58,880 bases of DNA from the NCBI RefSeq assembly GCF_001194135.2, contig NC_068986.1:76684848-76743727 (forward strand), given 5' to 3'. Of the stretch, positions 1 through 58,880 are shown in pieces. Source of the stretch: Octopus bimaculoides (Eukaryota). The translations under genes and the position numbers were made by a program. Position 1 is the stretch's first letter. Each line of letters starts with the position of its first letter. The notes below the pieces were generated by a model, which was not told where the DNA came from, ran no database searches, and worked only from the letters and a program-made list of their open reading frames with translations.

Positions 1-45
<45 letters not shown>

Positions 46-870
46 ATATATATATATATATATATATAATATATATAGAATGAAATTTCTGTTGAGTGGG
101 ACTTTAAGTTTTGCCTGACTGCTTATTCAGCTGATCAAGTTGAAGCTGTTAGATGAGACTTACAGTCTGTTCCAGTTAACACAAATTTGATTTCATTCCA
201 TAGTTTATCTCACAGTTGTCTTAGTTGTGTGCATAACAAATTATATCTTTGATTTTGTTCCATAGTTATAGATTTATATATGCAAGCTGGTATCAAGATA
301 ATAGTTGAATTTACAGAATCAGCAAAGCATCAGACAACATGCCATGTGAATTTTTTTCTGGCTCTTTATATTGTAGGTTAAAATCTCACTGGGGTCAAAT
401 TTGCTCTCATCTTTCCAAGGTCAATAAAATAAAGTATTAGTCAAGTACAGGATCACTGGTATCAACTAACCCCTTCCCCTCAAAATTCTTGGCTTTGTAT
501 CTTGAAACAATTATTATAGATGTATTAATGATAAAAGTGTGTTACTATATTTTATTTCAAGCCCTCCTTCATCTGTGATCAAATTCTTTTTTCTGTTCTT
601 CCACCTGCAGTTGGTAAAATAAGCATCAAAAATAATACACAGGAGAGTATGTAATGCCTCTTTAAAATTTTGGTTTTGTATGGAATCATAAAAAAAAAAT
701 TTAAATAGCCTACAGCAAACATTGAAAAATACTTATTCTGTAGTAACAGGTGATGCATTGAAAATTTTGCAAAATGATTTCATGTCTTAAAATGGATGAA
801 AAGACTAATCATTTGAACAAAAATAGTAGTACAGAAAATACTTCATTTTTCTTCTATAATCTATTTGCAG

Positions 871-978
871 GAATTGTTACGGTTCACTCCAAAATCTCAT
901 CCAGATTATGACATTTTGTCAGGAACATGGCGGATTACACAACATAATTTAAACGACTCTTCCATTCATGCTGATCAG
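871..978 (+). CDS. ABR: ABR-like exon: DH domain C-terminus ([36 protein letters not shown])
   Basis: ttgcag acceptor, CAG/gtttgt donor, phase 0-0; resembles the DH-end motif LLKHTP..HPDY. Confidence 0.85.
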
Positions 979-3900
979 GTTTGTGATAACTTATTTCGTT
1001 ACATTGTCATGTATTATTTATAATTATAACAAACCTCTTTTTATTCATTTCTTGATAATAACTGACATCAAACATGACAGCTGTTATCTGCTGTAAGATG
1101 ATAGATTAAATATCTTGAAGCTATTATTAGTTTGCAGTATCCATATGACTGCTTCTGCAAATGGAATAAAGTTTAAAATTAGCTGCAGTATATGGAAAAA
1201 AGAGAAACAAAAAACATCTTTAGATCAATATTAAAATTGCTTCCTAAGTTTACATTACATGCAATCTTGGGATACTATTGCAACAACTGATCAAAAATAG
1301 TGATCGTTAGATACTAGATTAAATATTTAATCAATAATTTTTCTTTTTTTTTCTGGATGGTCTAGTAATTTTCAACTATTCTGCTTTTTGCACTAGGCTT
1401 CGAATTTTAACTAATCCACCATCCCCTTTTTTTCTACGTTAAATAAAAACAGTCATTTTGGATGAAACTTCAGATTAAAAACTCTGAAATGATCTTAGAA
1501 ACTAAAATTGTGAGGTAAAAAACTGAAGTGGAAAAATGTTTCAACTAAAACTGAAACAATTAAGAATTCCCATAAATTTGATTTGAATTGATAAAAAAAT
1601 TTAACTTATTTCTTTAAATTCTGAATTCAGTTCAAATTTTAAACTCTCATTTTTAGTTTCAATGTATGTAAATATTTGTCACATCAAATTCAACATCCAA
1701 CCTGAAAAAATAGATAAATGAATAAATAAGCAAATAACAAAAAAGCCCCAATTCCCCACTCACATTTAACCAGAATTCTCATCCCTAGTTTCTTCATGAT
1801 TTTCTGTTATTTTGAATATAAGTATTAGTAAAAAGGAACATCATTTTAGATAGGATTTATAGAAATATTTTTTTTATGTTCAGTATCTATTACTTTGGTC
1901 TTAATGTTTTTATATGAAGGCACATGGCGCAGTGGTTTGAGCACCGGGCTCACAATCATGTGGTAATGAATTTGATTCCCAGACTAGGATGTGTGTTGTG
2001 TTTTTGAGCAAGGCACTTTATTTCATGTTGCTCCAGTTCACTCAGCCATAGAAATGAGATACGACATCACTGGTGCCAAGCTGTATTGGCCTTTGCCTTT
2101 CCCTTGGATAACATCAGTGGTGTGGTGAGAGGAAGCTGGTATGCATGAGTGACTGCTGGTCTTTCATAAACAAACCTTCCCAGACTTGTACCTCAGAAGA
2201 TAACTCTCTAGGTGCAATCCCATATTTTTATGTAAGTTAACCTGGAGAAAAGGAGGTAATTTACATGACCTTTGAATGTCATCCAGGCAGTGAAATTGGT
2301 GTGTAGTATGGTCAACCTGAACATCTGTAGGCCACCTTAGACTGGTGAGAGTGATGCAGCCAATGTCTAAACTGAACATGTATTGGTCGCCCTGGACTGG
2401 TTGAACTGAACTCATGTGGTTGATGTCCAGTCTGAACATCTGCAGTTAAAATGGGAGCAAGGAGAGAATAGAGGTTCTGGTCTGGACACTTAACCTTCAG
2501 CCAAACCCTAACAGAGTGAACTTTTATTAAAGGCACACAAGAACCCAGTGGCAATGTTAAACTGGATAATATGTAAGGCCTACCACCAGCCAACAAACTT
2601 TACAAAGATGTTTTATTGTGATACCAACACTGAACAGCTTCTTCTACCTCACTAAGAATTATCTCCAGCCCTAACCTTTTGGTCCTGATTTATTTGTTTG
2701 TAATTTGGAATTAACATGTCACCTAGGTAGGTTGTTTATGCCATAACTTTAAGAGCCACAGCTGTAACTTCCATCTACCATCCACATCAATTAAGTAAAA
2801 GTCTTAATCAAAATAATCAATTCTGACCAAGAAATGACCATATTTGCTAAGTATTTTTCATAGATTCCAAATAACTCTAGGACCATTGGCATGTATATCT
2901 ATTTTTATTAATTTATCATTTTCAATAGCTTATTTAATTTCCTGAATAGAAGTAAACTGTTTCCTTCCAGTAGAAAAGTTTTCTTGTGCTTTATTTTTAT
3001 TTATTTGATAAATACCATTGATAATGTTGCCTTTAAACAAAAAATGACTTAGTGTTCTACTTAAAATGTAGATAAAAATTGTTTTTAGATGTTACTATTT
3101 TTATTGACTTGTTTGGGAATATTGTCTACTTTAAGTGGTTATATTTCTGATCAAGAAATGGCCATATTGCTAAGTATTACAAATTCAACTCTGAAACTAT
3201 TGACAAGCATATTTATTTAGTTATCATTTTCAATAGATTATTTAATTTCCTGGAAATATATAAATTATTTCCTTCCTGTAAAAAAGTTAATACCATAAAA
3301 CTATAAGTAGTTATATTTCTACTTTTCATCTTAGCTACAATGTATCATGTGTGGTTTGCAAGCATATTTCAAATAGAATTTTTAAAAGAAGTGTTTATCT
3401 TCAGTATATAATTGTAAAAAAAAAAAAAAAAACTTCTTTGCATGCAATATTTAGGACAAAGAAATTATTTTATTTTTATGCATAAATACATATAAGTTGA
3501 TACTTTTTTTTAGATGCTGCTTCTATCTTTTTAGCAAAATAAAATAGTATTTGTAAATTCTAATCTCTCTTTCCAGTTCCACCTCATCCACTCCCACTAG
3601 CTCATATATAATGCATGATAGTCATGAATCTTCTTCACCAACAACAAACTATTCTTGTCTCTACTATCATTCTTGAAGCCCTCAAGACACCTCACATAAA
3701 GGTGTCTCCCTTTCAACTCTTCTTTCTCAGTAAAGGAATCTCTTTAGTTTTATGAGTCACAAAACAACCTCACTAGTACTGATGCCTTGGAAAAAGTACT
3801 CTGTCTACTCAGTAAAGTTTTAGTATTAGAAAGGGCATCCAACCATAGAAGCCATGTCCAAATTGAGGCACTGGAAAAAAAGATGTGGTTCTCTGCTCTG

Positions 3901-6900
3901 TTAGATCTTATTTGAACTGTCCAGTCCATGCTAACATAGAAAGCAGATGTGAAAAAATAATGATGATGATAATGATGGCAACAACAATGATGTCTATATA
4001 TTGTGAATTAAAACATCAAGAATTTGAACAGATTTTAAGTATTTATAGAAATAACCTCAAAAAATCACAACTAAATGAGAATTATTCTTAGACCATATAT
4101 TGTTACACCATAGCTGTCACAAGCAAGTCAGTATGACATGATAGCTTGTACCTTTCTTTCACTAATCGGTTTTCAGTCTCTATGTAGTTGTGAGCAAAAA
4201 TAGACACTCCCTTAACCCTTTCACCTTTGATCCAGCAGAATAAGTTAAATATGAGCATTGAAGGGAGAGAGGGTTTCACTAGCTCTCAACTGAGTATACT
4301 GGACTAACATAAAATGAATGTTTTTGCTTGATCATGCAACATGCATCCTACAATCCAGGAATTGAGCCTCTAACCTTAAGATAATGATCTTAATATAGAA
4401 AATTGTAGAGCCATTTGATAAAGTTATTTTCTATAATGTCAAATCCTTTATCATCATCATTTTGATGTCCACTTTTCCATGCTTGCATTGTTTGGACAGA
4501 ATTTATTGAGGCAGATTTTCTATGGCTGGATGCCCTTCCTGCCACTAACCCTTACCTATTTCCAAGCAATTTAATGTTTCCCCATAGTCAGACATGTTTT
4601 CACAGTATGTTAGAAATAAATTACATTCTTTTACAACATTATGCAATGTCAAGACAAGGAGACACACACATATAAATGTCAAGCTTATTTCAGTTTCTGT
4701 CTACTAAATCCACTCTCTAGTCTTTGGTCAACCTGGGGCTAGAGTAGAAGACATCTACCCAAAGTGCCACACATTGGGACTGTACCCCAAACCTTGTGGT
4801 TGGGAAGCAAACTTCTTAACCACACAGCCACATCTGCACCTTTATTAAAATCTAAATTATTTCTAACAAATATATTACAGGTAGAGAACGACCATTATCT
4901 TCTGAAGGCTGAACATCTTGTTGAATTGCTCAGTAATAATGCCAGGAAACTACGTTGTTTCTTTCTGTTTAGTGATGTGATTGTTTGTACCAAACAAAAG
5001 TTCTAGTAAGTAATATTCTTTTTTTCTTATATTTATTTAATATTGTAATTGATGATCAGGTTTCCAATAGACCAATTACTGGGTCACAGTATTTCTATAT
5101 TTCTGACCATGAGAATGATAAGGAAGAGTCATTAAGACCATACAGAACAATTAGCAGTAGGGATTTTGTTTAAAAGGCATTGGTTTTCTAGATTTCTCTT
5201 CTTCCTCTTATATATATATATATATATATACACATATTTGTGTATTAAGGCTACCATTGGTTTCATGTTAAGAAAATATCTAATATCTTAACTATTTTTC
5301 AAGCTGAACACATGGAGATTCCTCCATGTGATCAGCTTGAGAAATTGTTGAAATATTAAGATATTTTCTTAACAATAAGCCAATGGTAACCTTAAAATAC
5401 ACAAATAAAAAGTTTTTACCCATGTGATGTTCAACACTCATTCTCATTGTTGAACATTTACACACACACACACTTATGGAAACTACCAAGAGCTTAAATA
5501 AAATGGAGATGCCAATTCACATATATAAAACATTCTTGGCTTCTAGGTCAATTAATTAATTACTAGTGTGTTAACAGCATATTGTTTCAATGTTATACTA
5601 TACAAGAGACCATAATCATAACTTAGTTAACACTGTGTAATAGACAAATGTTAACAGTTTGTTTTTACATGTAAGAGTACAACAAATTCGTGGTGGTGGT
5701 GGTGGATGTCCTTGACAGCACTGAACAACATGAAATCCCCTTGTTGGTAAATGTACAACTTTTATCATACACTAACCTGTAGATAGACAAAAAAAAGTGG
5801 ATACTCAGTCACTGATGAAATCCTAATGCAGAATTGAAACAAGTCTGGCTGATCCCTTTTTTTCTGTCCAGATATTTGCAAGCATTGACTCATGAGATGA
5901 AATGGTACATAATAGTGTTGTTTACTTTCATAAATTGATAAAGTGTTAAATAGATAGGAGTGGCTGTGTGGTAAGTAGCTAGCTTACCAATCACATGGTC
6001 CCGGGTTCAGTCCCACTGCGTGGCATCTTGGGCAAGTGTCTTCTACTATAGCCTCGGGCCGACCAAAGCCTTGTGAGTGGATTTGGTAGATGGAAACTGA
6101 AAGAAGCCCGTCGTATATATGTATATATATATATGTATGTGTGTGTGTATGTTTGTATGTGTGTGTTTGTCCCCCCAACATCGCTTGACAACCAATGCTG
6201 GTATGTTTATGTCCCCGTAACTTAGCAGTTCGGCAAAAGAGATCGATAGAATAAGTACTAGGCTTCTAAAGAATAAGTCCTGGGGTCGATTTGCTCGACT
6301 AAAAGGCGGTGCTCCAGCATGGCCGCAGTCAAAAGACTGAAACAAGTAAAAGAGTAAAAGAGTATTCTTTTATTCTTTTACTTGTTTCAGTCATTTGACT
6401 GTGGCCATGCTGGAGCACCACCCTGAAAGTTTTTAGTCAAGCAAATTGACCCTAGGACTTATTTTTTTAAAGCCTAGTACTTATTCTATCAGTCTTTTTT
6501 GCTGAACCACTAAGTTACAGGGATGTAAACACACCAAGACCAGTTGTCAAGCTGTGATGGTGGGGGGAGGGGCAAACACAGACACAAAGACACACACACA
6601 TAGATATATACATATATATGATGGACTTCTTTCAGTTTTTGTCTACGAAATCCACTCACAAAGCTTTGGTCAGCCTGAGGCTATAGTAGAAGACACTTGT
6701 CCAAGACGCCGCACAATGAGACTGAAGCTAGAACCTTGTGGTTGTGAAGCAGGTTTGTTACCATACAGTCACGCATACAAATACTATATGTAGGGCATGA
6801 GACATTTTGACAGGGCTGTTTTAGTATCCCTGATTCAACACTGACTTATTTGGCATTCAACATTTTAATGTTTCTCTCATTCTCCTCCTCTTCTTCTCCC

Positions 6901-9900
6901 TTCTCTCTCTCTGTTTATGTGTATGAGCATATTTCTCTTTATGTATATGAGGAGAGGGAAAGTGTTTATATCAATTGCATTCAATTGATAAATTATAATG
7001 TCTTTCATTCTCTCTATCTGTATGAGTATATTTTTGCTTTTGCACATGCATGCTTGTGTGTTTCTCTCCAATGCCAAAAAGTTCTGTTACAAAAATAGGT
7101 TCAGTATCGTGAATTTTATATATGTATATATAAATCCAATACAAGGAAAATAGGTTCCTCTTATAGGGATGAAAACATCCAATTTTTCACTGGCTTAACT
7201 ATCTAATACCCAATTTAGTAGAGAAAAACTTTGTGAGTAAGAACATGAATTTTTATAATTTTAATATGTGTAAGAATCGAAACAATTGTATGTAATTTGT
7301 ATTTAGTTTTTATTATTTATTATATTATTATAAGAATATAATATAATATAATATAACGTTAATAAATTAAAATTTTTGAATTGACAATTGTATATCTCCA
7401 TGCTGATGATAATGTTGATTTAGTGATGATAATGTCGATTTAGTGGTGGTGGTAGTGATAGTTTTGATGTCAGTAATGATGAGCATGATGAATCCATTTA
7501 TATCTTTCAGTCAAAAAGATTCATTCGATGTTAAATGGTTCATTCCAATATACAAGCTTGAATTTCATTCCAGTACAGACCATAGAGCAGGTAAATATTC
7601 TTCACATTTGCTTTATTTGTAGGAGAAAATCTTTGTTGCATGTCTTCTTATTGCCTGCAATGGTTTGTTTTTTCCTCACTAATTGATTTACAATCTAATT
7701 TCATATCTTTTAACCATGTTTTGTGTCCTATTGTATAACTATTTGTCATCAGTTTTAATTATCTTGTCTCCCATAACTTTAAGCTTTTAACATTCAAAAT
7801 TATTCTGTCACATGTAATGCTTATTCATTCATATTGTTTTGAATTAAGCATGGATTATCTTGTAGCTTCAAGATTTCGATGATTTGACAGTTTATTTTTA
7901 TAATGACATAGTAGGATAGGTGTGGGAGGCAAGATCTTGTCAGTTTCAACATAAAACAGATAGAACATTTTGGTTTGATATAGTCAGTTTAAATGCTAAA
8001 GGGTTAACCTATTTGCCTATTCTCTAATCTATTTACCTATTTTCTCACTCCATTTAACTAATCTCCCTTTCTATTTCCCTTTTTTTTTCCAAATCTGTTT
8101 ACGTGTTCACCAATTTACCTATCCACCAGTCTATTTGCCTATTCATTAATCTAATTACCTATTCATCAGTCTAGCTATTCACTAATCTATTTACTTATTT
8201 GCCAATATATTTATCTATTCTCTCACTCTTTTTACTTATCCTAGTCTCTAGGTCCAGTGTAAAGGGGCAAATGTTTTTGTAATATTTGGTGAATAAGAGA
8301 TAGGTCTCACCCCGTTCATTTTAAAACTTACTTTTTATTTAGAGTTCAATATATCCAATAATACACGATGAATGCCATGGGCCACTGAATTGTTGGGACA
8401 TCACTGAATACTTCTTAATTTCGTGTAGTGTATCTAGGACAAACATTGCAAGTCAACAAAATGCTTGTCAATGTTTATAACACAGTTGCCATTGACACTG
8501 CCAATAACATTAGTTACTACAAAGAATTGTGTCAGTTCTATGTTACCTCTTCATAGTTAGGCAGAGTAGGTCATTTCAGAGCTAAAAATGTTGGTCATTG
8601 ACACAAAATATTGCTAGTGACAAGATATAAATTGTTGATCTCTTGGTTAGTCACCCAGTAATCAAGCTTCACTCTCTATGCTTGCCATCAAATGATGATA
8701 TAATGCTAAAACAATATTTCTCTTTAATCTAATTTCTCATTTTTTTTTCTTTAATCTTATGAATCAGTTGTTTTAATCCCATTCCCTTTCTTTCCTACTT
8801 ATATCAACCCCTCTCTCTCATCTTCAACTTTGTCAGTTTATTAACTGTTTTCCTTCTACTTCCTGTCTTTTCTTTTTATTTTAATCAGTTTTGTCATTCC
8901 CTTGTGAAGTTGACTTGTAACCTGATTGTCTCACATCTGATCCTTAAAACTTCTCCCCCCAACTTTTCCATTCCAGTTTCTTTCTTTGTTGTTTATTTAC
9001 TCATCCCCCAAAATCATAATCCCTCCTCACTCTGTGTGTGTGTGTGTGTGTGTGTAGCAGCATCATTCCTGTAAAAGTGTAATAAATATAATAAATATGT
9101 ACTTTACAAAAGTATTGAATAATCCTTCAGGTTAATGTAAAATTGTTTTTATTTTAACTCAGTATTAAAAAACAAAGGCTGTGTGATAAGCTTGTTTCCC
9201 AACTACATGGTTCAGTCCCACTGCATGGCACCTTGGCCAAGGCCAACTAAAGCCTTGTGGGTGGATTTGGTAGACAGAAACTGAAAGAAGCCAATCTTGA
9301 CTGGTATTTTATTTTATCATTCCCAGAAGGATCAAAAGCAAAGTTGTCCTTGGCAAGATTTTAAATCAGAATGTAAGAAGCTAGAAGACAAGGCATTTTT
9401 GTCCAACATTCTACAATAATATAATCTAGGAAATATAATTATTTAGTAATGTTTATATGCCAACAGAATCTCGTTTCGAGCGAGATCGTTGCCAGTGCCC
9501 CTGGACTGGCTCTTGTGTGGGTGGCACATAAAATACACCATTTTGAGCGTGGCCGTTGCCAGTACCGCCTGACTGGCCTTCATGCCGGTGGCACGTAAAA
9601 GCACCCACTACACTCTCTGAGTGGTTGGCGTTAGGAAGGGCATCCAGCTATAAAAACTCTGCCAAATCAGATTGAAGCCTGGTGTAGCCATCTGGTTTCA
9701 CCAGTCCTCAGTCAAATCGTCCAACCCATGCTAGCATGGAAAGTGGATGTTAAACGATGATGATGATGATGAATGTGGCATACGTGTATCACATAAGGCT
9801 AGAGATGGTAGTGATGACCTCCTTTGCAAATGCTATATGGACACAAACTGTGTTTCGATAGCCAGCTGGAAAAGATGCTTTCCTGGGGCTAAAACAACAG

Positions 9901-10398
9901 TAACATCGTCCTTTATAGGACTGCCACACTCTGTTGGCATATAAACATTACTATCCGATACTGTTACTGTATATCTCTCGCTCAGAAATTTAAAACAAAT
10001 ATAAATATTATTCTAATAAATATCAATTTTGTTCTAGACCAACGATATAAAGTTCTCAGCTTTCACTAGGGAAGCCCTGTCTCATTCATATACTAGATCA
10101 GAAAAGTACAGTGGTTCATATGTTGCTTGTGTTATTGCCATAGGAAAACCTCATGGAAGATTCATTTGCCAGGTGAAGAAAAAGTTTGTAAAACAACATC
10201 TTGACTCCTCTCCCACTCCATTTTTCTTCAATAACATAGAACAGCCCAAGTCATACATATAAGTAAATATATTGTATAATCAAACCATTCTTTCTCACTG
10301 ATAGTACAGTGGTATCAAAAATTCATGAGTATTTGATAAAATTAACATTTAATTTCAACAGTATATTTTTCCATATGTACACACAAAATATATCAGAT

Positions 10399-10478
<80 letters not shown>

Positions 10479-13400
10479 TCTCTCTCTCTCTCACTCTCTC
10501 ACACACACACACACATGCACGCACAGCAAGGTGGTTGGTTGGCCTGCAGGCTCAGGTGTTGAAGATGGACCAGTTCTCTGTAGCTTGTGACAATTTTAAC
10601 CTCACAACATATACAAAAGAGACTGGTATATAAACCGTCTTTTCACTTACATCAACTACTCTTCTATATAATTCCTCTTAAAACTTTCTATTTCTTCATT
10701 GCAGATACAAATTATAAGTTTACAGAAACCATCGACGAATTAAAGAAAAGAATGAGCAGTATAGAAACAGAATTACGAAACAGAGTAAGTTCAGATTCCA
10801 CAGTCTTGTTTTTGTTTTTAAACCAAGATAAACAAGTTACAAATGAATATTCATAAAGTCCTGATAGATTAGCTATAGAATTTGGTATAATCAGGAATGT
10901 AAGAAAGTGGGTGATGATCTGCTTTAGTTATTAGTCCATAGAAAAATTCCAGTAAGAGTTCAGATGCTTTGGTCTCTTCTTTCTCGCAGTCTTCCTTACT
11001 CTCCAGCAAAGTGTGACATAGCAAAGACTGACTTTATTCTTCAGTTTCTCAATAACTACCAAGCTTTTACAAAGCTCATACACACATACATCTAAGATCA
11101 CATAACATGAAATATTGCCTGATTGATTGTTATGAAATCACTTACAGACATACTCTAACCTCTGGCCCACAGACATGATGGTGTCTCCTCTCTATGCCTT
11201 CCATGCTGCTACAATGACCTCTGTGCCTCCAAGTCAGCTGATCTTGTGTCACCTCCATTCGAGCACTCCCAATTCACTCATGTTGTCTCCTATCGTAATG
11301 TCTGTTCATAGATCTCACATCAACCATTACACATAATTCTTTCATTGGTTACTATTATTTTGGAACATCCATCTCCACTGTTAATTAGGTCACCTACATA
11401 ACAAAAGCCATTAACTACTTCTAGTGAGCCTTCCAGGCATTTGAGGAAATCTGTTTCATGTGCATTCTTAGTGCTTACTGCTCCTGAGCATCTACCATAT
11501 ACAAAGTCTATCTTCTCTATTAGCCTGCCTGTGACCACACATCTTTCATGTGTCCATTGTTTACATTGAGTACATCATATGGAATGTCTATCTACTTCCT
11601 TTCTGCATATCAAGCATCATCATTTCATCAATAATAGCAGAGTACTGTCTTCTTTCCTATTTACTAAAACTTTAGTATTTGCTAAGTTCACTTTCAGACC
11701 TCTCAATTCTACATTTGCTTATACATCTGTAATTTGTTCTCTTATTCTACTATGGATTTAGTTACGAGAACTAGGGGATCTAGGTTTTTTCATTCACAAA
11801 ATATGCATTTTTTTAAAAGGAAGTAAAAAATCTGAAAATTGGCTATAATAATGTAGCCTTCCAGTCTCATTGCTTTGAATGTATGATGTTGCAGAGAAAA
11901 AAGTTACAGAGGTTTAAAAATTGTAAAAACTGTGTATTTATAGACAATAGTGAGACAGAAATTTGCTGCGTTTAGCAGAGCAGTGTCAACTTTAAGGTTG
12001 TACCCTGTGAAATTTATAGTTTAGCATCTGACCTGTTCATTGTAGCTTTCTAAATAAACAGAAATATCTAATAAAATCAACATGTATCATCTTACTGTTT
12101 CTTTTGCTTCTTCATTAATTGTTTGATTTTATTACTTTTTTAAATTTGTTATATTAATATATTTGTCTTCATGTGTTTACTTCATGCGTATTTCAGTATT
12201 ATGTATACCTGTCATGTATTTGTGTACATCATTAATATATAAGTGCATGTGGATGTATGTATTCATATATAAGTTTATATGTACATTTATGCATTCATTT
12301 GTGTGTGTGTGTGAAGGGTGTGTCTGTCTCCAAAACTCCAAAGTTGAGTAATGTTTTCATGCTTGGATTTGTAAACTACAAGAATAAGACTGGTCAACAA
12401 AGAATTTGTCCCAAAGAAAAGAATACCTGTATCTTATACGTTTTTTCATGCAGAATTCAAAAATAATGTCAAATTATCTATATCACCCACAGTTTCTCTG
12501 TTCCATTATATCCTACTTAGTTCCTGTTACATGGGCTAAATTCCAGTTAAGCTGTTGAAATGTGAAGCTAATGGTTTAAGAAATACTCCTAATTTAAATT
12601 TTTATGAACAGAATTAACCTAGTGAAATCGTAAATCCAGCTAGCTGAGTCAATGAGTCCCAAAAATATATGAAATGAAAAATATATAAAAATATTAACAC
12701 AGAGAAGCACAGAAAAGTATGCAATATACTAACATAAGAAAAATTAAAGCAAAACACGCAGGTGAAGAGAATCTTGTGGTGTGAAGAATCAAATGTGAAA
12801 AATCAATGTAGACAACAGTGAACCACAACACAGTGTGCGGTTGTCATGGTAACAAGCTGCTAATGCCATGCTGTCTAGTGATTGGCCAAAATTACCCAAA
12901 TTTCCCAACTTTGATTCCAAATAACATCAGATTCTTTAATTTACAAGATAAAGTAATTAGTTGATCGTAATCAAAATTCAAAGTTGCATCAATGCACCAA
13001 AATTGAAAGCAATCTGATCAAAATTAAGTGGGGTTCATTTTGCAAATGAGAAAGACTAGGTCATCAGTATATAGGAATTCTCATAGACAGCTGATCTTAA
13101 ACTCTTCTGTTATATCCTGGAGGACAATGATTAATAGGAGACTGAAGATTGAACCTTGGTAGCCCCCTACTTGTATGCTAAATTTGTTGCTGTACTCATT
13201 GCTAACTCACACCTTGCTGTCTGTGCCTATATACGTGATTTGACGGCAGTCACAAGTTGCTCATTTACCCCTAGTTTTTATAGCAGTCACTAGATTACTA
13301 AGTGTAGAAGCTTGTCAGAAGTCTTTCACAGGTCACCATATGCTAAGTGCAGTGGCTTATGTCTAGCTGAATACTTCATACTTCTTCTACAGTTGTCTCA

Positions 13401-16348
13401 CTGAGAAGAGGGTATTAGTAACATTACTTCTTGGCACCAGCCCAAGTTGTTCCTCATCTAAGCTAAATCTTTTTCTAATCAATTACAGTGTGACTCATTC
13501 AATAACTTTCATAACCTGGTTCATCAATTTGATACCACTGTAGTTTTCTCTCTCCACTGCTTATCATTTGCCTTTGTAGTAGTTGACAATGCGACTGTTA
13601 CACCAATCATTGGGCATGATATCTTCCTGCATTAGCTAAGTGATTTCGTGTATCATTAGCATGTGACCTATACCTTGCCAGATATTTTCAGCTTAACTAT
13701 AGTTAATATCCAGTTGTCTTCTATACCTTCCTATCCTTAAAAAGCTTGTTCCTCTGTTGGGTCTACTTGATTGAGACCCTCCTTTTCCCTATAAATTCTC
13801 CTCATTCAACAGCCTTTCATAATAGCGCTTCCATATCTCTTTCTTTACATGATTACTTAGGATAAATGTCATACTATCATTCTGCATACACTCCTCCCCA
13901 ATGACTTATCAGTTTCTCTAGTACACTAATAGGCACAAGCATGGGTATGTGGTTAAGAAGTTCACTTCCCAGCTCTGTGGTTTAAGGTTCAGTCCTACCA
14001 TGCAGCACTTAGAGCAAATGTCTTCTACAAAATAAAGCCTTGTAGATGGATTTAGTGGAAGTAAACTGAAAGAAGCCCCTTGTATGTATGTGTTGGGGTA
14101 TGTATTTGTGCTTCCTTGTCTTGACATTGTATGCTTATTGTAAATGAATGTCACTGTCATACAAGTGGTGTCTTTCATTTGCAATCTTCCATGAAATCAT
14201 GTCCAGCTGTTATGCTGTTCATTGATCAAAGGAGTGGAACTAACATTACCTTACTTAGAAATATGTGAGAGTTGGTGAACAGAAGGACATCCAGCTGTAG
14301 AAAATCTGCCTCAACAAAATTTTTTATGACCCATGTAAGCATGGAAAAAAGTGAACATTAAAATAATGATGATGATGACTGTCATGCAATGATGAACATC
14401 TCATGTGCTTTATTATCTATAGTAGAACCTCTTAATTTCTGGTTCAACTATAGTTAAATACATCTGACATTCTACCTTCTAGCTACTTTGTTTTGCTCTT
14501 TGCTTCTTCCTCTCTTCTAGTCTTTTTAAGCCTGTCTCGTAGCTTTTATGGGTCTACCTGCAATTTTTAATTATAATCTTTATTATGAAATGTAAACACA
14601 TTTTTTATTTCTCTTTCTGAGGAGAAAAATATTAGGGTTGTTCTGTTCAGACGAGTTTTATTTTGTTTGTATATTTTAAAGATTTCACAAGAAAGATGGT
14701 ATTATGTTTATAAAAATATTTCTTCTGTTTCTTTTCTTATAGAAATTGAAATTCTCTTCAAAAGTCTCAGATCGAACGACAGAGAAATTGACAAAAAAGC
14801 TGATCGAACATGTAAGTGGAATATATTATATTTGTTATATTGTCTATGTGTTTATGAGAGTTTAAACTGTTACATAGCTGAAAAAATATTTATCAAAGTA
14901 GGACACACAGTAATCACTTGAATAGCCAATCTTGTAGTACAGAAAAGGATCATATCTAATTATTGGTGTAGCAGTATCATCATTAACTGCTTCAAGGACA
15001 AAAATGTTCAAGAAATAATTAACTACAGAGAGCTAAGTTATGAAAGTAACTGAAAGTATTATAGTACCAAGTAAGGCAACCATGGAATTCTTAGCTAAGA
15101 GCACACCTAATATTTGTTGACCTAGAGAAGGCCTTTGATAGGTATATACTCGGTTGACAAGTAGTTGATAAGAAAGTTTACCAGGTGCAGATGAATGGTT
15201 TGTGAGAGTTGCGTAAACCATCTACAGAGATTTTGTTAGCAAAGTGAGAGTTAACAAGAAATTTAGCAAGGAATATAACTTGTGGTTAGGTGTTCATTTT
15301 CTACCATGGCTTTGGGTTAACCAAAGCCTTGTGAATGAAATTTGGTAGATAGAAAGTGTGTGGAAGATTGTTGAAGAAATCGATCCTATTCTTGAGTAGC
15401 AGACTTAATCCATAACCTAGTTTTACACCACTGCTTAATCCTTAGGTAACTTTAACAGAATCTATTCATGCTATGCTGTCAGTCTAAGGATAACTTCTTT
15501 CCACTAGTTACAGATTTCATGAAAATAGTCATGGGCACTGTCCCTCTATTGAAAATATCTTGAATTTCTGATTTCCTGAAATGATATGTTGCTTCTAAGA
15601 TACTTCATTGTTTTACTTTAAAACATTATAAAACTGACTGAGAACATTTGATGACTGCCAATGACAATAATAAAATAAAACCCTAAGCAAGCTTGACTGG
15701 CTCTCTAAGGAAGAAGAAGAAAAAAAATGCCATCCTATCAAATGATTGTATACTGTCTGACATACCTGGAGTATTCCTTCACAAATCTGCTGTATTCTTT
15801 TTCAATATTTTCTCTATCATTGATTCTCTTATATTGTCTTATTTTCAGCTAGTAGTCAATCCCAAAAGGGTTATGTTACAAAACAGTGTGTGATGTGTCA
15901 ACTGTCAAAAAGTAATGATTTTTCTGAACCAAATACTTTAAAGTATAATTGTTAGCTATTACTTTTATCATTTCTTTAGTCTAAATATAGTTAGGTTCTT
16001 ATTTTAGCTAGAACTCACTGTTGCTTGTGAGTTTAATATATCAAGTTTTTTCTGATGTGAATGTTTCAGAGTAATTTGTTGAGTTGTTGATGTTGTTATG
16101 TTGTAGTTGTTGTAAGTTAAATTTTACTTAAATATATATAAAAAAATTAATGATTAGAACAATTAAAGTTTAATTAACTAATTCCAGTTGAGAAAAAAAT
16201 CAAACAAAACAGTGAATTGAAATTGATCAAAAATGGAATAAAGTCAGGGGGAAGCGTATCTGATCTTCAAAAGTATGGGGACAACTATGGACTGATTAGA
16301 TCACCTCAGTGTGTCTAACCAAGGCTGCAGTTCTTTGAATGACAGGAA

Positions 16349-16407
<59 letters not shown>

Positions 16408-16919
16408 CATACAAATATTATATTGGCATATACATGTACATATGTGTGTGAGAGTGCGTGTATAGATAGATAGATAGATAGATAGGTAGATAGATATGTA
16501 TGTATGTATGTATAAACATAAATAGGATTTTTGTAAATGAGCCTAGGTATGCTTGAGTAGACAAGAATGTATGTATTTGATTAAAGTGTTTAATATAATT
16601 TCCAGTTGTATCAATGTTATGCTTTTAGATTTACATTTTGAATGGAGGTGTTGATGGTAGCAGCTGTTGTTCACACAAAGGTTTTTCTATAGTCAAGTGA
16701 TTGATTTCTTATTATTTATATTTTAGATGTTTCAGTCATTAGGCTGTAGCTATTCTGGGATATTGCCTTGAAGGGTTTAGTCAAAGAAATCAATCCCAGG
16801 ACTTACTTTTTAAGTCTGGTACTTATTCTACTGGTCCCTTTTGCTGAACTGCTAAATTATGAGAATATAAACAAATAGGTGGTGGTGGGTGACAAACACA
16901 ACACATACACAGACGTACT

Positions 16920-16999
<80 letters not shown>

Positions 17000-19291
17000 N
17001 NNNNNNNNNNNNNNNNNNNNNNNNNNNNNNNNNNNNNNNNNNNNNNNNNNNNNNNNNNNNNNNNNNNNNNNNNNNNNNNNNNNNNNNNNNNNNNNNNNNN
17101 NNNNNNNNNNNNNNNNNNNNNNNNNNNNNNNNNNNNNNNNNNNNNNNNNNNNNNNNNNNNNNNNNNNNNNNNNNNNNNNNNNNNNNNNNNNNNNNNNNNN
17201 NNNNNNNNNNNNNNNNNNNNNNNNNNNNNNNNNNNNNNNNNNNNNNNNNNNNNNNNNNNNNNNNNNNNNNNNNNNNNNNNNNNNNNNNNNNNNNNNNNNN
17301 NNNNNNNNNNNNNNNNNNNNNNNNNNNNNNNNNNNNNNNNNNNNNNNNNNNNNNNNNNNNNNNNNNNNNNNNNNNNNNNNNNNNNNNNNNNNNNNNNNNN
17401 NNNNNNNNNNNNNNNNNNNNNNNNNNNNNNNNNNNNNNNNNNNNNNNNNNNNNNNNNNNNNNNNNNNNNNNNNNNNNNNNNNNNNNNNNNNNNNNNNNNN
17501 NNNNNNAAACAAGCATACATACACAAATGAAGACTGTAACACATGACCATATATACACACACACACTTTACTTCACACAAGGACACATATGGAGACACAT
17601 GTCCACACATATGGAGATGCACATCCATACATACAAACACAGTACATAGTTGCAAAACACACACACACACAGACATGCACACACAAGGAGACAGAGGTAC
17701 ACACACACACACACAGACATGCATAAAAACACAAACACAGACATGCAAACACATGAATATGCAGAATACATACATACAAATATACACACGTATATACATA
17801 AGCACACACACATACATACATACACACACACACATACATACATACATACACACACATGCATACATACATGCATGTGTAGGCGCACGCACACACTAATTCA
17901 CACACATGCACACAAACAAACAAAAAGGAACGCAGTGTGAATAATGGACAGTCAATGACTATTGAAAAGAATGCAAGACGCAACGAAAATTTTAGAAAAA
18001 TAAAAAAGAAATAAGTGGAAATTTTACCGGTGAGTGTGTTAAATTATAAGGCACTAAAAGAGAATGACTCTCCCCAGACACAACAGAATATACTTCAACA
18101 CATGAACTCACAGAAAGAATCTTGCAAACCAAATCCCAAAACGAAATTGATTAACAATGTTTTTTGTTTGTCCATGTAGTGCATAGATGTAAAGATTTTT
18201 GTAACTTCCTACTCTTGAACATCCAACATAAAGCTGATCATGGTTGAAACAGGGCTCTGAATTTGTTGATGTTCATGGCAAAACTAAGACACACTGGAAA
18301 TTGAAGTTGTTTGAATTGAAATGGTACATTGTCTCCTGAGTCTGTGTGATGGAGGCTCTTGTATCTTATGTTCAGTTGTCTCCATGTGACAGAGGCTTGT
18401 GTTTGCATATCAAGCCCATTCTTTCTCTGTTCAAGTGTCGCCTGGGCTCACTACTGATACTTTGTGAGAGTCTTTCAATTTGTGCCTATATCATATTTAA
18501 AACCACTGCTCTTTCATAAATTGCTTTTCAATAATTATGGTTTTATTTTCAATTTTTCATTATCTAGCAACGAGAAATAGCACGACTTTCTGGTAGCTTG
18601 GAGTTCAAGTTGAAAGATGGCAAAAAAGTATATACCTTATTGATGTCTACAAATTATTCCCGTGAAGAATGGAAAGAAGCCATCATTTCTTTAAAAGATA
18701 AATGTAAGTTCTGACCCATCTGTTATTTCATTTTTGTACTCTTTTAAAATATTTTAAATCTCTAAACTCTAAGACTATTTAACACATTCAGAATAAGTAT
18801 GCCAAAAAAGAGGTAGACACTACATGGTCACTCAAGCTGTTAAAAATGGCAGCCAAATCTCTCTTAAATCATATCCTGTCATCTTAAAAAAAAAAAAAGC
18901 AAGTATATTGGATAACGTAGTCTGGATATATTATGTCTAGACATAAGACAGGATAATCAAGGCTGAAATGCTTCTGATTATAGGTCTACTGGTTAGGGCT
19001 GCTCTGGGCCAAGCAACAACTTTATTGTAAAAAACCATTAGTGATATGTTGAAGCAGGTGCATAAAACATACAAAGGTTGGGGTACAGATAAAAGAACTT
19101 CCTTCTTACTAAATGAGTTTACTGCAATCATAATTATGACTCAGTTATATTCCTAATGTATGTATTGTGTCTTCTGTTTCTATAACTGAATGTGTGTGTA
19201 TGTACCACTCTTATAAATATCATTGTGTTTTCATTTGGTCTGTGCCATGTAAAGAAAGATAACTTCAATCTTAATGTGGTTACTCCCTTAG

Positions 19292-19378
<87 letters not shown>

Positions 19379-22070
19379 ACATTTGAGTTCAGCCCCATAC
19401 AATATGCAGGCTTTAAAGTTGTTTGGAGCTGAATCAAACTGTACTATATGTAGCTCCTACAAAATGTTTTGAGTGCCGCTTTCTTGTGTTTGTCCACTCA
19501 CTCACGTATGCGTGTGTGTGCATATGTATATATGTGCCACATAAAAAGCACCCAGCACATTCTGTAAAGTGACTGGTGTTAAGGAAGCTCATTCAGCCGT
19601 AAAAACCAAACCAAATCAGACTGGATCCTGGTGCAGCTCTCCTGCTTACCAGCTCTGGTCAAACTGTCCAACCCATGCCATCATGGAAAATGGACATTAA
19701 AGAATGATGATGATGATGATGATGATATATAATATACCATATTTCTTTCTTCATTTAGCTTTTCAAGACTGTAACTACACAACATCAGATATCCAGCAAA
19801 TAGTAACAAATTGTAAAAAGGTAGGTTTTTCTTTATTCTGCTATTATTCTACAATATCAGGTAATCCTTCTTTACATACTTGTTGATTAATCTGAACATT
19901 AAAGAGAGCTGCTATATGGTAACTTGACCTGTTAGTAATAACAACTATATTTCTCTCATCTTACACATTACCATCTTGAAATGAGAAGGGTGCATTCACT
20001 GGATAATGTAATTTATATATGCAGTGTCTGAGAGAAGGTAGGAACAGTCATAACTAGAATACTTTTTAGTCATAGGTTTATACAGTTAGTCATGACTTGT
20101 GGCTGAACAACAACAGCAACACCAAAAATGGTTCCAACTATCATTGCCCTCACCAATGTTATCCTTATCTGTGTTGTTGTCATTCAGCTTCTTATCACCA
20201 TCTTATTGGACTGGGGCATGTGAAATTAAGTGTACTACCCAGAGCCATAACAAAATCTGTGTAGGAAATTCATTTTTGAAGAAACTGATCTATAAATCCA
20301 ACAATACCTTATTTACTCAATCATTTTAATAGATCAACTGAATATTTTTTGTTTTATTTCATTTACATAGACAGTGGAATGTAGAATTAGATCACCTAAC
20401 AAAATACCTTGTGGTATTTAGTTAATCCTTTGGCATTCTGAGTACAACTCCTACCCAGGTCAACTTTTTCTTTCATGCTTTTGAAGGTTGATAGAATAGG
20501 TGCTAGTGAAATATTGGAAGTTGGATTGATTCTGTCAACTTTATTCTACCCCATCATAGCAACAGTCAAGTGTCTGAAACAAATAAAAGAATAGAATAAT
20601 TTAAATCATGTGAATTAAATTTTTAAATTAGTTTCACAGAAAACTGATCCTTAAAACTGTTTTAAATTCTGAATATCAAATTCTAGATACCTTTTGGTGA
20701 AAATCTTTATCTTGCTGCATTAGGGTTCAACTCATCTCTATCTAAATTCTCTTGATGTAAACATTGGTTCCATTTTCAACCATGTACCAACCATTTGTAA
20801 TTAATATAGCCATAAGCATTTCAATCATGAAAACCTAATTCAGATTGAGGCTGAAATCCATTTCTGTCAGTACAACACATCCAATGAATAAATCTGGAAA
20901 TATTTCAAAGATTTTCTTAAAATTACAAGATTCCAAGTTTATGAAGTTTTATCTATTCATGCAAAAGTCCACAAAGATTAGAAAGTTTTCTTTTCGTTTG
21001 TGTGATAAGAAGTTTGTTTCCCAACCACGTGATACTCGGTTCAGTCCCACTGCATGGCATCTTAGGGAAGTGTCTTCTACAATAGCCTTGGGCTGACCAA
21101 AGCCTTGTGGGTGCAGTTCGTAGATGGAAATTGAAAGGGTCCTGTCATATATATTTATGTGTATGTGTCTTTGTGTCTGTGTTTGTCCACCACCATCACT
21201 ACTTGACAACTGATGTTGGTGTGTTTATGATCCTATAACTTAGTTGTTCAGCAAAAGCAACCAATAGAATAAGTACCAGGTTTTAAAAAAATAAGTACTG
21301 GGGTCAATTCATTCAACTAAAAATTCTTCAATGTGGTGCCCCGGCATGGCCACAGTCTAATGACTGAAACAAGTAAAATATAAAAGATGAAAGCATGTTA
21401 ATTAATTTTTAGAGATTGATTTTTGAGCCTTTATCTTATTTTTGTTAATGATTTCAAATCGTCTGATATTTCTAATGATTTTAAATTCATTTTAAATTTT
21501 TGTTTTTCTTCCATTTTTTTCAGTTACCAAGCATAATCAACACAGTATTTTCACAGAAAGGTAAACAAAACAGTCCCCTTGATGACTTTATCCAGTTTCA
21601 TTGTCAAATAATATTTAAGATTTGATAATGAATGTTTAATAGTAAATTGTGGACGATATGATTCATGGACAGGATTAATGTCAAAAACTAAATTCTTTAC
21701 CATAGTTTTTTCTAAGCAAATTTTCACAACAGCTAAAATTAAGCCAATGTGAATGTTGAAGTGTTATAATTTCGATTCAATTTTCATTTCATCCTTTCAA
21801 GTCATTAAAATAACTTGAGATATATTTAATTATAAATAAACTGAACGGAATTTTAGTACCATGGTTATGGTTCTAACACATTGTAAATTTACATCTATAT
21901 TCTTGTAAATTTACATCTAAAATTTTTTTCTTGTTTCCTCTACCCCTTAAAATGACTTTTTCGTGTCCATGGTTGTTTTCGAAACTGTAACCATTTATAT
22001 TAATTCATCAAATAACTTTCAAATTTGCAATCTCTCCCTCTAAAATAGTAATCCCTTCCCTTGTTTCTTG

Positions 22071-22115
<45 letters not shown>

Positions 22116-24954
22116 TGTCTGCTAAAATAATTTCTTTCCTGTCTGTATCTCTCTTATTTCTTGTTGCAATGGCTATTCCCTGCTGTTGTTTCTCTTACAA
22201 GCTTAAGGTGAAGCCTGCCAACTTCGTCCATTTCCGGCTGTTGCCTCCACACCTGTTCTCCTAACTCTCTCAGACTTTTGTTAGTTTATTCCATGTGTTT
22301 GGCTTTATTGAGGACACTCGAAAATATGCACAGCTAAGCTAAGAATTTCTCTTATTTTTAATTTTCTCATTCATTCAAACTCATCTATTCTCTAAAATAA
22401 TTCTTTCTTGTTCTGCTCCTACAATGACTAACCTTGTTTCTTGGCTACATATATGTATATACATATTTCGTACTTTTCTCTAAAATAATTCTTTCTTGTT
22501 TGCTTTACCTCTTAAATGACTTTTCATGTCCATGGTTGCGCCCATCCTTTTCACCCCTACCACCAATACCAGAAATCTCTTTCTCTTACTGGACACCCAG
22601 TTGCCCTTCCCCTTGCTCCTCTTACATTGGTAATCTTGCTGCTCTCTCCTTTCTCTCCCAACCATCTCTGGACTAACTAAACCAGATAGCAGCCCAGTTA
22701 CCCTCTTTCTCTCTCTCTCTCTCTTTTATATTTATATCTGCAGTATCAGTAATGCTTACACCCACAATGCTCATAATGCTTATATTTACAATGACCCAAA
22801 CAGTTACATGTACAATACTTCCTTACTCCCACCTCCCAGTAGAGGCAACAACCTTATCCAGTCTCCAGCTGCTTCAGATGCCAAGATGTCAAAAATTGTC
22901 AAAGTCTAGTACAATAGTTTTGCTATGGAATGGTGAAGCTATTTTCCCATTTTCTGAAAAAGCAACACTTTTGAATAATAGCAACAATATATATATATAT
23001 ATATACACACACATACATACATATGATGAAAGAGCAAAGACTGGAAGAAACACAACAAAAAGGACAACCTTTCACAAAGATGTTATTAGTTTCACACATG
23101 TTAACATTTATGTACCTGCTTCCCTATTTCTGTTTTTCAATAATCGATGATATGTTCAACATTTTTAACATCAAATTTATTAGACAGGGGAATATATTTT
23201 ATAATTGGAATATTGTGTACAAGGAATGGAATGTTTCCTTGCTATTTCATTAACTTAATTGTATATATGATTTAATATTGAGTACTTTGTATCTTGCTGT
23301 TATTAATCCCAATATGGCTACTTAATATGTTATGTCTTGTATTTTTAAAGTAGAGGAACATCTGTTTGGAGGATCCTTGTCTGTGACTCTTCATGAACTG
23401 ACTGGCCTTGATGAAGTTTGTGGTAAGAAATGGTTTCAAATTTTTCTTCTGTAAATTCATTCATCTCTATTGATGAAGAAATACTTGCAGCTGAAATATT
23501 ACAACATTATGCAAGGACTTGCTATGACATACAACTTATCCAAATTTAGCAACTTCATTGTAAAATGTTTGTCGACACAGTTTTCCACTTGTTTTCTCAC
23601 ACTCTGGTTACTTACTAGTCATGACAGTTATTTGACAACTTTAATTTCGGTGAATATTAGTGGATGTTGTTTTTAAACCTTCCCCCAAGTAATTTTAGTC
23701 ACTAATCAATGATTTGAATATTGTTTTGTTATTTCATATGAACTAAACTGCATCCATCTATTAAATGGAGATAAAGTAGCAAATTGGTTGATTTTTTTAG
23801 AGTATTGAATGGAATGTGTTTTTGACTGTCTGCACTCAAAGTTCAAATCCCACCAGGATCAACTTTGTCTTTCATCCTTTAGGGATCAATAAATAATGTA
23901 TCAGTCCAGGATAGTGGCTTAGTGAAGTTGTTAGAGCATTGAATGAGGTGCCATGTATTATCTGTTCTGATTCTTTGTGTTCTCACTTCAAATTTCACTT
24001 TTCACTGCCACCAACCTTTCTCTTGGCTGAAGACCAGTCCTTTCAGGCTCAGCTAATGGTGATACATCTCCAATGTTAGATGGAGTGATGTGCCAAATTG
24101 TATTTCAGTTATATCAACATAAAAATATGAGCATACCTTGTACTGAAGCAGTATAACTGCTAGAATACAAAACTGAATAATGAATATGGGGATTTATTTC
24201 TATGTTTTTCCAAATTGTTGTTGGACTTGATCTAATCTGGTATTCTTTACTCTATTATTGGCCATATCTATAGAATAGGTTTTGATTTTGTACATAATTT
24301 TAGACTTAAGAAAAATTCCAATTGGCTGGTGTCAAATTAATTGGCTTCTGCCTGAATTATTATATAGACATGACAATACTATGCAATATAAATGAGGTTA
24401 CAGATTTTTGGTTTAAATAAATTCCAAGCAAATTCATTAAGGTAACAACAGAATCAGTAATACAGAGTAGACAATTCCTTGGAATATTCTTCAAAATACC
24501 TTATATTAGAGATAATTGTTGTTTTACATGTTTAGAATGTGGGAATGGTTTGTTTGGAATATGTCAATCATTTAATGACATCTACTTGTGCTTTGGAAAC
24601 TCTTGAAATATGTTATGATTTTGGTAACTATGAATGATGGAATGAATCAAAAGTTTTTTCATAATTACATTTGTAAGATTTCTCTAGTATTGTCTTTCTT
24701 CAGAAACTAAATAGTTCTTTATTACTATCATCATCATCAGCAGCAGCAGCAGTAGTAGTAGTAGTAGTATAATAGTAGTAGTAGTAGCAGCAGCAGCAGT
24801 CACAGTAGTAGTTAAGAACTGTTAAGACAGTCTCAGAATCAATTCTCTGTTTCTTCATCAGCTATAACTTGTTGATTTCACATTGATTCTTGCAAAATAA
24901 TGTTGGATATAAATTTTTACAGTTCAATGTTTTCCATTTTGAATTTTGTTTGTT

Positions 24955-24993
<39 letters not shown>

Positions 24994-25449
24994 ACACATG
25001 CATATGTATGCATGGTGTGCTTTAGCTAAAATGATCATTGTGATTCAAATATGTTCTTCCCTTTTTATCTAGGTACATATTGCTGTCTGGAGCTCGACTC
25101 TTGTGGGCAGTTCTTCACCAAAGCTCGGTCTGCCGTCAAAGAATCAACTAATCCAGTTTGGAATGAAGAATTTGAATTGGAACTTGATTATTCTCAAACA
25201 TTGCGGATCCTTTGTTTCAAGAGGAACATAGACAACGGTGACATTCTTCTTGGAAAAAGTGCTCTTGCAGTAAGCAATGGAATTTTACAAAAATATTGTG
25301 ATGAAACTTTACAAAGTTATCTATGATAAAATTCATTATCATCATCATCATCACTGCTTCACACCCACTTTTCTAAACCTACATGGGTTGGACAGACCAC
25401 TGACTGTAAATGTGTGTGTGTGTATATATATATGTATGTATATACATAC

Positions 25450-25507
<58 letters not shown>

Positions 25508-25508
25508 A

Positions 25509-25596
<88 letters not shown>

Positions 25597-26562
25597 TTAG
25601 ACTCGGCAATGAAACCCCGGTCTCGCGCCATTTCCGCTCTACTGGTCATTCATTACAACACCTGTTTGTGTTCAGATTGTCTTTGCACAGAGGCCATCCG
25701 GACTCCCGCCTTCACCGTGAACAGGAATTGATCTTCACTCCTTTGCACCACATGGGCTCAACTCCTCTCTCCTCTTCATATGACTCCCTACTTCTTCTCT
25801 CTTCATGTGGCACCTTCTTCCTCACTTCACTCCTACCCACCTCTCCTATCTTCTCTTGCCTTGACACCTACTTTCTCTCGTCACTCCTATCCACCTTCTC
25901 CCTTCATTGATGCCACCTCCACATATCCCACTCCCACATGCCCAAGTCCTACCCCTACATCCTCACCCCAAACCCACACTCACCACCACACCACACCACA
26001 TCACCCCCATCCACACCACTCCACAAACAGGAGCACTGACCACTTTCCACCACCCACATCACACACCATCATTCACAAACCCACACATTACAGACACACA
26101 CACTTACACACGCACACATCCTCATATCAGTCACTAGCCCCTATCCACACACTTACACACTCTTACATACACACACACATGCACCTTTTTTAGGATCACC
26201 AATACTTTATTATCTCCCCTTCTTCCTAGCTCTCCTGTCCAATGACCTTTTCCCAACCAGTTGCCATGATTGACTGCTAAATCTACAAGTTTTTTTATTC
26301 CCTCTCTGCTTATTTCCTCGTATTCCTTTCTGTTGAGGAGCATAGGCTTGAAATGTAAAAGACTTTCTCACCTTCCCAAACATCAAACTAATACACTTGC
26401 TTGTTTATACACCGATCTTCATCTTGTTTTTCTGTAAATTTCAACGAGACCGATAGAATAAGTACTAGGCTTACAAAGAATAAGTCCCGGGGTTGATTTG
26501 CTCGACTAAAAAGGCGGTGCTCCAGCATGGCCGCAGTCAAATGACTGAAACAAGTAAAAGAG

Positions 26563-26609
<47 letters not shown>

Positions 26610-28336
26610 ATATATCTATCTATTTATCTATCTATCTATTTATATATATCTATATATATATATACACACACACACATATATGTTAATATTTAGCATGACA
26701 TATGTATGTGTTAATATTTGGCATGGCATACACATATACATGCTCATATTTGACAGTCCTGCTCAGGTTATCTTTGTTCTGATATTTTTCTCAAAGGTGG
26801 ATAAAATAAAGTACCAGTCATGTATTGATGTCAATGAAATCAATTATTTCCCACCCTCTCAACATTTCAGGATTTGGGTCTATGAAAGTAATCAATAATA
26901 CCATATATGTTTGACATTGAATATAGCTGAAAGTGAATATACCTTTCTACTCAAGGCGTAAAATTTTGGGGGAGGGGACCAGTCGATTCGATCAACTCCA
27001 GTACGCAAGTAGTACTTAATTTATTGACCCCAAAAGGATGAAAGGCAAAGTCGACCTCAGCAGAATTTGAACTCAGAATGTAAAGACAGACGAAATACAG
27101 CTAAGCATTTCACCCAGCGTGCTAATATTTCACTGAAAGTGAATATATTTCATGTTTGAGTACTAATGCAAGCATGTCTGTGCGACTGAAAAGTTCACTT
27201 CCTAGCCATGTAGTTTGGGGTTCAGTCTCACTATTGCACCCTGTGGGTTCGGGGGTAGGACTGGGGTATGTGGGAGTGGGATATGTGGTCATATTGAGTT
27301 CTAGTATTTATTTCAGTCAGGCACTTATTTCATTGATTTCTCTTTAGGGAATCACTAAGTTCATAGTTGTGTGGTAAGAAGCTTGCTTCCCAACTACATG
27401 GCTCAGGGTTCAGTCCCACTGTGTGATACCTTGGGCAAGTGTCTTCTACTATATCTTTGGTCTGACTAAAGCCTTGTGAGTGGATTTGGTTCACGGAAAC
27501 TGAAAGAAGCCCATCATATATATGTATGTATGTCCTTGTCCTTTTGTCTGTGTTTGTCCCTCCCACTACTACTTGACAACTGGTGTTGGTGTATTTACGT
27601 CCCCATAACTTACCAGTTCAGCAAAAGAGGCTCATAGAATAAGTATCAGGCTTTAAAACAAAATAAGTACTGGGGTCGATACATTCAACTAAAAATTCTT
27701 GAAAGCAATGCCTCAGTACAGCTGCCATTTAATGACTGAAACAAGTAATAAAAATAAAAGATACAGGATGCAACTTAACATTCTGGTTTACATTGGTAAC
27801 TATAAACAAAGACACATATATATTATTATAATAAATTCACATATATATTTCTCCCTAATAATTTCTATAATGCTATTCACGTTTTCATTTTTCCCTTTTA
27901 CAGCTAAGTAAAGACTGGTTATCTAATTTCACCCGGAAGACGATTTCTATGAATAAGGTATGTATTCTAAGAGTTTTTATCGGTTTTTGTAACATTAAAA
28001 TTATTTAGTCAGCATGAATTCAGAGATTTTTTTTGCTTTCTTTGACTTATGATTTTGAATTTCTTATTAAAATAATTATGACCTGAATTTGTCATCTTCT
28101 ATGTAAACCTTCCTCTGGGTATTTTCTTAAAATGTTGGGTAGATGTCTTATTATTGCTAATGTATTAACATGTGTGTCAATAAACAAGAATGCCTATGTA
28201 AACATACAGTTCCATATCTCGAGCAAAAAATAGTCCTGTTTTTACTTTATAAGATTGTCGCAAAGATAATACAAGGATATCCAAACACCTAGTAATGCAA
28301 TGAACAGTGTTGTTAATGTTAATGACGATAATAATG

Positions 28337-28368
<32 letters not shown>

Positions 28369-29295
28369 CATCTTTTCTACTATAGGCACAAGGCCTGAAA
28401 TTTCAGGGGAGGGGTAGCGTTGATTGCATTGACTCCAGTATTCAACTGGTATTTATTTTATCAACACCAAAAGGATGAAAGGCAAAGTTGACCCTAGCAG
28501 AATTTGAACTCAGAATGTTAAGATGGATGAAATACTGCTAAGCATTTTCAGCTAACAGTTTTAAGTTGGGGGGTGGGCAGTGTTAATCAATTATATCGAC
28601 CCCAGTTTTTTGACTAGTACTTTATTTAATCAACTTTGAAAGGATAAAAGCGAAGTTGACCTTGGCAGGATTTGAACTTAGAATGTATTGAGTTGGAAGG
28701 AATACGGCAAAGCCTTTTTTTTTCCTACACTTGGACAATTCTGCCAGCTCACCTCTTAATAATAATAATAATAATAATAATACCAACAACAATAATAAAT
28801 CATTTTGTCTCTGGTTGCCCAATCCTTGTCAAGAAGGAATACATCCAGAGACATGACAGAGTTGGGGCTTATATACACTGGAAGTTGTGCCAGCACTACA
28901 AAATAACAACAGGAAGAATATAGTATAGGCATACCCAAGAAAAAGTCTCAGAAATTGACAGAGTAACCATACCCTGGGTATTTCAATGTACACAAATAGA
29001 AAAACTAAGACTAATTCGCCAGGTGTTGTCATTAGGAACCACCAAGAAAAAGAAAACCTTCTAATCAACATATCAGTCCCAACAGAGAGACTCTTGAAAT
29101 ATACAAAAATCTAGAAAGAGAGATATCCTGAATGTGGGACCTGAAGACAGAAATAATCCCTATAATAATAGGTGTATTAGGTATGGTTAAAAAACATAGA
29201 CAAATACATAACCAAAAACACCAGGACTTAAAAATATATATGACATACAGAAAATAACACTGCTAGACACTGCACACATCCTACTTGAAATGCTG

Positions 29296-29340
<45 letters not shown>

Positions 29341-32300
29341 GTTTCTGTTTTAGGCAGAATAATAATGGTTTTCTCTTGTAAGGGGGAGGGGATAGTTGAT
29401 TCCATCAACTTTACTGGTACTTTATTTTTTTGATCCTGAAAGGATGAAAGAGAAAGTCAACCTTGGTATGATTTGAACTCAGAATGTAAAGAGCCAAAAT
29501 ATATACCATGAGGCATTTTTCCAGTGCTCTAATGACTCTGTCAAATATTCTCAGTTTGAATTAGTCATCCTTTAGTAATCACTTTTTGTCATTACTGTAT
29601 TTTTCGATATACAAGTCAAATTTTTCAGACTAAAATTTACTACTAAAAAATAATAGGTCAACTTATGCCCAAAGATGATTTTGGTGGATCAAAATTTCCA
29701 TGTAAAATGCATCAAAATTTGGTATGATAGTGGCAGTGTTTGAATGTTTACACTACATACCAGATCAAACAGTATGCAGGAAAATGAGGTTTTTTGACAA
29801 TGGTATTTGGTCATTTTCACTTAATAAATTCCATCATCACCAACTATTAGCTTTTTTAGAGTAACCAAACAGTTCTATTTTCTCAGACAGGCATTACATC
29901 ATTATTCTACATACACTTTATAAAGTCTCTTAGTGTGTTTGTAGCAGAGTCCACTCTGAAACCAAAATTCATGCTAGGTCTCTGATTTGAGGATAAATTT
30001 CTTCCCTTTCTCCCTTCAGTCAGTCACAGAAAGATTGGAAAAGATTGAAAAAGATTACAGGGCCTGCCTTTTCTATGCTCCTAGTAAACCATTAAATAGA
30101 TAAAGAGATCAAACTTACAAAGACTTACTTCTGGCATTGTGGCTTTACATAGCAGTAAATTGCATTCCATGTATGTTGGGTGTTATTGGTACGTTTCATC
30201 CTTTGCTGTAATACTAACATAATTTATTATTAAAATGAAGCAAAAAATGTTTCAGGAAGATTTTACTGAACTTCCTAGTATATATATAGTTGAGTAATTT
30301 TTTTAAAAAACCTTTTTAAAACTAAATTCAACAACTACTGCTGTTGACTGAATCATTCACTCCATTCCAGCAGGGAAGAGAGATGAGATGTTAAAATGTT
30401 ATCTCCTTTTTAGAAACAAGCAAACAAAAAACAGCATAGCAATATTCTGGTGGGATTAATAAATATGTCTCTTCTTTTTTCTAGATCTCATTAGTTATTT
30501 CAGTTTATCATATTCCACCAAATAAGATGATCCAAAGAATTCCATCAAAAGTGAAAACTGGTGTCTTTGGTGTTGATGTTCAGAAAGTTGCTCTGTAAGT
30601 AAAAAAAAACATTTTAAATTTATCTACATTTACTTTATAAACACAGCTATGAGAAATCCTTTAACGTCTTGTGATGATATTTTATTAAAGTATCTTTACA
30701 GCATGTTATATAGGTCCCTATATATATGTTATCATGACATGATTGGTATTGATATATCATTAAATCATTCTGTTAGTTAATCCTTATATGACTAGATTTC
30801 TAGAAGGACTGACTGTTTATTTCAATTGCTTTTCAGTATAATCAAGACTTTAAAGGAGTTTAGTTAAATATCTGTAACTTTACATATCTCCCAATATAAT
30901 AATGAGTGTAGTGTTTTTATATATTTGTATATATATTATATATATTTGTCCATAATCATGCCAGGCGCAGAGGAGGAGAGAAAATAGTAATTCAGTGAAG
31001 AAGTAGTGAGAGTAATAGCCCTAACTGAGAGGGAGTGAGAGAAAGTAATAGCAATGAGAGAAAGGAAGGGGTGATAGATGAATAAGGAAGGGGTGGGAAA
31101 AAAAATCAGTGTTTCAACTCTGTGTAAGTATATATGTGTGTGTATACAAGGGAAGTATGTGAATGTTTGTATGTGTGATTATTTATTATGTACCTTATTT
31201 TGTACCTAATTTATATATATTATATTATCTTTTTTTTTTTTTTTACTTGTTTCAGTCATTGGGCTATGTCCATGCTTTGAAATGGACCCCAACACTTATT
31301 TTAATTCTATCACTTATCCTATTGACCTCGGCTCCTTTTTTGCCCTATATTTACTAAAACTACTAATTTGTGGGGACAACAAATTATGGGAACATTCACT
31401 GAATGTCAAGCAATGAAAACCAAACATAAACACTCAGATTTTTTATATTAAACTTTTTGCTCTGTGTGTGTGTATAAACAAAAGAAAGTAGCACTCAGTT
31501 CATTTGTTTGGAGCTCAAACTATTATTAAATAGTATATATACATAGTTAATGTCATAAGAATTTAGAAACTCCAAGACAATGTGATATAATTCTGTTGTT
31601 GAAGTTGTGAAATTCCATGCAGATAAAGCTATAAATTATGTGTAAACATTGGATTATTGAATTATAAAACCTTTTGAGTAGTCTTCAGCTTTTTTTACCC
31701 AAAGGTTTTTTAACCCAAATTTTGCACACTGTTATTTATAGCTTAATCTCCTTCAAGTTTCACCATTCAAAAAAAAAAAGTATATAAGACAAGATTCCAC
31801 ACAGTTTCTGCCACTTTGTCTACCAATAGCATTCACAAAGCATTGGTTGGCTCAAGATTACAGTAAAAAATATTTGTTCTACCTAATTATAACATTTATT
31901 AATTATTGAAACATTTGTGGTGTTATTAATATTATGGTATATTAAAGAACCAACTGTGTTTATGGTGGTACTGCATGTGTAAATTAATCAAATATCCTAA
32001 ATAGTTGTAAATGACTGTCATTACTTGTATATTTTCTGTTGTGGACAGAAAATGAGGGATCTGCTCAGCCAGTTTCACTCATTGTTGTGTTTTTATTTGC
32101 AACTCATTACCTTTCTCTGTCTTTCTAATAGTAATAATATTGTATTTATAGCTACTAATTATTAGTGATTATACTAAATACAAGATTTTGATAAAGTTTT
32201 AATTTTAAATATATTTTAGTTCAAGTTGTCCCAGGTGAGTTGATGTTAAAACATTAGCTTATTGGCTTTCTTTACTTTTATTGTATATTTTTAATAAGAA

Positions 32301-35236
32301 CTTAAACAATAGGTTTTCTTACTTGTGGAAAGTGTTTTTACTATTAACCCATTAACATACAGATTATTCTGTAAAATACAAAGCTCATTTATTCACATTG
32401 TTTTAAATTAATCATGCATAACCTTGTAGCTTCAATATTTTGATAACGTAATAGTTTATTTTCAAAATAATATTGCAGGGTAGGTGTGAGTGACCAGATA
32501 TGGTAACTCTGAACATAAAACAAGTTGAATATTTTGGCCAGATATGGCTGGTTTAAAGGCTAAAGGGTTAAGACATTATGAAAATTATTTTGAGTTCCTA
32601 TGACTGACATATTAACATTTAGTTTGAATTTTAATACATCTTTGATGATAAGAAACAACAGACATTTTTTTTTAGAATACATGTTTTGCTGTTGGTTTGT
32701 ATCTTTTCACTTAAATGTTGTTTTTTAAAAAAAAAGGAAGAAGTCAATAAAAATGTAATAATTCTTTCTGCTTTTGGTACAAGGCCAGTAATTTTAGGGG
32801 AGGGTAAAGTTGATAACATTGACTCTAGTACTCAGGTGGTACTCTATTTTTATCAACCCTGACAAGATAAAAAGCAAAGTCAACCTTGGCAGAATTTGGA
32901 CTCAAAATGTAGAGAGCTGGAAGAAATGTTGAGCATTTTGTTTGATGTACTAACAACTCTATCCAGGTCACTGCCATGGTGTAATAATCCTTTCTTAATT
33001 TGGCATAAGATCAGAAATTTTTGAGGGTTGGGGAAGTCAATCGCATTGACCCTGATGCTTGACTGGTACTTATTTTATCAACCCTGAAAGGATGAGAAAC
33101 GAAGTTGACCTTGGCAGAATTTGAACTCAGAACATAAAGACAGATGAAATGCTGCTAAGCATTTTAAATGGTGTGCTAACAATTTTACCAACTTGCTGTC
33201 CAACATTATTACTGAGAGAAAATATCTCAGGGGAGCGTTCTGCATATATAATACTAAAGTCTCATGTATGTAATGTAGTGAATTGATAAGCAGTCATTAA
33301 CTGAAATTATCCATGCCATTAGTTGACAAATCCTTCTCTTGAAGACGTTTAACATCTAAAACTTAATAGCAACAAGCAAGAGAGATAACTCCAATAAAAT
33401 CAGTTGAGTGAAATTTTTGAACAATTTAGACAATGTGGATTAGAATGAATCTGGTTGTTAAATATGTTTTGTGTCATTTCATCTTCCTTTTGTTGATTTA
33501 GTGTCCTTAATCTTTTGGAATCTGACATATTTACCTTTATTTTTAGCCATCAAGGAAAAGCAATACCAGACATCATTCCAATCTGCACTCGAGAAATAGA
33601 AAAGAGAGGTATGTAAAGCTGAACCGATCTAAACTCATGCATATTACTATAGGAAACATATTATCTTATTGTCCTAATTACCAGTGGAGGTGGATGCTTT
33701 GAAAGCATAACAGCTACAGTAAGAACAACATGAAGAAAGTTCAAGATACTATTATCTCAGTTTGTAACAAAATGTCTCTCACTCTCAGAATGAAAAGCAG
33801 ATTGTATGATGTTTATGTACAAAGTGAAATGCTACATGATAGAAGTGGGTCTTGAATGCTGAGAACTTTCAAAAACTGAAAAGAAATGAAACTTGCCTAC
33901 TCTGTTGGATGTTCAATATAAGTGTGCATGAACGATAAGGTACAAATGTCTTGAGAGAAATACTGGATATAAGGAGATTCGTATGTCATATGCAAGAGAG
34001 AAGACTGTGCTGGTATGGGCATGTGATGTGTATAGATGAGAGCAGCTGTGTAGAGAAGTGCTGATTGCTCAGTATGGAGTTTGTGGAAGAAGGAAACCAA
34101 AAAGATATGAGACAATTTAAAGATTTTGAACTTCAAAGAGGAGATGGCAAAGAATCAAGGTGATTGGTAATATACAGTGCTTAAGGAATTGACCCATCAT
34201 TGTGAAACTGAGATTCTGGGGGTGTAAGGTGTATGCACACAACTGAGTTCATTGCCCAGTATGTCCTTCTCATGCCTCTATAAACATCACATCATCTTTC
34301 TATCACTGATCCTTCCATCACTCTCCTAACTACTACAGTACTCTGTTGCTGTAATTAAATGAGAGCAGAACTACATATTTCATCATCCTTTTCTGTGTGA
34401 CTAGTTATTTTCCTCCCTTTCTCCCTCCAAATCATTTCCTTTGACATCCACCTTTCTCATTTTACATTCATTATCCACTTCTTTGCTACCAATTATCACT
34501 CTCTCTTTTGAAGCACTTCCTGATGACTCATTCCTATATACATCTGATAATGTCTATCCCTATTGCCATGTTTCTCACTCTCCCGTTACATTATGTCCCT
34601 CACTCTCCTTGAGCCTTATTTCAGCCCCCATTTACCAAATCCACTCATAAACCCATGGTTATAGTAGAAGACACTTATGGAATAAGACTGAATCCAAGGC
34701 CATGTGACTAGAAAACAAACTTGGTGCCCCCCCACACACACACCATGTGAGCATTTTATTTTAAATCGTTATTTTCTTTGTATTTTATTTTTCAATTTAG
34801 GTCTAGATGAAGTTGGTATCTACAGAGTGTCAGGAGGATTAACTGAAGTTAAACAATTAAAATGTGCATTTGAGAAAAGTAAGTTACTAATTTCCCAGTT
34901 CATGTGTTGTATTTCTAAAGAATTAGTTTTTAACTTTATGAAGCCAGAAACTTTAATGGCCAATCATTTAGGATTAAAAAATTTTTTTTTTTCCAATTTA
35001 GTTGATTTAAATGTAAAATTTAATGTAAATGTTTATTTATCATCATCATCTAACTCATTTTCTTTTTTTTTTTCTGGAAGCTGGAATGGGGTGGGTAGGT
35101 CTGTTTTAGCACAATATCTTATCAAAAGGATTTACTGAACAAGTGCGAATGTACAAACAGACAAAAAGGGGTGTGAGTGATTAGGGAAATGTTATACACT
35201 ATATTATTGCATATTAAATATTAATGAATTAGTAAA

Positions 35237-35294
<58 letters not shown>

Positions 35295-38200
35295 TGTATA
35301 TTTGTATTGTTCTGTTTCAGATACAATGAAAGCCCGGCGTGTAGTAGAAGATGCTGACTGTAGTGTTCACACAATTGCTGCTGTTTTGAAACTTTACTTT
35401 AGAGAATTGCCTGAACCATTATTTACCAATCTTCTGTATGACAAATTTATTAGCATTTCTGGTAAGTCACTAATCAAGTTCACAAGTCTTATAATTCTTA
35501 AAGGAGTAATTGTCTGAGCCAACAGGAGCTAAACATTTCTTGTTAAGGTTATCTCTATAGATTTAGCAATTATAACAATTATAACCAGCACTCCTAAAAA
35601 GCTCCTGAAATATGCATATATTGCCCATTTTTCATCGTTCTTGTTGTTTACATCAAGTGTCTCAAATACGAGACAACATAGTAAAATTAGTGCTGGCCAT
35701 AATTTCTATAGAAGATCTGTAGAGATAACCTTAAGAACTGATGTAATAGCACTGGTAACACAGTAGAACATAGTTTTCATTTATAAAAAACATTTAATAT
35801 ACTTTGTTGTATATTAGGGTTGCATAACAAAATATGGTGTCTCTACAGGTCATTAAACAGTTTTGTTAGAGGCATGGGCTACGCAGAGTGGGACAAATTT
35901 CAATAACTCAGACAACTGAGTAAACAAATCAAATTGTTTTGGAGTTATATGAAGAAAAAATCATGCTAAAATACAGTGGTTATACTAACTAACCATTTTA
36001 GTATCTTTTTTAAAAATATCTTATTTCAATCAAAATCTGTGCAGCTTAGAGGTTAGGGTGTTGCATTCCTAATCATAACATCATGGGTTCAATTGCTACA
36101 CCATGTGATGATGCAGTGTGCCCTTGGGCCAGGTGCTCCATTTCATTTTGCTCCAGTTTTCTCAGCCTTGTATTGGGTGTAGCCTTTTCAATATCCAACT
36201 CTTTCATCCTGGATGTTCCACTGCACCAAATGGTGGAAGGTTGAGTGTGTGTTGATGTCTGCTCATGACTACACAGTCAATGTATTATAGATGTTACTAT
36301 TAACATTAAAACTATTGGCCAAAGTATTATAGATGCTGCCAGTCATACTTGTTTATGAGTCACAGGTATGAAAATAATTATTAGCAACAGAGGCAGTATT
36401 AGTACCAAAAAGCAATCTTTATACCCAACTTAATGTGGATGTCTTGTTAGAACATCAAATACATAGACACATGGTGCATAACAGCACAAATCATAACAGA
36501 CCATTCTCGTCTGCTATGATTCATACCTGCACTTTAATTGCACCATACATCTATACGAGAGGACCTCTCAAGGCTAATACTGCAGTATTTGGTGTTCTGA
36601 CAAGACATCCACATTAAGTTGGATATAAAAGTTGTCACAGGTATGATTTTTTTCTTAATGGAAAATTCTAAATGTAGATTTTTTTCTATCTGTTCTCATT
36701 GTAGTAGAAATATACTCTGTTATTATGGTATGTTATATAGATGGATGTTAATACATATATGTATGCATACTCCAGTGGGTTTCAACCTCTTTGACTTTGT
36801 GACACATTGTAGATAAAATAATATTGCTGTTAAGTTAAAAAATTTAGGAAAAATTATAGAACAAGATATTACTTATGTTTAATTAATCACATTTTATGTC
36901 TAAATAATAATACCAACAACATAATAATGCTGATGTTACAATAAAAACAGCAACAGTCTCCATCTCACTGTCTCGTTTCACATTGAACAGATATAAAAGA
37001 ACCCGAACAGAAAGAAAAAGAACTCATTTCACTGATTCATTCTCTTCCTGAGGTCAATTATAACATACTTCTACATATGCTTGATCATCTCAAATGGTAA
37101 GTTACTAATACATTCTCTCATTTATTAGTTTTAATTATTAGACTCTGACTGTGCTGGAGCACTGCCTTCAAGGATTTTTTTCTTTTTGTTTTGTTAATTA
37201 TACTGATCTCCTGGTACCTATTTTCGTGATCTATATCTCTTGATTGGCTAAATTCTTTTGAGTCATACACCTTTAGAAAATTACCTCCCCTTAAAAGTCT
37301 GAACTATCACAAGATATTTACACTAGTGTACCAACATCATCATCAGCAGCTTTTAACGTCCTCTTCTGTGCTGACATGGGTTGGATGTTGTGTCAGAATC
37401 CAACAAGCCAGAGGACTATGTTGAGCTCCAATGTCTGCCTTGGCATGATTTCTACCTCATGCCATCCACTGGGTGCTTTATTTCATGGCACCAGCACCAG
37501 TGAGGTTACCAAGTGATTCACAAGCCATCTCCCTCTCTACTACACCTGCCACTCAATCGAATGGAAGGAGGGTAATGTAGAGAGGGAGGTGACTTTATGT
37601 CACATGTTGAGAGGCTAAAGAATAACAGAAGGACAGGAACAGATGTCTTACTATAGAGGAAATACATGGCTACTGCACATAATATAAGGGTTGGTGGGGG
37701 TAGCTGGGAAGAGAGATAAATATGGTGATGATGAGGTATCACAGCATGCCCTCAAGGTGCAAGAAGGTGAGTATAAGAGCGAATAGAATACAGAGAGAAA
37801 TTTAGGAAGGGTGAGAAGGTGAGTTTATGAGAAGGTGAGAGGAGAATGATAGATAGTTATAGATAAGTACAGAGGTGAATGTAATGAATGGTGAAGAAGG
37901 GTGGAAGTGCAATCAATGGTAAATATCAGTTTAGAGGAAGAGAAAAGTGAAAGAAATAGTTGAGGGTCAAGAAGGAAAAGGTCACAAGCGGCAGTGTAGA
38001 AAGGGTGGAGAGTAGCAGTATAATAAGACTGTAGATACATGTGAAACAAGGAGATGATGTGCGGTGTGGGAAAGTGAAAGAGCACTGTACATTGACAGAG
38101 ATATGGTGGGAGTGGATATAGTGAGTGGTAGATTAAGCGGGGTAGGCATTGATAGCAGTTATGAGAGGTTATTGAGAATAATTGTAGATATTAGAGGGTA

Positions 38201-38593
38201 TTAAACACGAGGTATAGCATCATAAGATGTAACTCAAAGTGAAGGGTGAAATAACTGGCGGCACAGAAAGGGTGATCAGTGGAAAGTAAAGTAGGAAGGG
38301 ATGATATTGAGAATGAAGGGTGTGTGTTAAAGGGAAGTGGTTTCAGTGAGAGGGGGTTACTGATAGCAGAAAAGAGGGATGGAATGTGTGCAATTCTATA
38401 ATCATATGATTACAGCAGCTGAGTAGTTCCGTAATCAAAAGAGTAATGAAGGGTTAATTGTAAGTAAGATGAGAGATGGGGAAGGCTTGACAAGGACAGG
38501 GTCCAGATGGCTGGATCTTCTGGAGCACAGTGAATTGACTATCATCTCAGTTCTTTGTCATTCTCCCCATGAAGCTCTACAACCTGAGATATG

Positions 38594-38645
<52 letters not shown>

Positions 38646-40585
38646 AAACCAATTATTAACAAAGTTAATCCAGTGAAATATGGAGGTGGATTCTGTAATG
38701 AGCAGCCATCTCATTATCCTTTGATATTACTGCCTTTCCCAACAAACTGATAAACATTCCCTCCCATGCATTTCACACCTTTCCCTCCCTTTACATGTAC
38801 ACATGACCCCTCTTGTCTTCTATCTCCTATCCTTCCACTTATTGCATATGTACACATACCATTTTATTCTGTTTAAAACAGCTACACAGTACACACACAC
38901 ACATACACATTATACATAACACATACACACTGCCCCACAGAAAAATACAATTTCAATCACACATGCTCATACATAAAAAAGCATAAACATCAAGTTCCTT
39001 GGCCATTAATTCCCTTGATTCAAAATCTCTTTGCTGTTCAGAAACAACACATGTTTGTCCTACTACTTCTAGTGGCTGAACATTGTTTTTTTCTGAATTC
39101 GTTTTTTTTTTCTTTTCTTTCTCTTGAAAAAGGGTCACAGTTCAAAGTATGAAATCTCTCTTATGGTTCTTCTTTGCAGCATAGAATTAATTACTTTGTA
39201 CACTTCATTCTTTTCATTTTTGTTCTTGAAATCTTTTGGTAAAATTGTAAAGTACGTTGTTCACTTGGTTTACAACTGTTTTTCCATGCTAGTATGAGTT
39301 AAATAAGTACATATTATTGAGATATTGTTTTACAACCAAATGTCCTTCCTTTTGCTAACCCTTACCTGTTTTTCAAATAAAGCATGTTTTATTCAATATA
39401 CATTAAAAAGCACAAAGCTAGCAGACAATTTCATGACAGGGAATTGTCTGCAGTGTTCACTGTCATGTGAACACAGAATGTAAAAATACACACACACACA
39501 CACGTACACTGAACTGCATATGGTTTCCACCTACTAAATTCATTCACAAGGCATCAGTTGATCCAGGGTTACAACAAAAGACATTTACTCGAGGTGCCAT
39601 GAAGTAGGACTGAACCCAAAACTATGTGGTTGAGAAGTCCACTTCTGAGCTGTGTCTATGCCTTAGCACTTAAGCAATGAAATGAAATTGCAGTTTATAT
39701 TTGTCACATTTTTTAAAATACAGCTCTATTATAACTGCTACATCATGCTGCACACTGTTTAGAAATGATATGTCAAAATGACACATTTTGAATAGTTTTG
39801 TGATAATTTTAATATGAAATGGCAACGAAGATCATAGACTAAACAAATATGAAACAGAGTATAACTGAAGTTCAGTTTCTGATTCTCAGTTGTAACCATT
39901 TCACTTATGTCAATAATACTCTGGAGAAAGACATGAATATCATATATCATTTACAGCAACCTCTTGTGAAGAAACCATCACATGGACACTTGATCTGCTA
40001 CTTTAAATTACAGATTGGTATCTTATAAAAAAGAAGGTGCATGGTTTAGTGGTTGGACTCATGATCATAAGATTTAGGTTTTGATTCCTAGACTGCACGA
40101 TGTACTGTGTTCTTGAGCAAAACACTTCATTGCACATTGCTGCAGCCCACTCAACTGGTAAAATGAGTCAATCTGCAACAGACTGGCATCCCATCCAGGG
40201 AAGAATATATATATGTAACATCTTAGCTCGTAAGTTACCTCATCATTTCGTATTTGTCTTGCTTTTATCTGTTTATTTGTGGATTCCCTGAAGATGAATA
40301 TATGAGGAATTCCAGCAGCTCTTACTTCTTTGTAGAAGAGCTCTCTCATATATTTTGAAACATGTGTAGGAATTAAAGGAACTTTTATTTATATGCGTTT
40401 TGCTCCATTTATTATTATTATTTATATCTTCTCAAAATGTATCACTTTAACTTGGTATCTCTACCTGTAAAACGGCTGTGATATCTTGGTTTCTAGTGTA
40501 ATTTTGATACCTCTGGTAACTATTAACATATTTACATTATCAAAGGTTTTTTTAAAACTGAGATAATATTAATATATACATAAAC

Positions 40586-40640
<55 letters not shown>

Positions 40641-41585
40641 GCTAGAGAAACAGGGAAACCAGCCCTATGTTTCTTATGGAATAATGTGGACTAATTAACC
40701 ACCATCTTATGAAAAATAAAGGTTACATCTCACAGTGTAGTCCCAGATATACAAAAAGAAAAAGAAGCAAACAAACATCAGGCATGATTGTGTAGTTAGA
40801 AGCTTGCCTTGTAATCATGTGGTTTCAGGTTCAGTCTCAGTGTGTGACACCTTGGGCAAGTGTCTATGTGTGTGTATACCTGTGGGTGTACATCACTGCC
40901 ACTGTGTGACAACCAGTGTTGATTTGCTTATGTCCCCGTAACTTAGTGGTTCAATAAAAAGGAACTGATAGAATATGTACCAGAGTTTAAAATAATTACT
41001 AGGCTTGATCTGTTTCACTAAAACCCTTCAAGGCAGCATTCCAGCATGCCATAGTTTCCTTGCTCACTCGATGGAGAAGGGATTGGGCCATTGCTGAGTG
41101 ATGGTTCATTATCTGGTGTGAAGTGTGTGGTGCATGTCGTGCACCTTGATAGGTGCCGACACAGCCAATGCACAACCCTTAATCTGGTTGCAGTTCAATG
41201 ACTGAAACAGATAAAAGATACTTTATGGGCTGAAATGCTATTGATTATTGTTCTTCTTAATCAGAAGTGATTTGGAGCTAGACAAAAGCTCCTTATAAAT
41301 CTGAAATCCATGTGGTTCTAAATGAAATCAAATTCTAATGTTTCTTTTCTTTTCTTTTCTAGCGTCCATGAGTATTCCTCCCAAAATAAGATGACTAATG
41401 GCAACCTATCTGTGATTTTCGGACAGTCTCTGATGCAACCAGCACCGACACCGGAGCCATCACCAGCAACGGAACCAGGTTCGGCACAAGAGGCTTTAGC
41501 TTACATGAATGCTCTTCACCAGAATAATATTCTGAAATATCTCTTGGACTTAAAATGCTCTGGAAAAAACTTTCTTAAACCATGA
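871..41585 (+). CDS. ABR: ABR/BCR-family RhoGEF-PH-C2-RhoGAP gene, 5'-partial, 17 coding exons
   Basis: join(871-978,4881-5005,7511-7590,10705-10784,14743-14811,18568-18703,19759-19820,21524-21560,23354-23422,25073-25269,27904-27957,30485-30594,33547-33608,34801-34878,35321-35461,36991-37096,41363-41585). All introns are GT..AG, phases are compatible, and the total of 1737 nt is a single open frame ending TGA. Motif order matches ABR/BCR: TPKSHPDY (DH end), [11 protein letters not shown] and KWFIP (PH), [20 protein letters not shown] (C2), [26 protein letters not shown] (RhoGAP). Confidence 0.92.
1916..2235 (+). mobile_element. tRNA-derived SINE (family with ttgagcaaggcacttta...ttgctccagttcactcagc core)
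   Basis: A-box-like tggcgcagtgg and B-box-like tttgattccc; related degenerate copies near 36045-36200 (+), 40030-40230 (+) and 56520-56680 (-). Confidence 0.65.
4450..4835 (-). mobile_element. SINE: tRNA head, central gatttggtagacggaaactgaaagaagc domain, RTE-like (GAT)n tail
   Basis: Reverse complement of the 13938-14378 family; (TCA)n tail at 4450. Confidence 0.7.
4881..5005 (+). CDS. ABR: ABR-like exon: PH domain start ([41 protein letters not shown])
   Basis: ttacag acceptor, gtaagt donor at 5006, phase 0-2; RKLRxxFLFxD motif. Confidence 0.9.
5235..5407. repeat. Long fold-back inverted repeat (83/86-nt arms, 4-nt loop)
   Basis: 74 of 83 left-arm bases pair Watson-Crick by manual alignment. 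Confidence 0.9.
5786..5868 (+). ncRNA. Putative minimal type I hammerhead ribozyme (intronic, sense strand)
   Basis: Stem I TCAGTCA(5805-11)/TGGCTGA(5846-52); core CTGATGA 5812-18; stem II AATCC/GAATT with one C-A mismatch; GAAAC 5836-40; AA; GTC cleavage triplet 5843-45; stem I extends about 15 bp beyond a TAC bulge. Confidence 0.6.
5957..6363 (+). mobile_element. tRNA-derived SINE (MetaSINE-like central domain, gactgaaacaagtaaaagag tail), well preserved
   Basis: A box tggctgtgtgg, B box gggttcagtcc, domain ccttgtgagtggatttggtagatggaaactgaaagaagcccgtcg (resembles the Meta domain, from recollection). Confidence 0.85.
6364..6776 (-). mobile_element. Same SINE family, inverted, tail-to-tail with 5957-6363
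   Basis: Starts cttttacttgtttcagtcatttgactgtggccatgctggagcacc, the reverse complement of the tail. Confidence 0.8.
7511..7590 (+). CDS. ABR: ABR-like exon: PH ([27 protein letters not shown])
   Basis: tttcag / gtaaat, phase 2-1; KWFIP corresponds to ABR KWYIP. Confidence 0.9.
7783..8003. mobile_element. piggyBac-type MITE, about 220 bp, TTAA target
   Basis: TTAA at 7779-82 and 8004-07; right end aatgctaaaggg; homologous to 32348-32567. Confidence 0.7.
8345..8620 (-). mobile_element. Possible PIF/Harbinger transposase relic
   Basis: Minus-strand fragments [13 protein letters not shown] and FSDV..QWP resemble Harbinger motifs NVIGAIDG, LQ.VC and F.DV...WPGS; frameshifted and weak. Confidence 0.35.
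9467..9772 (+). mobile_element. RTE-tailed SINE-like element with 67-nt internal tandem units and (GAT)n tail
   Basis: Near-identical to 57292-57519 and 58556-58880; ttggcgttaggaagggcatccagct...gttaaacgatgatgat tail. Confidence 0.8.
10400..10520. repeat. (CT)n/(CA)n microsatellite
   Basis: Direct inspection. Confidence 0.95.
10705..10784 (+). CDS. ABR: ABR-like exon: PH insert coiled coil ([27 protein letters not shown])
   Basis: ttgcag / gtaagt, phase 1-0. Confidence 0.85.
10960..11580 (-). mobile_element. RTE-clade LINE relic, post-RT and 3' part
   Basis: Minus frame [50 protein letters not shown] is typical of RTE ORF C-terminal regions; the 10960-11310 part is less certain. Confidence 0.7.
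13080..13910 (-). mobile_element. RTE-clade LINE reverse transcriptase relic
   Basis: Minus-strand fragments [44 protein letters not shown] and [20 protein letters not shown]; many stops. Confidence 0.8.
13938..14378 (+). mobile_element. SINE: tRNA head, central domain, RTE-like (GAT)n tail
   Basis: Same head as 5957-6115 but 3' end gaaggacatccagctgtagaaaatctgcc...gatgatgat. Confidence 0.75.
14743..14811 (+). CDS. ABR: ABR-like exon ([23 protein letters not shown])
   Basis: pyrimidine tract plus tatag / gtaagt, phase 0-0; aligns by recollection with the ABR segment RAIERLKKK. Confidence 0.8.
15040..15270 (+). mobile_element. RTE RT fragment
   Basis: tttgttgacctagagaaggcctttgatagg = [10 protein letters not shown]; flanking MKVTE and KVRV. 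Confidence 0.7.
16921..17925. repeat. (CA)n microsatellite and CA-rich low-complexity DNA spanning an assembly gap
   Basis: (CA)n 16921-16999, N run 17000-17506, degenerate CA/TA repeats to about 17925. Confidence 0.95.
17930..18335 (-). mobile_element. Helitron relic: RepHel helicase C-terminus and probable 3' flank
   Basis: Minus frames [22 protein letters not shown] and [32 protein letters not shown] (18150-18333) match Helitron PIF1-helicase C-terminal motifs; the 17930-18150 extent is inferred. Confidence 0.75.
18568..18703 (+). CDS. ABR: ABR-like exon: PH end ([45 protein letters not shown])
   Basis: tctag / gtaagt, phase 0-1; PH C-terminal helix with REEW. Confidence 0.9.
19759..19820 (+). 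CDS. ABR: ABR-like exon ([21 protein letters not shown])
   Basis: tttag / gtaggt, phase 1-0. Confidence 0.82.
20998..21390 (+). mobile_element. tRNA-derived SINE, same family as 5957-6363
   Basis: Head, central domain and gactgaaacaagtaaaa tail all recognisable. Confidence 0.8.
21524..21560 (+). CDS. ABR: ABR-like 37-nt exon ([12 protein letters not shown])
   Basis: long T tract plus cag / gtaaac, phase 0-1; needed to keep the frame. Confidence 0.75.
23354..23422 (+). CDS. ABR: ABR-like exon: C2 start ([24 protein letters not shown]); alternative start 23351
   Basis: AAG-TAG tandem acceptor / gtaaga donor, phase 1-1; matches the C2 first strand (G.L.V.lH...G). Confidence 0.85.
25073..25269 (+). 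CDS. ABR: ABR-like exon: C2 core ([18 protein letters not shown]...[23 protein letters not shown]...LLGKSALA)
   Basis: tctag / gtaagc, phase 1-0; strong match to the BCR/ABR C2 domain. Confidence 0.95.
25400..25595. repeat. Compound (GT)/(TA)/(CA) microsatellite
   Basis: Direct inspection. Confidence 0.95.
25594..26446 (+). mobile_element. Penelope-like element relic: GIY-YIG endonuclease C-terminus and 3' tail
   Basis: [19 protein letters not shown]...REQELIF then frameshifted FAPHGLN, typical of PLE endonuclease ends; tail ctgttgaggagcataggcttgaaatgt. Confidence 0.7.
26942..27132 (-). mobile_element. tRNA-derived SINE (aaggatgaaaggcaaagtcgacctc family) with 15-bp TSD
   Basis: Direct repeat ctgaaagtgaatata at 26927-26941 and 27133-27147. 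Confidence 0.85.
27363..27762 (+). mobile_element. tRNA-derived SINE, same family as 5957-6363
   Basis: Head, central domain and tail recognisable. Confidence 0.8.
27904..27957 (+). CDS. ABR: ABR-like exon ([18 protein letters not shown])
   Basis: ttacag / gtatgt, phase 0-0. Confidence 0.85.
28372..28756 (-). mobile_element. Two tandem SINE copies (aaggatgaaaggcaaagt family)
   Basis: Core repeated at about 28470 and about 28645; (AAT)n at 28330-28370. A similar tandem pair lies at 32765-33200. Confidence 0.75.
28790..29295 (+). mobile_element. R4/Dong-like (RLE-type) non-LTR retrotransposon 3' relic
   Basis: [35 protein letters not shown] (CCHC knuckle), YRHTQEKV, degenerate PD..D motif, [37 protein letters not shown]; flanked by (TAA)n. 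Confidence 0.8.
29593..29674 (+). mobile_element. Possible pogo/Tc1-mariner terminal fragment
   Basis: tactgtatttttcgatatacaagtc...ggtcaacttat resembles pogo-type ends from recollection; no partner end seen. Confidence 0.3.
30485..30594 (+). CDS. ABR: ABR-like exon ([36 protein letters not shown])
   Basis: ttctag / gtaagt, phase 0-2; TGVFGV marks the start of the RhoGAP domain. Confidence 0.92.
32348..32567. mobile_element. piggyBac-type MITE, 220 bp, TTAA target
   Basis: TTAA at 32344-47 and 32568-71; ends cccattaaca / ggctaaaggg; homologous to 7783-8003. Confidence 0.75.
33547..33608 (+). CDS. ABR: ABR-like exon: RhoGAP ([21 protein letters not shown])
   Basis: ttttag / gtatgt, phase 2-1; P.I...C..EIEKRG motif. 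Confidence 0.92.
33800..34190 (+). mobile_element. RTE LINE 3' relic
   Basis: [12 protein letters not shown] and [24 protein letters not shown] resemble the RTE terminal region (RRLRWYGHV). Confidence 0.65.
34801..34878 (+). CDS. ABR: ABR-like exon: RhoGAP arginine finger ([26 protein letters not shown])
   Basis: tttag / gtaagt, phase 1-1; GIYRVSG catalytic Arg intact. Confidence 0.95.
35321..35461 (+). CDS. ABR: ABR-like exon: RhoGAP ([47 protein letters not shown])
   Basis: tttcag / gtaagt, phase 1-1; [11 protein letters not shown] motif. Confidence 0.95.
36413..36634. repeat. Branched fold-back inverted repeat
   Basis: 50-nt outer arms with 45/50 WC pairs; inner stems of 13/16 and 12/13. 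Confidence 0.9.
36991..37096 (+). CDS. ABR: ABR-like exon: RhoGAP ([35 protein letters not shown])
   Basis: gaacag / gtaagt, phase 1-2; LP..N...L..L..HL motif. Confidence 0.92.
40785..41220 (+). mobile_element. tRNA-derived SINE with an unrelated insert of about 125 bp in its tail
   Basis: Tail ccagcatgcc...gcagttcaatgactgaaac is interrupted at about 41052-41178. Confidence 0.65.
41363..41585 (+). CDS. ABR: ABR-like last coding exon ([27 protein letters not shown]...KNFLKP*)
   Basis: long pyrimidine tract plus tag, phase 2 entry; NKM..NL..IFG motif; TGA at 41583-41585. Confidence 0.92.
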
Positions 41586-41614
41586 AGCTTCAAACTCATT
41601 ATTTTTATGTGCAA

Positions 41615-41620
41615 AATAAA
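41615..41620 (+). terminator. Candidate polyadenylation signal AATAAA for the ABR-like gene
   Basis: First AATAAA, about 30 nt after the stop. Other candidates lie downstream (e.g. 42981), so actual usage is unknown. Confidence 0.3.
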
Positions 41621-42450
41621 AAATTAAAAAAAAGAAACAAATGCATAATGCCTTCACACATTTTCATGATTTGTTTTTAAGTTGGAGAGGAAGAGAGACT
41701 GCTTGCTAGCCATTTATTCACACTGCATTTTTTCAAACAGTATCATCATTGTTTACTCCTTCATTACTTTTAAACTTCTTGCCAAGCTGATATACTTCTT
41801 TGTTTGATTACAAAGTACGTCAGCCATGATACTTATACAAACATGGCTATTTGCAAGCTTGATAAGATGAAACCAAGAGATAATGTCATTATTCATCATG
41901 ATAATGTCAATCATGAAATTGTTATTATTATTATTATTATTATTATGAAACTCATGATAATGATAATTGACATGATTTGGTTTTAAAAAGGGTCGATGAC
42001 TAGAAGGGATGTTTGCATTGATGACAATGCTATTGTTGCCTGTGTTGTTGCTACTGTTGCTAATGCTGCTGTTGATGATAATGATGGTATTGAAACCTGA
42101 GGTAATTAATCAGCATGGTGTTAAATGTTACATTATTCTTGCCTCTCCACCAAATCTCATCTCACTTTTTCATCAGCTTACTTGTTGAAACACTGGACTT
42201 CAAAACTCTCTTGTTTGCAATCTAATTGCTTTAAAATGTTCCTAAAACTTATACATTATTTCACTAAACCTCCACACATTCATCCTATATTTTCCGATTT
42301 TTGCCTCACTTTTTTTAATCAGTTATTGAGGCAGATATTGTATATGCTTATGTACATATCATTATTTTTCTCATTTGTGCCTGTGTGTATATGTATGTGT
42401 GTTGGTGTGCATATGTATGTATGTAGTGTATGTATGCATATGTATGTGTG

Positions 42451-42490
<40 letters not shown>

Positions 42491-43004
42491 CATGTACATC
42501 AGAAGTGGTATATTGTGAACACTGAAAGTTGGTGATGTAAACGTTCTAAAAAGTAAATTTGAACATTATTTTATGAATATGATATATTTAGATGTTAATA
42601 TATATCATTTATAAATATTACAAGAAATCATTTATTGAAATGACTTTCTGTAGTTGAAAATTTCGTAAGAAGAGTTACTAATTTCATTTAGGATTGATAG
42701 TCACTCAATTTTAGTTTTTTAAATAGTTTTGTCACAGTTGTTTGAAATAAACAAAACACTAAGACTAAAATAACAGTTAAGTAGCATGCTTTGAACTAGC
42801 TAAGTGATGCTATCTCATAGCTTGGCATATGGCATGATTCTCCTATGAACTACTCACTCTCTATGCTGGGCTACATATTGTAATCGAAATCTTTAGTTCC
42901 ATGCGCTAATTGCATTACCTGCTTGTACCTGAAGATTAACAATGAAATTTTGTGATTATTTATAAGTAATGCACTTTTGCAATAAACACTAAAATCTATT
43001 CTAA

Positions 43005-43167
43005 CCCCTTGCAGACATACTTAGTACTGTCCGTCTATGCTGTATACCAGTATTAGGCTGTTCAGTTTGGTATATTTGAAAACACGGTGCTGTACAGAGC
43101 GAGACATCACACTGCTCACACACATAGTGTTTCAATACAGTCAGTACTGCTTCCCGTCTGCAAGGGG
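43005..43167 (-). mobile_element. 163-bp internally deleted piggyBac derivative
   Basis: 12-bp perfect TIRs ccccttgcagac / gtctgcaagggg; CTAA and TTAA flanks; minus frame HYVCEQCDVSLCTAPCFQIYQT matches the piggyBac C-terminal cysteine-rich domain. Confidence 0.8.
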
Positions 43168-45661
43168 TTAATAAGTTTTCCTCAATCCCACTAAAGTCAA
43201 AGATACTCTTCATCCTTCTAGGGCCAATAAAATGAGTACCGCTTACAGAGTGGGGCCAGTCTTCATCATGTGTACCCTCCACTAAAATGTGAGACTGTGT
43301 ATGTATGTTACAGACTATTATTCTTATAACTTTTAACTATCTTCAGGATTCGAACTATGTAATTTGTGCTTTGTTTCTGCCACTGAGAGAGAAAAAAACT
43401 TGATGTGGAAAAAAGTCAAATATGAGAATTTTAATCCTTTTTATCTCAGTATATTATTTAGTTTGGTTAAGGCAAATTTTTTCTTTATGTTCTAGCAGAA
43501 AAAAAAAAAAGCAAACAAGATATCTGTTTTACCTCACAAAGTTTTACTCTAATTAAAAAAATGACCTGGAGAGAAATCACCAGATGTCATTGCTGTATGG
43601 TTCAAGTAAAGACAATGACACAATGCAACAATTCTGATATGATAAAGTCATGAAAAACAGTCTTGCTTGTCAAATATTAGCAAAAGACATTTTGTGCATG
43701 ACTCAGAGAAAGAATGTATGTGTGTGTGTGTGTGTGTGTGTGTTTGTGTGTGTGTGTAAAGCATTTTATATTATTAGGAAGTAATCTATTTCAAATAGGT
43801 AATTAACTTACTTAAACAAATATAATTGTTATTTCATGACTTTCGCAGACAGCACATAGCACATCCTGAACACACACACACACATATCCATAAACACATA
43901 TACACACGTTATTGTTACCAAGTGCAATTTTACCAAAATTTTACCAACTGGTTTTTTTTTCCTTTTCTTTCATGTTAAATATAAATATATATATATAATT
44001 TGTTGAATGTATTTATGATTTACTGCAATAGATGTACACAATATAATGCATCTGTAAATAATATCTTGATTTTTGGGAGCATAATTTAACAAACAATAAA
44101 AGTGAAACTTTGTATTTTTATTTGTTCTGTTTCTGATGGTGTAAGAATTAAAAATATCATTAATTTCAAGTTCTCACCATTCATCTTTGCTATCAATGTC
44201 CTGCTTATGAACGACAGTCTTGTTACCAAGAGAGACAAAAAAGGTGTGTGTGTGGTGGTGGTGGTGGTGGTGGTGGTGGGGGGGGGTTTAAATGCTTTAT
44301 ATTACAATATGAGTTGGGTGTATGCTGAAGTTTTTTTCCACTGTTTTATATCATTAAGGGTATATGATATGTTCACCATCAGTACACATGTGTGTATGTA
44401 TACACACAAACACACACATATATATGACATCGATACATTGCATGTTCTCATAATTACACTTACATCTGCATAAAACCTTTTAAACTAGAAACCTTCTGAA
44501 GACAACAGCAGATTTCCTTACCAGTTGGAAGAGGAACATTGAGGGTGAAGCCAAGAAGTTTATTGGGAATTATTCAAAATGATTGATTTCTTTGTGATTT
44601 GAGGTGAGAGAAGAGAAAAAGTTGTTTGAAATAAAATTATATTTTTTTATCAACATTTCTCCCCCTCTTCTTATCTCTAAGTCATCATGGTCACTTAAAA
44701 TAAACAGCTTTTTGACATATTATTCCCCATACCTGCTATATCATCATGTCTAATTATTTGAAATCATTATCTAATTTGCTGGAGTGACAGAAATGGTATA
44801 TACCAAAACTAATTGAATCAAAGCATTTAGTTTAGTTCAGAGTCTTTCATATCTGACAGTCAATAAAATGCTTAGCATGATTATCTCCTTTCCCTTTTTA
44901 ACAAATTTAAGAAATTAATATTTATTGTTATATTTTTCTTATTTTGTACAGTAATAACAAACCATAAAAATTTGCAGCTTTCCTGGTCAGTATCGACCTA
45001 CTGTTGTTAGGTTTAATTTTCATGACTAGACATGAAAGCTTTGAAATTTGACAATATAGGTTTCATGACAGCCACAAATCCTTCTAATTATTGCTTTATG
45101 AATAAAAATTGTTGAGGAAAGGTGTCAAATGAAGCAGCTGAACTTTCAAATCTTACTATTTATCACAGATGTATCATAATGTTCATTGAAGTGTAGCATC
45201 CAGTTTCATAATTAATTGTAGTTTTTCAGTCCTTCAATTAGACACTGTTTTGTGATTTATTGTATTTCTTTAGTCATTGAATTAGTTTAACTCTTTTACT
45301 GCAAAAATCAGATATATTCACTCAAAATTTCATTACTTTTAACTGCAGAAAGCAATTTTATATATACCAATCTAGCTTTTATTTAGGAATGTCATGTTTG
45401 AAACTATTTTTTGTGGGATGTGTTAAGTTTATTGTGGCAACAAAACTTGCAGAAAATACCAATTCTATTTTTTGGTAGATGTTTAACATCATTACTGGAA
45501 TAGCCATGAAATTTAATTTCAAAGTTAAAAGGCTAATTTGTAATACAGATTTCTGTCTTAACTGCGAGTATTTGATTTGTCTGGCTAATAAAAGTTACCA
45601 TTTCTTAAAGTTTAACAGAATTTTTCAATATCTGTAATTAATTTTGTTGGTGAGTTGGCAA

Positions 45662-45871
45662 NNNNNNNNNNNNNNNNNNNNNNNNNNNNNNNNNNNNNNN
45701 NNNNNNNNNNNNNNNNNNNNNNNNNNNNNNNNNNNNNNNNNNNNNNNNNNNNNNNNNNNNNNNNNNNNNNNNNNNNNNNNNNNNNNNNNNNNNNNNNNNN
45801 NNNNNNNNNNNNNNNNNNNNNNNNNNNNNNNNNNNNNNNNNNNNNNNNNNNNNNNNNNNNNNNNNNNNNNN
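45662..45871. other. Assembly gap (210 N)
   Basis: Run of N. Confidence 0.99.
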
Positions 45872-45982
45872 TATTCTCAGAAACATCTCCCATTATTTCT
45901 TTTGTTTAAAAACAGCAAATTTGACAAAATCAGTACATGACAACATATTTACCTCGACTACATACATACATATGTGTGTGCA

Positions 45983-46024
<42 letters not shown>

Positions 46025-46484
46025 TGTTCGTATGTAACTTGAATCTAAATTTGAAATTACTCCTATGTTACGTGTACCTAAATATAAAAATAAGATTTTG
46101 TTTCAGCTTTCATGTGTTCAACCATATCAATCCTAGAAGAATGAAAAGCTGAATCAATTTTTGCTCTCTAACAGAGTACTCCTGATTAACTTTTTCCAGT
46201 ATTGTCATGTTGATCAAGGAAATGTAATATCTCTCTTCCTCACCTCATTTTTTTTTTCTACATTTATAATTGTAAGAGTATATGAATACATGGAAATATA
46301 TCCATATATAGATATAAATATATGTATATCCTCCCAAATGTACAATGTAATGTAGAAAAGCACAAACCATATTCTACTTCTCCACTTTTGTTCTAAAACA
46401 GCCCCTACAAGGTGTTCGGGAGCTTTTATAGTTAGGTGTGTGTAACCATTAAATGCACATGCACACACGTGCATGCGTGCGCAC

Positions 46485-46524
<40 letters not shown>

Positions 46525-47984
46525 ACCCTGAACTCCCTTATAGTTACCAAGTCTTTCCACGAAGCCAGTCTTGTGATTAACTCTGAGAAATACACACACA
46601 TGTACACAAGTGTATACATAAATTGCATAAATGAGTGTATACATTTTATTACAATAACTTGTAAAATTGGATTTATATAATTTTTATTGGCATATATGTA
46701 CATTATATTATTGTTGCTGTTATTATTATCATTATTATTATTATTAAGTAGCATTTTTAGAAATTACTTGTTCTGCAACAACTTATATTATTCATTATTA
46801 TTATTATTATTATTATTGTTATTGTTATTGCTGTTGGTTACTGGATACCAGATAAATGTCACCTCCATAGAAATAGTGTTTCCTTATAGATTAATTTTGT
46901 GAATATTAGTTCATGAAGAGAATTTATGGCACCCATGCCATTCTTTGTTTGTATTAATTGATTACTACATGATTTATAGTCCTTTGGCATGTTTGTATTG
47001 GTTGATTGCCACACGAACATCTAGAGAGTTCCTGGGCATGTTTTAGCTATCTTAGCTAAATTTATGTTGGAAGTACTGTAATAGTAAAACAGAAAAAAAC
47101 ATTGAGCTGGAGGGTGTTGGCTTGGGAAGAATTTATCATGATGACACTGATGACCATCGTCAGCATTACATTGTCATTGAATCCCCTGTGGCTAGTTAGC
47201 TCCAAGTCTACTCTGATTGATCTGACCTATTGATCAAAAGTACTCCAGTGATATTTTCATACATAAGTACATCTAGGATTACATTGTCCAGTGTCTCCTG
47301 CCTTGCTTGAGATGCTAGGGTGTGATTTGAAGGATATAAAGCTGATATTTTTAGATGGTCATGAGACCACTTAGAGAGCCTTCCCTCATTGGTTCATAAT
47401 GTCCTTGGACTGTTACATGGTTGATGAACTGTGTGGTGGGTATTATCATAAACAGACTGTAGGTGGGTGTAACCAAGGATGGACTGTGTGGTTGGTGTTA
47501 CCAGAGAGGGATTGTGTTGTATGATAGATACCTGTGTGGTAGATCTTAAGATAAATGCACTTATATATGATAAATACTTCGTGATGGTTGCCTATGTGAT
47601 ACATGGGCTTGCACAGTAGAAATCACACAGCCAACTAACAGAAGTGAAGTCTGATATAGAATGACCAAGAAATGTTGATGCATTTATATACATATAAGAA
47701 TAACTTACTTCAAATGTTATTTAAAATTCCAACACCTAGATAATTTATAGGAAGATAAACTTTAAAAAAGGGCCCCATTAAGCATATGAATGTTCAGTTT
47801 AACACAAATGCACAAACATATCAAGCCTGCATCTCATCATAAACAACACTGGATTTGGCTTTCATAGATCCTCAGGGACAGTTTTTCTCTATATTTTATG
47901 CATCACTTTCATGTTTTTATGTTAGTCATGATCAACTCAATTATTCCAGCTGTCAACTGAGACACCTACACACTAACATATACC

Positions 47985-48024
<40 letters not shown>

Positions 48025-49389
48025 TTATGTACATTCATATATACATACAAATGCTTGTGTGTGTGTGTGTGTGGATGCAGGCATGTCTGAATGCTTAAGA
48101 AATTCTTTTCAAAACCATGAAGTCCTGGGTTCAATCTCACACAAGGTTATGATGCCATGCATCTTGGACAATAAGAGCATTTATCTTAGCTTCAGGTCAA
48201 CTCTAGCCTTGTGAGTGCAATTTGTTTGATAGAAACTGTATAGAAACCTGTCAGACAGACTGTGCCTGTAATTCAAAGGTCCAGAGAATTACATTAAAGG
48301 AGAAATGTGTCTGTAGAATATTCAGCCACTTTGCATACTAGTTCAATACATAGGTTGCCTAGTTGTTAAAGCAACTGGACACACATATTGAAATTGATGC
48401 AAGAATCCATTATTATCATCATCATCATCATATATATCATTTTCATCATATACATGACTAAAATGTTCAATTAATTTCTCTCTTCATATTTTGTTGCTAA
48501 TTCTGAAATTCACACCTGCCACCAGCTTCATTGCACCACTGAAACAAGGGAAACCAAATATGATTTATTAAAGTAGAAAATAGCATGATTATTTTAAAAG
48601 ACACATTTTATAGTGAGGGGCATGTATTCAGGATTACGACTTTAACATGTTCCTGTAGCATTATTTATAACTATTGCAAAGGCAGTGGATTGACAGAAAC
48701 ATTAGAGCATTGGACACAAATGCTTTGTGTTATTTGTCTGCCTCTCTACATTCTTGAGTTCAAATCTTGCTGAGGTCAACTTTGCCTTTCATCCCTTTAG
48801 GGTCAATAAAATAAAGTACCAGTCAAGAAATACTAGAGTCAATGGTATCAGCTAACACCCTGCTTCCCCCACTGCCCCAAATTTCAGGCCTTGTGTCTAC
48901 ATTTGAAATAATTATTTATAAATATTGTTATTCAAACATATTACGTTTATATAATATGAAAATAAGAATAAATAAATCAAACCTAAACCAATAGAAACAA
49001 TTATCATAATGTTTGGTAGACCCTGTTTCAGGACCTGGGGTATGCCATTGTTTGTTGCTTAGAGATAGTTTCTTTTTTGCTTACAGCTATCACTTTAATG
49101 AATATTCTTATTTTGTATGAAATATAAAGTAATCCAGCAGACCATGATGACATTCTGGGTACATGAATGGATTTTCTGGGGGGGAACTTTTGTGCTTTTA
49201 CTGAACAGGGTTTGTTGTTTGTGTACAAGTTCATATTGTCCTGTAATATATAAAAGCATTGATAAATTTCTTCAAACCTCAATTGTTTTCTGTTATATTT
49301 TTATATTTCATTTCTTCTGCTTTCTTTCTCTGTCATCATTTACATATTATTAACTGTAGGAAAGGATGGAAGTTTCATCTTTTTGATAG

Positions 49390-49451
49390 AATCAAGGCTC
49401 TGCTTTCAGATGCAGCATTGCAGAAGGGCATCTGAGAGCGGAGCCTTGATT
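49390..49451. repeat. 24-bp hairpin with 14-nt loop
   Basis: 22 WC plus 2 G-U pairs on the + strand. Confidence 0.9.
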
Positions 49452-49660
49452 TGAGAATTCCAAGGTTTTGAGGAGTTAGGAACCACCTCTTAACCACTGT
49501 TGTTCTCATGTCTACCCTACCTGGAGTAGTAGCATTTGTAAGGGACCCAGCTATGGATTAATTAATATGTAAGTAAAGTGACCCCTTGACAAGGCCTAAT
49601 ACTTGGTAACTACCTGAGTTAGGGTTGCATTGAAATGATGGGATGCTGCTTAGTGGATGT

Positions 49661-50560
49661 GAACTATTGTGGCAAATAAACTTATTGAATCAATGGTGAG
49701 TATCAGTAGATGAACATACAACAAACTGTCTATGACCAGAATCAACCTGTTCAACTAACAAACTATTGCTACCATCTGTAGTCATGGCATGCACAGATGT
49801 GACATTCAGTTATTATGTGTGCGTGTGTGTAGCAGGAATATTCAGGAATCAATCACTATATCTGGTGTTACGATTTGCTAGAATATTACCCATAATAGCA
49901 AATCCTGACCAATCACAACTTTGCCTAGAACTGGCTCCTACAACAATTCTATCATATGTGCCTTTCTCTCTGAGACTAAGTAGCATTATAAATTCAGCAA
50001 GCCTTAGCTAATTGATAGAGGGTATTGAGAGACAGCATAAAGAGATGACCAGGAGATGGTGGAGAGCTATTGCAGCAAATGAACTTATTGAATCACTGGT
50101 GAATATCACTAGATGCTGAGCAAATGAATAAACAACAAACTGTCAATGACCAGAAACAACCACTTCAGCTAATGAACTGCTGCTATCATCTGTAGTCATG
50201 GCATGCACAGATGAGACCAATATGATTCTTTTTGTCCAGGTAAGTCAACCGACCAGATGGTGATGATAATAGTATTCAATGAAATACTACACCTACATCA
50301 ATGACTGTTGCTGCTACTCACACAAACATTCTAGACTGCATTCAAAATGGCCACCTAACTCTGGCCCTCATCTATACATACATATATGCACATACATAAT
50401 ATGTGTGTGCATAGCAGGAATAGTCAGCAATCAATCACTATATCCAATCTTGGGATTTGTTTGAATATTATCCATAATATCAACAAAATCTGTCCCATTA
50501 CAGCTTTTCCTACAACTGGCTCCAGAAACAATTCCATCTTTCTGTGCCTTTCTCTCTGAG
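49661..50560. repeat. Diverged tandem duplication (about 315-bp unit; second copy has an insert of about 175 bp)
   Basis: Shared cttattgaatca, catctgtagtcatggcatgcacagatg, aatcaatcactatatc and gtgcctttctctctgag. Confidence 0.8.
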
Positions 50561-50648
50561 CCTATCCATCAGTAATGACAACATTAACATTTTGTTTATG
50601 GGAAGAATGAAGAATAAAAATTTTGTTTATCAAAAAAACTCTACAGCC

Positions 50649-50680
<32 letters not shown>

Positions 50681-51956
50681 TATATATACTCTTTTACTTG
50701 TTTGTCATTTGATTGCGGCCATGCTGGAGCACTGCCTTTAGTCGAGCAAATGTTAGAGATTGGAGTTCAGTTGGATCGAACCAGCTGTTAACTGATAACT
50801 CTTCCCAGATATGATCCTACTGTTGCTTGACATGTAGCCTGTTGTCAACCATTTTTCTGCTTTGGTCCAATCAGTCATCCTTAAACAACGTAGTCCTAAT
50901 GAACTCTCCCACCAGCAGCATACTGGCATGGACATCTGATCTTCATAGAAGATCATCTTCCATTCTCAGGCTTGCCAACCAATCAATCTGCTTAACAGTT
51001 GGATTACAGAAACACACCACAACTCCCTGGCTGAAAGAAGGAATGAATAAATGAATGAATGAAGGAAGGAAGGAAGTGTATGTGTAACTTTTTCTTTTTG
51101 TAAAGTTATAGTCTATGACTTAACTGTACACCTCCGAAAGACAAGGTTTGGGTGCATGTGGTAATTTTCACCTTAATTCTATAAGGAAGCCCAAAGTAAT
51201 AAAGTCCATTGTTCAAAATAGGAAATTAACAAAACTCAACTAAATCTAAAAACTCAATAGAATATTCTCCATAATGTCTTCATGATCTGCTGGAATGACC
51301 GTCTTCCCACTATATCTATGTATCATGCAGTTAAAGAAAAGAGATTATTGGAATTAGTCATAGCTCATTTTAACCCCATCTTAGATATCATTTTTTGAAA
51401 ATTGAAAATTATCTAATTAGGCATTAGTGTGGGGGAAAATTTGACTTAGAATCCAACACAGAAAAGAATATTGATTGTTAAACACCAAAAATTATTCTGA
51501 TATTTTATTAACAACCTCAATTACAATAGAGTCAAAGCTGAGGAAAAATTTCTTGAAAAAAAGTCCCTGTCAGCTGACTATGTTCCAAACTCTCTCAGCT
51601 TCAACAACAACAATGCTGGCCAATTTTTACTCCTAAAGGTGATGCAATAATACAAAATGATAATGCAATACTTGCAATGGAATGATTTCAAACAGGTAGG
51701 GAGAAAATAACAAGAAATTACTAATTTTACCCCAGTTAGTAATTTTGCAACCCTACTCCATATATCGTCTTTTCAATTAAAAATTAACTGATATGGTGAA
51801 ACTTAATAGAGCAGAATCATGATGGCATGCATTACAGCGTTACTTATCCCGACTTTTTTTAGGGTTACATCATTCACTGTGGTCTTTCATAAGACTGAAA
51901 GGTGAGATCTGAATAAGTTTTGATTGCTATATCTAGCAGATCGCAGACCACATAGA

Positions 51957-52014
51957 GGTTTCCTTATTGGTACAGGGAGACAACTCCGTGTCTCCCTGTA
52001 TCAATAATGAAACT
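51957..52014. repeat. 26-bp hairpin with 6-nt loop upstream of MNAT1
   Basis: 23 WC, 2 G-U and 1 mismatch. Confidence 0.9.
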
Positions 52015-52211
52015 AAATTAATTAGTCATTTTACATATCTCTAAAATTATATATCGAATTCTTCAACATAATCATTTAAATTCAATAAATGATTTTAAAA
52101 AATTTTCATATTTGATTTATATAATATAAACCTCTGTGCTATAAAATGGAATAAGAAAATTTTACTAAACTTTGTCTTTAAATGGTTTTCCCATGTTTAC
52201 ATTAAAAGGAG

Positions 52212-52223
52212 ATGGCGATATAG
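52212..52223 (+). promoter_or_regulatory. Short uORF (ATG GCG ATA TAG) / YY1-like ATGGCG motif upstream of the MNAT1 start
   Basis: gagATGGcg, 57 nt upstream of and in frame with the main ATG; the TSS is unknown. Confidence 0.4.
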
Positions 52224-58168
<5,945 letters not shown>

Positions 58169-58555
58169 GTAAGTTACTTTAGAGTCTCATTAATATTCCA
58201 TTTATTTGCAACAATGAGTCTGTTATTTTATAAAAGTGTTGATGTTGGATTATTTTGTAGCATTGTTGAAAGTTTGTAAGTTAGAGACCTTGATAATTGT
58301 TTAATTATAGACCAAGATAATTGTTGAATTAAAACCCTAGATCATTGTTCAGTTACATTATGTTTTAGACAAGATAATCTGTGCTATTAGCTGAATTATA
58401 AAAGAATTACTGTTTCTCCTTTGCAGTTGTGAGGCACCTAACTGTAAAAAATGATATCACTTCCAAAATATAGATTGGATATTAGTGTAAAGATGCATAT
58501 TATGATATATAAAGTCATAAATGACTGAGAAATAGTTTGATAAAATTTTATTTAA

Positions 58556-58880
58556 CGTCGCCTTCCTGGCACTTGTGCCAGTGGCACGTGAAAAGACATT
58601 CGAGCGAGTTCGTTGCCAGTGCCGCTGGACTGGCTCCTGTGCAGGTGGCATGTAAAATACACCATTTCGAGCGTGGCCGTTGCCAGTACCCCCTGACTGG
58701 CCTTCGTGCCGGTGGCACGTAAAAGCACCCACTACACTCTCGGAGTGGTTGGCGTTAAGAAGGGCATCCAGCTGTAGAAACTCTGCCAAATCAGATTGGT
58801 GCCTGGTGTAGCCATCTGGTTTCACCAGTCCTCAGTCAAATCGTCCAACCCATGCAAGCATGGAAAGCAGACGTTAAACG
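58556..58880 (+). mobile_element. RTE-tailed SINE-like element with three 67-nt units; runs off the window
   Basis: ttgccagt unit starts at 58613 and 58680 plus a partial upstream unit. Confidence 0.82.

What the first reader, a model, noticed from the sequence alone, without database searches (positions are those of the whole stretch)
5786..5868. Near-canonical type I hammerhead ribozyme, sense-oriented in an ABR-like intron
The core residues are intact and in order: CUGAUGA (5812-18), R-Y closing pair A5819-U5835, GAAA (5836-39), C5840-G5843 and a GUC cleavage triplet (cut after 5845). Stem I is 7 bp (one G-U), then a UAC bulge, then about 15 more bp (gacaaaaaaaagtgga / tcccttttttt-ctgtc), the geometry natural type I hammerheads use for loop 1-loop 2 contact. 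Stem III is only 2 bp with a 2-nt loop, as in minimal (newt or Penelope-type) hammerheads that cleave as dimers. No coding retroelement flank was recognised, so this may be a retrozyme/Penelope remnant or an exapted intronic ribozyme like those known in amniote introns. Caveats: stem II has a C-A mismatch and the AA loop is non-palindromic, so activity may be low.
Basis: partly seen in the sequence, partly recalled or inferred. Interest (0 to 1): 0.85.

Follow-up and report, generated by a model that had tools for sequence, protein, structure and literature searches.

The report
Decayed hammerhead ribozyme motif in intron
A single hairpin in a 2.5-kb intron of a BCR/ABR-like gene carries every catalytic-core base of a type I hammerhead ribozyme, but two of its three helices are too weak to make self-cleavage likely, so it is most probably a dead, solitary relic of the hammerhead-bearing mobile elements common in animal genomes.

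Summary
The motif is in the sequence exactly as described. CUGAUGA lies at 5812-18, GAAA at 5836-39, C-AA-G at 5840-43 and UC at 5844-45. Helix I has 7 bp, followed by a UAC bulge and about 15 more pairs. It lies sense-oriented in intron 5006-7510 of a + strand BCR/ABR-like gene.

It is more than chance for this window. A covariance model built from four published, experimentally characterised animal type I hammerheads scores it 23 bits (E about 2e-4), against 14 bits for the next hit. A descriptor found no equally good hit in 200 Mb of simulated sequence.

"Near-canonical" overstates it:
- No Rfam hammerhead model reports it, even at E<=10.
- Pair 10.1-11.1 is A-U, not G-C.
- Helix II is unstable (+1.9 kcal/mol, C.A mismatch).
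- Helix III cannot form in a monomer, and its AA loop is not palindromic, so the dimer route is also lost.
- The minimum-energy fold sequesters core bases.

The element is single-copy in the window. It has no tandem repeat, no partner hammerhead and no reverse transcriptase or endonuclease nearby.

Best reading: a decayed solo relic of a retrozyme or Penelope-type hammerhead (about 0.6). Conservation could not be tested because no cephalopod sequence was reachable. Interest is low.

The parts
5786..5801 (+). distal helix I, 5' arm (GACAAAAAAAAGUGGA)
   Evidence: Pairs with 5853-5868 in the MFE and centroid folds.
5802..5804 (+). UAC bulge in helix I (position of 'loop 1')
   Evidence: Unpaired in the folds. 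It occupies the same place as the UUC/U internal loop of axolotl Ax353 and the CGA of mussel Mg353.
5805..5811 (+). helix I, 5' strand (UCAGUCA)
   Evidence: 7 bp with 5846-5852; pair probabilities 0.75-0.99. The proximal GUCA/UGGC, including the G.U pair, is identical to the mussel Mg353 hammerhead.
5812..5818 (+). core C3-A9, CUGAUGA
   Evidence: Read directly; matched by model R1.
5819..5835 (+). helix II hairpin: AAUCCU / AGAAUU, C5822.A5832 mismatch, loop AAUGC
   Evidence: Read directly. +1.9 kcal/mol on its own, pair probability about 0.15. An A5832G change would give -3.9 kcal/mol.
5836..5839 (+). core G12 A13 A14 A15.1 (GAAA)
   Evidence: Read directly.
5840..5843 (+). helix III remnant C15.2-AA-G16.2
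   Evidence: One C-G pair plus A15.1-U16.1 closing a 2-nt loop. Pair probability 0.0 in the monomer. The loop is not palindromic.
5844..5845 (+). U16.1 and C17; predicted cleavage site after 5845
   Evidence: Read directly. Cleavage itself is inferred, not shown.
5846..5852 (+). helix I, 3' strand (UGGCUGA)
5853..5868 (+). distal helix I, 3' arm (UCCCUUUUUUUCUGUC)
5778..5785 (+). possible outer extension of the hairpin (UGUAGAUA); overlaps one copy of a 5-nt direct repeat AGATA (5781-85)
   Evidence: Pairs with 5873-5880 after a CAGA bulge in the fold of 5720-5935. This is weak: it includes 2 G.U pairs.
5873..5880 (+). possible outer extension, 3' side (UAUUUGCA); the second AGATA is at 5870-74
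   Evidence: direct repeat read.
5006..7510 (+). host intron (phase 2) of the BCR/ABR-like gene
   Evidence: Donor GTAAGT at 5006-5011 and acceptor ...tttcag ending at 7510. Splicing joins ...CTKQKF|Y|[18 protein letters not shown] in frame.
4881..5005 (+). upstream exon (PH domain part: [41 protein letters not shown])
   Evidence: weak Pfam PH hits.
7511..7590 (+). downstream exon ([26 protein letters not shown])

Best explanation
The hairpin 5786-5868 (perhaps 5778-5880) is a solitary, mutationally decayed copy of a metazoan type I hammerhead ribozyme. Such ribozymes are carried by non-LTR retrozymes and by the pseudo-LTRs of Penelope-like elements. This copy sits by insertion in a 2.5-kb intron of a BCR/ABR-like gene and is transcribed in sense as part of the pre-mRNA.

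The catalytic core and helix I with its bulge and distal stem are intact. Three other features would have to support catalysis, and all are degraded:
- Helix II is A/U-rich with a C.A mismatch.
- The 10.1-11.1 pair is A-U.
- Helix III is 2 bp with a non-palindromic AA loop.

The monomer cannot close helix III. The dimer route used by newt and axolotl hammerheads is lost, and no second copy is nearby. I therefore infer that it cleaves the ABR pre-mRNA very poorly or not at all, and that it has no function.

Shown: the motif, its statistical excess, its weak helices, its single-copy state in the window, and the gene context. Inferred: descent from a mobile-element hammerhead, and inactivity.
For: - The full core and type I topology are present.
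- It is the only descriptor hit in the window, with 0 equally good hits in 200 Mb of simulated sequence.
- Model R1 was built only from coral, mussel and axolotl retrozyme hammerheads (sequences from PMC7229834 suppl. table 2; alignment; model). It gives 23.0 bits, E 1.6e-4, which is 8.7 bits above the next hit.
- Features not imposed by any descriptor agree with validated animal hammerheads. The proximal helix I GUCA/UGGC, with G.U at 1.3-2.3, is as in mussel Mg353. A 3-nt 5' bulge followed by a long distal helix is as in axolotl Ax353. GAAAC-AA-GUC is one base from Ax330's GAAAC-AU-GUC.
- The defects look like decay. A single change, A5832G, would give a -3.9 kcal/mol helix II. A5842U would give a -6.0 kcal/mol palindromic helix III duplex, against +0.2 now.
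- The literature reports that most such motifs in animal genomes are solo, heterogeneous copies, thought to derive from truncated elements (PMC4209133). Counts run from thousands to more than 100,000 per genome.
- Retrozymes appear to be selected against in Xenopus introns (preprint 10.64898/2026.07.22.740005). That fits an inactive copy being tolerated here.
Against: - No other copy, family or consensus could be examined, so descent from a mobile element is inferred from resemblance only.
- No Rfam hammerhead model reports the site at any threshold available.
- There is no RT or GIY-YIG remnant in 5004-9800, no retrozyme-size tandem repeat in the intron and no second hammerhead in 58.9 kb.
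- G10.1-C11.1 and loop-3 palindromy, both typical of real families, are absent.
- The element ends neatly at the base of the hairpin. A randomly truncated retrozyme fragment would not be expected to do that.
- I found no published report of hammerheads in cephalopods in the held library.
Confidence: 0.6

Rival explanations
1. Coincidence. The hairpin is an ordinary inverted repeat of unrelated origin (a foldback or MITE-like element, or A-run/T-run pairing), and its 34-nt loop happens to contain CUGAUGA ... GAAA ... UC in register.
For: - Hairpins with a 7-bp inner stem and at least 14 of 16 further pairs occur at 11 loci in this window.
- At the model's E-value, a genome of several Gb would hold a few chance hits to core plus helices.
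- The relaxed descriptor occurs by chance 0.025 times per window.
- Helix II is thermodynamically not a helix.
- A-U at 10.1-11.1 and a non-palindromic loop 3 are what random sequence would give.
- Rfam is silent.
- The site is single-copy with no mobile-element context.
- The first stage may have scanned many windows.
Against: - Rough estimate from base composition (my own arithmetic, not a tool result): the joint requirement of the core in exact register at both ends of the loop of a long hairpin is about 3e-8 per hairpin and strand. That is about 6e-7 per window given the 11 hairpins.
- No equally good hit appeared in 200 Mb of simulation.
- The 23-bit score stands far above the window's background.
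- There are extra, unforced resemblances to mussel and axolotl hammerheads.
Confidence: 0.17
2. A working self-cleaving ribozyme. It would be either an exapted intronic hammerhead that modulates ABR pre-mRNA processing, like the amniote RECK/CTCL/DTNB hammerheads, or a still-active mobile-element copy. It would cut after C5845 with the help of the loop 2-bulge contact, protein chaperones, or trans-dimerisation.
For: - The core is intact.
- It is in sense orientation in an intron.
- Helix I is stable, with a bulge placed where type I hammerheads make the loop 1-loop 2 contact.
- Hammerheads of Penelope-like elements and newts, with equally poor helix III, are thought to need dimers or host factors in vivo.
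Against: - Helix II is +1.9 kcal/mol with pair probability about 0.15.
- Helix III has pair probability 0.
- The MFE fold pairs G5814-A-U with G5843-U-C and is 3.3 kcal/mol better than the hammerhead fold.
- The dimer helix III would contain tandem A.A mismatches (+0.2 kcal/mol).
- There is no partner copy.
- No conservation data exist.
Confidence: 0.08
3. Another kind of hairpin RNA gene hosted in the intron: a box C/D snoRNA (UGAUGA at 5813-18 as box C, CUGA at 5849-52 as box D) or a microRNA precursor.
For: - It lies in an intron in sense orientation, as many animal snoRNAs and mirtron-like hairpins do.
- Rfam gives noise-level hits to several C/D families that use exactly these boxes (snosnR66 15.9 bits, E 8.9; sR11, sn2343 and SNORD74).
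- The hairpin has z = -3.25.
Against: - All these hits are 25-55 bits below the families' gathering scores.
- Only 30 nt separate the boxes, which leaves no room for a guide and C'/D' boxes.
- The terminal stem is 10 nt away from box C, and the 'D box' is itself paired inside helix I.
- For a pre-miRNA, the stem is an A8:U7 run and the apical region is 34 nt.
- The MFE of -20.5 kcal/mol for 83 nt is weak, and no miRNA family matches.
Confidence: 0.04

Closest known systems
Canonical type I hammerheads of metazoan non-LTR retrozymes (coral Amil224, mussel Mg353, axolotl Ax330/Ax353; Cervera & de la Pena 2020, PMC7229834)
   Same: - Same core and type I topology.
- Helix I has a small 5' bulge or internal loop followed by a long distal stem.
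- The proximal helix I GUCA/UGGC, with a G.U pair, is identical to mussel.
- Helix III is very short, of the amphibian kind (C-NN-G).
- A model built from these four sequences scores the site 23 bits.
   Different: - Helix I is 7 bp rather than 6.
- Helix II has 6 positions with a C.A mismatch and A-U at 10.1-11.1, instead of a 4-bp G-C-closed stem.
- Loop 3 is AA, not palindromic.
- There is no 170-400-bp tandem repeat and no second copy.
Minimal hammerheads of Penelope-like elements (Cervera & de la Pena 2014, PMC4209133)
   Same: - Helix II is longer than usual (6-8 bp in that family).
- Helix III is weak or absent.
- In vitro activity is low.
- Most genomic copies are solo and heterogeneous.
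   Different: - That family has a short helix I (4-5 bp), a conserved extra base between positions 9 and 10.1, G10.1-C11.1, and palindromic 15.2-16.2/loop 3.
- Here helix I is long, 10.1-11.1 is A-U, and the loop is not palindromic.
- No pseudo-LTR, RT or GIY-YIG lies in the flanks.
Conserved intronic hammerheads of amniotes (RECK, CTCL/C10orf118, DTNB; reviewed in PMC6155905; Rfam Hammerhead_HH9/HH10)
   Same: A type I motif, sense-oriented inside an intron of a protein-coding gene, resembling retroelement hammerheads.
   Different: - Those are defined by deep conservation and conserved tertiary contacts.
- Conservation here is untestable with the data available.
- The Rfam HH9/HH10 models do not report this site.
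Newt satellite 2 / ASBVd-type dimer-dependent hammerheads
   Same: Helix III is too short to form in a monomer, which implies a double-hammerhead mechanism.
   Different: The dimer needs a self-complementary 15.1-16.1 segment and two copies in one RNA. Here ACAAGU is not self-complementary, and the window holds only one copy.

Membership tests
Hammerhead ribozyme (class) | Conserved core C3 U4 G5 A6 N7 G8 A9 / G12 A13 A14 / A15.1-U16.1 / H17, in order | tested here: met
   CUGAUGA 5812-18, GAAA 5836-39, U5844, C5845.
Hammerhead ribozyme (class) | Three helices flanking the core | tested here: inconclusive
   Helix I is solid: 7 bp with pair probability 0.75-0.99. Helix II has 5 pairs plus a C.A mismatch, is +1.9 kcal/mol, and has pair probability about 0.15. 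Helix III is 2 bp with a 2-nt loop and pair probability 0.
Hammerhead ribozyme (class) | Site-specific self-cleavage 3' of position 17 | not testable with these tools
   Needs in vitro transcription or RNA-end mapping.
Hammerhead ribozyme (class) | Score at or above the gathering threshold of an Rfam hammerhead model (Hammerhead_1, _3, _II, HH9, HH10) | tested here: not met
   No match at gathering threshold. No hammerhead family is listed even at E<=10 on 251 nt or on 61 nt.
Canonical metazoan type I hammerhead (retrozyme type) | Resemblance to validated members under a sequence-plus-structure model | tested here: met
   Model R1, built from 4 published ribozymes, gives 23.0 bits, E 1.6e-4. 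It is the top hit by 8.7 bits.
Canonical metazoan type I hammerhead (retrozyme type) | Helix I of 6 bp and helix II of 4 bp with interacting loops (PMC4209133) | tested here: not met
   Helix I is 7 bp before the UAC bulge. Helix II has 6 positions with a mismatch. Whether the bulge U and the loop 2 A residues can still make the tertiary contact is not testable here.
Canonical metazoan type I hammerhead (retrozyme type) | G10.1-C11.1 base pair | tested here: not met
   A5819-U5835.
Canonical metazoan type I hammerhead (retrozyme type) | Short helix III (1-2 bp) capped by a 2-4-nt palindromic loop | tested here: not met
   The length fits (C-G plus a 2-nt loop), but the loop AA is not palindromic. 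The self-duplex is +0.2 kcal/mol, against -6.0 for ACAUGU.
Canonical metazoan type I hammerhead (retrozyme type) | Embedded in tandem repeats of about 170-400 bp, at least two units | tested here: not met
   There is no such repeat in the intron (TRF). The site is single-copy in the window (blastn) and there is no second motif.
Penelope-like element min-hammerhead | Lies in a pseudo-LTR next to an RT / GIY-YIG ORF (or is a solo derivative of one) | tested here: not met
   No Pfam domain is found in any of the six frames of 5004-9800. Solo status cannot be linked to a PLE family without the genome.
Penelope-like element min-hammerhead | Extra nucleotide between 9 and 10.1, long helix II, short helix I (4-5 bp), palindromic 15.2-16.2/loop 3 | tested here: not met
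   Only the long helix II fits. Helix I is 7 bp plus about 15 bp, and loop 3 is not palindromic.
Exapted intronic hammerhead (amniote HH9/HH10 kind) | Sense orientation within an intron of a host gene | tested here: met
   The site lies in intron 5006-7510 of a + strand BCR/ABR-like gene.
Exapted intronic hammerhead (amniote HH9/HH10 kind) | Conservation of the motif in orthologous introns across species | not testable with these tools
   No cephalopod ABR or DNA was reachable. The protein search returned no close orthologue, ORF look-ups were not on record, and metagenome scans were empty.
Box C/D snoRNA | Box C and box D brought together by an adjacent terminal stem, with guide region(s) between; usually 60 nt or more | tested here: not met
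   The boxes are 30 nt apart, the stem is 10 nt from box C, and the CUGA is paired within helix I. Rfam hits are only 10-16 bits against cut-offs of 39-70.

The most novel reading that the evidence does not exclude
The motif is a domesticated, functional hammerhead that cuts the ABR pre-mRNA within intron 5006-7510, helped by the bulge-loop 2 contact or by host factors. That would make it the first conserved intronic hammerhead described in an invertebrate. A second, smaller possibility is that the roughly 84-103-nt hairpin, with its flanking AGATA repeats, is itself a very small hairpin-shaped mobile element that carries a hammerhead.
Probability: 0.06. Interest if true: 0.6.

Novelty: new member of a known kind. 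Interest (0 to 1): 0.2.

Why it matters
If the best reading is right, this is an ordinary genomic fossil. Animal genomes hold thousands to more than 100,000 type I hammerhead motifs, and most are solo and degenerate.

Its modest value is twofold. It hints that hammerhead-bearing retroelements once lived in this lineage, apparently cephalopod, for which I found no published hammerhead report. It is also a worked example of a motif with a perfect core that probably does not cut.

Only if it proved conserved and active would it matter more, as an invertebrate counterpart of the amniote intronic hammerheads.

Tried and rejected
- Rfam 15 on the whole window at gathering thresholds, then at E<=10 on 251 nt and on 61 nt, gave no hammerhead family. 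Only noise from C/D snoRNA and CRISPR-repeat models appeared.
- I looked for orthologous introns through the host protein. The search with concatenated ABR exons returned BCR/ABR relatives at no more than 41% identity and no cephalopod, so no orthologous locus could be fetched.
- Exact-product look-ups of two window ORFs were not on record.
- Two exact-pattern scans of JGI metagenome contigs for relatives gave 0 hits each.
- A six-frame Pfam scan of 5004-9800 for RT/GIY-YIG found nothing.
- A within-window search for other copies, tandem units or a partner hammerhead found none.
- The second-best model hit, 47141-47177, has CACUGAUGA but no GAAA, so it is not a hammerhead.
- The C/D snoRNA and pre-miRNA readings were considered and rejected on geometry (see rivals).
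- The fold of the wider region 5720-5935 is not significantly structured (z = -1.34), so there is no support for a long retrozyme-like rod.
- The 5-nt direct repeat AGATA flanking the hairpin could be a target-site duplication, or it could be chance. This is unresolved.
- The bacterial promoter/terminator scan is irrelevant here and found nothing of note.
Full report
**What is there.** The sequence at 5786-5868 (+) reads GACAAAAAAAAGUGGA-UAC-UCAGUCA-CUGAUGA-AAUCCUAAUGCAGAAUU-GAAA-CAAG-UC-UGGCUGA-UCCCUUUUUUUCUGUC.
- the core strands CUGAUGA (5812-18) and GAAA (5836-39);
- the A5819-U5835 pair that closes helix II;
- C5840-AA-G5843, U5844 and C5845;
- a 7-bp helix I (5805-11 / 5846-52, one G.U pair);
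- a UAC bulge (5802-04);
- about 15 further pairs between 5786-5801 and 5853-5868.

The 83-nt stretch folds to -20.5 kcal/mol, z = -3.25, and none of 200 shuffles folds as well. In a longer fold the stem may continue for 8 more pairs (5778-85 / 5873-80) after a CAGA bulge. The wider region 5720-5935 is not unusually structured (z = -1.34).

**Context.** The window looks like animal nuclear DNA: 33% G+C, microsatellites, assembly gaps and many copies of one SINE-like repeat. From memory, the SINE resembles the abundant octopus SINE. I could not verify the organism. Among the ABR hits that carry an organism name, the one with the best E-value is from a gastropod.

On the + strand lie exons of a BCR/ABR-like gene:
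- a PH-domain exon at 4881-5005;
- a second PH exon at 7511-7590;
- a C2 exon near 25.0-25.3 kb;
- RhoGAP exons near 34.8, 35.3 and 41.3-41.58 kb.

These rest on Pfam, BCR homologues and the ORF lists. The donor GTAAGT at 5006 and the acceptor ending at 7510 join the two PH exons in frame.

The same intron holds a 173-nt foldback (5234-5406) and an inverted pair of SINE copies (5955-6777). The hammerhead hairpin is not part of the SINE, because the other SINE copies align only from about 5960 onward.

**Is it more than chance?** A descriptor requiring CUGAUGA, a helix II of at least 3 pairs, GAAA, at least 1 pair in helix III, UH, and a helix I of at least 5 bp hits only this site on both strands.

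In 200 Mb of first-order Markov sequence with the window's composition, that descriptor gave 43 hits, or 0.025 per window. No hit had helix I >=7 bp together with helix II >=4 or >=5 pairs.

Rfam's own hammerhead models report nothing, at gathering thresholds or at E<=10 on 251 nt or 61 nt. I therefore built an independent covariance model. It uses four experimentally characterised retrozyme hammerheads whose sequences are printed in supplementary table 2 of PMC7229834: coral Amil224, mussel Mg353, and axolotl Ax353 and Ax330.

That model never saw this locus. It scores 5806-5851 at 23.0 bits, E = 1.6e-4 for the window. With all filters off there are 21 hits at E<=10, so the calibration is about 2-fold optimistic. 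The runner-up scores 14.3 bits and lacks GAAA.

For this window the motif is therefore clearly non-random. At that rate, however, a genome of several Gb would still contain a few chance hits.

The long distal stem adds evidence, but less than it first seems. Hairpins with a 7-bp inner stem and at least 14 of 16 further pairs occur at 11 loci in the window. From base composition I estimate about 3e-8 per hairpin and strand for a full core in exact register at both ends of such a hairpin's loop. That is my own arithmetic, not a tool result, and on it the joint event is very unlikely.

**Resemblance beyond the core.** Three features that no descriptor imposed match validated animal ribozymes:
- The four proximal pairs of helix I (GUCA / UGGC, with G.U at 1.3-2.3) are identical to the mussel Mg353 hammerhead. 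Axolotl has CUCA / UGGG.
- A 3-nt bulge on the 5' strand followed by a long distal helix is the geometry of axolotl Ax353 (6 bp, UUC/U, then at least 12 bp).
- GAAAC-AA-GUC differs by one base from Ax330's GAAAC-AU-GUC.

These comparisons were made after the fact against four references, so they carry only moderate weight.

**Why "near-canonical" is too generous.** Cervera & de la Pena (PMC4209133) list four marks that distinguish real families from random hits: covarying families, an extra base after A9, a G10.1-C11.1 pair, and palindromic 15.2-16.2/loop 3. Here 10.1-11.1 is A-U, loop 3 (AA) is not palindromic, and no family is available.

The thermodynamics point the same way:
- Helix II is +1.9 kcal/mol and does not fold on its own. 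Its pairs have about 0.15 probability in the ensemble.
- The helix III pairs have probability 0.
- The minimum-energy fold pairs G5814-A-U with G5843-U-C, sequestering core bases. It is 3.3 kcal/mol better than the hammerhead-constrained fold.

The dimer mechanism that rescues newt and axolotl hammerheads needs a self-complementary A15.1-U16.1 segment and two copies in one RNA. ACAAGU self-pairs at +0.2 kcal/mol, against -6.0 for ACAUGU. The window holds no second motif and no tandem repeat of retrozyme size.

Each defect is one transition or transversion away from a well-behaved form. A5832G would give a -3.9 kcal/mol helix II, and A5842U would restore the palindrome. Mutational decay of a once-functional copy would look like this.

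**Mobile-element context.** There is none. No Pfam domain appears in any frame of 5004-9800, and no related sequence appears elsewhere in the window. This does not contradict a retroelement origin, because the literature describes most genomic motifs as solo copies thought to derive from truncated elements. It does mean that origin is inferred. A 5-nt direct repeat AGATA (5781-85 and 5870-74) brackets the hairpin. It could be a target-site duplication or chance.

**Most likely mechanism.** A hammerhead-bearing retroelement fragment, of retrozyme or Penelope type, was inserted into or retained in this intron. Its core and helix I survive, while helices II and III have decayed. It is transcribed as part of the ABR pre-mRNA, folds mainly into a long hairpin that occludes part of the core, and is removed with the intron without cutting it (confidence about 0.6).

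The rivals are:
- coincidence within an unrelated hairpin (about 0.17);
- a functional or exapted self-cleaving ribozyme (about 0.08);
- another hairpin RNA such as a C/D snoRNA or pre-miRNA (about 0.04), rejected on geometry.

**What could not be done.** Conservation and copy number are the decisive tests, and both need cephalopod genomes that none of the collections here contain. The ABR protein search found no close orthologue, two ORF look-ups were not on record, and two metagenome scans were empty. The held literature contains no report of hammerheads in cephalopods. The one paper that mentions both describes cephalopod Naiad PLE remnants, a clade that lacks canonical hammerheads.

**Verdict.** This is a new but ordinary member of a very common kind of sequence. 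It is probably inactive, and interest is low (0.2).

Noticed in passing
window 5955-6777: Two copies of a roughly 400-nt SINE-like repeat lie head to head and form a large inverted repeat (205-nt arms at 80%, inner arms 57 nt at 93%). Further copies are at about 20999-21387, 27368-27761, 4668-4831 (-), 26443-26564 and elsewhere. From memory it resembles the abundant octopus SINE; this is not verified.
   Followed up: partly
window 5234-5406: A 173-nt foldback with 48-nt and 37-nt arm pairs at 83-86%. It is flanked by (TA)n on the left and (CA)n on the right, is MITE-like, and sits in the same intron 380 nt upstream of the hammerhead motif.
   Followed up: no
window 5781-5785 and 5870-5874: A 5-nt direct repeat AGATA immediately brackets the hammerhead hairpin. 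It may be a target-site duplication of an ~84-bp insertion, or it may be chance.
   Followed up: partly
window 5813-5818 and 5849-5852: The hammerhead core contains UGAUGA, and helix I contains CUGA. Rfam C/D snoRNA models therefore give noise-level hits here. This is a reminder that a box C/D-like pattern can be mimicked by a hammerhead.
   Followed up: yes
window 52224-52358, 54027-54186, 58000-58110 (+): These are exons of a MAT1/MNAT1-like gene (CDK-activating kinase assembly factor; Pfam MAT1 E 5.8e-12 and a RING finger). It lies downstream of, and on the same strand as, the last BCR/ABR-like exon at 41322-41582.
   Followed up: partly
window 43004-43336 (-): A 111-aa open frame gives a weak, below-cut-off match to the piggyBac-type transposase zinc finger (zf-Tnp_2, E 5.9e-4). 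It is probably a DNA-transposon remnant.
   Followed up: partly
window 9456-9647 (-), 57231-57446 (-), 58460-58831 (-): Three copies of another repeat share an open frame (…[32 protein letters not shown]…). It has no Pfam match.
   Followed up: no
window 11323-11574 (-): An 84-aa cysteine-rich open frame ([12 protein letters not shown]…) resembles the zinc-finger tails of retrotransposon ORFs. It has no Pfam match at E<=0.01.
   Followed up: partly
window 47141-47177 (+): This is the second-best hit of the hammerhead model (14.3 bits). It contains CACUGAUGA but no GAAA strand, so it is not a hammerhead.
   Followed up: yes
window 17000-17506 and 45662-45871: Runs of N (assembly gaps) lie inside the BCR/ABR-like gene region and in the intergenic region.
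   Followed up: no
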